Below, in pieces: positions 1 through 64,000 of a stretch of DNA of 64,000 nucleotides (the first letter of the stretch is position 1; each line of letters opens with the position of its first letter). Where the stretch lies: positions 758,666 through 822,665 of the forward strand of contig MU006098.1 of the NCBI GenBank assembly GCA_010093705.1. Direction: 5' to 3'. The position numbers and the translations under genes are program-made. Source of the DNA: Patellaria atrata CBS 101060 (lineage: Eukaryota). A model generated the notes under the pieces. That model saw nothing but the letters and a program-made list of their open reading frames with translations, searched no databases and was not told the origin of the DNA.

Positions 1-66
1 GGGTAATTCATGGGTTGTGACGGCAATGCCGTTAAGAGATGAATTGTTCAATCGACTAGTAGCCAT
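1..66 (-). CDS. Possible 5' end of a gene running off the left edge (MATSRLNNSSLNGIAVTTHELP...), perhaps a further cluster gene
   Basis: ATG at 66 followed by 22 open codons to the window edge; AT-rich TATA-like sequence near 188-198. Too short to identify. Confidence 0.3.
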   Translation of the reverse strand, partial: MATSRLNNSSLNGIAVTTHELP

Positions 67-536
67 GGGTGGGCAGAAGTGGGAGAGTTGGTAGGTTCCT
101 TATTTTTCCAAATAAGGATTTCGATGATTGAATTAGGAGGTGAGAGCATTGTTTTGGGTATACCCTTTTTTCACTCCTTGTTGTCTTCTATATTTAAGGT
201 GGCTGGTGCACATTATATCAAAGATCTCGCATTTGGTGGCTAATTGTTCTCTTCAGTCACTATTTGATTAATGAAATTGATGTAAATATGTACCGCCACA
301 CAGTAATGTCATTCTCATTCTTACCCTAAATGGTCCTAAGGAAGTAGATATGGCAATTTAGACCTCCTCTTTCTGCTCCCTTGCTTTAGTAAAGTAACAT
401 ATCGACATAAAGAATGTGTAGAATTATGGAACAAGGCTAGTAAATAGTAGAGAAAGGAAAAATGAAAGGATACGCTTCGAGATGACACCGCACATCCTAC
501 CATTCAGTACTCCTAAAGTCATACCTCGACTCCGTT

Positions 537-3500
537 TCAATTCTTCCCTATCTTCGTACTAACCCACCCCTCCACAATCAACGCTGACAAGCCTACAAAC
601 GTCATCCCTCCCTCCAACAACCCCAAAAATGGTACATCAACACCGAATTCCCTCCATCCCCAACTCCTCAGCTCAGCCCCTATCATAGAGTCCAGCCCAT
701 ACGACACTAGACTCTTCTCGGGATCAACTTTGTCCGCGGGCAGCAAAACGAGCTTCGAGAACCGGGCCAGGAGGAGCGTGAGAATAGCTTGATTGAGGGA
801 AGCGGGGTCCGCATGATAGACATCCGTAAGGAGTTGTTGAGTCGATTGAGCAGAAGAAGATGTAGCAGCAGCGGCGGAGGGGTTAGTATTAGAGGCAATA
901 GACGGGTTGAGGGATGAAGCGCTAGTGAGATCCATATGAAGGACCAAGTTCCGAAGTCGATTATCCCTCAACCACAGACTCTTTCCCCCGGCCCTACTGA
1001 TCCTCGTCGCGTCCACCCCCGTCACCACATGACTCGCAGTCGCCTTGTCGTACGCCCATCTCGCATCCACGGCCCCCAGATTGCGTCGTCGACACGCGAG
1101 ATCCATGTAGCGAAGGTACTCCGAGACTCCGATCCCGTACATCCCGTTCCGCAACAGCGCTTTCTCGACCTCCGGATGCTCTTCCACGTGACCGGCGCCG
1201 AGTATCATTCCGAGCGCGATGCTGGTCGCTTGTAGGCCGAGCGCGTGGCGGTGTCGCGCCATGTGGTCGAGGAAGGCGTTGGCAGCGCAGTAGTTTGCTT
1301 GAGTTGCGGTGCCGATTGCGCCGATGACCGAAGATGCCATGACGAAAAAGTCGAGGTCTTGGTCTTTGAGCTGCTCGTGCAGGTTCAGTGTTCCGAATAG
1401 CTTGGGCGAGATGACGGAGGTGTAGGCCTCATGTGACATGTGGGTGAAGATGCTGTCTTTGACGACCATGGAGGCTTGGATGACGCCTTTGATGGGTGTT
1501 GGGGCCGCAGCGATGGCGCAGGCGATGTCCTCGCACGAAGTTACGGAACCGCGGATTACGGTTATGTTGAGAGTGGGGTATTTGAGGGTGCGAAGCTCGT
1601 CGAGCTCGGAAATCAGTGCAGACGCGACGGGTTTGGAGGAGCCAGTGCGGGAGAGGTAGATGAGGTTGCGGGCGCCGTGGGAGACCATCCAGGCTGTTAG
1701 GCTGCGTCCCAGACCTCCGAGACAGCCTATTAGAAGATAGGAAGCTTCGGGGTTGAATTCGATCGGTGCTGGAGGTGTATAGATGGGAACCATTGTTGTG
1801 GGATTGCTTGATACTACCACACGGCCGTGGTAATCAGGGTTTTCGGCGACTATAATTGCATCTTTCAGTTCTGATAAGTCAAATGATTTTGATGGAATTG
1901 AAATAGTGTGCCGCCTTATCAAGCCAACTGCTTCCACTAGATATTCTTCCAGCCGTGAACTTTCAGCAGAGAGAACATCGAGGATATTTACACAATTTAT
2001 GTTCACAGCTCTTGAGAAAAGCGAAGCGGGGAGAGAAGCGAACTCTGCTGGTAGCATTTCGGAGAGGATAATGACCTGGCCACCCCGACGAACCATGCTT
2101 GGTAAGTTTTGCTGGAGCACTGAAGACGGGTTCGTGATGATTATGTCGAAAGTCGATTTATCTAGGATCCCGGTTAATTGGATTTTCGAACGATCAATGA
2201 CCTCGGCGGATTTGATTCCTATCAACGCTTTGTTTTCATCTTCCGATGCACATGTTACCAATACCTCTACACCTAGGTTCACCGCTACTTGAGCTAATGC
2301 AATATTCAAGACGTCCCCTGAACAATCTATCATGACCTTGTCCCCAGAATGGACCCCCAGGAACTTGCGAAGAATGTACACAGCAGCAACAGTAGGATAT
2401 ATCTTATCGACCATCCCTCTTGGATCCTCTGAGTATCTTAAAGGTACACAAAGATCTTCGTGTATTGTGAACGATGTGTCGAGCTTGTTTGGACGGAGAC
2501 AGACGATATAATCGTTGATTCCTAATTTGGTGACGCTCGGACTGATACTCTTAACAACGCCGGCGGCTTCTAAACTAAAGAAGGGGTGACTCTTTTGGCC
2601 TTTCATTGTACCAGATAGCTAGAGGGAGACCATTAGATGTAGAGAGATACACAAGAAATTGATAGGGCTTACCGATTTATCAAATGCGAAGGCTGTGGAT
2701 TCAACAAGCACTTCATTCGCGCCGAGGGGACTCTTTTCGGATTCCTTGAAGTAAAAACTGTCAATCTGACCTACTTTTTTGAAATCCAGATGGAGACTGG
2801 GTTGTAGTGGTAGGATCTCTGGATTTATATAAGATGAACGCTCAAATTGGAGATTTTCTAGATCATCAGTGTGGTAGCGGCTGATATATACGATACCGTC
2901 TTTTTCGACCAGTTCAGTATCCAAATCAGAGTCCGGGTTCTCAAAAAACCTGATTTCATGTTCGATGATCAGCTTTGCCGAACGTTCAAGGTCCGGAATA
3001 GCGTGCTCAAGATCGAAACTAGAGACATGGAAGCTGGGCTGCTCAACCATTACTGATTTAGCAATCCCAAATATCAGTGCCTTCTCAGGATCTTCTCCTT
3101 GTAGGACACCGCCATTCGTTACCCAGACTGAGGTTGATGCAAGTTCCATGTATTCCTGGGTCGCTTTCATCTCATATTCATTCATCCGAGCTAGAAGAGC
3201 GGTTTCAAGTTCGACAAGCATAATAGTTCGTGCTCCTTTCGACGATAGTTTTGAGAACTCCAGCAAGGCCACTCTTTGGGTCTGAATGCTTCTTTCCTCG
3301 TAGAGTGTTTCTAGAATTGTGAGTAAACGGTGTGGGCTCTCTTTGTAGACCTATAATACACATCAGCATATCAAAATGAAGGCTGAAGGATTCAAGGCCT
3401 TACCAGCCAGACTACAGGTTGTTTGTATTTATTTCGTTCCTCTTTAGATTCCACTAATTCAATGGCGCTAGTTGCTGCCCCTGATTCAGCACGTCTTCGA

Positions 3501-6500
3501 GAGATCATCAATGTTGTGCAATCGTTTGGCTCCGGATAATCGTTCAAGACAATATCAGTACCCGTAAATCCAGCTTCAATCAATCGAGCATCCCAAGCAG
3601 CCTTTGAGATGAACGGGCTTTCTGGTCTTCCGTCATCAGCTCCAAGCCAGTATCCGGGTAATGTTCCAAGCAAGTAACCCGTTACCAGTCTATTTTTAGT
3701 TGTCTCGATTATCAGGAGTCGACCACCGGGTTTGAGAAGCTTGTTACAGTTCTCTAGGGTTTTGGTTATGTTTCGAGTTGCGTGGATTACGTTAGATGCA
3801 AAGACAATATCAAATGACTCTAGCTCAAAACCTTGATCCACTGGATCTTTTTCAATATCCAACAAACGAAAATCAAATCTAGGGCGATCTTTGAATGCTT
3901 CCGCAGCACCGGAGAGGAAAGCGGTCGAAACATCTGTAAACACATACTTCTCATACTTCGCCAGAACATCGTGAGCACCGAGACCTTTAAGCATAGGCCT
4001 TGTCGCGCCTCCAGTGCCTGCACCTAGCTCAAGAATGTTCAGACGAGGCTCTTTGTGAGAGATAAGTTCCATCGTTTTTTGAAGTTTCGCATAGGCGCCA
4101 ACCTGGCCGAATCCTTCGCCATAGATACGTGTGATTAGGTCTTCCTCGACCATCACATCTAGAGCCCCTGTCTCGCCAGTAACAATCTCTTTCATTCTAG
4201 AGTTGAGTTTCGCGACCATAGCAGCTTCGGGAACCTGTGACCCGATCTCCTGAACAATCCTGGATATACGATGGTCTCTTTCATGCGTAGAAAGGAATCC
4301 AGTACCACTGGTAGAGAGATCCTTCGCTTTGTCCTTGAGCCACGCTACGAAGTTTTGCATATAGCCAGGGAGATTTTCCACGTGAAGATCATCCGGGAGG
4401 ATTTGAGAACTGTTCAGAATGGCTAAAGCAGCTACTTCCTCGAGCTTAGAGAAGTAATAGCGCGATTCATCAGCACCTTCAGAGCGAAATAAGGAGATTG
4501 CATTACTGTTACTCAAATGGTCGAAATCCGGTTTCCAAACTAACCTCGAGTAGGGCTGTGGAGTTGTGTCGCTCATCGCGGTGCCAAGGTTCGTCTCGAG
4601 CGAAAAGAAATTTATAGCAGCTTCTAAAAATACGTCTCCATTGTTGTTGATCATCCGTGTGGACGTATGTATGCTTCTGAGGCCTCGGCGTTCTCCATGG
4701 CCAATGGCCGTGACGTTCTCGCAGTCTAGTGTAGTAACTGAAGGCGAAATTAAGAACTTCTCGATGTGAACAGGAAGATAAGGTTTCTTAATGGTATCCG
4801 GGTTGCCTTGATGAGCAGCGACGACGGCAAGTTGAAGACATCCATCGATTGCAGTTGGATGTATCACATAATTTGACTCTTGCATCATCAGACCCTGCGT
4901 AGCGCGAAATGAAATCCTAGCTGATGCATCGAGAGTTTCTGGATTGGACCGTACGTCTTGGAGTGTTGTAAATGCTGGACCATAAGAAAGGCCCACACGA
5001 GACATTGCTTCATACCACAGACGATCATTTGCATCCTGATTAATGCCCGACCGAGTACCTTTGTAGGCGGACATATCGGATGGTGGTCCTCGTGATGCTA
5101 CGTGGCTCACTGAGATGTGCCCAGTGGCGTGCTCGGTCCATTTTCCTGATGTCACAGAGCTTACATTGAACGTAAAATTGAAATCCGAGCCAGAAAAAGA
5201 TTTTAGATCAAAGAGTATTTCGGTCTGTGAGTCGTCGTGAAGGATTATGGCTGAACTGATTTTCATGGTTTCGATTCTGTAAGTAACAGGTTGTGGATGC
5301 ACCGTCTGTCTGGCTGCCTCTACAGCCATTGCGATATAACCTGCAGCTGGAAAAACAATGTCATCACCGACCTATCATATCATTAGTGGAATATGAATGC
5401 ATTCTTGAAATTTAGACTAACCTTATGATCGCGGAGCCATGGGACATCATCAAGATGTAATATGTTCCTCCAGGTAGGTGAGTTTCTAGATGTCCCTAGA
5501 ATCCTACTTCCAAGTAAATCATGCCTTGGACACTGACGAAACCGAAGTTCGGTACTGAGACGGCTTTCATGCCATAGTATGTCTTCGTATACCCACTGGT
5601 AGCTAGGGAGATCGACAACTACTCTACTGTTGCAAATCCCTGGAGCGATACTGTTGTCCTCCACTTCTCCTGAAGTGATACTAGCGATATTGAGATCGTA
5701 TCCAGAAACGAAAAGAGACCCGACGAGGTTAAGCATATTCTCCGCGCCATCTCCATCACGCTTTAAGGTCGAATGATAGACCAATCGCTCCGTAGCAAAG
5801 CCCAGTGATTCCTTGATGTCTTTCATAGAACTACTGAGTGCCGGGTGTGGTCCGATCTCTATTATGTGGTTGATATCTGGATGTGATTTGAGGAGTTCCT
5901 GTGCAGCTTGATCGAATAGAACCGGAGATTCGAGGTTTTGACGCCAATAACTATGTTCAATTCTCGATACCGTGATAAGGCTACCAGTCACAGAAGAATA
6001 CATTCTGACTTCACTGTTCTCGAGGGGGATAGTGTACTCCTCTAACGAAAGTGATTGCTGTAACAACTTGTCATAGTCCTCGCCGGCATCTTTCATCAAT
6101 GGAGAGTGATAGGCGTTACCTGACGTTGCCAACTTTCTGTTGAAGACGCCAGCTCTTGACAGCATACCGCGAGCTTTGTCGATAGCCTCGTCTGTCCCAC
6201 TGAGAGTTACACTTTGAGGGGAATTATGACATGCGATTGCAATGTCATCGATGTTCTCAATAAATGGATTGACGTGATCAGCACCGAGACCAACTGCAAG
6301 CATCGCACCTGGGACGTTTCGTCTGGAAGCTGATATACCCCTCTGGTACGCAATTATAATTGCAGTACTAGCGGAAAGATAACCAGTAGTATAGGCTGCA
6401 GCAATTTCACCTAAACTCTGTAATTAATATGTCTCCTTTTCGCTCAAAAAGGCATCTTCACGTACCGGAGGAATGACCCACTACCGCTTTCGGCATTATT

Positions 6501-9000
6501 CCCCATACTCGAAGGAGGTCTACTATCGCTATCTGGACTGCCGTACACAAAGGTTGCGACAGTTCACTATTATTTATTCTACTAATAGATTTAGGGGCCT
6601 GTAATACTTCCATAATTGTCCATGAAGGAGGGTGTGGGGTAGAAGCAAGTATTCCGTCTAAATACTGAAAAGTTTCTAGTACAGAAGGATATTGCTTCGC
6701 GAGCGAAAGTCCCATCTGCGGCCAATGTGCGCCTTGTCCCGTGAAAATGAACGCCAGAATCGGGTCGGTACCTTTGATAGAACCGGCCTTGAAACGACTT
6801 TGAAAATGCTGGGAAGAATTCGCAGATACCTCCTCCTCGGATATTACTGCAAATGCTCTATTTGAAAATCTACCTCGGCGAGAGCTCAAGGTATAAGCTA
6901 GATTAGACAAGGAATATTCATACAGAACTTCGGAAACAGCTTCTATATTCTTGCGTAATGTAGCTTCATTGTGAGATGAGAAAAGTAGTAAATGTTTTCG
7001 CTTCTGAGGATCCAAAGTAGAAGGACTAAGACGTTTTTCTGAATTTCCGCTTTCGTAATCACTTTTGTAGATAATGCCATCCAGGATGCCGTCCGTAGAA
7101 CCATCCTTCAATTCATCTTCTTGTTTGACTTGATCTACAAGATTCTCTTCTTTGAGATTGGTATTGGAAGACCTATTGCTAATGACTTTATTTATAACAT
7201 GAAAATTTTGACTGCTTTCATTTGAAAGTTCACTAAGATTTTTATAGCCGTTGAGGGAACCATTGCAATCCGTATTTTCAAAAGTAGCAGAATCATATAT
7301 AGATAACGAAAGCCCAGTGACGAGGGGTTGAATACGGAGCGAAGAGTGGCTAGCGAAGTAAGACTCTACAGCGTCGAGGACAGCATGGGCATTAGCTCCT
7401 CCATATCCAAAGGAGTTAATACTTGCTCGTCGATAGGTTGCCCATTCCGGCCAAGGGGAGAGCGCTTGGACGACTTTAAGACTGCCGTTGCAAAGGTTGA
7501 GAGCCGGATTGAGCTTCTTTATACCAATAGTTGCGGGTATTAACCCTTTTTCCAGGCAAAGGACTGTCTTTATGATAGCAGGGATAGCACTAGCTGCTTC
7601 TCCGTGTCCTAAATTGGTTTTTACAGAGCCAAGTAGGAGCGGTTCCTGAGCAGTTCTCTCTTTTGAAAATACACGGCCAATTGCCTCCACTTCGAGAGGA
7701 TCACCAACTGGAGTTCCCGTTCCATGACATTCAAAATAGGCTGTCCGCTCGATAGATAAGTTAGCATTAGCATACGCTTGACGAATACAGCTCTCCTGGT
7801 CATCTTTGCTAGGATGGCTTATGCCCAGACTCCGACCGTTTCTGCTCTCCTAGTAAGTAACTAACAGTTGAATCATTGCGAACGCACTTACGCATTTATC
7901 GCAGTTCCCCGAATTACCGCTCGGATAGGGTCGTTATTTGCTATTGCTGCTGATAAACGCTTGATGTAAAGAGCCCCAACCGCCTCACCGCGGGCATAAC
8001 TATCAGGCGGAAAGAGTTTAGTGTAAATTCATTGGCCAAGCTTCAAGCCCCTTTTCCAGATCCGAGACTCACCCGTCTGCTGACTCATCGAATGTATGGC
8101 AAATGCTTGTCGGTGACAGCACTCCTAACCGTACACTTCCAATTTGCTGTTCCACACCGAATATGAGATTTGTGCCTCCGACTATGGCTGCTTCACAGTC
8201 TCCCGCTTGCAAGCTCTTGCAAGCGAGATGGAGAGCGTACATTGTACTCGAACAAGCGGTATCGATGGTGAAACTAGCCGGAACATGTCAATCTTTCGGA
8301 ACTACTGTCTTCTGTTGTTCTTGCGTGGAAGCCGACGATGTCATATAATAGGAGTCTTAACTCACCTAGGACCTTTCAGATTGAAGACATAGGAAATGCG
8401 GTTACTCAATATGGTTATCCCTCCACCCTAGATCAGCACAGTTAGCTAATATTTTACACTATCAATCAATTAAAGGCTCCCACTGTCATATGATAGGCTG
8501 CTCCGTATTCAACATCTCTAGCTTGCATCTGACCAATGTCCCAGGTAAAGTTACCTATATAGCACGCTGTATTCGATCCGGATAAATCCTCAGGTCTCGC
8601 GCCAGCGGATTCGAAACTTTCGTAGACCGTTTCTAACAGCTTTCGCTGTTGTGGATCCATGCTGGTTGCCTCCAATGGACTTATTCCAAAAAATGAGGGA
8701 TCAAACCCTCGATATGAATCATCATCGCCGAGGAAGTATCCTCCATGAGTATGAATGCTACCCGGTCGATGGGAATCTGGATGGTACCAGGAGCTGACAT
8801 TAAACCTATTCTTAGGGACATCAGATTGAGAAGACTTCTCATTCTCAAGGAGAGTCCAAAGTTTTGAGGGTGATGAAGCATCCCCGGGAAGCCGACATCC
8901 TGCTATCATTAGTCTACACTTGAACGATTAGGCAAACTTTCTCACCCATGCCCACAATAACTATGGGGTCGTTATCCTCCATTGCAGAACCAGTCACCAT
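537..9000 (-). CDS. Highly reducing iterative type I polyketide synthase, KS-AT-DH-cMT-ER0(degenerate)-KR-ACP, about 9 introns
   Basis: Start [26 protein letters not shown] motifs DTACSS (~8247-8265), ECHGTGT and KTNLGH; AT GHSSG and [20 protein letters not shown] and [28 protein letters not shown] and YCAAN; ACP YGLDSM. ORF pieces are joined by GT-AG introns. Confidence 0.97.
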
Positions 9001-9898
9001 ACTGAAGCGAAGGAGGCAGAAGACTTTACGAAAATCCACCGGTTGTCTGGATTAACATGTGTTACCCCGGCGGTGGCTACCTTTGTACCTAATGCTACAC
9101 AAACGACGAATAATTACGTCGGCTGGAAGACAATCTGAATGGCTGTCAGTTCCGCAGGATCGTGCGAGCAGCGTCGCTTTAATTATGCCTCCATAGGAAC
9201 TATCCAGATACTCCTAGTCGGTGATCACTCTCGGTCCAATTCTCGGAAATTTGTCTTTTCATTTGATACCTATTATCTGGATCCGCAAGTTTTTAATACC
9301 CATCATCAAATTGACTTAAAAACTCAACATTTATCCCAGTTCTACTGTTCAGAGCCCAGTCTTGCATCCAATCTTATGTTGAATGTCAAGTACCGAATAG
9401 TGACGCCCGTACAGACTACTCAATAGTACGTACGAAGTCCAGACCGTGTTTCGCTCCGTAGATTCTTCGTTAGAGGCAACTACTTGAGCAACAAGATCTA
9501 GACCGGATCTTGTATGACATGCTTCGTCAACGGGGGCCTTAATATGCTTTAAAATTTCAAAAGCTTGACGTCCCCTACACTACCCTTGCACGAGATCCAG
9601 GGTTTGTCAAGTCACTCTGGTTCTACCATAAAAAAGTTGAGGCAGTTGGAGTCGATCGATCAGATACTCCCCCACGTATCCTCCGCTCTCTCATTCGTCG
9701 CTTATAAGGCAGTTATAGATGTTATTGACGCCACTGGAACTCGTTTTGGGTGCTGCACAAGGTCCGTGCGCTTAGGATCTCCCCACAACAAACAATCCAA
9801 AACATTTATTTAAGGATTGACACCTTCTCAAGAAGCTCACCTGAGCATACCACAGATACACTAACCATAACCTATCTCTTTTTATCATAGATTCAGTT

Positions 9899-11013
9899 AT
9901 GAGCTTCCTTCCAGACCCTCTCCGCATGTTGGTCAAGAGCCCGTTCTTATTCGACTTCACATCCGATGGACCACTCCCTTTTGCTTTGCGTCAGAAGTTC
10001 TTCTGGGGCTGTGTCGAGCTCCCCGGTGAACACTTACTGAAGTCAAAACAGGTATTAATGACTGGAGCAACATCTGGGGTCGGACTTGAGGCTTCAAGAC
10101 AGTTACTCAAGCTTGGCACCAGATTGATAATGGGCATCAGAAACATTAAGAAGGCAGAGAAACTGAAGAAGGATTTGGAGGCTGAGATTACAGGCAGTTC
10201 CATCCAGATACTCCCGGTTGACATGGCCTCTTTTCAATCTATTGATCACTTCATTTCGATCTTGAAAGAAGGAGACATACAGATTGATATTGCCATTCTT
10301 AACGCTGGGTTCTTCTCGAGGGGGAACAGCCCAACTTCAGATGGATATGACCCACTTTTTCAGGTTGTCCAGCCCACATTTAACCCTGACGGGAATACTG
10401 ATTCTACAAGGTCAACTTTCTAAGTACCGCATATTTTTCTATGCTACTGATGCCTATTTTGCGACGGCCATCCGCTGTTAGCCGTGTGGTGTTTATCTCC
10501 TCTGAAGGCCACGCTTGGGCAGATACGTCGTCTACCGAAACCCTTTCATTCGAAGAATTCAAAGGGGTCAGGTCTGAAGATGAGGAAAATAACTATTGTT
10601 TATCCAAGCTCTTCATTGCGCTTTTCGCCCAGCGATTAGCAGAGTATACGAATCCGGATGAACTTGTCGTTGTGACCACAACTCCAGGTTTCTGTGCATC
10701 CAGCTTCTTTCCTGACTCCATGGGTTTACTTACCCGGATCATCAAGGTGATCTCTGCTCGCTCTGTGGAGCGCGGAGGTCGTCTCCACGTTCAAGCTGCT
10801 ATTACAGACGCCTCGATAGCACATGGAGCATATTTCAGGGATGGAACCCCATCAAGGTTGGTTACAAAGCATGCGGTGTATCCGTCTCGCTCTGATTACC
10901 GTGGTAGCTTATCTAGATTCGCCGAAAGTAAAGAGGGCAAGGCCTTGTCGAAGCACTTATGGCAAGAGGTGCAGAACTTCGCAAAGAGTCGAGGCAAGAC
11001 ATTCAACTCATAA
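9899..11013 (+). CDS. Short-chain dehydrogenase/reductase (retinol-DH/WWOX-like), cluster tailoring enzyme
   Basis: TGATSGVG Rossmann motif, ILNAG and catalytic YCLSK. Intron 10364-10410 restores FQ|VNFLS; probable in-frame 51-nt intron at 10857-10907. Confidence 0.92.
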
Positions 11014-11740
11014 TCTGCATTTGGAAAGGATTATTGTGCTCTAGCTCACACAATGCGCTGTCATCTCTCACGAGGGCACTATGTATGCCCAAGGGAATAA
11101 TATGGTCCAGAGCAAGACCCGCACCGATCATCGAACGGCATGCTTTTATAACTATGTCATACATGAGACCGGAATCTCTCTTCCTGAAACTCCCACTTCC
11201 TATAGCAGCGAATCCTTTTGAAGCCCTATCATCCTGACACTTTTCCGTTTTGCCACGATAAGAATAACGCTATCACATATTGTCCTTTCTCTTGACGACT
11301 TCGTCTTCAATGTATCACACCATCTCATATATAACAACACGGCAATTTTGTACATGGATCCTCAGCGCAATATCAGTTTATAAAGCTCATAGGGTCACAC
11401 GGAGAGCTCACTATCCTGTAGTTCCGGGGGCCTAGACCCCAAGTGCGATGACGCATGTAACACAAGATAATCTAACAAGGTCCGGGATGGCTGCATATCG
11501 GGTTACCGGCTTGCTTACATACCCGATTAACTCGGGAAGAACCTTAAGGTGCCACACCTTATTCTTATTTGCACGAGCCTCGTGTGCGGGTTGACACGCA
11601 TCGGAGGTGTAGGTTCGGTAAGATTAGATCTACGCATCAAAACCATCCTAACTTTGTTGTTTATGCGATACGTCCTCAGTCCTCTAATTCCTATCCCTCA
11701 TATCGTCGACTGTCCGGCCAGAATAGCTGTAGAGCAAGAA

Positions 11741-14055
11741 ATGTACGACCTTATAATCATCGGCGCAGGTATCTCCTCTCCGCATTACCCTCTCCAATAA
11801 CCCCTCCTTCACTTCCCCGCTCAACACCCCTCAATTTACTCTGAGCGCCAATTTTTCAAGTATTACTCTCCAAATACAAACATGGCCCTCGAAGCTCTCC
11901 TCACATGTAACGAGTCCAACAATCATGTTTCTTTTCATGATCATTACTCCCCTCTAACGTCTTGGTGACAAGCGTCTGTGAAATGTTACGTCCCAGATAC
12001 CACCCTTAAAGTATACCTGCTCCAAAATATTCATTCAATTGTTACTCCCCCGGAAGGATTAAAATTCACATGTGTCACTAGCCTAAAAACATTATGCTCC
12101 AGAATTATCACTTTTGAGAAGTGTTACTCTCTTACGAACACAATTTCCGCAAAACACTACATTCTTAAACATGATTTTCTCAAATGCCCCCCACTCCCGA
12201 GCCTTTCTCTTCTACTCAGAACCCAAAAACCCTTAATACGCAACTCCTTCTCCCTTCCCTCCACTAACTCTCGACAGGGCCCGCCGGTCTAATAACCGCA
12301 AAAACATATCTCCAGGCCTCTCCCACCGCCAGAGTCCTCCTTCTTGATTCTTCCAACACCCTCGGTGGTACGTGGTCACAAGACCGCCTGTATCCACATC
12401 TCCTCGCAGAGACCCGACATGGGCATTTCGAGTTCTCCGATCTCCGCATGGGGACCGAGGGTGTCAATTCCGACGGAACCGTGAGCGGGGATGCTATACA
12501 TGCGTACCTGGTGCGCTATGCGGAGAAGTTCAATCTTTTGAAAATTTTGAGAAACCAAACGAAGGTCATTCGGGTACAGAGGAAAGAAGGAGGAATGGGA
12601 TGGTATGTCGGGATCGTTCCAGTTAATGAGCAAGGGAAGGAATTAGGCGACGGCGAAGAAGTTCTCCGGGCGGAAAAACTCGTCGTCGCGACGGGAATGA
12701 CGTCGCACCCTTTTATCCCCTCAATCCCAGACTATGGGTTCCGGGGTCAGATAATCCATTCGAAAGAGATGGGCACAGAAACGACGAGGGAGCTACTGCG
12801 CAATGAGAAAATAAAAGCGGTAGTTGTGTACGGCGGCTCTAAATCTGCTTTCGACGCCGTGTACATGCTACTCAAAGCCGGCAAAGGAGTCGAGTGGGTT
12901 ATAAGACACGGAAACGGGACTGCGAATATGACACCCCTCACAATATGGGGGATGCCGACATCTCGTGCCTCTGCCACGCGCATCTGGGGTCTATTCTCCC
13001 CCTCTATCTTCGCAGAGGATAGTTGGTGGAAGCGATGGCTACAATCCAACCTCGTCATAAAGGGATACTGGAGATTCATGACTTACATGGTACAAAGGCC
13101 TGCACAGTACTGGAAAACGGAGAATGGTAGACGGCTAAGACCTGATATGGGATACGACAATTTGTTTTATAGTCCTGCGACCCAGGGGGTCTCAAATCAT
13201 CCCGAGTTCTGGGATATGGTACACAATGAAGAGAATGTCAAAGTGTGGAGAAATAGCATCCTTTCCTACGAAGAAAACAGTGTCATACTAGACAATGGCA
13301 CACAGCTCCCAGCGGAGCTAGTTGTCCTAGCAACCGGCTGGAAAGTCAAACAGAATTTATTCTCCGATCAAGATGCTCAGGCTTTAGGGTTACCTTCAGA
13401 AGCTCGGTTCGACGCGGAGACACGATCCAAATGGAGCAAGCTGAACGGAGACGCAGAAAAAGAGATTCTGCTTGAATATCCATCTCTGAGAGACTCACCA
13501 ACTGGAACCCTAAGTAGAGAAGAGAATGATTATTGTTTATATAGGTATCTCATCCCCTCTTCCTATCTAAACGACGATAGATCGATCGGCTTCATCGGAT
13601 TCTTACGTACAGCATCAAATCCAATGGTGTATGAAGCGCAAGCGTTATGGCTTACGGCGTACCTACTAGGGGTGCTAAATGTACCTTCTCAAGAAAAGAG
13701 AGAACGTGAAGTCGCCCGCTCAAACGCTTGGATGTGGCGACGTTACATGTCGGGCCGAAGAATGCCTTTTGCATTCTTCGATTTTATATCCGTAAGTCGG
13801 TCTTCCGAACCGTTGTCAATGCCAACGTTCCTGACTGGTGAATTTTAGTACGTAGATCTACTCTACAGAGACTTAGGCATCAATACCCGGAGAAAGAGTA
13901 ATATTTTAGCAGAATTATTCGGCCAGTACCAGCCGAGGGACTATCAAGGTGTAGTCGATGAGTGGTTACAGAAAACTCGGAAGGTGGAAAGAGTTCAAAT
14001 GCACAGCAACAAAGCGGGCAATGATCCCATAACCACATTAACAAGATGTACATAG
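11741..14055 (+). CDS. Class B flavin-containing monooxygenase (FMO-like)
   Basis: Exon 1 (11741-11768) MYDLIIIGA spliced over intron 11769-12277 to GPAGLITAK gives GxGxxG. FMO fingerprint FRGQIIHSKEM, second dinucleotide motif GGSKSA, LATGW. Last intron 13792-13848; stop at 14055. Confidence 0.92.
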
Positions 14056-14811
14056 GTCCTTCAAGGGTGGAGTGAGGTGTGGTGCGTATAACAATATAGT
14101 CCCAGACATATGGTGTCGTTCAAAGCTAGGTTGTTCGCGAATAGGAGTGAGAGTAAAGCGGAGCTAACCGAATGTGGAAGTAAATGCAGAAGCGCTCTAT
14201 ATGCGCTGTGTAACTTCAACAATATTGTAAAAAGATGCGTCTGGACTGAACTTTTGGAATTTGCCAGAGTGGCAGTGTGACCATCGTACGTCGTGGTCAT
14301 CAGGATCATGCACATAGATTGGGGGACCTTGGAGAGTCGGGTAGCATTCACGAGGGGAGAATTTCTCCTACGGGACAGAATGTTGCGTCATAAGGGAATC
14401 AGTTCATACTACTACGATAGAAAAATGTCGTCGCTGTTGAAACTGAGGCTCATGGAGAAGTTGCTGGTAGTCAACAGCTTAATCTCAAGAAGCGTTTACT
14501 CTAGATAGTTGACGAACTGATAAACACTTTTTGCTTACTGTACTCTCGTGACACAGATTGAAGTTTACCATCAGTTTGAAGCACCGATTGTCTTTCCACT
14601 TTCTGTTCTGTTCAGTTTGCTGTTCAGTTCAGCTGTGCTTCCATCTATCCGCTTCCTCGACCACTCCGCCCTCAAATTGCCCTACTGTTACCCCATAGAC
14701 CTCTTAATTGAATCGTGCAAAGGTGCTGCGTGATATCACAGTCCGAACTATCTCAGGTCATACCAGTCTATATTCAGTAATACAATATCAATTCAACATT
14801 GTGCATCTCCA

Positions 14812-15858
14812 ATGAAGGCCATTGTATCAACCGAGCCAAACACCGCCTCCCTCATCAACAACCGTCCACTCCCTCGCCTCAGAGACGACTACATCCTCGT
14901 GAAAGTCAAAGCCGTCGCGCTAAACCCTACAGACTGGAAACACATCGATCTAACCACAACATCAGGAATCCTCTACGGCTGCGACTACGCCGGCGTGGTA
15001 GAAGATATCGGAACAGGAATGACAAAGGACTTCCGCAAAGGCGACCGAGTATTCGGCTTCGTGCACGGCGGAAACAGCGCCGAGCCAGAAGATGGCGCCT
15101 TTGCGGAATACATCGTGGCGAAAGGAGATCTGCAGATGCGTATTCCAGACGGCATGAGTTTCGAAGAAGCGGCGGCATTTAGAGTCAGAGTCACGAGTGT
15201 AAGCCAGGGATTATATCAAACGTTGGGGTTACCTCTCCCGGATGATGGAAGGAGGACTACGGAGTCAGAGATACCGATTCTGGTTTATGGGGGGTCCACC
15301 GCTTCGGGGATTCTAGGGATCCAGTTCGCACGATTATCTGGATATGCACCGATTGTCACTTGTTCTCCGCATAATTTCGAGTTGGTTAAAGAGTATGGCG
15401 CTGTGGCAACCTTTGACTATGGAGACGATGACGCCGCTGAAGAAATACGGGAGTATACTAATGGGAAACTAAAGCTTATTTGGGATACCGTCTCTATATC
15501 TTGGAGCGCTGAGTTTTGCGCCAGTGTTATGTCCCCGGAAGGGGGGAAGTACGCCTCTCTCTTGCCCATGCGAATAAGCGCGGAGAATGTGGAGAGTACA
15601 ACGACGATGGCGTATACAGTATTTGGCGAGGACTGGAAGATGGGTTCGATGTTCTTCCCAGCGAAGAAGGAGAATTTCGAGTTTGGGAAAACGTGGTTTG
15701 CTTTGGTAGAGGATTTGATTAGCAAAGGAAGGATCGGACCGCATCGAATTGGCGTAGGGGAAAAAGGACTGGAGGGGGTGTTAGATGGGCTGCAACTGCT
15801 TAGAGATTCGAAGGTCAGCGGAAAGAAATTGGTTTATAGGATTGAGGACACTCCGTAA
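14812..15858 (+). CDS. Trans-acting enoyl reductase (LovC-like MDR family)
   Basis: Intronless 348 aa with [44 protein letters not shown] and VSGKKLVY, typical of PKS-partner trans-ERs. Confidence 0.93.
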
Positions 15859-16022
15859 TTGAAGGTATTGACATTGATTGATTCCAGTTAGCCAAAGTCT
15901 AATCTACAAATGCAATGTATCTATCATTGGTGGGTCTAATGTAGGTACTCAATCATTACCATCATGACCATATTTGCAACAAGTGTAGTCATTGTCCCCA
16001 TAACCGAGCTGGTCATCGTGAT

Positions 16023-17429
16023 CTAAAATGACGCCTCAATTGTTTCCGAGATACCGTCTGGATCAACCTCGTGGGGACCCTTGCAATGTGGGAGGTGTCG
16101 TGCGCCGTTCCGGAAACAGCCTAGACACAGGTTCGGAACTCATTCATATGCTGTATGCCAAAGGAGACTGAATTCCTTCTCCAGGTCGATAGCACAGACT
16201 GAGCACGTCCAAGTAAAGTGCGGAGGAGCTACGATTCGCCTATACTTCTCAGATGGCAAATCAGCCTTCGGCGCGTCCATAACGTATGTTGCGCAATCAG
16301 CCCAGTGAACCTGTATCGGCCATAGCTCCTTCTCTTCTAGGGCATTGATGATCTTAGCTAGAGTTGGATCAACGAGGCTGTTCGTGATCGTAGTTATGTC
16401 GTCCGTGAGCGTAGTTACGCTTTCCGGGACCGTAGCTATGCCGGACCGCTGTAACCGCAAGTGTCGCTCCAAATCACAGAGGATCTCAGCGAGCCGCTTT
16501 CCTTGGTGTATGTAAAACCAATCCTTCTGTTGAAAAAGTTCTGTAAGCTGGGAGCAGTCAGCACTTTCATCTAGCAGTAGAGCGACAATACAATGGATAC
16601 CCTAAGAGACGACGTCAAGGATCCCCTCCCTTCCCTTCTTAAGCTCATCTATAAAGAAATGAGTACCAATTTCTCAAGTACTAGATTGGGAGAATATAAT
16701 CTCACCGAGTAGGGTTTGAGGGAGTCGATCGACGAGTCGATTGACGAGATGACCGAGCGGTTGATCGGTGAGGGTATCAGGTGTCCTTTTATCAACCTTC
16801 TTAAAAACATATGGATAACGAAACATTGTTGTAATTGCCACTTTCTCGAAGATTTCAGTATCGCCCACGAGAAAAAATATTGCTAGGGTAGTTCTATCTT
16901 TATTCCCTGGAGATTCGATGAATCATTTGAGCCAAGTCGTGAAAAGAAAAAAAAGTGGCTTCAAAACAACAATATTTATCGCATATAAGAGCTAGCTTAA
17001 CTAAGTCCGATCGTTTAACATCGCCTATTGCCGGGAGACGATGGTTTTGGTGATATAACGCCCGGCATAACATATCCATTGCACCAGGGTTATCCTCTAG
17101 TAGAGGAATGTAATTAAAGCGCAACGACCTACGGTAGCAACAGTCAGGCAAAGAAGTGAATTGTACTGTTCGAATGGTACATACTTTCCAGATTGCGTAC
17201 GCTGGTCCCAGCGCTCGGATAGAAATTTCTTGAACACGGGTGATCCTAAGCACAGCACCGAGGAGGCCTGGAGATGAACTTGGAGATTCTTCCCGAGCTG
17301 AAGGATAGTATCACCTTCTGGATCGATGATTTCCAATTTAACGGTCGCATCATCAGATGTATCGAAGTTAGACGTATCGGAACCAAACAAAAGGTCCTCA
17401 CTCGGGTCCGGTTCCGTGATATCGTCCAT
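16023..17429 (-). pseudogene. Disrupted fungal BTB/POZ-domain protein gene
   Basis: IIDPEGDTIL...SSVLCLGSPVFKKFL, LLEDNPGAM..LC..LYH and LALICDKYCC. Frameshift at the A8 run 16947-16954; in-frame TGA at 16923-16925 and 16140-16142. The C-terminal LCLGC..C...H motif continues past the last stop to TAG at 16023. Confidence 0.7.
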
Positions 17430-19029
17430 CTTCTAATATACTGACAGTATCTCAATGAAGAGAAATGCGTCAGCGACGAGAGAAAGTTACAATGAGTTGA
17501 GTGTACCATGCAAGAAGATAGAAGTTGTGTAGCGAGGTGTAAAGAAGTAGTGGGCAGAAGATATGTTTGCGAAGATATCTGCGATGCGGAAAGAAAGATG
17601 TGGCGAAAACTGCGTTTGCGCAGTTGGTTGTGAAAGTTGTAGGCAGAATAAGCCCCTAAGATCGAAATCATAACAGATCGAAGAGTAGACATCAAACCTT
17701 CACATACACATTATTTCTTCAGCCATTTACATTTGCAATTCCATATACTGGGGAGCCCATTCACTTAAAACAGCCTACTTTTGACAAGAACAAGAAATGT
17801 CAAATCGGAAATAGTAGATCTAGCCTCAACTTAGAGACATCGACGGACGTAAGTGAGCAGCAATGGGCCTAGGACTCTCTTAGGACTGACTTTGCATCTA
17901 TAAAAACTGATGCAAGATCTACTAACAGTTGACACGAACCATATGGAATAGGGAAGAGAATTGACTTTTCATAAGGCCTTAGGTTTGGAAGGCTTGCTAT
18001 ACTTTGTCGCACCCGCGGCCGCAAGCAGTGGAACAAGTACTCTCTCGACACCAATTTCGCTCTTATAGCAACCATTGCAAGACTTTAACGGCTTTACAAG
18101 ATTCATTCGGAAGGTAGAAGGGTAACCCATAACCAAGCTCGAGAACATTTTACTCTTTACCGTATTCCATCGGACCCGCCATCCCGACCGAGCAGCAAGG
18201 GCCCGAAGGCTTTCTTCATGGGAACTGACTCAATGACATCTCAGGCACGAATCTGTTGAAAGTTTGCATGAATGGGAGGAAATAGAGAAGGGTATTATCA
18301 TGATATAGGACCCTTCAAGCTCGATATGGTGTACAGACTTCGTCAAAACGGGCACCGCAACCCGCATCCCCAAGTGAGCAGTAACTAGCCAAATTCCCCC
18401 TGGAAACGGTTTATGTTTACGGGATCCAAATAAGAAATTCAAAAGTAACATATGGAAGAGAGTTCGGAGTTATTTGGCCGTAGGGCGAACAAACTGAATG
18501 GATGCCGGACTCGTAGTTCCCAACGTAGCAGGAATGGGACAAGTACGCCCTTTTTATGAGGAATTCGCACCTATGGGTTCCAATATACGTCGACTAAAGA
18601 ACCATAAAAGAATCGTGTGGGATACCAGCGAGCGTTACCATTGAGACAGGAAGTTAGAATTAGAAGCATGAAGTGTCGTTGAACTCGGTCGGAGTCGGAC
18701 TCGGCCGCACAGGTCTCCATCGAGTCCAGTCCTGCTCTATGCTCGAAACTAACTAGCCTTGGATTTAATTATAGCATTTCGCTATGCTTTAACCTGCTTT
18801 TTAACCAAAACAATGCCGTGTGCCATCAATACAGCCAAATGGTGATGATGCTGTAATCAAGCAGCAGCCGAGCGAGGGGTTGAGAGACAAGTCGAAGCTG
18901 ACATGCTGGGCATTTTCAGGAGCTCCTGAGCTCCCCCCAGCCTTCGCGACCCGTCTCCCTCCCTTCCAACTTCTTCAGCTTTTCCTACAAACCAATTCTC
19001 ACCGCACACCTTCCAAACCGCTCATAAGC

Positions 19030-19833
19030 ATGTCTACACGCAAGAGAAAGCAGGACGCTGAGGAGGAGCTCGTGGCTCTTCCTTCTGATGAAAGCGACGA
19101 GGAGGAAGAGTAGGTTCATTTCAGCTTTTGACGTCACTTATCATATCCCGTTCGTCTTACAACGTCGCGAAAACACTTCAATTGCTGTCGCACAGGTGCA
19201 TACAGACTCCACCTGTGTGAATTGCTCTCTTATAGTTCAGAGGCCTTTGTAGTGAGCTTCAAGCTTGCTTTAGCTTTCTGTCTGTTGATCAGATCCAGCG
19301 GAAGACGGTACCGAATAGCTTGCCCATTTAAGGTCTACTCCAGTCGTCTTCGGTTTTCTTCTTTTCTCTTCGCGAGATTTTGAAACTGAAATCGGGAGAA
19401 GTGGTTCAATCCCAACTCGTAACTGATCACCTCTCTTAGGTACGATGAGTCGGAAGGCTCTGAAGCCTCGTACGACGATGAAGAGGACGAGTCTGAAGAA
19501 GAGGCGGAAGCTCCCCCTCGTATGTCCTTATCCACTCCACTCTACTCACGATTATTACATCCTTGCGCTTGTACGCCTTCTTACACTCACCTTTGTACAG
19601 CTCCCCAGGCCAAGAAGCGCAAAACCGAGCCTCAGCCAGAAGAGGAAGACGAAGATGAAGAAGAGCCTGAAGTTCTCTCCGACGAGGAGGCAGAAGGTGA
19701 GGATGACGATGTAGAGGAAGATGCTCCTGCCGATACTGTAAAGAAGAGTGCTCCCGCTGCTACTGCTGCAAAGAGCGCAACTTCCAAGACTGCTCTTAAG
19801 GAAGCAGAGGTCAGCGAGGACGATGACGATTAG
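19030..19833 (+). CDS. Small highly acidic protein with basic NLS-like motifs, function unknown
   Basis: Three exons (19030-19109, 19440-19519, 19601-19833) splice in frame: MSTRKRKQ...E/D-rich...AKKRKTE...EDDDD. Canonical GT-AG introns. Confidence 0.8.
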
Positions 19834-20642
19834 ATGTTGTCTCGGACTTAGGCATCAAATCTAGGTTTTGGCGGCTACAAAATTTTGGAAATCGATGTAA
19901 CACTATATGGGTAGAATGGTCGCGTTAGAAGAATATCCATACTTGGCGACCATTGACTACTTGATCTAAAAGCCCCTTGATTGAACAATGGAAGTCTTAT
20001 CTTAGAGTCCAAATCCTTCATCTTTCCTTCCTACGGTCGACTACCCTATGTTCATGTAGGCTTGCTATACGCCTCCTCGGTGGACATTCCCGTCGGATCT
20101 GAATCTCGATAGCTGTTTTGAAAAGTATACAGTTTGGGTTCTTTCTGTAAAATTTTACTCGCACTGGGAAGTCGAAGCGCACTTTTCGACCAATCCTACA
20201 GTAACCAAGCAGTACGACGGTAAGGGAAGAGATAATTGATCCTATGTGTGATACGTTTTACAATCTGCATCTCTCAATTTATATTTCATCATTTTCATTT
20301 CCATTCACGATATCCATTTTTCACAATATACATTCTTATGGTATATTTGTAGTGCTAGTTAACATCTACACCAGCCACTCATGAACTTGTATCCCTGGAT
20401 GCGGTTCCCCTACCTTGGAATATTTCAATTAGAACGCATGAACGACTCTCATTCAACTTCCCACCTGGTTCCTCTCCTAATACCACCCAGTTCTCGTCCT
20501 TCATCCACTCCCAGGTCAATTTTCTCCCATACATAATTTCATTCATCTTCATGCTACTTTATCCAGCTTCATAGATTACAAACCCCTCGTACAACTATTT
20601 CCCGCTAGCATACTTATCACGCTTCCCAGAAACCTGAACCCT

Positions 20643-21949
20643 ATGATGGCTCAGGCAACCGAAAAAGACTACGAAAAAAATAAACAGGTTATTCACGTCC
20701 CCAGCCCGGACGTGACTTTTATCCTGCGTCAATCTCACAATACGCGTGTTTGCCTTCCAGTATCAAGCGAAATTCTATCTCAAGCGTCAAAAAAGTTCGA
20801 GGAATTATTCAAAGAAGAGATTATATCACAAAAAACACTGTACTGTATTCAGATCGCACCTGTTCCGTTCCTGTGCAATAAAAGTGCTGATGGTGACGGT
20901 ACAGTTATTCCCGGGGAAAACTCGAGATACACCTCGAGAGTATCGACTGTGAAGGGATGCACTATCTCTGCCACTTCATATACAAACGTAATGATTTGTA
21001 CCCTAAGAATTTGACACCAGGTTCCTTCTCGAGATTCGCGCTGGTTGTAGACACATTCGAGTGCCAACCTGCCATTGCCGAAGAACTGTACGGTTGGAGT
21101 TTGACTGCATTCAATCTCGAAACCCCTAGTCTTGCGATCGGTGACTTGTTAGGTGGCGCATATATCCTTCGCATCCCATCATTATTTGAAGCAATAACGG
21201 CGAGACTTCTAATCACGCACTGGGGGCCTTTTAGTATACTCTCTGAGAATCGGCTTGGCCAGCGTCTCCCAGGGGAACTCTTTGCCGCCTTGGAACACGC
21301 AAGATGCCAGGTCTACAACGAACTCGTGCAACAAATTGAGTTACCCGCTTACAATGTTCTCAAGAAGAAAGTTGTTTCCCTGTTTTGGCAATTCGACAGA
21401 GACCCAACAGTCGACATGGGAGACGTTTTTACACAGCTAGACGCGCTCAAGATTTCTGGGTACTTCAGACATCTTATTGAAAAAGGGATATGGCCCGTTA
21501 ATTCCAAGCTTCCACCCATCGACATTCTAAACCGCTTGAGAGAAGCGAAGACTGAAGGCATGAATCTCCCCCTTGGCGACAGTGAACCGGAATATTTTGA
21601 GGATTTTGCCACGCTCTGTAAGTGGGAAGAGGGAAGCCCTGACGGAGTATCCCCAGTGGGTGTGCAGCACCAGATCATCCAGGCCGTTTTCAGAAAAGTG
21701 AAAGGCATGTGTGTTGTGTGCACAGCTGCCAAAGCCGAGAAGACCTATAAAGAATGTGATCCAATGATGCACGGGTTCGGCGAGTTATATAGCTGCAGGA
21801 TGGCGGCAATCACGTCGCCAACTTTCTTCAACTGGCACCAACTTGGGATTCTAACAGCTTTTACAAATGCAACCGTAAAATTTGGAAGGGCGGAGTTGAT
21901 AAAGAATGCTCCCAATCCTGTGAATACTGACTATTCCAATCTCGTTTGA
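20643..21949 (+). CDS. BTB/POZ-like domain protein (fungal family with C-terminal CxxC)
   Basis: PDVTFIL...LPVSSEILSQASKKFEELF; intron 20840-20904 joins the two ORFs in frame; ALVVDTFEC; C-terminal GMCVVC. Confidence 0.75.
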
Positions 21950-23299
21950 AAGCCGGAAGATTTCCTTATCGAAAAGGTAGGGTGGGTGTTATAATGGGTG
22001 GAAACCATAGGATGTCACTCTGGACAATCATCAAGAATAACATATTCGTACAGTACATAACAACTCAGCAGTAAAACTACATATACTACACGAATCCCTC
22101 ATCCACTGCTAACATGACCTCTTTTTCACTACTAACAACTGCTGCCTCTAGACCCAGTCTATGAAAATTTCTAAAGCACACAGTACCGCGCCATCCGTAA
22201 TATCTCAACACCCGGATTATTGTTTTAATGGCATCCCCAAAACAAAGCAGCTGAGCAGCAGTTTATGGTTATAATAATATAATCTTTCTACTAGCGACAT
22301 CACTCCCGCAGGTCATCCAAAATTCCTCAAAACTGTCATCAGTATATCGATTACACAGACCCACACCCTAAAAAGAGAATTCCTAAACACCACAAACCAC
22401 TCATACGCACTACTTTACATCCTAAATAATGATCCTAACTCCACAAACCAACAGTATCAACAGCCCCAAACCCTCAGAAGACCCCAATTCCCATCCACCA
22501 AATTCTCATATCACTTCCACACCAGCCTCTCCCTCCCTACATCCTAAAACCCCATATCCCCCTCCCTATCCCCCATCTCACCTCATCCAAATGCCCTGAA
22601 CCTAATAGCGGAAACGCCACGAATCACTACCATCTCATTAACCTCCATCCCCCAAAACCAAACGACCGACCGACCTACCCCCCTTGAAGGACTGATCATT
22701 GGAGATGTGTTAAGTGGAAGGGGTTTAGTCTGGCTATAGCGAGGTATGGTTGATGAGTGATGAGTTTCCTCCTGGACGAGGAGGGCTGGGTAGAACGATG
22801 GCAAGACCGATGAAGAAGGACCGCTCACCTCCACTCCGACTTTCTCGATTAGCAGGCAGCGGTCACATATGGTCGTAAAAACAATCACTCACTCGCCAGC
22901 TTTATAGTATCGAAAGTAAGGCATCGTCAGATTTATTATCCGTCCTAGATAGCATATTCCCAAACATTTACTAGAAATCAACTCCGTCGCGGTCGCAGCG
23001 GGGCTAATTGGAGGGAGCGTTAACGATTGATCTCCGAGAAGATATCAAATAGAGATTACGAGCGGTTTTGAAAGTAGTGGTAAGGAAGTCAATACTCAAA
23101 ATTTCTTAGCCATCGATTTCGTATTAGTTACATTCAAACTCGATTACGATGACATTCTCTTGCTATCGCAGCCACGCAGTAGCTTCATGCCCATAGGTCA
23201 CTTGGTTGGTTTCCTATCATCGTGTAAGATAATAAACCATAGTAAAGAAACAGCCACAAAGCAATCAACCAACCTTCCATCCAAACGTGCCATTGCAGC

Positions 23300-25097
23300 T
23301 CAACCCTTCTCACCCCTTGACCTGACTCTCTCCAAGAACCCACCAGCCTCCCCAAGACCATCAATACTCGCCCTCCTACCCCAATTTCTCGGCTGTCTTT
23401 TCAAAAAAGCTCCCACCGCACCCAAATATCCTTCATGACGAAGAAAATACGCCTGTTTCTCGCCCTTGGACCAGAACTTTATGGCATAAGAAAGGGTATT
23501 CATCGTCTGGCGATGACCACCGATGAAGGAGCCGCCAAAGTATATATGCTCGAGGTTGTGGAGTTTAGCTTGAAGGTAGGCGATTTGACCGATGTTGTTG
23601 CTGTTGGTAAAAGTGAGTGAGTATATTGCGGTCTTCATGCAGGAGAGATATTGTAGTGGGAAAAGAGAGGCGTAGGTACCTAATAGCATACAACAAGCTC
23701 TTACTAATATCCTCCGGCCTAAACTTATCCTCCTCATCCGCATTACGATTATCTCGATCCACACCCCCCTCTGGCGCCCCATCGTCATGACTCCAATCTC
23801 CATTCGCAAGTCCCCCATGATCTTCCGCATACTGCTCCGCCTGATACTTCTTCCTGTAAACCTTACCGAACGTACTGGCAATGGTAGTCTTCGTGAGTCC
23901 AATTTTGCCATAATCCGTGCCGTAGATATCGCCAACGAGCATGTCGACATTGGTGTTGTCTCCCTTTTCTGCCAGCGCGAGCATCTCGTCAAAGTTGCGG
24001 GCGCCGGTGAGGATGCCGAGGAGACCCCAGAGTGTGCCGCCCCCGAGCGCAGTACCGCCGACACGCTCGTAATTGCGAGGAGAGGAAACTTTGATCATGG
24101 AGACGCCCGAGCCGATGTTCACGAGGAGATAGGGGTAGATGTCGGGACGTGGGGGTAGGAAGGTGGGAGGAAAGGTTTCGGAATAGGTAAAGACCTCGGA
24201 AGGGATTTCGGTGATGAAGAAGTCGAGACCTAGATAGTTGAATCATAGTTAGCTCTGTAAATAGTATGGATATATTGAACGTAGTATTGAGGGGTGGGAG
24301 AACGGGATCCGGTTTGTTGGCATACCCATAATAAGACACTCCATCTCATCTTCCCTCAATACTTTAACACCTAAAGCTTCCTTGATCTGCTCATAAAACT
24401 TGAAAGCACCTCCACCTGTAGCCATAACGCAAAGTTCCGCAGCACCAGACCCATTCGAGGCATTGTATTTCCGTTGCAGTTGCTTCATAAACTCGAAGCA
24501 TGCGTTAATCTTAATGGTCTCAAACTTGAGAAAGTTGAGTCGACCACCAGGAGCACTGACTTGAGGGCCGAAGATAGCCTTGTGGGAAGTAGCAGAGGGA
24601 TTGGTAGCGGAAGGAGCCAAAGATGTCGATGGTTCGCGGGAGAAGTAGACAAGTTTTGCTAAAGATCCACCTATCTAAATACTCACAAAATATCGTCAGC
24701 GAATGTTCCTATAGATTATGGTAGTATATATCAAATGCGCTCCCTCTATTTACTAAGGGTATGGTTAACCTACATCAACAGCAATATGGCTAACAACCGC
24801 AGTCTGATTCGGAAGTCTAATATTACTATCAAATTTCACATCTCCGTCTTCTCCATTCTTCCAGTCTTCCCCTCCTCTTGGGCTGACTCCATCCTCATTA
24901 TCTACGATAAATGCACCCTCGACGTTGATATATACAGAGCCCGGTTGCCGAATAGCACTTTCAATATCTGCGTTTGAGGAAGCATGCGGACGCTTTAATA
25001 GAGGACGCAATGCTAAACTCGAGGAATTGGTACGAATTCGCGAAGACTCGGGTTCCGAAGCATTATGAGAGTTGGAAGGGGGTCTGTCGTCTGTCAT
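23300..25097 (-). CDS. CAB1: Type II pantothenate kinase (fumble family)
   Basis: [62 protein letters not shown] and [15 protein letters not shown] across spliced exons. Confidence 0.95.
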
Positions 25098-25590
25098 GGT
25101 CCTTGGGGTGCAGAAGGAGTGCAGTAAGGGACGGAGTGGGGTGGGGCCAAGGGGCGGAACCGGAGAGCGGAGGGAGAGAGAGATCACGATGGAGGTGGTC
25201 TCTCCATCTCCAGCGAAGCAGAAGAACAGGTTATGGTTTTAAGTTCATGGCATTGATTTACGATCAAAATGTTTGGCAAAGGTGTACCACCGGTCCACTA
25301 GGTAGACTATATACTACAACTCCACCAAATATTACGTCGGTGGAACAGGTAGATCAGTTTCAAAGTTCTCCAGTCAAGCTCCGTCGATCCGGATGCGTAA
25401 CAATTGAACAGAACATGAATGGAAACAATACTTAGATGAAGATAATAGGGCAGTGTATATTGCTGTAAAGGCATAGGGGTATATACCCACCGGTAGTACG
25501 CCGAAGTTCAAACGAAAGAACCACCCCCTGCGCCATAAAATAACTAAACACAACCCGGACAACAGCTCATTGGAGCAATCGTTGATACGT

Positions 25591-28256
25591 TTAAGGACCA
25601 TAGTAATGGAATCCACCCTGTACAAGTTTATTTTTCAGCTTAGGACCAAGAGAAATGTACTCAAAATTCTTCGGCAATGTCACACCAGCTCTGAAGACAG
25701 TATCAGTAACAGTTATATGGAAGGACACGGTAGCGAAGCATTTTTAGAAGGAGAACTCACTTGATATAATCCATTTTCATATTCCTCGCCTTGTCCTTGA
25801 GATCCACTTGGCTGCGACGGCTTAATTTGGATTCATGATCTTCTTCTCCTGAGTCATCAAGCTCATCGTCCGTAGATTTGATCAACGCCCAACTACATCC
25901 GAGTTCCTCAATGTACTTCATCAAAGCATCTACTTCTTCATCAGTCCATCGCTGTCTCCCTTTTGGTTGCATTGGGTCGTTTCGTACAAGTGGTTGGGAT
26001 GCGACGCGAGCTTTTGCTATTTGGTTTACACTTCGATAGCCATTCGCCTCTTGAATCGGCTGGATCCTTGGCGAGATAATTACAGCGCTGAGTTCTCTTC
26101 GCTTTCGGTTCGGTGACGATTCAGGGCGTGGCGTAGAGGGGACCCGTCGGCGAGGAACAGGTGCATCTTTTCGACGAGCATTGTGATTAGTGACTGTAGT
26201 ATCCTCTTGGAACCCTTCATCTTCCGACACGTCATCCTCATCCTCGTCCTCGCGTCTTCTTTTTCCACTTGGTTCACTACTAATTTGGACAACTTTTGGA
26301 TTAGCTTCAATCTCTTCTTGGGTGGAAGCCTCGCTCCAATCCACTCGCTGCGCATTAGCTTGTCGGTCTATAAAAGAACGATTTTGCGGATTTCGAACTT
26401 TCCCAGCGCGGTTCTCCTTATTTTCTTTACCCATCTGACGAATCCGAGACAAACGCTCCTGTGCCGTGGACTGAACCAGATCTAGTTCAAGTTCTTCTAT
26501 TTCCTCGGGTGGATAAGAGATAATAGCATCTTCAATATCATCTTCCACCAATAGTATGTAATCATCGAGAGGGGCATCTAAGTCTTTACCTTCCCCAGGG
26601 TTCTCCTGTGTTATTTCAGAAGGCCGAGCGAATTGTCCAGAGTTACGGGTCCGCTCCTTTAGTTGTTGCATTAGATCCTTGTTGAAGCTGAAAGTTGTTA
26701 AAATAAATGTTGGATTTAGTCATAAGACGACTTACAATTTCGGAGCATTATCAGAGCGCTTTCCACCTTGTCTGGTTGGGGTAACCTTGATGTCACTGGT
26801 GAACGACGACCTCGCGCTCCCCATTTGACTAAGCTTAGTCTCCAGTTCATCTGCTATAATCTCAATGCCCCCCTTATCTTTGATCGCATTGGTTAATTCA
26901 TGGTTGCGTTCTCGTACCCACTCAAGTACGCTATAGGAAAAGTCCTCCCATGAGAACTCCTCCGAGAGGGATTCTAGACTGGTTTGAGCATCTTCGCCAT
27001 CCATGAAATGTCCTCGAATAAAATCTATACGCTGCATGATCTGCTGTCTAAATGAGTTTGAAAGTTCATCGTCCTCATCTTCACCTGGTGTGCTTTGTAA
27101 ACCACGAAGTTTACCATTCTGAAAGCTGTCTTGATACTCTGAGAGGCCGTCTGTCTTTTCAGCTGGCGGCATAAAGAACATTCGAGCAATGTGATCATCT
27201 GGATTGAAATTGGAACTCTGTTGGTGCTTGGATAACAACTGAACAGTAACTTGCGTTAATATGTCCAATGCAACCGAAAAGGTCAGGTCTCGAAGTGTAC
27301 TACTTCCTGTATAGCTCTTCGAGTCTGGTTCGGAGAACGACGTCAAAAAGTACTCGGGGAAGCCAGTGTGCAAGTCACTCAATGCGGAAGCCCTCGATTG
27401 ACGACTAGTATGGCTATTCAGTATCCTTAGAGCAATAGATGCTAAATTTGCTTTATAGAAGATTTCATCTGGTCTCCAAGGTCCATCATTAAGTGTTGTA
27501 AGGGAGTTTATACGGAACAACGCTCGGAGAAGTCGGTCGCGGTTAACGTACTCAAGACCGCCCAAAAAAATTTCCAAAGTTTGCTGAAAAGCAAGGGAGC
27601 GGCGCGAGATAGTCTTGTTCCATTTTGAGCCCGGAGTACGAATATCATTCAGGCGGTGCCTCAAATCGCCAGTCTCAGGAACAACGAGTTCGAGGACGCG
27701 ATTCGCACCGGAGAGAAGCTCGCGAAGAATATCTGGGATAAGATCCGGATCAATTAGTTCGGTATACTGGGCCGTGGATGAGATAGCGGTTGTTCCCGAT
27801 ATATTCGAAATTCGATGTGACGTGTGAAGGTTCTCTTTATTCCTTTGCTTAATGGGCATTGGTTCAGAAGCAGCTGCTTGTACTGTGATGGAACCGGCTG
27901 GTTGCGACAAAGGGTTCTCTTCAAGAGTGGATAACTCTGCTGTATCTAAGTGTTAGTACCCGATAGGATAGGGTCATCAACGGAATAAGCGAGCATTGAT
28001 TAATACCTCCGCTGGTTGCCTTTTTCCCTAGCCGTCGCGGAGGTCTGGCTGATCCATTGCTTCGATTACTCTCGACGCTTCCTTGTCTTACACTTCTACG
28101 TGTCGCAACAATACTAAGCTCAGTTCTTTCTGGAAGGTCGCGACTTTGGCTTCTAGTTGTGCGAGACGTGACTGTCGGCGCAGGATTTGTATGCACCGTT
28201 ACTGATGAAGGTTGTGGAGTGCGGTTCGAGCGCCGTGTTGAGCGTGGTTTTAGCAT
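25591..28256 (-). CDS. Single C-terminal Myb/telobox protein (TRF/Taz1/Tbf1-type telomere-repeat binding factor)
   Basis: C-terminal GRQRWTDEEVDAL...CSWALIK...RSQVDLKDKARNMK resembles the telobox LKDKWRN consensus. Four exons; last exon AGVTLPKNFEYISL...GP* ends at 25591. Confidence 0.8.
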
Positions 28257-28388
28257 GACGCCAAACCAATGGAAGCTGACTGGCTAAGAGTTGTATAGCA
28301 ATGGACGTAGGAGCATTGAAGTTCTGGAGAAAAGAAGAAGAGAAGTTCCTGTGCTACGACTTGTTTTGATAGCAATGATACAGCATCG

Positions 28389-28410
28389 TTAGGGTTAGGG
28401 TTGGTTAGGG
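28389..28410 (+). promoter_or_regulatory. TTAGGG telomere-type repeats in a divergent promoter
   Basis: TTAGGG TTAGGG TTGG TTAGGG about 135 nt upstream of the telobox gene ATG; a further CCCTAA at 28703-28708. Confidence 0.55.
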
Positions 28411-28962
28411 CTACTATTAGCGGTGAAATAGCCCATGTCTCCGCGCGGTCCCGTGATCAGCCACGTGATCTTCCCCTTTAGGATTTCCCCTTGTCTGATC
28501 TGCCCTCGGATATTTCTACCTTGGAGGTATATTATCCTTATCGATTTCTAAGGTCTTAGAACCTCATATCGAGTGCTGGCTCTCCCCCGTTATTATTGTG
28601 AGAGTTTTGTGTACATTTATTAAAAAAGAAAAGTGTTTAAAATATTTTGTTAACGTTAGGTTGCCACGCAGCCTCATCATTGCGGTTAGCCCCAGGACCG
28701 AACCCTAAAACCGCAAGTTGACATTCGAGATGAAGTAGCCCCCATACCTCGTATTATTAACATTTTCCACCTCCTGGACCTTACGTATCTCTCCACAACT
28801 CTTACCTCTCACTTGACCAACTACTTCCGCTCTTTTTAATACCTTTCTACTATAATCCGTTCAGTGTAAAGGGATTTCACATCAGCTGAAACAAGCCGTC
28901 TAGCCGGGCAATCGTATTTCTTTTGCGCTCCACTTTAAGAGGCGTCATTCAGCACACGCACC

Positions 28963-30685
28963 ATGAAATTCAGGAGACGACACTCTCCGTTATTAATCCT
29001 ATTACTTTCTACTCTAGCTATATCGCGCGCTATTGATATTGAAGATGTAGCAGACAAGACTTCTTTACAACAAGTCGCTCGAGACGCCTACCCCCCAGTT
29101 GCTACCTTGCCTGCACTATCTACCACCACGAGATCTGATGTAGGGACGAAAGATGCTCCTGTAGATGGTCAAGATGGTAAACCCCACGCAGGGCCATGGG
29201 TTGACGGCTCCACAGAGAAGCCTACAAAATTAAGCCCTGCAGTTGAAGACTTGGGATCAGACTCTACAGAGAGGACAAAACCCATACCGCTTTCAGATTT
29301 TAATGAAATGGATCCAGATGAAGCTAAAGAAGCTCTTAGGGGCTCTCCTAACCCTGACGGGGTTATGGATGACCTGAACAGAGAAACACCAAGGAAAGGG
29401 ACTACTGGGACAGAGGGGGGAGTAAGTGAGAAGGAAAGGGAAAGAAAACAACAAGAGGAGGAGTCTGGCACAAAGATTGATAGAATTCCTGATCCCCCGA
29501 AGGAGGCGCCTCCACTACCCCTCAGTGAGCAGGAAAGAATAGGGCTTGATGATGAGGAAGATGAAGATGAGGAGAGGCCAAAAGGTGCTGTGGGGCTAGA
29601 GGTATTTGCAGACCACAGCGTCCAACCAAGATATATAACTTATGTGGTGCTAATATTCAAAACCATAGAAACCCGCAGATCTCCCTGATAAGACCCACGA
29701 TATCCCCCTACCAGTTCCCCCAACACTACCAAATGATGAGGAACAAGGGACTACTCCCAGTACACAAAAACCGACCTCTGATGAAGAAGATCCCTCGGGA
29801 GTTATCCAGCCGTTCCATTCCTTCGTACTCTCGTTAGCCATGATTCTATTTTCGGAAGTTGGTGACAAGACCTTCCTTGTAGCCGCCCTTATGGCTATGA
29901 GACATCCTCGTCTGGTGGTTTTCTCCGCTGCGTTCTCTGCTCTTATTGCCATGACAGTGCTCTCAGCCGTACTGGGACATGCAGTTCCAACACTTCTTCC
30001 AAAACGTCTTACTAACCTTGCAGCGGCCATTCTCTTCTTTGTCTTTGGAGCAAAGCTTCTACGCGAAGGTCTTGCAATGAGCCCTGATGAGGGCGTAGGT
30101 GCGGAAATGAAAGAGGTCGAAGAGGAACTTGAAGAGAAGGAGCACCTCGCGCGCAGAAACAGCAGAAGACGATCATCCATCTCCCCGTACGCCCTTGAGG
30201 CCGGAAGAGGTCGCAAGTCCAGATCACATAATACCGGTCTCTCTGCTCCGCGCAGTCCTTCGTCCTCCCCTTCACGATCACCTTCTCCGAATGGCAGTTC
30301 TGTCACCAATGCTATTAACGGTCTCAACAACCTCCTTTCTCTCTTGCTTAGTCCTGCTTGGGTCCAGACATTCATCATGACGTTTCTTGGGGAATGGGGT
30401 GACAGGAGCCAGATCGCTACTATAGCAATGGCGGCGGGTCAGGACTACTGGTGGGTGACCGGTGGTGCGATCAGTGGACACGCTGTTTGTACAGGTGTTG
30501 CTGTTCTAGGTGGACGTGCCATTGCAGGAAGAGTGAGCATGCGCATGGGTAAGCAGTTCCCCGCAGTCATATCTGTATAACTTTTTGATACGGCTACTAA
30601 TAGTAATATAGTTACTCTCGGAGGCGCAGGTGCTTTCCTAATCTTCGGTCTCATTTACCTAATTGAAACAATGTATTCCGAGTAG
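28963..30685 (+). CDS. GDT1: Gdt1/TMEM165 (UPF0016) Ca2+/Mn2+ transporter with signal peptide and long acidic luminal N-terminus
   Basis: Both family motifs, EVGDKT and EWGDRSQ, are present. Introns at about 29602-29668 and 30549-30611; stop at 30685. Confidence 0.93.
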
Positions 30686-32719
30686 ACGACTTATTTCCGC
30701 CACGCATGCGTTTCTAGGATATCTCCTTCGTATTAAAGACGGAAAGAAGCATAAAGAGCGTGTTCGCCTGTTTAGCGTCGCTAGATGTCTGTATCACTTT
30801 CATACTAATTCTCTGTACTATATTTCATCATCGAAAAACTAGGAGTCAATGGTATGATTACGGACCGAGCGAACATGTACCAGTATTTGGACGGAGTTCT
30901 CTGCTGAGCGGGAGGACGTGAAGAATCTCTCGAGATTGCGTTTATTTAAGTAGTGATGTTTAATACATGATGACAGATCTTTTTCTTGAATCGAACTTCG
31001 AAATAACACCTGCAACCTAACTGGAATCGCGTATTGAATATGGACGGGGCTATTCCCCTGATTGATGGTGACTTACTCATTCGGCACATCACGTGTAGCT
31101 CTAAAATTAACCTACCGTAATTTAAATTCTTCCTTTTTCCATCTCGCGACGCAAATTCCCACATTTCAAAATTCCCCCCCAAACACTTGAAAGACACTTG
31201 AAAGTTGAAGAAAAACGAAAAAGAAGAATAAAAATTCCATCGGCAACGTTGCGACTCAGAAACCCATGTTCTAGACCCCGGTGGCTCTCAGCCCTTAACG
31301 GTCTGACCCGCTTGCCCCTGAGCAAAAGCGAACACGCTTTTCCTAGGTCTGCTCTTTTGGGATGCTCAGCTGCGCCCATAAAGATAATGGAGTTTGCAGT
31401 TCGAGTCTTCGATAAGGAGTAGAAATGCAGTGTATGCTGATAAAATGGACTACAAATGAGGCTAATTCTAAGTTTACTGGACGGTACAATTGCGATCCAG
31501 ACAGAGAAACTACTTGGAGATTGGAGGAATTGTTCAAGATTTGAGAGTTCTGCACGAACTTGAGGTTCTGAGATGCTTGGGATGTGTTTAAAATCGGGTT
31601 ACGGTGAGTGTGATTTGTTACCAGTTTGGGACAGAAGCTCATGCATCGTGTTTTTGACAGGAGCTTATCTGCTTATGCTGTCTATTATATAAGCTTTAAG
31701 GATGAATATTGACGCAGTTTCAGAGACCAACAAGCGAGAATTGTGATTCCGAGTCAGCAAGCTTTAGTGCTCTGCTGATTCAAACACACATGGCACTATC
31801 ACAAGTAATGGAGCACTTGTGAAGTTTCATGAACGAGGTGAACCAAATTCTGATGTCCAAATAGCTGGATTCTCCACGATCTAGCCACGAGGCTCCCTCC
31901 TACTTGGAATCATGTTCGGGAGCTTATGGTTATCCCGGACCCTCTAAACGACAATCTTGCACGAGAACGTCCTAAGAGCATGTCGAACTCAACCGGCATC
32001 AAAGGTGAATGTGTGCATAGCGCCCGTTGCGCGAATCCCTCGATCCGATATAGGGTTCTTCAGAGGGTTGTGCACAGTGCACTTCTCTTTTCGGAAAGAC
32101 AAGTCCCAAAGCGGTAGTCCGGGCGCGAAAAGCCACATCAAAACAGTTGTTCGGTGCGATTCGGCTCGTCACGCTTTGTCTCAAGCTCCCAGCTCGTGCT
32201 TGTTTCAAATCTTTTCGGCTTTGAGTTTCTCGTCTTCTGATGCTTACCCTTCATGGCGTAATAGGTGCTCTTTGATAGGCAGCTTCGATAGAGAGGCTGT
32301 CTAATAAGGGGGGCATGATTGGTCAGTTCTTCTTTTGTTGCTCTACCGTATCTTAGCGCTTCGACACAAGAGCATTACTGAGGAAAATGTTGTCAAGGTC
32401 AGTACCGTAAGTCAGGTACCGAAGTACCACTATCTCCTCGATTTCAGTCTTCCATATCAATGAACGCACAGCATAGGGGTGAAGAAGGGGGATAGATATA
32501 TGGACACCTTCCCATCCTTGCTATCTAATTCCTCTCCCCTTCGCATTTTACTATCTCTTACTTTCTCTTCCTCTTCCCGGTATCTCGAGCATAGTTTTGC
32601 TCATCCACTCATTAGAAGGATATTGTCGATTGTACAATATCATACTGGCATAGTTCCAGTTCTTACACTCGTTCATTTCATTTTTACAATAATATCCATA
32701 CACCCTAATATATTTCACC

Positions 32720-33907
32720 ATGAAGTTCACCACCATCTCTTTACTTCTCCCTTCCCTCCTCCACTCCGCAGCAGCATGGCCACATATGTCCTCCGACTCC
32801 ACCCTCTCCCACATTCACCATAAACACCACCACGCCGACTTCCTCTCCGAGCTGAGCAAGCGAATCGCATCCCCCGAACCCCAACCCCAAAGCGGTAACG
32901 ACGGCGACGACAGTCCCGGGCCCCTAATTGGCGACCTCGTCAACGGCGCAACTACCCCCGTCGGCCGCTCCGTCACGAACATCCTCCAGGGGACTGAGTC
33001 CGCCGAATCCCACGAAGCAGGATACCGCCCGGCCCCCTTCATGAGCCGGGCCTGCCGCAAGGACACCTGCTGCATCTGGTCGCACATCTCGCGCGCCTTA
33101 ACCGCGTCATTCACGGGCCGCGGAGGCCGATGCAACAAATGGGCGCGTGCCGCCATCCGTCTCGGCTTCCACGACGCAGGGACATGGTCAAAGAGTCTCG
33201 CATCAAGGGGCCAGGACTTCGGAGGCGCAGACGGATCCATTGTCCTCAGTGGACAGGAAAAGGGGAGGCCGGAGAACAAAGGCCTCGAGGAGATCATCGA
33301 GATGGCGCGGCGCTGGCAGCGGATCTATGGGGTAGGCATGGGGGATCTGATACAATTTGCCGCCATCCACGCCGTGGTTACCTGTCCGCTCGGTCCACGA
33401 ATCCGCTTTTTCGCCGGTCGGAAAGATAGCTCGCGGCCCGCGCCCGATGGGCTGCTACCCGGTGTCTTCGCCTCGGCTGACAGTCTCATCAACCTGTTTG
33501 AAGATAAGACGATCAGTCCGCACGAGCTGGCCGCGTTATTAGGCGCACATAGCACGTCCAAGCAGTTCTTCATCGATCCACGGAAGAGCGGGGCCCCGCA
33601 GGATAGCACTCCCGGGGTGTGGGACACGCTGTTTTACAACCAGACCACCGCGGGAAAGACGCCGAGCCAGGTATTCAAGTTTCAGAGCGATGTGGTACTC
33701 GCCCAGGATCCGAGGATCAAGAGCGAGTGGGAGAGCTTTGCGGGCCAGGGGGGCCAGGAGCATTGGAATGAGGATTATGCGAGGGCATATACGAGACTCA
33801 GTCTCTTGGGGGTGAATAATATTAATGGCCTTACGGAGTGCTCGAAGGTGTTGCCGGCGGCGAAGAGGGGGTTTAGAGCGGGGCCGATGGATTTATTTGA
33901 TGATTGA
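32720..33907 (+). CDS. Secreted class II-like heme peroxidase
   Basis: Signal peptide, distal AIRLGFHDAG, GGADGSI, CPLGPRI, proximal ALLGAHS, DSTPGVWD. Intronless, 395 aa. Confidence 0.9.
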   Translation: MKFTTISLLLPSLLHSAAAWPHMSSDSTLSHIHHKHHHADFLSELSKRIASPEPQPQSGNDGDDSPGPLIGDLVNGATTPVGRSVTNILQGTESAESHEAGYRPAPFMSRACRKDTCCIWSHISRALTASFTGRGGRCNKWARAAIRLGFHDAGTWSKSLASRGQDFGGADGSIVLSGQEKGRPENKGLEEIIEMARRWQRIYGVGMGDLIQFAAIHAVVTCPLGPRIRFFAGRKDSSRPAPDGLLPGVFASADSLINLFEDKTISPHELAALLGAHSTSKQFFIDPRKSGAPQDSTPGVWDTLFYNQTTAGKTPSQVFKFQSDVVLAQDPRIKSEWESFAGQGGQEHWNEDYARAYTRLSLLGVNNINGLTECSKVLPAAKRGFRAGPMDLFDD

Positions 33908-34991
33908 GGTGGGATGTAGGTTGGATGGTCTGATGTAGATAGGAGCCCCTAGACTTTATGAAGCTGAAACCTTGGGTCACCTTGACCTAAGATAAAAAAG
34001 CTCACATCATTTGCGTGGCATGTCCCATAAATATGATCAGGTAGTTATAAGGATAATAAGATAGAGATAACCAGCTTTCTAAGGTAAGGTAAATTCGTTC
34101 ATTACTGATCCCGCTCGTGCCCATCTCTGATTTAGAGTTGACCCAATGGACTGGCTTATGAGACAACTTCTCTAAGGTATGAACGGTTAACAGTAAGGTA
34201 TTCTTGAATTGGAATATCCTGTCATAAGTGTTATCCGAACGGCCGGCCAGAGCTAACCGGTGAGACGTTTAGCCATTCGGCCCGCGGCAGAGTACCCGAC
34301 GAGCTGTTCGGCAAGAACTACAACCCGTTTCTTCCTCATCAATGAATACAGATATGCTGCTGTTTTGGAACATTTGTCGTCGTCGTACATATCACTTTTT
34401 ATACACATATAAAGTGAATGATAGGGTCACATTTATTCCCTCCAAGTCGTGCAAATAAGGAATTCGTAAACACGCAGATGTGCGAGTGATTCCGCCTTTT
34501 CTTCTGACTTGCGTAAAAGAGCCACCATTCCTAGTGATATACCCTCTGATCCTATGGATACTAATATCAAATGAAAATATTCTGTTGTCAGTAGATGACC
34601 TTAATTTAATTTGTTCATTCGCATGCTGTAATTAACGAGCAATGGGACAAGTGACTAGTATGAAAACCACCATCATGGAGGGAGTCCAGAATTGAGAAAG
34701 GATTTTTATTGTTTGATATAACTGGAGAGTTTAAGGGAAAACCACCCGCACTTGTTTTAGGCAATAGACTTCCATAGAACCGGGAATGAGTGTGCTTCCT
34801 GGCGGGAAAACGCATCTGATGTCGATCAACATCCTTCTTGTTTGTTTAATTCAATTACCCATTTTAATAGATAACGATTATACATACCATCAGTTTCATC
34901 AAGTACATAGAGATATCTCTAGGTAGAATGGATATGTGATTCCAGGTACCAAAACACCCTTACAACATTGCCGCATGAGTTTGATGATCCT

Positions 34992-35580
34992 TCACTCAAT
35001 TTTGAATCCATCGATAAATCTCTTCACGGATTCACCACGCATCTCCCTTTCGGCTCGTGCTCTAATCATCTCAGGGCCCTCAGTTATTGCAGACTCGTTG
35101 TCAGATCCGTTCGCGCCCGTTTCTTTTTCACATTCCAGTAGCGCGCGCATTGTATCCCTACTTCGACGTTCTTTCCTCAACTTTGGACGACGCAGTGACG
35201 CTTCGACCCAACGCGCAAAATCTTCATATGCGATATCCCAGTTGTGCTTTTGATTAAACCTATTGCATTCAGCCATGTGCTTCTTGACAAATCGGGAACA
35301 GCGTGGGGATCGTAGAGGTTCTCGATGAGTCTTGTTTCAATCGCTTTCAACTTGTCTTATTGTTCTTTCGTCACTTCTTTATAATCATGCACTCCATACA
35401 TGGGGTCCGTCTGATTTGGTCCCCATAGCTGTGTAGAAAGTTCTTCGTCCCCAAAACCCGCCTTATGAGCAAGAACCATCACTTTCCACATCTTCCTCAT
35501 AGACAGTTCATCGCTCGGTTTATTGGGCTCCGCATTGAATCTCGCATCGGGTCAATGGGTCCTCCATACCACTTGAGCTT
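34992..35580 (-). pseudogene. Probable decayed gene of unknown family
   Basis: Protein-like frame (MRKMWKVMVLAHKAGFGDEEL...KEQ*DKLKAIETRLIE) broken by a TAA at 35357-35359 and a frameshift into ORF 34992-35276. Confidence 0.35.
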
Positions 35581-36203
35581 TTTCTTGCTCTGATTGACTT
35601 TGGGTTGAGGTGCGATTTGAATGTAAACAATCAAAGGGTATGAAACAGTTGATGAAGAGTCCGAGCAAGAGAATGGTGATAATGACCTAGGGTGTGTTAT
35701 TTTGCAGTGACAATTTGACGGAAAGGTGGTAGCCTTTTGAGTTATATGAGGTGTTACGTAAAGCTTAGAATAGTCTAGTGACGAGCTCAAGTTTGGACAA
35801 GCACACGTTGGACATCTCGTGACTCACTGAGCTCCACAACATTCATTTAAACCAGACGACTGGATGTACTAAGTTAATTTCTAAGCAGCAATATCGAATA
35901 CTTTTCTTTGAAATATACCAGCAACGGAACAAATACATTTGCAAAAAAACAGCGACCGACTAAACCTCTTCCTTACGGCAATAACACGCTCTTCTAAGTC
36001 GACGATAGTGTAGACGAGTGCACCACTAATAAGACACAAAATGACATCTGCAGACCTGACGAAACGTTTCAACTGAATTGAACGGGACTTAATGAGAGGC
36101 TGCTTGTGGTTGCAAGCTGCCACCAAAACAATGATTCCAGGCTAAAAGGGAACAGAAGATGAAGAGTTAGATCTCATGTTCACGGTATATAATTATTGTA
36201 AGC

Positions 36204-37044
36204 ATGATAACCCTGAAGGTAGATCCATCACTAACCCAAAAGATAAACCGAAACTTCCATCTTGGATGAAACTATGCATAAGAGGATACAAGACTTTGCA
36301 GCCGAACTGGACCCTCCATTACAGTTTGAAGGTCCGGAAGACTTCAAAATTATCAAGCAGAGAATCCAAGCCCTGTAGGAACAAAATGCTCGTATCTGTA
36401 TCCCAGCCGCTGGAGCAACGCCTACCACCATCGGATCAGCCCATCCCACACTCGCTGGTGAGATAACTGCCACTCTCGTACTCCCTGGCGGCGAGATAGT
36501 ATCTACCCCTCTCAAGAGAAAGAGAGTACCAGAGGATACGGCCGAACAAAAAGAAACGGCGCCACTAATTCACATTGGGAGGACAATAGTTCCACCACTC
36601 TACGGCATCTTGTGCGTAAAGATATTGCAAAGGTTTATAGTATTACCTGGTTCTTACCCGGCGAAGCGCCCAAGCCCATACCTTCGGAAATGCGTCGAAC
36701 AATGGAAAAGGTTTCTCGACATGAGGTAAGGATGGTCGCGGTGGCAAAAGAGAAACGCTGTGACGATAGCGGTGACGCGTAAAATCGCTACAATGCTCAG
36801 GAAAGATGACCTGGAGGGGGCACAGGAAGCATTCGGACACCTTGCAGCGGCCCAGCGAAAGGGTCATCTGAACATAAGGAATGAGTGGCTCGTTTACCGA
36901 GACGACAAGGAGAGGTGGAACGCGGACTTCCCAAACAATACAATAAGCCTGCGCAATGAGGGAAGTGACAACGACCCGCTTCTTTCTGGCTGTGATCTTG
37001 GGGAAGATCTCGAAATTCCCGATATCTACAAAGTTCAACGCTAA
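36204..37044 (+). pseudogene. Probable decayed gene of unknown family
   Basis: Frame ...MHKRIQDFAAELDPPLQF...RIQAL*EQNARI...PLKRKRVPED has an internal TAG at about 36375; downstream fragment in ORF 36760-37044. Confidence 0.3.
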
Positions 37045-40000
37045 TTGATTGAACTTGTTGATTGCGCGTTTTCGGGCAATGTATGGGGTGTCATCTCAAT
37101 GTATATATTCATTCAAGCACTTAGTTTCTGCGGTGGTCAGCACGTCCTTAAGGTAGAGTCCAGCATCGCAGCTCAAAATCACAGCAAAATTTTCATGGAG
37201 AAGCTACTCCTGTTACGAAATGATGACATAGTCAAAATCTCACACTTAAAATTTGACATCTGCTTCATATGGCAGATCTAATCGCAAGTTGATATTTTAA
37301 TTCCAAGCCCGCATCGTACAAATTGGCTCTTTCTTTCTCCTCCTCCCTTAGTCGACTCTCTTTTACTCACATTGATAGAGTGTTTCCTTGACTGGATTGT
37401 TTCACAGGGGACCCACAATATCTAGTGATGGCCATAGACAATAATTTCATGAGCTTTATCTGATAGACGAAATGAGGGAGGATAGAATTGTTTTCACCCA
37501 GTGAAATAAATTCGAAATGCGTCATATCGACTTCCGGTTGTTATGGGATCTGGAAGCATCCGAATCATTAGATTCAGGCGCAAGGCTAGAGTATTGGGAT
37601 GCCTAACTTCTAATGTAGCTAGAGTGATAGGTGTCACCATGCACTTAGGAGATATTGGTGGTATGGTTAATTGAAAGCTAGAATCCAAGAAGAAAGTAAA
37701 GGAGAAAAGGTCAGAGGAATGATGAAATCAAGTGCTCTATCGAATCTGCAGTTGAAAGTTGAAGTTGATAATAGCTTGAAGCTAAGAATGAAAAGGCTAG
37801 TGTCTGATTACTAAGGTAAACTGTCTTCCATTGCTTTTGTCCCCTCTTCAATGAAAGATTGAAAGTCAACAACTCTTTGAGTGTCTATCTCATTGACAAC
37901 TACTGGTTCGCTATTAGAATCATCCTGGCATGAACTCAGGAGACGGAGTCTTCGGACCGGTGTTTGATGAACTTCAACCCTGTCAGTAAAGCTGCGCAAT
38001 ATGCATTCAATATGCTGCAAGCACTTTCGGAGACTATGATGACATGTATCCAAGCTTTTGTGAAGCCGTAGAACATGATATCTTCGGTACTTGGAGGTGA
38101 ACGTACGGTCAAAGTTCAGAGGCCACACTTGCCGAGTATTTCGCGGTCATAGAAGCTTTCCGGCCGATCATTACGGATGAAGACGGCGACTGGACCCAAC
38201 TGCGCGTTCAAAAGAACAAGGACTTGCCAAAAAACGGGTAATGGTCGAACAAAACAAGATGACTGTCAGCCTAGATCGCCATCGGTGTAGTTCATTGTTA
38301 CGGTATCAGCCTCAGATTCCGGACTTCTATCTACTTCTCAATGAAGATTTCGTTACGACCACCCCGAATACTTGGTGAGTAGAAGATCTGTCATAGTAAT
38401 ACGGCAAGTTGATCTGGTTATGGCCCTATAGAGCGTGTCGAAGTTAACTCCTCTCCTGCTATAATTTGAACTTCTCATGCCTCTGTTGCTATACACCTAT
38501 CGTACATTCACCACGGAAGCCTCAAGTTTGAAGTATTATTACCTCTTGAAGATATGTACGTTTTAGGTAGGCAACTTTTTCTACAGTATCGCGCACCAAC
38601 AGTACTTCTCTCGTTTCGTTCATCAGCTAAGCTCATGCAATCATTGGTTAAATCCAGTATAAGTCAATTTAGAGGGAACCAAACTTGGTGAAATTGAGCC
38701 GAAGAGGTTCAATGAAGTATAACAAATGATAATTATGTTTGTGTCGATATTTACGACTTTTCTGACTACTCCAGGACTCCCTTGATGTCCAATTTGTGTC
38801 GCTTTCACCATAACGCACTATCCATAACCGCTGAACCTCGTATTGTCATGCACATCTCTGAATCCTTATTAAGGAGAGTATACGACAAGGAAAATGATAC
38901 AGATCGTGGCTGAGATAAGGAATACCACGAAAATGCGGGCCCATTCATATAGTGCATGTGTGGAAAGCTGAAGCGTGGCGTCTTCCGAGTAGGAGTGGCC
39001 TATGTAAATGTTAGATATTGACGATAAATCTTAATATACCTAGGCGATTTACAATAAGCGTTTCCTGTGCAGGAATCGGTATTACTGTTGTACGGAGACC
39101 TTGAGGGTTTATCGAAATATGAGTATATTAAAGGCGCTGTATATAGTTAGGATATATTTCTTACGATAGAAAGAAATTAGAATCCTTACAGTTTCCGGTT
39201 GAGCTCTTCCTGGAGTAGATTGAAGACGCGGTTGTTTAGACATGATATCCTTTCGCGTTGATTTCCTCTCGTCACTGGCTTTAGCGTTTGTTCCTCTGGG
39301 GTATAGAATATATACGAGGGAATATACGTATAAAGGAAGGTAACGAAGGAAGGCTATGAAGGAAGGTAACGAAGATAAGAATGAAGGGAAAGCATGCTAA
39401 TTTATGTCATGTAGAATCGTTGATAAAATCCTAAGTGATGCTCAACTTGGGAAATTAACTAATGTTCTACATAGTTCGTCCGGAATTTTCTGCCTTAACG
39501 TGACTAGCGTTCCTCAGCTGTATATCTTATCATTTCTGCACAACATTATCAGGACTTAAATACGTTTTGGCATACATGGATGCATAGTCCGTCTTGAGAG
39601 CAAGCGTGCAGTAAGTTATGAAAGAATTCTGGGACGAGAAGGGCGATAAGCATAGAGGCTTCTTCTTAGTCTCTCGACTTTTCACTCAAATATATAGAAT
39701 TCTGATACAGGCTAGACATAAGTGATGCGTTTCTTTAGAGTTGCAACCTCACCGCGCTGAGAACCGCAGATACTGGCTTTAAAATTTGAAGTTGTTTATT
39801 CAGTTTCATTATCAGGAATTTGTTTTCAAGCTGGGTAAGTTCTCCATCCCTCTATCTTTTTCTCTTGCATCTTCGATGACCATAGAGGTGAAACAATCCT
39901 CGATTGAAAGCCATCAGGATATTTCACCCGCTTCAACTGAGCTGAGATCGGGTATCTAGAAAGATCCTCAGGATCACACCCAATATCAAAGTCATCCATC

Positions 40001-40900
40001 TCACCACCCTCTACATGACCCTTTGGGAATACTAGTTCGTTCAGGAACTCCATATTCCAGGTCTCTTTAATCATCTGGATACACAAGACCATAATGATGT
40101 ACAATTAGAAACGAGCCTAGAGCAAACTGGGTGCAGATACCCCCAGATTACAAACCACGTCGTCTTTCCAATATGCTCCACCTCTCATGACCATGAGCTT
40201 TGAGCTTAGCTGTTATACAGTGTTTTAATTGTCTCCGACAAGAGCATACAGATTGACCAGATAGTATGGTACAACTTATCATTTTGTAGACAACTGAATG
40301 TGTAAAGAAAGGTGAACTGGTAGTGTTTACGAGATCATAGTAACCCGTCGTACATAAAGCAGATATAAATGATACTTCAATGCCAACCATGAAATGGAGA
40401 GAAGAGTATGATGCCGTTCTCTGAACGTTTATGAGATGGAAGAACGTGCTCGTTATGATTCATGCCAACGACTGGCATATTTTAATTAAGCATGCAGAAA
40501 GGGTTGAAAATTGAGAAGGTGGACTATTTGGCTAAGTGTGGAAGAGGTGTGGTTAGGAGTTCCGGATTTTCAGGAGGGCGAGATTGGCGAAATAAAGTAG
40601 TGGAAGGCAATAAGAGATGCCCTCCCATAATTAGAACTATTACAGCGCCGCCCACTATAACAGACGTGTCCTATGCAATACAGATTAAACCAAGCCTTAC
40701 AAAATAACACACGCGCAACAAGGATCAAGTTCACTAATGGACGCCTCACCTACTTCCACTCAAGCAGCGGTAACATAACGCACACATAGTACCTCAACAC
40801 AGTTGAAATGATACGCCATGCTCAGGTGATCTCCCAATCCTTCCACTTCTCCATAAAGAGGCAATATCCGTCATCGAACCCTCTAGGACAAGAGTCTTGA

Positions 40901-43900
40901 CTAAGGAATCCCCACGCCGCCAGCAGTGACCGTCACAGTCAGAGCGTCTGAGCACGGCGTGTTCGCCGAAGTTGACGGCCTGCTTGTTATCGTGCTTGTA
41001 ATGAAAGTTGAAGTTACCGTGGTAGCTTGAATGTCTGATTAGTTGAGATACATAGGATAAGGATTGAAAGCGGAGTAAAGTCCGCAAGGGTGCACTCACA
41101 GGTAGGGATTGGAGTCGATGTCACTGTCGTCATAGTGGCTAGATTTACATATTAGTAAAGCTCGTTTAAGAGGAATAGGCCAAAGAGCAGTCAAGTCCTC
41201 CCATAAGAAAGACTGGACAGGATTTCCCACGTTATAACGTGGCCCATCACTGTACGCTCGCTTTCAAAGTGTCCCCCGACTCTCCTGCATACGACTGTCA
41301 ATAACGTATAGCTGCGGCCTAGTCATACATACGTCTTGACTGTACAGACATTTGGAGGCCATCCGCGATCAGGAGCTAAGAATCTGCGAACAACCGTCCA
41401 ACAAGCGTATAGTGGCTGGGGCGTTGCTAACAGCAATAAAGGGGTATCAAAAGTTTACTCACTAGTTGGGAAAGGAGTTGAAGTAACTGTGGTCGTAGTA
41501 GCTAAGTTTATGCATTAGCTTGCTCTCTAGGGGACTAATTTTCTAGTCGGCTATCGGTCTGAGTAATGAAAGATACTTACTTGTTGGGATAGGAGTAGAG
41601 GTGATTGTAGTAGTAGTGGCTAGGTTCACGCATTAGCCTCTTCTCCCCAGCATAGATAACATAAAGCGAGTGTATCTTTCGTGAGAAACAAAGTCCACAA
41701 GGATTCACGTACTGGTAGGAATAGGAGTTGAGGTAATGGTACTTGTGGAATAGATAACCGAAGTGCTGCTGGAGTTTGAACTCGAGCCAAAGCCTGAACC
41801 TGTATCTGATGTTGAACTGAAGGCAGAGGTTGAACTCGAAGCTGCTGCTGAGCTCGAAGTGGAGCTTGACGAGGAACTGGTCACGGAGGTCACTGTCGTG
41901 GAGTGTGTACGCTCGGACAAGGGAACAGCGATTGTTTGTGTGATCGTAACAGCCCCTAAAGAAAATTGTTAGTGATTTGGAAAGAGGAGAAGCATGTCTC
42001 GAGATTTGAGATCATACCGACTACAGTTACTGTAGCTGGCGGTGGAGTTTGGGTTACGGCGGGTCCGGGAACGGTCTGGGTGACAGCCCCTCCGGGTACG
42101 GTTAAAGTGACGGAGCCGCCGGGTACAGTGATGGTGGCAGCTGCTGGAGTTTGGGTTATAGCCGGTCCTGGGATTGTTATGGTGACAGAGCCGGCCGGAA
42201 TTGTCACGGTAGCCGCCGCGGGGGTCTGGGTCACGGCGGGTCCCGGGACAGTAACAGTAATGGAACCGGCAGGAATGGTAAGGGTAGCGGCTGCCAGCGT
42301 TTGGGTCACAACCGGCCCGGGAACTGTCTGGGTGACTGGGAAAGTCTGGGTTACGGGTTGACCCGGTACGGTCACAGTAATAGAGCCGCCGGCAAGAGTT
42401 TGGGTGATAGGTTGACCAGGAACAGTTTGAGTTATGGGTTGACCTATTGAGAGGTTGGCAAGGCGTTAGGACAAGCTTATTGGCACAAAATTCTCACCTT
42501 GAACTGTCTGTGTTTCAGCTTGCCCAGGAATTGTGACAGTAACATAGATAATTTGCGGGCCGGCCCCAGAGGTGCTAGAATAAGTAGAAGTAACCGTTGT
42601 CGAAGCTAACGCGGGATTAGTCTAAGGGTTTAGATGGTAGCTCGGGACAAAACTTACTAGTTGTAGCTGGAGAGAGAAGATCATATTAGCGACATTTTCA
42701 TAGGAAGGGTATGAAAAGTCTTAAGCGAGAATGTACTCACTCGTAGCAGGATAGGTTGTAGTTTTTGCTGTTTGAGCTCCATTAGAATTACATTGTTAAA
42801 GATGATATCAGGAAAACTTGCTGGTTGTTGTCGACGCGTAGGTCGTCGCTAGTTAGAATTAGCTTAGACCCAGAGTCTCATTCTCCAATAGCAAACTTAC
42901 TTGTGGTGGTTGGAACATAATTTGTGGCTATAGAAGTCTGATTAGCTTCGTTCTTGGTTGAAGAACTCTCGGAATGCCTTACTAGTGGTTGTAGGCGCAT
43001 ATGCTGTCGCTAAGAGGAAATTAGTCAGGCGTCATCTCCCCTATTCTGGTAGAGAACTTGCTCGTAATGGTTGGAACATAAGTCGTTGCTATAAAAACTT
43101 CATTAGAGTCATTTTTCGTGAAAGAGCTCTCAAGTAAACTTACTTGTCGTTGTGAGGATAAATGTTGTCGCTAAATAGAAGTTAGCCTATATTTCATCCT
43201 TGCTTCTCTGATGAGGAACTTACTCGTAGTTGTTGGGACATAACTCGTGGCTATTATGGTTGATTAGTTCTGTTTCTAGATTAGGAAGGGACAAACTTAC
43301 TGGTTGTTGTAGGGATAAATGTTGTCGCTGAGTAGAAATTAGCATAGATTTTTGACTCTCATTCTTCTACAGGGAACTTGCTCGTAGCGGTTGTATTGTA
43401 CGTGGTCGCTTCAAGCAAGAAGTCAGCCTTATCCTTTATTCAGGGAATTGAGAGGGACAAACTTGTAGCTATCGGAGAAGTCAGCGAATTTGATCCACCA
43501 AGTGTAATCGTGTAGACGCATGCTGAAAACAAGGGGAGAAGACAGCAATTAGTTTCTATTTTATGGGACGCGTGCTCATCTTGGACTCTACTCACTCGTC
43601 TGAGGATCCGGTGAAAGTCCAGTTGCTAATTCTAGATTTAGCACTCATTACCAAAAACAAGGTTGAAGTAGGACCAACTCGTCGTAGCTAGAATAAATGT
43701 CAACATACCAACACTTCCGTAATTCATACTAAATGTACTAACTTGTTATAGGGTCTGCAGCAGTTGCTTATCCTAAATTTAGCACACATTCTTGAGCAGG
43801 AGTCAAGTAGAACAAACTTGTTGTGGTAGTCGTCGTTGCTTTAGAAGTAGATCAGCTTTCAAATCAGGTGGGATCTATCATAGAAGGAGCCTCACAAGTT

Positions 43901-44550
43901 GTGGTTGTCGGAATTGCCGTAGCTGGATTTCGAAAGTCAGTCTACTTATGTACATCCAAGATTCAAGATCAACGAACTTGTGATTGTCGTAGATGTCGTA
44001 GTTGTTGCTGATATATTCCATTAGTACGTTATATTAATCTACGATGAAGGTTGTCTTCATCATGATGAAGAGGTTAAAAGATGAAAGACCTACTCGTAAA
44101 ACTTGGAATAGCAGCAACCTTGATAAATTTCATCAGGGAGTTGTTGATAGCGTAAGAGCTGGCTGACGTCGGAAACGCCGACTTTTGCTGGCAATTCATC
44201 GCACCAGGTGCGTTTCCGATCTGCCCACCTGCGCACTGGGAACCGCGAAGTGTGCAGTTGCCCGCACACTGTTCGAAATTGAGGCCGGGAAGATCTTGTA
44301 GAGTGCTGTGGCCCGTGATGTTATAACATTCCATATAGTATATCCCTCCCTGGGGTGGTGAGTAGTATTGGCCAGTGAATCCGGGACATGATTGTTGAGT
44401 CGTGACCTGTCTTTTTGCGAGGCTCAACAAGTGATTGTATCGTGCAACCTCTTGATGATATGGTGCTGCAGATACAACCCCGGCACAAAAGAGATACGCA
44501 AGTAAAGTTGGAAGCCAAAACTTCCACAGTGGACTTCGGGCGCCAATCAT
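40901..44550 (-). CDS. Secreted mucin-like protein (~642 aa): signal peptide, Kex2 KR site, six-Cys PAN/apple-like domain, micro-exon-encoded Thr-rich stalk; 25 exons
   Basis: Exons: 44550-44094, 44007-43978, 43922-43896, 43838-43818, 43766-43743, 43687-43679, 43625-43596, 43522-43463, 43408-43382, 43327-43301, 43250-43224, 43170-43144, 43088-43062, 43009-42983, 42927-42901, 42848-42822, 42767-42741, 42666-42658, 42605-42498, 42443-42018, 41955-41713, 41619-41581, 41501-41463, 41138-41100, 41025-40901. Junctions have GT/GC donors and YAG/AAG acceptors, mostly with a CTRAY-like branch site; the spliced frame stays open to TAG at 40901. Confidence 0.85.
42018..42443 (-). repeat. Coding tandem repeat (~24 aa, TVTVPGPAVTQTPAAATVTIPAGS-like) inside one exon
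   Basis: Visible in the translation of ORF 41956..42375. Confidence 0.8.
42741..43408 (-). repeat. Tandem array of nine 27-nt exon plus ~52-nt intron units
   Basis: Exons encode TTTYNTTAT, TTTFIPTTT, TTSYVPTTT, TTTFILTTT, TTTYVPTIT, TTAYAPTTT, TTNYVPTTT, TTTYASTTT and TKTTTYPAT; period 77-82 nt. Confidence 0.85.
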
Positions 44551-45461
44551 CTTGAACTGCAGAACAGAACGAGTGTACACGGTCAGAGGAAATAAAGTTG
44601 AGGGCTAATTGCACGGGATAATAGATGGACTATTTAAAAGGGAGTTCTTTAAACGAATGTATTGCGGACGGGTTAATAGCACGGAGCGAGTGTGGTGTCT
44701 CAAAGAGTGACAAGAGGTTGAACCTACATCTCAAGTGCTCGAAGATCGAGACATGCTTTAAACATATAATTGCAACTGTTGTCGCGCACTAGCGCGCTAG
44801 TTCTAGTGTAGGAAGCTGTTTACATGGTGTACGTGCGTGGAATGTGCAAAGAATGGGAGTGGAACCTCTTCGGGAAAATTTGGAATGGAAAGGAAATTTG
44901 ACTCTTGAACAGAAAAATAGAGAACAGAGATAAGAGTTCCCTCAGTAGTGACAAACAAGCAGAACCTAAAATGGTGTGATATCTTTTTGAACGTCATTAA
45001 TCGTGAAGCGCAAGTACATAATGATAGATACACATCTGTACCTGCTTTCATCTGTCAGTCGCCCAGTATAGGAGGGGAATAATGCGAAATACACGCGCAA
45101 ATATGGCCTATTATAAACAAGGATTCTTATTACTAAACTCCTGCTGCCTTCACTCGGATAGACCTTAGGTCATTACAGTATAAGGATCAACGTCGTGAGT
45201 TACCCAGCTGGCAATGGACGTTGAGCATAGTCAGGATATTATGTCGCGTAGAGCACCGATTGATAGAATCAACTTTCTAGCCCGAACATCACGCAATCAG
45301 GTTTGATCGCCATAGGTATTATTCACACTGGTAGAGCTTGCCGATGTAAGGCGACTACATTGCTTACCAGCCACCAGAGATTGGACCCTTATACTTGGGT
45401 CTCGAATTTGCCAGGAGTACATTCCTGCTTGTTGCTGTAGCAGCCGAATCCGTAAGGGATT

Positions 45462-46518
45462 TTACATTTTTGCTTCCCTGATCTTCATACTGTCTATGCG
45501 GCGACCCTCATCCGCCTGTTCGGCAACTGTCAAGTCTGGAAAACGTGCTGGCATAATTCTCCTTGGTGTCGTGCCCGGCACAAGACTATAATGGGAAAAG
45601 TCCCGCACGCTAACCTTGCGTAAGAAGTCTTCGTCGAGTTCGAGACAACCGTTAACTTGTTCTGCGGGGGCCTTGAGGATGGCTAGAATCGCATCTGAGA
45701 AGATAGTCTGAACTCTCATATTAGCTTAATGTTCGCAGAAGAGTTTGTGAGGCTCACCGCTTTCCGAAGATCCTTTTGGATGGCTGGATCAGCGGTTGCA
45801 GCAGACTGGATTGCAACGGCGGGCCAGATGCTGGTAATCGCCATGCCAGTTCTATTATCGCGCTCAAAATCCATACCGAGACCTTTAGTAAGTACAGACA
45901 TGCCCACCTTACCAATAGCGTACGCAGTCTTTCCTCTGAAGAACCTTGAATATATTGGCGGACTAACGACCACAATCCTACCTTTCCACTCATTCCTCCT
46001 CCACCACTTCAAACAGTTTTGCACAGTGGCGTAAAGTCCCTCTACATTGACCTTTTGCATAAGGTGAAATCTTTTCATCGGTGTGCTCTCCACAGATGCC
46101 CACCAGATCGCCCCAGAATTATACACAAGCACGTCCAGTCCGCCGTAAGTCTCAATTGTCTTCTGCACCATGCGTTCGATGCTGTCGGGATCTCGAACGT
46201 CGACCTGGACGGCAGTGGCTTCGTCACCGGCTTCGTGAATCTCGCGTGCGACGGTGGTGATGGTGGAATGTGAGGAATTGGGGTCTGGAGGAAAGGGATG
46301 GAAATGGTCAGTTTGAGAGGAGGTGGATTTTGCGGCTACGACAACTAGAGAATTGTTAGATATAGTATTATATCATTGAAGATAAAAGGTTTGAAATGCG
46401 AGCAATGTGAAGGAGTATACATACCCGCATACCCATCCTTTGCGAGATCAACCGCGACTTGCCTTCCTATGCCTCTTGACGCGCCAACAACTAGAGCAAC
46501 GCGTTTCTTTTCAGTCAT
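45462..46518 (-). CDS. HSDL2-like short-chain dehydrogenase, C-terminus AKM (PTS1-like)
   Basis: VVGASRGIG, VVAAKS, VYNSGAIWW, SPPIYSRFFRGKTAYAIGK (YxxxK) and SIWPAVAI; two introns. Confidence 0.88.
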
Positions 46519-46807
46519 CTTGCACTCTAATTCCAACTGAGGGGATAATTCCGATGTGTATTCAAGCTATCAATGCGTGAGTAGTATGCCAACGTGCAAC
46601 CTGGAAGTACAACCGACAACAGCATCACATCACCAATTCGAAGAGTTATACTCAGTGGATCAATACAGCGGACCAAGTCATCAGGGCGGTGATATGTGCC
46701 GCTCTTAAGCTATAATTGCTGTTTCCGATCACATTGGATGTCGAGCTTCAAGGTCTGGTGGATGGGATAATCTGATTACTGAACGCGATTACTGTACTTT
46801 TTAAATG

Positions 46808-46813
46808 CCTCGG
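46808..46813. promoter_or_regulatory. CCTCGG motif (FarA/FarB, Ctf1-type fatty-acid response element) in a bidirectional promoter
   Basis: Exact CCTCGG between two divergent genes with PTS1-like ends; a single 6-mer could occur by chance. Confidence 0.35.
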
Positions 46814-46954
46814 TTCACCGAAAAGGGAAAGAATCCCAACTGAAGGTCATCAGCAAATAAATGATGTTGAGCAAACTTCACCAGCTATCACGCAGTCAAA
46901 GCGAATTATTTATCAACATTATCTATTCGTAGTTACTTTTTAGGACATTTTGAA

Positions 46955-47835
46955 ATGGGGAGAAAGATAGAGGCCTACCTTGACTGCGTGTCCCCATACA
47001 GTTACTTCGCATTCCTACATCTGCAACGACATGAGGAAGTTCTCAGGAGTCATAACGTAGAAATCGAGTATGCAATGAATTATATCATATTGAAAGGAGA
47101 AAAGGCCATATCAAACTATGCTAACATAACCCGCAACCTCCAGATATATCCCCGTATTCCTAGGCGGTATCAATGTCGGAAGTGGTATGTTCATCCAACC
47201 AAAATATCAGCCAAAACCAGAGATTGATAAAATCGGATCAGGAAATAAACCCCCTTGGACACTACCAGCCAAAGGAAAGTACAGCTCCTACGACACTGCG
47301 CGGGCAAAGAAGTACTTCGGGGTGCCAAACCTGCGCACGCCGTCCTTCTTCCCAATCCTTTCTCTCCTCGTAAGAACCAACATTCACCCAGCTACAGTGT
47401 TGTTACAAATGTGCATTATATTCAATTAACCTGACTTAGCCACAACGATGCATGACCCATGTCAAACACGCCTTCCCCCAAATCTATGCGTCCAGTTTTG
47501 GTTCCCTCTGGGCCGCAATGTGGGAAGAGGGTTTAGACATTTCCAAACCCGAGCTGATGGCGCAAACCCTCAGACGTCACTTTTCCCCTATCCAGGTTGA
47601 GCAAGTCATGGAGGCCGCGGGGAGCAAAGAAGTCAAGGACGAGCTGCTGGCGACGACGAGGAGGTGTGTGGAAGAAGGTGCATTTGGATGCCCTTGGTTT
47701 ATGGTTACAAATGGAGAAGGTAAACGAGAGCCGTTCTTCGGAAGTGACAGGTGGGTGTTTATGTGGGAGTTCTTGGGGTTGGAGTGGAAGGATGTTGAAA
47801 TTTGTCCGGGGACGGAGCTAAAGTCGAAGATTTAG
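46955..47835 (+). CDS. Kappa-class glutathione transferase / HCCA isomerase (DsbA-like fold), C-terminus SKI (PTS1-like)
   Basis: YLDCVSPYSY, PVFLGGINVGS|GNKPPWTLPAK, GAFGCPWF and FFGSDRW; three introns. Confidence 0.9.
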
Positions 47836-50156
47836 CTTGTTAGTGGAATATGATGACTATAATAGGTAGGAAATTGTAACCAAATCAGATCTTAGACGAG
47901 TTGCCCCATAAAATTATCACGTCTATTAGCAGCCTTGGCAAAACCCCAGCTATTGTACTCAAATTGAATAGACAATAGCCCATTGCCTCCCAAACATATT
48001 CATGAAGCTAATAACCTAGTACATAGTGATTGAATGTCTTTCTAAAAGCGCAAGATGTATAGCGAGAAAGTAAGTGTTATGGCGATTTTATTCCTGAAAA
48101 CCTCTTAAGGAATTATACTCCACCATATTGCTACAAATTTTGTCTGACGGTGTATTCAAGCAAATGTGTGGATACTCAGCTCAATCTGATCAGGCAGTGA
48201 TGCAGGGCATCCTGAGCCAACAAATCGATTTTAGGAAAGGTTCACAGGTCCTAATCAGCCGGTAGTACAATACTAACGTCAATCTTTCGGCACGGGAGAT
48301 CCGCAATGCATTGCGTTTGACAGGCCATTTGGACCATGGTTTCGGTCACGCTTGCAAACACGTCCAGGAAGATACAACCAATAGATAAAACACTTGCCCC
48401 AGATTTCTACCTCATGCCTAAGTGCATAACGTTCCGTAAATCTTGCATAGGCAGGGCGGTTATAAAAGAGGGTTCCTACACTGGTGCCACAGGACTCGAG
48501 CATTGGCCTTCTTCCACGTTACATGCGAAGCTGAGAGAGTGCATTGCTGCAGATACTTCTTCCCCACACGTTGTAGGCCGTCTGCTTGTTTCCAGTTTCG
48601 AAGATGTTCAACTATTGATCTTGTCCGTTCAGTTGAGATGCTAACGGGGGTACTCAAGCTTATATCGATGTCGCAGATGAAAATAGCCATGTCTACCCTC
48701 AAGGAGAGACACGGTCTTTCATTTGGATAGGTGTCAAACAGTCATTCGGATAAAGTGTAAAATAGCCGATCTTGGTTGGTGGAGCACAGAGTCGTGGAGA
48801 AGCGATGTTGCACGCGTTTCGGTAAGACTATTTGGACGGATATCATCTACGCTTCGTCAGTCCTAAGAAGATACTCAGGTTCCTTGGAGAAATGTGTCTG
48901 GGGAGATCTTGCATAATGTGGGTTGACAGTTGTCAATGAACGTTGACAGCTGCAAAGAGCCGTAAATTTCTAGCGCATCTGTGGCACCACAGGTGGGCCG
49001 CGATTTGTAGACCTCAGACCAGAACCGACAGATCTAGTATTATGAAAAACTTTGCGGCTCTTTAGGTGCCCACTGTCAGTGAATACCACAAAACCCTGCA
49101 GCAAAAGTACGTCAATCGCAGAATCGTAAACGGGCAAACAAGGTGGTATAACGCTCCCGCCTATTGAATACATCCTAGATGCGTCCCTTCAGGATCCTCA
49201 TATGATGAACGGACAGAATTTCCGTAGAGAAATTATTAAAAATAAAATGGTTGAGCACCCCAAGATTCGCGTTCAACTCGTGGGGTTGAAAACCACTAGC
49301 ACAACGACACAGAAGTCCTTCATAATATAGTGACCTGGTGCAGTGCCAATTATTGATATTTCGGATCCTTCCCGTCGCCCTTGTTGAGAAATTAAATCAG
49401 AGTTCTCGCCCAAGAGCTTTCATCCCAGGCCAGAACATGACACCAAATGAGACCGGTAAGGGTTCAAAGTAGAAGGTTGTGATGAAATCTTCGCCGTTTA
49501 GAAGAATAGGTCGATATGGGGCTTGAATTAGCCTTGAGACATATTTGAATGCACAATTTCCGTATCTTCCGCTTCACAATTGGTATCTGCATGGCTCTTT
49601 TCTGTTTCTTGTTTCTCGCCTTTCTCTGGTCTAAGCGGCTCTTGTGTTTGACATCATAAGATCCGATCCGGGTACTATCTGAGTTGCCCTCACCTCTCAG
49701 TTTGTGCCAGTCCATTCCAAGGCCAATTCATCAGTAGGATCTCGACTTGGTCCATATCGAGATTGTTCACGAGTCCGTTCAATGTGGTCGTGATACTGCG
49801 TGGTTCGTCATATGGTGAGTTTCAAGTAAAGCTCATGCACTAGGTAAGGTTGCGAAAGGACTAATCCATCTAGCAGGCATATTACAGATCTTATCATATT
49901 GTCCTACCAGATACGAAGCAAGTAGAGAATTGGATCTAGTCCGTTCCTTCTTCTTCGCTTCGCCTCTTCATCTCTATAACAGTGAGTGTCAATAGACCCG
50001 GCTGACCTGCTAGCTCGGTTAACGATACAGCTAGACCAATTTCTAACCGTACGTGACATCCATTGTCTAACTGGCGGTATTTGATCTTACAATAGGGTCC
50101 TTGAACCATTGTGGATTTCACATGAAAGACACCTTCAGTTAATACGTCAGGTGGTC

Positions 50157-51856
50157 ATGCAGGAACCCTCGTCTATTCAGAATGACCTGATGCCGCCTAT
50201 GCACCTTATTCAGAACAATAGGCAAATGACAGAGCCCCAAACACATTGTCAAGCTTCAAGCTTCGGTAGCCAACACCACTTAAGCTCACTCACCCCTCCA
50301 TGTTCCACATCCGTTGTACCCCAAGCCACCATGAACGAAATGAACGACATGGGTGATTACGAGGTGAGTTTATATGGCGTTTAACAATAGGACTGAGCTG
50401 ACTGAACGTAGGCACAGTTCCAATGGGTATCTGAGCAGCGCCACAGCCAGCCTTCGGCATGTTTCGATAATTCCGAATTCACGTTTAACCCCAACGCCTT
50501 TCAGGTTCAAACGCAAATACAGAATGGTTTCAAGAATGCCTACGGTAGACAGTTGCAACACGGTGTTCTCTGTGAAAGTCCTGCAGTTGATCTCGGCGAC
50601 TATCAGGTTCAGACGCCAATCTACAACAATTTCGGAAACACTAATGCCGGACCATGGCAACAAGATGTCCTCTATGGAAACCAAGCTCATGTGGCGTCGT
50701 GGGCAGATCCCCGCATCCCAGACCTGAATTTCAATAATCAACTTCCTCTTTCTTCGAGTCTTGTCGAACGACTGCCTAACCAATTCTACGGTTCTGAGAC
50801 GCCGCAAGGAACATCATGGAAAGACTTGGGCACAACACACACGTTCGGGATCTTGATGCCAAATGCCAAGGTTTCAACCGTTCATAACGGCTTCCAATCT
50901 CAACCTCTAAACAACCAGGTCGACTTAGATGGCATGAATTTTCCATATGTCAACGGCAGGAGCACTCTTGATGCCCCCTTTCGCTTTGATGGATCATACG
51001 ACGTTTCTCAGATGGTATCTTCTACGGCGGCCGGTGTGAAGCACGAATTCGTCGAGTCCAGCGTCCATAATCTTGTTGAAGGAAATCCCGACTCCAGTCC
51101 CATGGGTCCCTCGAGCTCACAAGCCTGCACTCCTTGGACCGTTCTTGATGACAACAGTACGGCTCCTACAACGCCGTTCAACACGAGACAGAATTCCTTC
51201 GTCTTCAACAATGGCCAGACTCCAGGTTTGGCGTTTGACAACTCTCCACAAACAGATTGGACGGGAACATCTCCAGCCTCGACTGACAATGTGGGCGAGA
51301 ACCATGGGTCGTTGCCAATAACCGCAAGTTCTCCATGTCCTACCATGGATAGTACAACAAATGACTTAGCTATACCTGTCAAACGTAAAGTCAAACGGGC
51401 CAAAACTCCTGATATGGGGCCCCCTAACACGGATGAGTTCCTTCTCAGGGCGAAATGTGCTGGTTGGAGCTACAAAAGTATCCGCGAGAAGGGTGGCTTC
51501 ATTAGGACCGAGTCTACACTTCGTGGTAGGTACAGGATGTTGACTAAAGCAAAGGAGGACCGGGTCAGAAAACCAGTCTGGAAGCGTCAGGATGTAAGTT
51601 CCCCAGAATTCCTAATACCCAGCTCTTTACTAATTCCTTTTAGCACGGAGTCCTTGAGCGAGCCGTAAAGAAGTTCGCCAAGTATACCTCGGTGGACAAG
51701 GGAAACAAGACTACAATTCGCGTTATTGACCCGGAAAAGATATCCTGGAAGCAGGTGGCAGCGTATATTCCGGAGAACGGCGGCTCTTATCCATTTGGCG
51801 CCGCAACTTGCAAGAAGAAGTGGCTTGAACTTCATCCACGCGGTGAGACCAAGTGA
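50157..51856 (+). CDS. Fungal Myb-like DNA-binding protein with long low-complexity N-terminus
   Basis: FLLRAKCAGWSYKSI...ESTLRGRYRMLTK...RVRKPVW, then after intron 51594-51643 ISWKQVAAYI...FGAATCKKKW. First intron 50364-50411; start codon uncertain. Confidence 0.75.
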
Positions 51857-52511
51857 TAGGTATGTCTCGCGGTATCAGATCAGCGCAACGCTTTTATCTT
51901 CCAAAAATGTGGGACACTATTGCTGCCATCACTGGTGTATGCATGGCACTTGGTGTCCTTCAAAACTTTGAACGTATGGGTATGGTGAAGGATGAACAGT
52001 TCTCATTATATAGAACTTGGATATCCTGGGCACCGTCATTTTTGGGGTTTGGTTTGCGGAGTTGGTGGAACCCTTGGCCATGGTGGTACTGCTTTGATTT
52101 CTTCCATGGCGAAGCAGATAGAACTATCCTTAAAAAAGGTAAATAGTTGAATATATCGGAATTGCTTTGCACTGAAATCGCGGGATTGCGTATTGCCTTA
52201 AGACGTCGTTGCTCGGTGCCTTGGGTTCAGCTTGAGCTAACATGGTGTTATTCTTAGAATCGACCGTTGTAGTTGAAATAAACTACGAATTGCTTAGGGT
52301 TGGCGTCCCGGGGCGTTGCTGGTGCGCCGGACCAAAACAGTATGAGCTAACGCTCAGGCGTCATTGGCGTGATCAACCCATCTCGACTCGGGGAAGGGCA
52401 CCAGTCCTTCTTCCGCCGCATATAATTCCCCTCGAAGTCCGGACTTCATCTCTACATCACTCCATTACCATTCTATCACTCTCATTCATTACCTTTTCCA
52501 CTACCGTGAAG

Positions 52512-53681
52512 ATGTTGGATCTGTCTATCCCTCTCTCAACTCTGGTTGCGACGAGATTCAGAGGAGCAAAGGCTACCCCAAGCCTGATATTCTCCAAAAC
52601 CCAACTCACAGTCATTCGCACCTCATCAGGCGTTCCGGTATGTAAGTAGGATCGGCACGAGTCCGCTCCCATCACCTAGATTGACAATCCATACTGCAGT
52701 TTCAACTCCTCTATTGCCCCGCATTGGCGAAGAAAGAGAAGAAAGATGAACTGGACAAGAACAAACCCAAGAGCCCAATGCCTTACCGAGACCCATTTGA
52801 TATGCCGCAAGGACATTTGTTTATCGCAGAAGTTCCACAGACCGATCCCTCTCATGTCCTGGTTCTGAATAAGTATCCGGTGATCCAAGAACATTTTATA
52901 ATTACGACGAAAATCAACAAGCCTCAAACACACCTTTTGGAGCCGATCGACCTTGGCCTAACTTACAATTGTCTCGAAGCTTGGGAGGAACACAGTATTC
53001 CTCTGCACAGGAAACGTCTTTTCGCCTTTTTCAACTCCGGTCCGCTCAGCGGAGCCAGTCAGCCGCATCGGCATTTACAATTCCTCCCAGTCGAAAGTAT
53101 GACTCGAGGTGCTGATTCGAAAGGCTGGCACGTCCTCGCCGAATCCCTTGGAGATTCTCTAGCAGAGAAAGTAGCCTCAGGGGAAGCAGGTCCGCATTAA
53201 AATTGCGCCTTCATACCACCCTATACTTACTTTATTCCCAGATCCCCTAGTACCCCAATGCTCACCTCGTCTCCCCTTCCGCACATACGCCCTCCACGTC
53301 CCCGAAAATCCTACCCAAGATCAACTTTACACCATCTACATGAAGCTTTTCCGCATGGCCGAGTCGGCTGTGCGCGATTTCATTACCACAAACCCCGGTA
53401 AGCTCGAGCTCCACGATACCTCGACCGGCAACTCGCCGATAAGCTACAATCTCGCAATGACCCGGAATGTCATGATCATATGTCCGCGTCAGAATGGGGG
53501 CAAGCATTTCCAAACTAAGGAGGGTGAGGTTCTGGGATATATCGAGCTCAACGGAACCATACTGGCGGGTACGGTCATGGTTAAGTTGGAGAAAGAGTGG
53601 GAGCTCATGAAGAACGATCAGTCGCAGTTGGACATGCTGCTTTCGCATGTTGGATTGCCTCAGAAATGGTCGCACGAGTAG
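52512..53681 (+). CDS. APA2: Ap4A phosphorylase / ATP adenylyltransferase (Apa1/Apa2 family)
   Basis: FQLLYCPALAKK, LVLNKYPVIQEHFII, FFNSGPLSGASQPHRHLQF (HxHxQ), SYNLAMT and LNGTILAGTVMVK; two introns. Confidence 0.9.
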
Positions 53682-56600
53682 GGTTGTATCATTGAGAGAT
53701 TGTGTCAGGGTTTATGTTACGCGGTGGATATCTGAGAGGGGTTTTGGCGCTTGATGATTATAATGATTGAGCATGGGGGATCATTTGGCACATACCGAAG
53801 TATCTAACGATGACGCATGAGTGGTTTTCTGCTTTCCATAGAATGCAATTCTCTTATTCCCTCGATTACCAATTGTCCTAGAGCAACATCCGCTAATTCT
53901 CAAATCCCAGAGTACAGTCCTTTCTTTGAGCAAGGCATCATTTCCCTCGAAAGTCACGTCTATACGTCCTCTTTCTAATCCTCCACCATCCACTGCTGAA
54001 AAACATTCCTATATCAAACCAGGGACCCAGCAGTAATTGCATCCTCCCTACCCGTCACTTCTTATCAACACTCCAACCGGCTCTCCATTTTGGAACCCGT
54101 CTCCCCCATGGGCAACGCACCGACCAAATTCGCCCGCACCCGCACTTATTTTCTCGGAAGCTCGGATCCTTAGCTCCCGGGTCCGGGATCCGAGCCGGAG
54201 ACCGAGACCGTGCGCTGAAAGGGGTCACGAAGATGGCATTGAGATGGGATCGTCTATATGCATCAAACACACTAGGTAGCGTAGGAGGGGTGTTAAGGAA
54301 GCGAGGGCACGCGTTCAGTTACCTGCGTTTACGAGGTCTTTAGTGTACTACGCGAGCCGATGGTGTCAACAAATGTTCACTCATAACTATTAGACGGCGC
54401 TCGACGGGAATTCAACGCCCTCGATTTGAAGCTCTTTGTCCGAACTCCCCGGTTCCTGTACTTTGCTGTCCAATTGCTGTACCCATGGCGCGGCAATAAG
54501 CCCCGTCCATTAAGAAATCATCAACTCTGTACTATTCACTTGGGAGATCTGCTGGACGTGAGATTACGCGAAGCCAGATGCACGGCAAGAGGGAATAGAT
54601 AACTATCTAACCAGACGGCGGAACAACTCCTATGATAAACCATTCCGTTGAATTCAAGTGGCTCACCCGTCATCAATGTATCTACCCAATTCTTCATCCT
54701 ATCCATCTGACCAATCCCTATTTGGGTTTCTGAATTCAGTATCACGGCACTGGCTACTTAATCCCGCTCCTATTGGGAAAGGAGCTCGTTTACTCAAAGC
54801 TAGAATCACGACATGCAACGCACGGTCACAACCCAAATCAAGAGTGCAAAGTTCTTCTATTCTATCTACGGCATGTTTCATAGACTTAAACCGCACCAGG
54901 TGCCCACCTCGAAACATAGCCGAAGTAACGTTTGATTTCGATTCGCCTCCACTCTCATCCACCGAAATATCAAGGAAGAAGAAAAGTTGCAATTGACTGA
55001 CTCTAAGTAGTCCCGTCGAGGCTGGCTAAGCTTAAGTAATTCTGGTGAAGGCGATGGACTAAAGTAGTTTTAATAAAGGTTTAGGCGTGTTGTGTAGAAT
55101 CATTGAGTTCGTAGTGTCGACTTGCTGAGGGTCTTTGGGCATTTTGTTGGAGTTTCCGCTTCGAGTAAGTATTCAGCCGTTGGTGCTCAAGCGACTCCTT
55201 GAGCAAAAGCGGGTTTGAGGTCGGTTACTAGGCGATCGCAAGTTGCTGAGGATACGAGTTGTAGTCAACGAGATTCCTTTCGATTGAGACGTTGCAGAAA
55301 GGGGAATAGCCCCAAAACCCCAGGGGAGATCAGACTTCGAACCAACGGAGTTCCGGTGACATTGACGGTGATTTTCTTTTTAGCTGAGAGATCAATTCAA
55401 GAGACGCTCAATAGACTCAGGAAACAGCCGACATTTGTGTGGTCTTCGTCAAGAGTATTCGTCTACTTCCTGGCTTGTGTGTGGTATGAATTTATTGTGT
55501 AAAAGTTGCGAGTTCGGTGGATTGGATCCCTTGCCTATGATTTTGATCGTGTGCTTTCGATCGCTCACAAGACTATGGGTTCTTAAATATGTAGCTCGAG
55601 CGCACTGTTTGACAGATGATATTACGGCACGGTGTAAATATCTGAAAGTAAACGACGTGATGAATGCTGCGGCCTTCGGTAAAAGTGGTTTTGCAATGCG
55701 AAGTATTGGCTTCATAGTCTCCATGTAAGGCTCCAGAGGACGCAGTGTAGCTTTCATTTCCGACTTTGTGATTCTAAACAACGAAAGATCGTAGATAATT
55801 TACGTTTCAAGCTTCCTTCGGGAGGTTCAGTCACTTGGTGTTCGAATGTTCTTTGGTGGTCGACAAAGGATATCGCATAGTGAGTTCTTCCCGATGGGAA
55901 GCGTTAGTCATTTGCAGATTAGATGGTACAATCCAAATTTACTCATTATTGTAGTTCACCTGAAACTTTCAGGCTACCAATGTATCAGAGTTCGAGTCTC
56001 CTCGGATGTTCAAGGCCGTTGTAGAAAGAAAGAAACGCTTCAGAAACCGCCGAAATCATTGCGGAGATACTATGAAGCTTAACTCTTTAAAGAGGTTGCG
56101 AGGCGAAATTTTCTCGGCTTATGGAGCTCATGCAGAAAGGTGTGGATCACACGGCGATGGTCGAAGCAATGTTGTTTGTGAATTTCTTTTTGAGTATGAT
56201 TCAACGTCCTATGGACTCTTCGATTCTAGTCTTCTATGCGTTTCAAATTAGTACCTTATGCAAAGTGATGGCGTGAATAGGTATTAACTCACATGTTCAT
56301 CATGAAGAGTGTCCTTGCGTTAAGAGTGTCTCCATTATTGCTGCCGTGACTTTCAAACTGACGAAATGTCCACACGGTAGTTGAGTTCGATCATCGGTAG
56401 CGTTACGTCCTGCTAGTTGACGCTGAAGCGAGTTGGACGATAGTTCAATTCTTTTTCGTACTGCGTTGGTCGTTGCTCAAGTGAATTGAGCGATAGTTCA
56501 CAAGCTGCACTAGGGTTTTCGAAATTGGCATCATAAGATGCTCTCTTCATGTCAGTGTTCAGCTTCTTTTTAGTCATATGATCACCGTTCCTAGTCGGCG

Positions 56601-57256
56601 CTGATGACTACTCTAGCTCTAGGTGAATCGTCAAGCCTCGGGGTTCTCAGCGCGACTGGGAACGATGGAGTGGATAGAAAAAGAAGAAGAAGAAACATGT
56701 GGCTCAAGAAAGTCTTTATTGCCGCAGCTCGGCAGCTGATGAGTCATACGACAAACGACAACCGCCTTGACTCCGAGCAGTGGGGTTGCCGTAGCAACCA
56801 AGTCAGGTGCGCAGCAAGACAGATAGAACCGCCCCTAAGTACTGCGGAGTATAGTACTCATGATGCTATGATCTCCTACATCAGTATATCAATCTGAGTA
56901 GGGGAATACCTTTCCGGTCTTGGGATTACTATTCTCGAATTCTTTCCGAGTATTGCATTGAAACGTTATCTAGTCTCCACAAGATTCTCCACGCCAAAAT
57001 CTCGTGCAAATTAGATAAACAGGGTTTGTAACACATAGATTCTTGAAAACTGATCGTGGAAGCCGTCTCGAATAGTTTGGGGGTTCAAGGGCGTTATTGC
57101 GGGCGAAAGGTTATTTTTCGTTTGAAGTTTCTATCAATTCCTCCTTGTACTGGCCAAACACTTGTTGTACCAGAAGTATTGCTGCGATAACAGCCGAAGC
57201 TCATATCGGACTTAGTCATTCATCCTTAACATCAGAGTAAAGGGGGATACAAGATG

Positions 57257-57343
57257 ACTGAACTGTACAAGACTTACTGAACTGTACAAGGCTTACTGAA
57301 CTGTACAAAACCGGACAGTACAAGATCTACTGGACTATACAAG
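57257..57343. repeat. 19-nt minisatellite ACTGAACTGTACAAGRCTT, three copies plus two degenerate copies
   Basis: ACTGAACTGTACAA at 57257, 57276 and 57295; degenerate units near 57310 and 57329. Confidence 0.8.
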
Positions 57344-59492
57344 CTGACCAAACAATCAGCACACCTAAACAGCCATCCCAACCTCTATTCAATTACAGTA
57401 CACCTCCTATTTGAGCATACATACCTCGCCAGTCACGTTTCTATACAAGGCCAGTGAATAATCCTTCATGATCAAGGAGGTCTGAGATCGGCAGTCTTAC
57501 TATGCGCCGGAAAATCGCTATCCAGACGTAGAGCGTGTACAGTGGGCGAAGGTTCCATACTCCAATATGTGATGACGGAGGGATAGTACTGTGTTCAGGA
57601 ATACCGCAGCCTACCCGACGTCACATCTTCTTCTATGGTTATTCGGAAACTTTAAATTTGCAGAGGTATCTTTGTCATTGATGAGCCAAAATCACTGCCC
57701 CGCGGATGTAGGGTTCATCAGGGGGTAAACACTTTCTACCATGCGTGGTTCTGGATTGATCTACAGCATGGGAAGTGTACGTTCACGGTGTGTATCGCTT
57801 TGACTGATTGATAGTACCTTTGTGGTTTCGTTGCGGGTGGATGCTTGTGCTTGTGTTGTAAACTTCTTCCTTCACTCGGTAGTTGAAGGGGTCAACGAAT
57901 GGTTCGGAGGAGAAGAGCGCGAGGAAAGGTAGGTTCGAGATGTCTGTTGGCGTCTCCACCATCGTACCTATCATCAGTCTTGATCCTGGCCGCTAGTATT
58001 CAGACACGTGGGAAGAAAAGGGGTTTGAAAGGGAGCGACGTACGATGGGAGCGACGTACGATATGCAAGAGGCAAATCTTCAAGCAGTATCAAGGGGTAA
58101 GGTAGGGCAATGCATGTCGGACTGAAACATATCAACATAAGAGCGGTTACGGAGTCTAGAAGCCTGGATGAGATGTCTGAGTGGGAGGAAGTCATGATAC
58201 CTTCTATTCATCCGTCTTATTCTTGATTCTAGCCCCCTCATTAGCACTCAATCAAATAACACTCCACAAGACATGCAGACTCGGCAATCCACCGCAACGT
58301 AAGGGAATGCATGCGAAACAGGGAGACGATAGGAAGGAGTATGGCAGAGGCGAGACATGACTGGATGAGGGAACAATGGTGGTTCTAGACTCCAGGGTGA
58401 AATAGGAGGCATGGTTCGTGCAAGGCACCGCTTCCATCCAGATATTTACAGCGATAGAGGTAAGGAAAGGGTAAACGAGAGTTCGAAAGCGACAGATAAA
58501 CAGATGTGTCTACTTTTCGATGGGTGGCAGAGTACTTGAATGAACAGTCAAAGGTACAGGTGCGGCTGATAGACGCTCGTATTCGGGTTAGGGGGTATAG
58601 AGGGGGGTGCAGAAGGTCCTAAGGCTGACGCTGAAGCTGAAGCTGAGGCGCAGTGTAAGGGAAACTAACTCGGGACCAAGGTAGAAGCTATCGGGATAGA
58701 TGTAAAGGTCATTGAAATAGATGATCACTTTGAAATATGAAGACGAGAGATTGTTGCAGAGAAATAGGATGCCATTGCATCAACTATCTAGGCTAATGCG
58801 TCCGGCGCAAAAATTCAGCTGCCTCCCTAAGAGACAAGCAGAAAAGACACTAAACAATATCATGATCCATTAATTCCGATCCCAATCCTTTGTCTTGCCT
58901 GTAGATCCCAACCATGAGTATCATGAATCGTGACAAAACCGTGCTAGCAGAAAAGAGAGCAAATGGGTACTTGTGTCAAGAAAGCAAATCGCATGAAAAC
59001 CACAAGCAAGCCGACCACCGTATTAATACATCCTGTTGCACATCGATGGGAATAGATAGTTTACACGACCATCTCACCCTCGAATCCGGGGACATTATCC
59101 ACGATCCAAGGTCCTTTTTCCTCCTCTGTCGCATTATGCAGCGCCTCCGCCTTTTTGAGAACCGTAACGTCCAAGTCGGTGATGTAACCATTTCCATCAC
59201 CAAGGGGCATGCGGACTTCATACTCTTGATCGAGCATCATCTCATCCTTCCACAAACGCCTTGGCCCATCGTAGACGCAAAGCACACGTTTCTTCATCTT
59301 CATCTTATCCGTCGCACAACCCCAGCTGACAGGATAATTCTTGCGCTTCTTGCGTCCAGATCCGACGAGAGCGACACCACCTTTGCTGAAGGTGAGTCCT
59401 GCTCGTCGAGCGGTGTTGCCGTTCTTTGTGTTTTTGGTGATGCCACCCCCGATGTGCTGCGCCGCGCCGACACCCCGGGGATGTGCTGATTG

Positions 59493-61589
59493 TCAACTTG
59501 AGTTGTTGCGGCGCGATTTGAGGGCGCCTTTGCCGGAACGGGCAGACCGAGCGCCGTAGTTTTCATCGTTCGCGTCATCAGCATCAACCTCTTCCTCTTC
59601 CTCCTCCTCATCCTCCTCATATGATGGAGCCGAGTATTCCATGGAAGTCGGTAAGCAGTGCATTTCCAAAGTATCCTTAACACCAGTATCATCAGCTACA
59701 GATGCGAGGAGCTTCTCGTTAATACCCTCCGAGGGCTCTATTTGTTGTACAACGCGGAGTACGCAATCGTCTAGATGCTCGTAGAACTCTTGAGCATTGG
59801 CAAAGGTTACTGAACAAGTGGAGCAAGTACCGGCGGAATTCTGTGGTGTGGTGGTGTAACTCTTCTTGGCGGTCTGAGGTGACTTCTTGCGGCTATTTGG
59901 AGGAGTCTGCTCCACACCGTGGACAGATGTAAGATGGCGCTTGAAGACATCGGCACGGTTGAAGCTCTTCTCTGCGGCGGAGCCAGAGCCAGGGCAGAAC
60001 CCACACACCATCGTACCCTTGTAATGGGTTAAAGTATGTCGGTTCTTGTCGTATTTCCTTGCAAATCCCTTCTGGTGGTACTCACAGGTAACGATCGGGC
60101 ATTTCTCAGGTCGTTCCGTTTGATGGGTTAGCATATGAGCTTTGAGATCTTTGAAAACTCGGCCGCACTCTGGAATGGGGCAAAGACCCTTCTCCTTTGA
60201 TTCCTCATCGAGCTCGTAGCTACCACTCCTTCGGCTGGCTTGAGAGTACTTGGAATGAACGGATGATAAAGATGGTCTCCTTGAACCTTGGTACTGGGGA
60301 TATGGGGCGAATTCAGCAGTGTGAAGATAGGGCGATTGGCTTCCATTCTTGAAATGTCTCGATCCAGAACGGTACTGACTCCTTACTGAGCCCATTGACG
60401 GAGCAGGGGATGGTGGCTGTTCGATATAAGGGAAGTGGGGTGAAGGTGTGGTGCGGATTTCTGGGTATGGAGAAGCTGCGAACGGAATCGGCGAGGGAAA
60501 TGGTTGGATAAGTGTCGGGTCTGGAAGAAACATTAGTCACAAGATTCTTCAATGAAATATGACGCAAGAGAATAGCAGAAAGATCTAGCTACAGAGTGAA
60601 AATACAGGGTAAGGAAACCAACAAGAAATTCCAAGTGGAGAATTGTAGTTTCTACTGCCTTGGTCGGGGAAGGAAATAGATTGACTATTAGGAGATATAG
60701 AGATGACTGATGGTGCAGGAGATGGCGCTGCCGGTGGCCATATTTGATGAGATAACAATGAATTTCTCCGCCGCTTGGTTGTTTCGCTGCCTTCCCATGG
60801 CGCATTTCTCTTTTGCGTGTTATTGAGCTTGACTGGAGGAATAGAAAAAGCCGAAGCTGGAGTACCAGGGGACTTGAATGTAGGAGAAGCACATGGAAGC
60901 TGCACCGATTGTTTTGCTACTTGAGCATCCCAAGGTGAATATGTAGAAGATTGAGAAACTGGACTTTCCGACATGGTTTTCGCAGTCGCTTTTTGTTGCG
61001 ATGAAGGTAATTGAGATGAAGCAACGCCTGATGATGACGAAGAAACTTTTGATGACTCACCGACGCAACCTGGCATCTTATCGGTCGCGACCATGGCCTC
61101 ATATTCAAAGCTCGAGGTAAAACTGTCTTGACTAACAAGACCCGGAGCGAGTCCAAGGCCTTGACCCATGACATTCCAGGAATCATGGTACTGCGGATTC
61201 ATGGAAGGAGACCCCATAGCTGAAGAAGAAGTGCTAGGAATTGAAGCGCCGGATTCTGATGCTGCTGATAGATGAGGAGGATGGATGTCGAAGGAATGAG
61301 AAGCAGAGTTGGCTGGCGATCCGGCGTCGCTGTAAGAATGGTAGCTATTCTTGATACTTTGCGGAATGCCGTCCAAGCTGAAGTTGAACTCCTGTGATCT
61401 TGGGGCGTTGGAGAACGCTTGTATCGATGACTGTGAGTCAAACGTGCTGTAGGTATGGTCAAATGCCGGAACAGCCATGTATGACTGGCTGGAAGTAAAT
61501 GCTTCTTGGTAATTCTCCTGCTGAGGATAGAGATCGAAATCTGCGGTCGGCATGGTAGTCGGTATCGAATATTCGGCGTATGAAACCAT
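59493..61589 (-). CDS. nsdC: C2H2 zinc-finger transcription factor, NsdC-like
   Basis: CPIPECGRVFKDLKAHMLTH, CPIVTCEYHQKGFARKYDKNRHTLTH and CGFCPGSGS...FKRHLTSVH fingers; acidic tail. One coding intron with acceptor at 60521 and a probable 5'UTR intron 61610-61719. The symbol is recalled from family similarity, not from a search. Confidence 0.8.
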
Positions 61590-64000
61590 GTTAAGAGAAA
61601 ATTAATCCTCTACGATGCTTTAGTAAAGAGTAAAATGCGAGGCGCAGCCCCCAAGATATTTAACCAAAAAGTTGTAGCGCGGACTGTGATGCTGATGTTA
61701 TAAACATGGGGTGAAGTACCTCTTGGAATCACACGGGTGGCCTATTTAGCTAGAGATGCTTGGTAAAAGTACAAAGCACACGGTGGGTCAAATCGGAGGT
61801 TCCAGGAAGATCAAGGAAACGTGGTGATGCGGTCAAGATTTGGATCTTCCTTCTCTTTGCTGTTGTTGTCGAAAGGTGAGGTACTAGCGAAAGACCAAGC
61901 TCATAACCCGTGCCTTGAACAACTTGAAGATCGAATTGTTCCCGGAGCTTCTGGTGGTCACAGTAAAGTATGCTGATCAACTCTGGATTTGGGTGGTCTG
62001 AAATTCGGGGGCGAAGTTCGATTATGATATAAGAATATCTCGACGGCCCCCAGATGCGCAGCAAGTGTGAACGACTGGCACCACGGTCCACGGACCCTTG
62101 TATTGCCCTATGGGGTCGCGAGACAGCACGGCCATAGTCTGGCACGAGAAAGGCGCGAGAGGAGGAGAAAGCATTGACGCTAAAGGTGACCGAACTGTAG
62201 CAGACGGTGAATCCGCGCTAGGAAATTAAGAGAGACAGTATTGCTTTGCTTTGACGAGTTAACGAGTTGGGTGCCGCCGAAGTTTGGCAAGCAGATGTAC
62301 CTCCGCCTCTTTCGCCTGCTCCGGCTGCGCAGAAGGGCAGAAGTCTACCAGATTTTGCGGTGTGTCGCCAGACTCGCCAGAGGCCACTCTAAGCCCCCAA
62401 TCTGCGCAGCTGCAGCGCTAGTCCCTCACTGGTTTCCCCCACCTGCACAAGCACCTGCAGGTAGATACGTCGACGAGTGGGACGCTTGGGTAGAGAGGAC
62501 GAATTTCGAGCATCTGTGCCATCTCTGGGCCCAAGGAACCTTGCCTATCCAATTGATGGTCCTTGGTCCAAGGGGGTTGACCACCGAGACCACCCCCCAA
62601 GAAGCCTCCCTTGACCTCAATTTGACCCCTGTTCTGCAACTTCTGCCACTTCTCTCTAGGCGGCCCGCTTGTGTAGATCCCTGGCACTCCTCCCAAATAC
62701 GACATCGGCCGGCCCTTTCGTTTCATTAACGTGGACACTCCCCTCGCCAGATCGGGGAGAAATAAGCGGACGTGGCTCTTTCGGTGGCTTTTTTGGGAGA
62801 AGAGAGTTCTTGAAGATGCAATCACCGCCAACCACAAGCCTTCAATCTTGAGGATCGTGCTTCGGGTAGAAACACTTTCACTCTTTAGTCGTGGGACTCT
62901 CCCGTCAATGGAATACAGCCAAGAGAGGTTTAACCATACTCTCGGACACCACATGAGGTTCTGATTGGATTGGCCGCCGGCACACTGTGAGCACTGTCGC
63001 TCATGTCCGGGGCATGGGCATTATTCCACTACTGGCCTTTAGGGGATCTGTCTGTGGAGGGGTAGCCGGTAGCGAAACAGGTACAGTACAAAGAAAATGC
63101 ACATTTGACTGATTTGAGTAACTACCGGTAGTATCCGTAGCATCGTAGGTTTTACTGAACCCCCCCAATAGCTAGGCGAAATGATAAGTAAGATGTTGTG
63201 TGCCTAAGGCAAAACCAATCAGTGATCTTAACCGCTTCTCCGTATGGGTTGTTGATAGGGGTCGGGCCGAAATTCGTCACAGCTTGCACCTCAAACGATC
63301 CGTTTCGTAGCGGAGGGGGGTTTGTGCTCAGTCTGGCAGATGGTGCGTTGGACAGACTGGCGGGAGAATCATCAAGATCGTTCAGTCCGAGGGTTCTGAG
63401 TGGCCGTGATGCAGAATTTTGCCAGTCTCTCTCTTGATTGTATCTGTAGCTTGGCGCTCTCACTTATTAGTCTTCCATTCACGAGCGAATTAGTCCAAGT
63501 GTTAGCAAAGGCGGTGGAATGTAGGGTACCAAGACTTATGGAATTTTCTCTAACCCCTGGATGGAACCCTCATATCACCAAATTTACCTCATTTAGACTG
63601 AAGCCAAACCCTTTTGAGCGTACCGTTGCAGCATGCAAGCCTTAACCATGCGGCTTTGCAACGCACCGCCTCTGTTGTCACCGACTCGACTTTTCTCTTC
63701 CTTTTTTGCACATGATGCAGTGGAGGGATGTTAAATGTGTCTTTCATTCTATCCCTTTCTCCACCGACTGTCGTCACCGATTCCTCATAACAGTGATTTC
63801 AACGTGTGCTCATGTCCATGTCGTTATTGTTAGAGTCCAGTATCCTTCACCGTACAAAGGCTCGCACCGAAGTTAGGCTCCTGCAAGGGGTTTCACAACA
63901 CCATACACCCTCAATGAAAGGTCTATTAGATGCTTTTATTTTTGCAATTGCTCCAATCGATAGATGATACGTTGGATGCATGTTGATATAACCACCCGCG

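Follow-up and report, generated by a model that had tools for sequence, protein, structure and literature searches.

Tandem exon duplication has produced, in the collagen-type genes of animals, arrays in which the repeat units are single exons. The genes for the GPI-anchored adhesins of yeasts (Als, Flo and Epa) are intron-less, and the length of their products varies through the number of repeats within one exon. The micro-exon genes (MEGs) of schistosomes have a signal-peptide first exon followed by very short symmetric exons, with lengths divisible by 3 so that any of them can drop out in frame, and encode secreted products (PMC4350168, PMC10526429); micro-exons make up most of their coding region, their introns reach 5 kb, they are described as restricted to platyhelminths, and their functional hallmark is alternative splicing. 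In fungi, Wsc1 (PMC9024836) and Sclerotinia Ss-Sl2 (PMC3338822) are proteins with a PAN-type Cys head, a Ser/Thr-rich region and a signal peptide, Ss-Sl2 carrying PAN modules. The introner-like elements of Dothideomycetes (PMC4457414) are near-identical introns that occur in unrelated genes.

Here we describe a gene from a filamentous ascomycete, located within a 64-kb stretch of DNA (the whole stretch that was analyzed, hereafter the window), that resembles each of these systems in part. Filamentous ascomycetes are intron-poor, and the layout of the gene is very unusual for them. With tandem exon duplication arrays it shares adjacent paralogous exons of equal length and equal phase, copied along with their introns, of which the uniform phase is a by-product; it differs from them in that its units are just 9-13 codons long and that it occurs in a filamentous ascomycete, among genes with few introns and long exons. 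A preliminary description had likened it to schistosome MEGs. This comparison is fair for the layout (a signal-peptide exon, then small symmetric exons, with a product that is predicted to be secreted), but the gene is not a member of the MEG family: it has no sequence relationship to MEGs, exons no longer than 60 nt hold just 570 nt of its 1929-nt coding sequence (29.5%), and its introns measure 50-93 nt apart from a single intron of 324 nt. Like Wsc1 and Ss-Sl2, the predicted product joins a PAN-type Cys head to a Ser/Thr-rich region behind a signal peptide; unlike Wsc1, it has no transmembrane segment, cytoplasmic tail or Pfam WSC match, and unlike proteins of either type, it has no Pfam PAN match and a stalk encoded by micro-exons. 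As in Als, Flo and Epa, a Thr-rich stalk with many beta-branched residues carries a putative binding domain at the N-terminus, and intra-exonic repeats are present (here in exon 20), yet no clear GPI signal is seen and there is no homology. With introner-like elements the gene shares a probable Dothideomycete host and many extra introns, some of them mutually similar. These elements were considered as a source of the introns and rejected: the similar introns here are neighbors in one gene, copied together with exons, and no near-identical introns were found in other genes within the 64-kb window. In the open-access literature searched, we found no micro-exon array described for any secreted-protein gene of a fungus, and no tandem exon duplication array from fungi.

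A gene of 25 exons with introns of a single phase

The gene occupies positions 44550..40901 of the minus strand, with an ATG at 44550 and a TAG stop codon at 40903..40901. Exon boundaries placed by script gave 25 exons and 24 introns, a CDS of 1929 nt and a predicted product of 642 aa, with all 24 predicted introns in phase 1 and every one of the 23 internal exons a multiple of 3, exactly the model that had been put forward in the preliminary description. An automatic model that maximized CDS length was nonsense (20 exons in mixed phases) and was discarded. Exons 1 to 8 measure 457, 30, 27, 21, 24, 9, 30 and 60 nt; exons 9 to 25 comprise nine of 27 nt (E9-E17) followed by exons of 9, 108, 426, 243, 39, 39, 39 and 125 nt. 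Together with E3 there are thus ten 27-nt exons, and 20 of the 25 exons are 60 nt or shorter. The features, with the basis for each, are as follows.

44094..44550, minus: exon 1, 457 nt; start codon, predicted signal peptide, candidate KR propeptide, six-Cys PAN-like module, start of Thr-rich sequence
44467..44550, minus: predicted signal peptide spanning residues 1-28, with a basic n-region, a hydrophobic core and VSA|A (translation)
44410..44415, minus: Lys-Arg, residues 46-47, LAKR|Q, candidate Kex2-type processing site (translation)
44191..44388, minus: six-Cys module, PAN/apple-like, C55 C75 C95 C99 C106 C120 (alignment with P0001)
43978..44007, minus: exon 2, 30 nt (gene model)
43896..43922, minus: exon 3, 27 nt (gene model)
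43818..43838, minus: exon 4, 21 nt (gene model)
43743..43766, minus: exon 5, 24 nt (gene model)
43679..43687, minus: exon 6, 9 nt, Thr-Thr-Thr (gene model)
43596..43625, minus: exon 7, 30 nt (gene model)
43463..43522, minus: exon 8, 60 nt, with Cys201 (gene model)
43382..43408, minus: exon 9, 27 nt, odd type, with a GC-AG intron downstream (model and comparison)
43301..43327, minus: exon 10, 27 nt, even type (model and exon comparison)
43224..43250, minus: exon 11, 27 nt, odd type (model and exon comparison)
43144..43170, minus: exon 12, 27 nt, even type (model and exon comparison)
43062..43088, minus: exon 13, 27 nt, odd type, with a GC-AG intron downstream (model and comparison)
42983..43009, minus: exon 14, 27 nt, even type (model and exon comparison)
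42901..42927, minus: exon 15, 27 nt, odd type (model and exon comparison)
42822..42848, minus: exon 16, 27 nt, even type, with a GC-AG intron downstream (model and comparison)
42741..42767, minus: exon 17, 27 nt (gene model)
42658..42666, minus: exon 18, 9 nt, Thr-Thr-Thr (gene model)
42498..42605, minus: exon 19, 108 nt (gene model)
42018..42443, minus: exon 20, 426 nt, intra-exonic repeats of ~25 aa, PGPAVTQTPAAATVTIPAGSVTITV-like (translation)
41713..41955, minus: exon 21, 243 nt, Ser-rich (gene model)
41581..41619, minus: exon 22, 39 nt, TTTTTITSTPIPT (model and exon comparison)
41463..41501, minus: exon 23, 39 nt, TTTTTVTSTPFPT (model and exon comparison)
41139..41462, minus: intron 23, 324 nt, the sole long intron (splice-signal survey)
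41100..41138, minus: exon 24, 39 nt, TTMTTVTSTPIPT (model and exon comparison)
40901..41025, minus: exon 25, 125 nt including the stop TAG at 40901-40903, with Cys626 (gene model)

The predicted introns carry signals typical of those in fungi. Donors are GT in 21 of 24 and GCAAGT in the remaining three (I9, I13 and I16); acceptors are TAG (14), CAG (6) or AAG (4); and in 22 of 24 the 3' end is preceded, at a distance of 10-40 nt, by a YTRAY branch motif, the other two (I4 and I6) having CTAAA. All introns except I23 (324 nt) are 50-93 nt long, and retention of any one of the 24 would introduce an in-frame stop or a frameshift. By the fungal consensus, eight of the 24 donors are weak (five with T at +3 and the three GC donors), which could accompany regulated or inefficient splicing. 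No RNA run was listed among the public runs that contain the stretch; the only two found (X1 and X2, from one sample of one study) each include one unspliced contig that matches it over its whole length, without differences or joints. These are DNA-type contigs, probably derived from source DNA.

The micro-exon chain is far beyond chance and constrained in frame

To quantify the array, we counted how many intron-like segments follow one another with nothing between them but stop-free exons 9-60 nt long and divisible by 3. The longest chain on the strand of the gene contains 18 such segments, compared with 2 on the opposite strand, at most 3 on either strand of the remaining 60 kb, and a mean of 1.77 (maximum 4) in 200 dinucleotide-preserving shuffles. 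The micro-exon chain is therefore far beyond chance.

Comparison of paralogous micro-exons in the predicted frame (15 pairs within E9/11/13/15, E10/12/14/16 and E22/23/24) revealed differences at 79 of 147 third codon positions (54%), and at 25 of 147 first and 24 of 147 second positions (16-17%); the associated p value of 6e-15 is overstated because the pairs are not independent. This third-position bias shows that purifying selection has acted on the micro-exons in this frame.

Tandem duplication of exon-intron cassettes

The 27-nt exons from E9 to E16 fall into two alternating types. Identity is 0.67-0.85 within a type and 0.52-0.67 between types, the exceptions being E9, which is 0.59-0.67 identical to its own type, and the pair E12/E16, at 0.56. 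Introns within a type are 0.57-0.71 identical, against a shuffle mean of 0.54. At intron 3' ends, identities are 0.83 (I4-I6), 0.79 (I9-I11), 0.75 (I21-I22) and 0.67 (I12-I14) where the shuffle maximum is 0.62; of 276 pairs, 13 score at or above the shuffles' 99th percentile, although the shuffles destroy the common branch motif and the contrast is somewhat inflated as a result. Introns two steps apart are still recognizably homologous. A second series is formed by the 39-nt exons, to which the 3' end of exon 21 (…STITSTPIPT) is also homologous. Neighboring exons of equal length and equal phase are thus paralogous, and their introns are homologous. The alternation of paralogous exon types, together with this homology between introns at a distance of two steps, shows that the array grew through tandem copying of exon-intron cassettes.

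Intron 23 may preserve a further unit: after its first 47 nt there is a string that resembles the start of a 39-nt exon and is possibly a decayed cassette. The predicted fold of this intron is not unusual (z -0.92). Tandem Repeats Finder detected no array at the gene, just a 21-nt stretch of 9-nt units, and no Rfam family matched with E up to 1. None of the 24 introns has a copy elsewhere in the 64-kb window, where blastn-short gave just 11-17-nt matches outside the gene. A search for paralogs by tBLASTn had been suggested in the preliminary description; with the spliced product as query, we found none in the window, only low-complexity matches outside the gene, the best of which (E 1e-4) lies at 19626-19739.

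A divergent PAN/apple-like module on a Thr-rich stalk

The translation bears out the protein features that had been described at the outset. The hydrophobic N-terminus ends in VSA|A, as expected of a signal peptide; a Lys-Arg pair at residues 46-47 is a candidate Kex2-type processing site; Cys residues follow at 55, 75, 95, 99, 106 and 120; and Thr accounts for 37% of residues 153-642, with Ser at 12% and Pro at 10%. The Thr-rich sequence begins inside exon 1 and runs on through the array. Read by eye, the last 16 residues (the ALTVTVTAGGVGIP region) are weakly hydrophobic; no GPI-type hydrophobic C-terminus or transmembrane segment is evident in the translation, and no downstream exon encoding a hydrophobic tail was seen.

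Among 1.84 billion representatives, the exon 1 product has just three matches (E 2.1e-6, 4e-4 and 8.9e-4), with identities of 26-29% and none higher, and all three proteins carry Pfam PAN_1 or PAN_4 domains. In one of these fungal proteins (P0001), residues 174-242 align with all six Cys of the query and overlap a Pfam PAN_4 match at 196-245. The initial guess of a PAN/apple domain therefore stands as far as similarity to PAN-bearing proteins is concerned, but not at the level of Pfam profiles: neither PAN_1 (PF00024) nor PAN_4 (PF14295) matched exon 1 at E up to 1 or residues 48-152 at E up to 10. As leads only, Atlas neighbors of exon 1 include Ascomycota clusters named 'Apple domain-containing protein' (0.88). 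A PDB sequence search returned best E values of 0.53 and 1.2, which are at chance level, and AlphaFold2 models were unusable (mean pLDDT 35.4 for the single sequence and 41.2 with a 4-row alignment). As judged from the alignments, the interpretation of the six-Cys module as one divergent PAN/apple-like domain holds up. Pfam gave no family for the exon 1, exon 20 or exon 21 product, and the exon 20 product had no matches among longer proteins and Atlas scores of at most 0.77.

No protein containing exon 1 was found among the representatives, among longer proteins or as the 158-aa product of the exon 1 ORF, and a metagenome scan with exon 1 yielded 98 pattern matches and 0 relatives; across the protein collections, the metagenome scan and the 64-kb window, no ortholog or paralog of the gene was found. 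The product of a neighboring gene on the same contig (P0004) is present in the protein collection that lacks the exon 1 product. These results are consistent with the earlier suggestion that annotation easily misses such a gene, and they indicate that micro-exon genes of this kind can be absent from predicted proteomes.

Splicing of the array and competing explanations

Our data suggest, with somewhat more than even confidence, an intact 25-exon gene built from duplicated cassettes and expressed mainly as one full-length mRNA that encodes a secreted or wall-associated mucin-type glycoprotein. The product would consist of a signal peptide, a short propeptide ending at the Kex2-type KR site, one divergent six-Cys binding module of PAN/apple-like type and a Thr/Ser/Pro-rich part of ~490 residues, expected to be heavily O-mannosylated and extended, and it may have an adhesive or matrix role. 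The DNA encoding the stalk expanded by repeated tandem copying of cassettes, each made up of a short exon or a pair of them plus the accompanying introns, giving the alternating 27-nt exons and, as a second series, the 39-nt exons. Only symmetric (phase 1-1) cassettes keep the frame upon copying, and the uniform phase and the lengths divisible by 3 therefore follow from how the array originated. The short introns would most likely be removed singly, by intron definition, such that splicing is constitutive for the most part, and occasional in-frame skipping would do no harm. Even with constitutive splicing, the gene would remain useful for testing annotation methods that take micro-exons into account and for studying how introns are gained and kept. 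More generally, duplication of exon-intron cassettes can build fungal repeat proteins, beside the usual expansion of intra-exonic repeats.

Combinatorial splicing resembling that of MEGs, in which symmetric cassette exons are included or skipped to yield secreted proteins that vary in stalk length and O-glycosylation, was the inference drawn in the preliminary description; it finds no support here and, although the likeliest of the alternatives, we regard it as unlikely. The underlying claim that any subset of internal exons can be skipped without a frameshift is borne out by the symmetry of all 23, and the codons created at skip junctions (A, T or G followed by CN, GT or GG) are never stops. 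The eight weak or GC donors are compatible with such regulation, as is the order of a signal-peptide exon and then micro-exons, which is the MEG layout (PMC4350168), and a regulated micro-exon is described for a filamentous fungus, in Xlr2 of Trichoderma (PMC11121469). However, duplicated internal exons survive only if they are symmetric, so that uniform phase and lengths divisible by 3 need no selection for skipping; cassette duplication already accounts for the symmetry and is a simpler explanation than splicing-based variation of the stalk. The protein-level constraint on the paralogous micro-exons, moreover, is as expected if they are normally included. According to one survey (PMC3925392), intron retention makes up 61% and skipped exons just 3% of fungal alternative splicing events, and intron definition, which is thought to apply to fungal introns of 50-90 nt, has been proposed; combinatorial exon skipping in this gene is thus unlikely a priori.

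The strongest form of combinatorial splicing, a fungal counterpart of MEGs in which in-frame skipping of up to 23 symmetric exons would let a filamentous ascomycete secrete a whole PAN-headed mucin family encoded at a single locus, is, in our estimation, quite improbable. If true, stalk length would vary among the isoforms, as would the load of O-glycans and the share of segments prone to beta-aggregation, and growth stage or substrate might tune this variation; no other fungal system of combinatorial cassette exons would precede it. The locus is, in any case, a concrete place to test combinatorial exon skipping in these organisms.

We have still greater doubts about a role for the introns at the DNA level, either because diverged introns interrupt an otherwise highly repetitive Thr-codon tract and so stabilize it against slippage, or as recombination points at which cassettes are gained and lost, so that stalk length differs between strains. 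Such a role would fit an array clearly built via cassette duplication, the ordinary intra-exonic repeats of exon 20 (both modes of expansion thus occurring in one gene) and the decayed cassette that intron 23 may hold. The cassettes are old and diverged, however, and recent unequal crossing-over is not evident, since Tandem Repeats Finder finds no array and intron identity is near the shuffle level.

Least credible, and in our view very improbable, is that there is no functioning gene as drawn, the locus being either silent and decaying or two genes, one for a small secreted exon-1 PAN-like protein (158 aa for exon 1 alone, up to the first in-frame stop) and one for a downstream Thr-rich protein: the lack of exon 1 from all collected proteins would fit, as would the small secreted proteins (149-197 aa) among its Atlas neighbors (a lead only), but the 1929-nt frame is unbroken through 25 exons with canonical signals at 24 of 24 introns, the chain length and the purifying selection in the predicted frame argue against decay, Thr-rich sequence is continuous from exon 1 into the array, and no in-frame ATG was seen at the start of any later exon as a second start.

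Genes in the window

The neighbors of the gene in the window have few introns and long exons, so that 24 introns within 3.65 kb are exceptional for this genome, and they indicate a member of the Dothideomycetes. The window also includes a class II peroxidase, which among named proteins is closest to those of Dothideomycetes (60-68% identity), and a highly reducing polyketide synthase that is present as uninterrupted ORFs of 693, 659 and 463 aa.

A 25-exon gene with fungal splice signals

Scripted placement of exon boundaries on the minus strand, starting from the ATG at 44550, yielded a gene model identical to that of the preliminary description, with 25 exons (E1-E25; 457, 30, 27, 21, 24, 9, 30, 60, nine of 27 (E9-E17), 9, 108, 426, 243, 39, 39, 39 and 125 nt) and 24 introns (I1-I24), every one of them in phase 1. 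The CDS of 1929 nt ends with a stop codon at 40901-40903 and encodes a 642-aa product. A model obtained by maximising CDS length only was nonsense and was discarded. Donors are GT in 21 of the 24 introns and GCAAGT in three (I9, I13 and I16), acceptors are TAG (14), CAG (6) or AAG (4), and 22/24 introns have a YTRAY branch motif placed 10-40 nt before their 3' end, the exceptions being I4 and I6, with CTAAA. All introns are 50-93 nt long except I23 (324 nt). Signals of this kind are typical of introns in fungi. Retention of any single intron introduces an in-frame stop or a frameshift (24/24), and therefore no longer unspliced reading frame rivals the spliced model.

For comparison with chance, we asked how many intron-like segments (donor pattern, length of 48-95 nt, branch motif and AG) follow one another without a break when every exon between them must be free of stops, 9-60 nt long and divisible by 3. 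On the real minus strand the longest such chain has 18 segments, compared with 2 on the opposite strand and no more than 3 on either strand of the other ~60 kb of the window. Among 200 shuffles that preserved dinucleotides, the longest chain averaged 1.77 and never exceeded 4.

Coding constraint was assessed in 15 pairs of paralogous micro-exons, taken from the two alternating 27-nt types and the 39-nt series described below. In the predicted frame, the members of a pair differed at 79/147 third codon positions, 25/147 first positions and 24/147 second positions (nominal p = 6e-15, which is too small, the pairs not being independent). This threefold third-position excess points to translation in the predicted frame under purifying selection. 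We consider it very likely that the gene model is largely correct. Two sequencing runs from one sample match the window without differences, each over one unspliced contig, and probably represent its source DNA.

Two features of the introns are unusual. The GC-AG introns (minus strand; I9, 43328-43381; I13, 43010-43061; I16, 42768-42821) make up 12.5% (3/24) of the introns, far above the roughly 1% typical of fungal introns; they follow exons of both of the alternating types described below, and their donors may represent independent, tolerated T-to-C changes. I23 (41139-41462, minus strand) begins with 47 nt that look like a whole short intron, followed by a string akin to the start of a 39-nt exon, and it may hold a decayed cassette (one or two short exons with their introns). 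Its fold is ordinary (z -0.92), and Rfam returned no match to it.

Duplication of exon cassettes

Among the nine 27-nt exons E9-E17, two types alternate, one comprising E9, E11, E13 and E15 (e.g. TTSYVPTTT) and the other E10, E12, E14 and E16 (e.g. TTTFIPTTT). The three 39-nt exons form a separate series, TTTTT[IV]TSTP[IF]PT, that also takes in the last part of exon 21 and the first part of exon 25. Similarity extends into the introns: identity over the last 24 nt was 0.83 for I4-I6, 0.79 for I9-I11, 0.75 for I21-I22 and 0.67 for I12-I14, compared with a maximum of 0.62 in 3000 comparisons of shuffled 3' ends, a contrast slightly inflated by loss of the common branch motif on shuffling. Thirteen of 276 pairs of intron 3' ends were at or above the shuffles' 99th percentile, and whole-intron identity within a type was 0.57-0.71 versus a shuffle mean of 0.54 (sd 0.06). 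Introns two steps apart are thus still alike, yet Tandem Repeats Finder detected no array in the stalk-coding DNA, suggesting that the tandem duplications are old. Cassette duplication is therefore well supported as the origin of the array: one- or two-exon cassettes, introns included, were duplicated in tandem to build the stalk, after which the introns diverged and exon lengths shifted by whole codons. Introner-like elements are not indicated, since the gene's introns have no other copies in the 64-kb window.

Exon 20 of the same gene carries ordinary ~25-aa repeats within one exon. An antisense 133-aa open frame with GVWVTAGPGTV repeats (window 41960-42361, plus strand) mirrors these repeats of the sense strand and was not accepted as a gene.

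Alternative splicing and comparison with schistosome genes

The preliminary description proposed that splicing varies the stalk. A copied internal exon stays in frame only if it is symmetric, so uniform phase 1 and lengths in multiples of 3 are predicted by the duplication history and are, alone, no sign of selection for exon skipping. According to PMC3925392, intron retention accounts for 61% of fungal alternative-splicing events and skipped exons for 3%, and intron definition is proposed. Overall, we judge combinatorial splicing of the array improbable.

PMC12230235 calls microexons "barely studied in fungi" and finds them to be common in one basidiomycete, Coprinopsis, in which roughly 9% of genes contain a microexon of ≤15 nt; a 2024 paper (PMC11121469) states that no functional microexon of a filamentous fungus had been described earlier than the single case it presents, from Trichoderma. 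In the open-access library that was searched, no paper describing an array of micro-exons in a fungal gene for a secreted protein was found.

The likeness to schistosome micro-exon genes (MEGs) drawn in the preliminary description holds for layout, which the Patellaria gene shares with them, but not for membership. PMC4350168 describes MEG products as all having a signal peptide and forming protein variants via alternative splicing, in a family restricted to platyhelminths, and PMC10526429 gives exons of 3-81 bp and introns of up to 5 kb. In the Patellaria gene, in contrast, exons of ≤60 nt account for just 29.5% of the CDS and the introns are short. The gene is unrelated to MEGs in sequence, and at most it works in a MEG-like way. 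Tandem exon duplication and a MEG-like layout are known kinds, and what stands out is their occurrence in a lineage where they are unexpected. Exon-skipped isoforms in cDNA, or a genome-wide class of such genes, would if true be of much greater interest.

The predicted protein

The product begins with a predicted signal peptide (residues 1-28), followed by KR at residues 46-47 and a module of six cysteines (55, 75, 95, 99, 106 and 120). Between residues 153 and 642, Thr makes up 37% of the sequence, Ser 12% and Pro 10%. Two further cysteines, Cys201 (exon 8) and Cys626 (near the C-terminus), lie outside the module and might take part in a disulfide, either long-range or between molecules.

The earlier suggestion of a PAN/apple domain was borne out by similarity but not by Pfam models, which identified no family in the products of exons 1, 20 and 21. 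With the exon 1 product as query, phmmer was run exhaustively against 1.84 billion representatives and returned only three matches (E 2.1e-6, 4.0e-4 and 8.9e-4; 26-29% identity), all of which contain Pfam PAN_1/PAN_4 domains. By BLASTP, all six query cysteines align with residues 174-242 of P0001, a PAN-bearing match, overlapping its PAN_4 match at 196-245. Atlas neighbours were Ascomycota "Apple domain-containing protein" clusters (0.88, below the level for more than a lead), and two AlphaFold2 runs gave pLDDT of 35 and 41. A PAN-like head is moderately supported. We saw neither a transmembrane segment nor a GPI tail that convinces. The product is read as a putative mucin-type protein that would be secreted or wall-associated, heavily O-mannosylated and headed by a divergent PAN/apple-like module; its architecture suggests a function in adhesion or matrix.

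Genomic surroundings

The window also carries the following genes.

537-7849, minus strand: highly reducing polyketide synthase (KS, AT, DH, C-methyltransferase and KR domains; ORFs of 463-693 aa)
12268-13848, plus strand: flavin monooxygenase, adjoining the polyketide synthase
14734-15858, plus strand: zinc alcohol dehydrogenase, adjoining the polyketide synthase
32693-33907, plus strand: class II haem peroxidase

The first three probably form a secondary-metabolite cluster. Against the long exons of the window's other genes, a density of 24 introns in 3.65 kb is exceptional.

Neither exhaustive phmmer over the 1.84 billion representatives, nor a word-based, hence weak, search at 267-2000 aa, nor a search for the 158-aa product of the exon 1 ORF turned up a protein that contains exon 1. 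The peroxidase, by comparison, has a 100% identical protein in the collection (P0004, from a 1.04-Mb contig). Because the peroxidase protein is present and the exon 1 protein was not found, the micro-exon gene appears to be missing from the genome's available gene calls.

The peroxidase's best named relatives are from the Dothideomycetes Lophiotrema, Glonium, Pleomassaria, Delitschia and Lindgomyces (60-68% identity), which places the host among filamentous ascomycetes, probably in the Dothideomycetes. P0004 is 317 aa long, versus about 330-430 aa in most relatives, and spans 78% of its stop-to-stop frame; this peroxidase model may be N-terminally truncated.

What the first reader, a model, noticed from the sequence alone, without database searches (positions are those of the whole stretch)
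42741..43408. Nine consecutive 27-nt exons at ~80-nt period: tandem duplication of an exon+intron unit
Seen: nine exons of exactly 27 nt with consensus TTx[YF]xPTTT, separated by 50-55-nt introns, most starting G[TC]AAGTT and ending CTAAY...YAG. Inference: the repeat unit is the exon plus its intron, a route to rapid intron gain. Exon length and splice signals are conserved while intron interiors diverge, which suggests selection on frame and splicing.
Basis: partly seen in the sequence, partly recalled or inferred. Interest (0 to 1): 0.7.

Follow-up and report, generated by a model that had tools for sequence, protein, structure and literature searches.

The report
Fungal mucin stalk from duplicated microexons
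A fungal gene for a probably secreted, threonine-rich protein builds its stalk from a run of tiny 27-base exons that multiplied, together with their introns, as a two-exon block; the route is known from one other fungus, but this is an unusually large and old case, and no RNA yet proves the splicing.

Summary
Observation confirmed on the minus strand: nine 27-nt exons (43408-42741) are separated by eight 50-55-nt introns. They belong to a modelled gene (44550-40901) with 25 exons and 24 introns, all in phase 1. It encodes a 642-aa protein: signal peptide, PAN/apple-like Cys domain, Thr-rich stalk. The array is unique in the genome and is not an assembly artefact. Duplication of exon plus intron is supported, but the later unit was a ~160-nt dimer. 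Odd and even units separate in synonymous sites, intron cores, branch-to-acceptor spacing and a tree (93/97). dN/dS of about 0.25 indicates translation. Intron-core similarity is modest (about p 0.05 under the stricter test). Intron gain by repeat expansion is already published (Cryptococcus CNN00420, PMC2395259). A metagenome contig of another, non-ascomycete-like eukaryote (L010) has a younger array of the same design, which suggests convergence. No RNA and no orthologue were available, so splicing and exon skipping are unproven. The scan's earlier notes hold repeated-intron microexon genes in other DNA (shark, protist), none Thr-rich or fungal. Verdict: new variant of a known kind, interest 0.45.

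The parts
40901..44550 (-). Whole modelled gene: 25 exons, 24 introns all in phase 1, 642 aa, 30% Thr
   Evidence: model from sequence alone, no RNA
44094..44550 (-). Exon 1 (457 nt): hydrophobic signal-peptide-like N-terminus and a six-Cys PAN/apple-like domain (about aa 55-120)
   Evidence: hydropathy and Cys positions; phmmer E 2e-7 to P0001, aligned over the PAN_4 repeat of P0001; ESM features 0.86, lead only; no direct Pfam hit
43463..44007 (-). Exons 2-8 (30, 27, 21, 24, 9, 30, 60 nt): more degenerate Thr-rich microexons with weaker splice signals; introns 4 and 6 are 70% alike
   Evidence: less certain than the core array
43382..43408 (-). Exon 9, 27 nt, odd type, followed by a GC-donor intron
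43301..43327 (-). Exon 10, 27 nt, even type
43224..43250 (-). Exon 11, 27 nt, odd type
43144..43170 (-). Exon 12, 27 nt, even type (23 of 27 nt identical to exon 10)
43062..43088 (-). Exon 13, 27 nt, odd type (22 of 27 nt identical to exon 11), followed by a GC-donor intron
42983..43009 (-). Exon 14, 27 nt, even type
42901..42927 (-). Exon 15, 27 nt, odd type
42822..42848 (-). Exon 16, 27 nt, even type, followed by a GC-donor intron
42741..42767 (-). Exon 17, 27 nt, out of register with the other eight
42768..43462 (-). Introns 8-16 (50-55 nt) in two alternating types: branch-to-YAG spacer 6-7 nt in odd introns, 9-10 nt in even introns
42658..42666 (-). Exon 18, 9 nt; the intron after it resembles intron 10 (67%)
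42018..42605 (-). Exons 19-20: intron-free V/I/T/P/G-rich coding repeats (75-nt period), an expansion without introns in the same gene
41100..41751 (-). Second, separate exon+intron array: three 39-nt exons (41619-41581, 41501-41463, 41138-41100) plus a matching 39-nt end of exon 21
   Evidence: 23-30 of 39 nt identical among the four copies; cores of introns 21 and 24 Z 4.2
40901..41025 (-). Last exon with one Cys and a mildly hydrophobic end; no clear GPI signal in this model
   Evidence: hydropathy only; no GPI predictor run

Best explanation
This is a constitutively spliced gene for a secreted or cell-surface adhesin- or mucin-like glycoprotein, whose Thr-rich stalk grew by tandem DNA duplication of intron-containing units. 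An intron sat after the first base of a Thr codon in the stalk (20 of 24 junctions are A|C). Each exon is a multiple of 3 and each intron is phase 1, so any gain or loss of whole units by slippage, unequal crossing-over or gene conversion keeps the frame. An ~80-nt exon+intron unit doubled and the two copies diverged into two types; the ~160-nt pair was then amplified about four times. The array has since been quiet long enough for intron interiors and synonymous sites to drift (dS about 0.9), while selection kept exon length, Thr content, the central aromatic residue and the splice signals. A second unit (39-nt exon) expanded separately near the 3' end. SHOWN from sequence: the array, the single phase, the odd/even kinship, dN below dS, uniqueness in the genome. 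INFERRED: splicing, secretion, O-mannosylation, the PAN fold, the order of duplications and the DNA mechanism.
For: All 23 internal exons are 3n and all 24 introns phase 1. Retaining any intron truncates the protein: a stop lies inside 23 of 24 introns, including all eight with 3n length. A|C junctions: 20 of 24 here against 8 of 61 control introns. Parity tests: exon identity and synonymous identity 2 of 70 splits (the best attainable), spacer length 1 of 126, intron cores 6 and 2 of 126. In-register dimers are 61-67% identical, out-of-register 53-59%. Tree of 8 units: odd against even 93/97, 13 of 500 shuffles as low; introns alone 67/87, 4-5 of 500. Intron pairs 12/14 and 9/15 reach Z 4.3 and 4.2; Z of 3.5 or more occurs in 2 of 36 array pairs against 0.3-0.5% of about 1430 control pairs. 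L010 shows the same design with introns of two types that are 78-94% alike within type. Precedent: PMC2395259 section 10.
Against: No RNA-level confirmation and no orthologue. Mean intron-core similarity is only borderline once 8 donor bases are removed (mean Z 0.45; 14 of 300 control sets as high; 34 of 300 by count of high pairs). Spacer sequence shows no parity (79 of 126). The parity was noticed in the data before it was tested, and the tree branch misses the tool's 95/80 mark. Some similar pairs cross parity (8/13 and 11/16, Z 2.6). Three GC donors with A at -1 and five 5' introns with T at donor position +3 are weak signals. Exon 8 has a second, in-frame acceptor.
Confidence: 0.72

Rival explanations
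1. Same origin, but the array is kept as a splicing device: symmetric microexons are skipped in combinations to vary stalk length and glycosylation, like a schistosome micro-exon gene (MEG).
For: Any subset of the 23 internal exons can be skipped in frame. Three of the 9 array introns have GC donors, whereas a strict GC-donor pattern is no commoner than chance in 659 kb (7 against 8-14 in shuffles). Exon 8 has an alternative in-frame acceptor at 43469. The product is probably secreted.
Against: Introns of 50-55 nt favour intron definition, and exon skipping is rare in ascomycetes (recalled, not tested). Symmetry follows from duplication alone. The gene is single-copy, not a family like the MEGs.
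Confidence: 0.15
2. The coding repeat expanded first without introns, and introns were then inserted one by one at equivalent Thr codons (introner-like elements, reverse splicing or transfer between repeats).
For: The same gene has an intron-free repeat block. Most intron pairs are no more alike than controls. Introner-like elements exist in some fungi (PMC3609843, search listing only).
Against: Intron type and exon type alternate together, which insertion into a finished repeat does not predict. The array has no copy elsewhere in the genome. The introns are of ordinary length (control range 45-66 nt).
Confidence: 0.08
3. The array is a decayed genomic tandem repeat inside one long intron or behind a short gene (exon 1 read on to its stop at about 44074), and the 'exons' are not translated.
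For: No RNA; no database protein holds the domain or the stalk; exon 1 alone gives a complete reading frame of about 158 aa if unspliced.
Against: Codon-position asymmetry (0.26 against 0.71) and dN/dS about 0.25. Exon length stays at exactly 27 while introns vary from 50 to 55. Branch and acceptor are intact in 8 of 8. One frame stays open through 24 junctions.
Confidence: 0.05

Closest known systems
Cryptococcus neoformans CNN00420 (Sharpton et al. 2008, PMC2395259; passages and section 10 read)
   Same: Single-copy fungal gene whose introns multiplied with ~107-nt repeats holding exon ends plus a whole intron; the authors ascribe it to slippage, unequal crossing-over or gene conversion.
   Different: There: six introns, near-identical, polymorphic among strains, EST-supported. 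Here: 24 introns, two separate arrays, a dimeric higher-order unit, old diverged copies, an ascomycete Thr-rich stalk, and no RNA or population data.
Schistosoma micro-exon genes, MEG (PMC10526429; start of abstract and passages seen)
   Same: Secreted protein with a signal peptide whose coding region is cut into many very short exons (3-81 nt in MEGs).
   Different: MEG introns are long (up to 5 kb), MEGs are multigene families and are alternatively spliced. Here the introns are 50-55 nt, the gene is single-copy, only 20 of 25 exons are under 81 nt (about 30% of the coding length), and isoforms are unknown.
Symmetric-exon repeat genes of animals: collagens, tropoelastin, STP exons of CD46, variable exons of CD45 (recalled; not looked up)
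   Same: Repetitive or O-glycosylated extracellular segments encoded by duplicated same-phase small exons. Phase-1 preference of mobile domains is noted in PMC3488318 (passage).
   Different: Those have long introns and exon definition; here the whole unit is about 80 nt in a short-intron fungal genome.
Fungal adhesin/flocculin architecture (Flo1, Flo11, Als; recalled) and PAN/apple-domain proteins (Pfam PF14295, PF00024 on P0001 and P0003)
   Same: Signal peptide, small Cys domain, long Ser/Thr stalk with tandem repeats, V/I/T-rich repeats.
   Different: The yeast adhesin repeats are intron-free (recalled). No clear GPI signal here, and no sequence match to those families.
Rogers-type tandem genomic duplication and intronization (PMC3443670; passages)
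   Same: Intron number rises through local DNA duplication.
   Different: That route makes a new intron out of duplicated exon sequence at AGGT. Here the junctions are A|C and the introns do not resemble exon sequence. [quoted passage not shown]

Membership tests
Intron gain by expansion of an intron-containing repeat (CNN00420 type) | Repeat unit spans exon sequence plus a whole intron | tested here: met
   Exon type and intron type co-vary with period 2; dimers 61-67% identical
Intron gain by expansion of an intron-containing repeat (CNN00420 type) | Introns of the gene are homologous to each other | tested here: inconclusive
   0 of 300 control sets reach the mean with 6 donor nt removed, 14 of 300 with 8 removed; two pairs at Z above 4; spacer length alternates. 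Leans to met.
Intron gain by expansion of an intron-containing repeat (CNN00420 type) | Unit number differs among strains or orthologues | not testable with these tools
   X1 and X2 are one sample identical to the window; X3 gave four short identical pieces; no orthologue found
Intron gain by expansion of an intron-containing repeat (CNN00420 type) | Splicing shown by transcripts | not testable with these tools
   No RNA holder listed
Schistosoma-type micro-exon gene (MEG) | Secreted, with signal peptide | tested here: inconclusive
   Hydrophobic N-terminus, 15-residue hydropathy up to 1.9; no signal-peptide predictor run
Schistosoma-type micro-exon gene (MEG) | Many short exons, symmetric (symmetry as a MEG trait is recalled) | tested here: met
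   23 of 23 internal exons are 3n; 20 of them are 60 nt or less
Schistosoma-type micro-exon gene (MEG) | Long introns and a multigene family | tested here: not met
   Introns 50-93 nt except one of 324; single copy in G000
Schistosoma-type micro-exon gene (MEG) | Isoform diversity by alternative splicing | not testable with these tools
   No RNA data
Introner-like elements | Many near-identical intron copies in unrelated genes | tested here: not met
   DNA search of G000 with 42700-43450 at E up to 1 finds only itself (such a search can miss short diverged copies)
Rogers-type tandem genomic duplication | AG|GT at both junctions, intron derived from duplicated exon | tested here: not met
   20 of 24 junctions are A|C; only introns 19 and 20 lie in G|G context
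PAN/apple domain | Pfam PAN_1 or PAN_4 match above cut-off | tested here: not met
   0 families at E up to 1 for exon 1
PAN/apple domain | Homology to PAN proteins with aligned cysteines | tested here: met
   phmmer E 2.1e-7 to P0001 and 8.3e-4 to P0003 (the other 2 of 4 hits are unrelated repeats); five Cys align to the P0001 repeat at 174-249
PAN/apple domain | PAN fold | tested here: inconclusive
   Single-sequence model has pLDDT 35 and is unusable

The most novel reading that the evidence does not exclude
Thr-rich stalks built from phase-1 microexons split inside Thr codons are a recurrent, convergent gene design in short-intron eukaryotes (this ascomycete; the unrelated AT-rich eukaryote of L010). 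Such arrays are routinely missed by annotation and act as a two-level length dial: unit number at DNA level and in-frame exon skipping, helped by weak GC donors, at RNA level. This gene would then be a fungal counterpart of the schistosome micro-exon genes.
Probability: 0.15. Interest if true: 0.75.

Novelty: new variant of a known kind. Interest (0 to 1): 0.45.

Why it matters
It is a clean, testable case of local intron multiplication in a fungus: 24 introns in one phase, with a readable history (monomer, then dimer, then a second array). Sharpton et al. expected this route to be more widespread, and Croll and McDonald (PMC3514964, passages; author names recalled) found little sign of it in Fusarium and Cryptococcus. 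The L010 parallel suggests that Thr codons split in phase 1 make mucin stalks prone to this. In practice such genes are likely to be mis-annotated, so fungal surface proteins may be undercounted. If exon skipping were shown, it would be a rare fungal case of combinatorial splicing of a surface protein.

Tried and rejected
RNA: no RNA holder listed. X1 and X2 hold the introns and are probably DNA; X3 gave four 166-196-nt identical pieces at depth 2-3, not interpreted. Orthologues: exon 1 found nothing at E 0.001 among 414 longer candidates or at E 0.01 among 19 near-length candidates. Exon 20 found nothing among 7999 candidates and no usable Atlas hit. The full HMMER search gave 4 weak hits. 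Structure prediction from one sequence failed (pLDDT 35), so no fold search was run. The first control-intron set was discarded: 48 calls against 33-49 in shuffles. It was replaced by a strict set, 61 calls against 6-12 in shuffles, of which 54 cores were used. RIP as the cause of intron divergence: not supported (intron cores TpA/ApT 0.73, (CpA+TpG)/(ApC+GpT) 1.75; transitions 83 of 144 differences). Tandem Repeats Finder does not see the array at score 30. Metagenome pattern scan: 3 of 4 loci (L008, L009, L011) are simple tandem repeats and were dropped; L010 was kept. A genome-wide 39-nt-exon pattern gave 1 match against 7 in the control and missed the gene's own 39-nt exons, so it is uninformative. 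Left out of tests: exon 17 from the exon parity, dN/dS and unit-tree tests (out of register); the 324-nt intron 23 from the similarity matrix. Literature searches with no paper holding all terms. Listings without such a gene, judged by title and abstract start: 15 of 15 listed; 15 of 74; 5 of 5; 15 of 196. Two paper searches failed. The library lacks most subscription journals and no supplements were read, so a published description may exist.

Full report
1. Observation. The feature lies on the minus strand. Reading 44700-40600 and modelling by coordinates gives nine exons of exactly 27 nt between 43408 and 42741, separated by eight introns of 54, 50, 53, 55, 52, 55, 52 and 54 nt. The peptide consensus is looser than stated: 4 of 9 exons match it exactly and the ninth is out of register. 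The array is beyond chance. A relaxed chain scan finds 11 consecutive short introns here, at most 3 in 132 strand-pieces of 659 kb of the same genome, and at most 4 in 200 shuffles. A genome-wide 27-nt-exon pattern hits 10 distinct places, 6 of them in this array. A two-exon Thr pattern hits only this gene (5 of 5 matches). Contigs of X1 and X2 agree with the window over 40800-44700 (they may be its source).

2. The gene. The array is part of a modelled gene from ATG 44550 to stop 40901, with 25 exons and 24 introns. Every intron is in phase 1 and every one of the 23 internal exons is a multiple of 3. At 20 of 24 junctions the intron splits a codon as A|C, which makes a Thr codon; 8 of 61 control introns have that junction. 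The 642-aa product has a hydrophobic N-terminus, a six-Cys domain, a 151-aa stalk with 57% Thr (exons 2-18), an intron-free V/I/T/P/G-rich repeat block (exon 20, 75-nt period), a Ser-rich part, a second array of 39-nt exons, and a short end without a clear GPI signal. The Cys domain has no Pfam hit of its own. It matches PAN-domain proteins P0001 (E 2e-7) and P0003 (E 8e-4), with five Cys aligned; ESM features point the same way at 0.86, a lead only. The fold model was unusable. The gene is single-copy. G000 is a 28.7-Mb genome with ascomycete-type introns. An earlier, unchecked note on this genome (e1-7650504) names the fungus Patellaria atrata. Exons 2-8 have weaker signals and are less certain. 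Exon 8 contains a second branch and acceptor 54 nt downstream, in frame, so it may be 60 or 6 nt long.

3. Are the exons translated? No RNA holder was listed, so this rests on sequence. Among the nine exons, positions 1+2 differ at 0.26 and 4-fold third positions at 0.71. For exons 9-16, same-parity pairs give pS 0.53 and pN 0.19 (dS 0.92, dN 0.23); cross-parity pairs give pS 0.83 and pN 0.21 (pairs are not independent, exon 17 left out). A repeat drifting inside one long intron would not show this asymmetry, nor keep 27 nt exactly while the introns vary in length. Retaining any intron truncates the protein: 23 of 24 hold an in-frame stop, and the last leads to one just after.

4. Were the introns copied with the exons? 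With donor, branch and 3' tail removed, cores of introns 8-16 have a mean alignment Z of 0.76 against 0.11 +/- 0.20 for random 9-sets of 54 control cores (0 of 300 as high). Removing two more bases after the donor lowers this to 0.45 (14 of 300; by count of high pairs 34 of 300). The overall signal is therefore modest, though pairs 12/14 and 9/15 stay strong (Z above 4; Z of 3.5 or more in 2 of 36 array pairs against 0.3-0.5% of control pairs). The clearer signal is period 2. Branch-to-YAG spacers are 7, 7, 7, 6 nt in odd introns and 10, 9, 10, 10, 10 nt in even ones (best of 126 splits). Exon identity and synonymous identity each give the best attainable split (2 of 70), and intron cores 6 and 2 of 126; spacer sequence shows nothing (79 of 126). 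In-register dimers are 61-67% identical and out-of-register ones 53-59%. A tree of eight units splits odd from even at 93/97, and introns alone at 67/87. I noticed the parity before testing it, so the p-values are optimistic, but exon and intron data are separate and agree. Some cross-parity pairs (8/13, 11/16) and the 10/18 pair suggest conversion or a more tangled history. Introns 4 and 6 (70% alike) and the 39-nt array (23-30 of 39 nt identical; introns 21/24 Z 4.2) show that the process happened more than once in this gene. There is no RIP signature.

5. A parallel elsewhere. A scan of the metagenome collection for two consecutive phase-1 Thr microexons gave 4 loci. Three are simple repeats. 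L010 (30% GC, T-rich 3' tracts, no CTRAY branch, so not ascomycete-like; a small-intron animal is my guess) has nine 52-55-nt introns around eight internal exons of 36, 27, 21, 27, 9, 27, 27 and 27 nt, all 3n and Thr-rich. Its introns are of two types, alternating at first, 78-94% alike within type and 59-73% between types. It looks like a young version of the same process. It is one contig with no RNA and no sign of homology to this gene, so convergence is an inference.

6. Mechanism. Most likely (0.72), slippage, unequal crossing-over or conversion amplified an intron-bearing unit in the stalk. Symmetry makes every copy-number change frame-neutral. The monomer diverged into two types and the pair was amplified about four times; selection then kept the peptide and splice signals. 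The short introns are probably removed constitutively by intron definition (established knowledge, recalled). The product is probably an O-mannosylated secreted or wall-bound adhesin-like protein presenting a PAN-like head (inference). Rivals: a skipping device (0.15; three GC donors against no excess of GC donors in 659 kb), separate intron insertions (0.08), and a non-coding repeat (0.05).

7. What is known. Sharpton et al. 2008 (PMC2395259; passages and section 10 read) describe Cryptococcus CNN00420, where ~107-nt repeats holding exon ends and a whole intron added introns. This is the same route, young and EST-supported. PMC3514964 (passages) cites that case and finds little other sign of intron duplication in Fusarium and Cryptococcus. 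PMC3443670 (passages) treats duplication of pre-existing introns apart from true intron creation, and the Rogers AGGT route fails here. PMC3488318 (passage) notes the phase-1 preference of mobile domains. bioRxiv 10.1101/051292 (passages) added nothing specific. Schistosome MEGs (PMC10526429; abstract start and passages) share secretion and tiny exons but have long introns and gene families, so this works partly like a MEG but is not one. PMC12230235 (passages) reports microexons of 15 nt or less in about 9% of Coprinopsis genes and calls fungal microexons barely studied. Collagen, tropoelastin, CD45/CD46 and Flo/Als comparisons are recalled. My searches showed no paper on a fungal Thr-rich stalk made of microexon arrays, within an open-access library only.

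8. Verdict. It needs three corrections: the later unit is a dimer, the array is old, and the route is published. New here are the scale (24 same-phase introns, two arrays), the readable higher-order history and a convergent young case in L010. Without RNA or orthologues the more exciting reading, combinatorial skipping, stays at about 0.15. Novelty: new variant of a known kind. Interest 0.45.

Noticed in passing
L010, minus strand, first ~730 nt of the reverse complement: Young array of Thr-rich phase-1 microexons (9-36 nt) with two alternating types of near-identical 52-55-nt introns in an AT-rich, non-ascomycete-like eukaryote; the contig ends inside the array.
   Followed up: partly
window 43522-43469 (-): 54-nt stop-free, in-frame stretch inside exon 8 that ends in a perfect branch and acceptor: either an alternative 3' splice site or a former intron turned exon; it carries an otherwise unpaired Cys.
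   Followed up: partly
window 43977-43409 (-): Five of the 5' introns (2, 4, 5, 6, 8) have T at donor position +3, and introns 4 and 6 have a non-consensus branch with a too-close first AG; using that AG in intron 4 would create a stop.
   Followed up: partly
window 41462-41139 (-): Intron 23 is 324 nt, about four times its sister introns; it may hold an insertion or a dead exon, and an early AG near 41416 could give another C-terminus.
   Followed up: no
window 537-8927 (-) and 9845-15858: Reducing polyketide synthase-like gene (ketosynthase, methyltransferase and KR-like stretches by eye) beside short-chain dehydrogenase, flavin monooxygenase and trans-enoyl-reductase-like ORFs: a likely secondary-metabolite cluster (labels from recalled motifs).
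   Followed up: no
window 57248-57343: 19-nt tandem repeat, about 5 copies, outside the long ORFs.
   Followed up: no
window 45716-46372 (-): Short-chain dehydrogenase (PF00106, E 4e-22) just upstream of the gene; a useful synteny anchor.
   Followed up: partly
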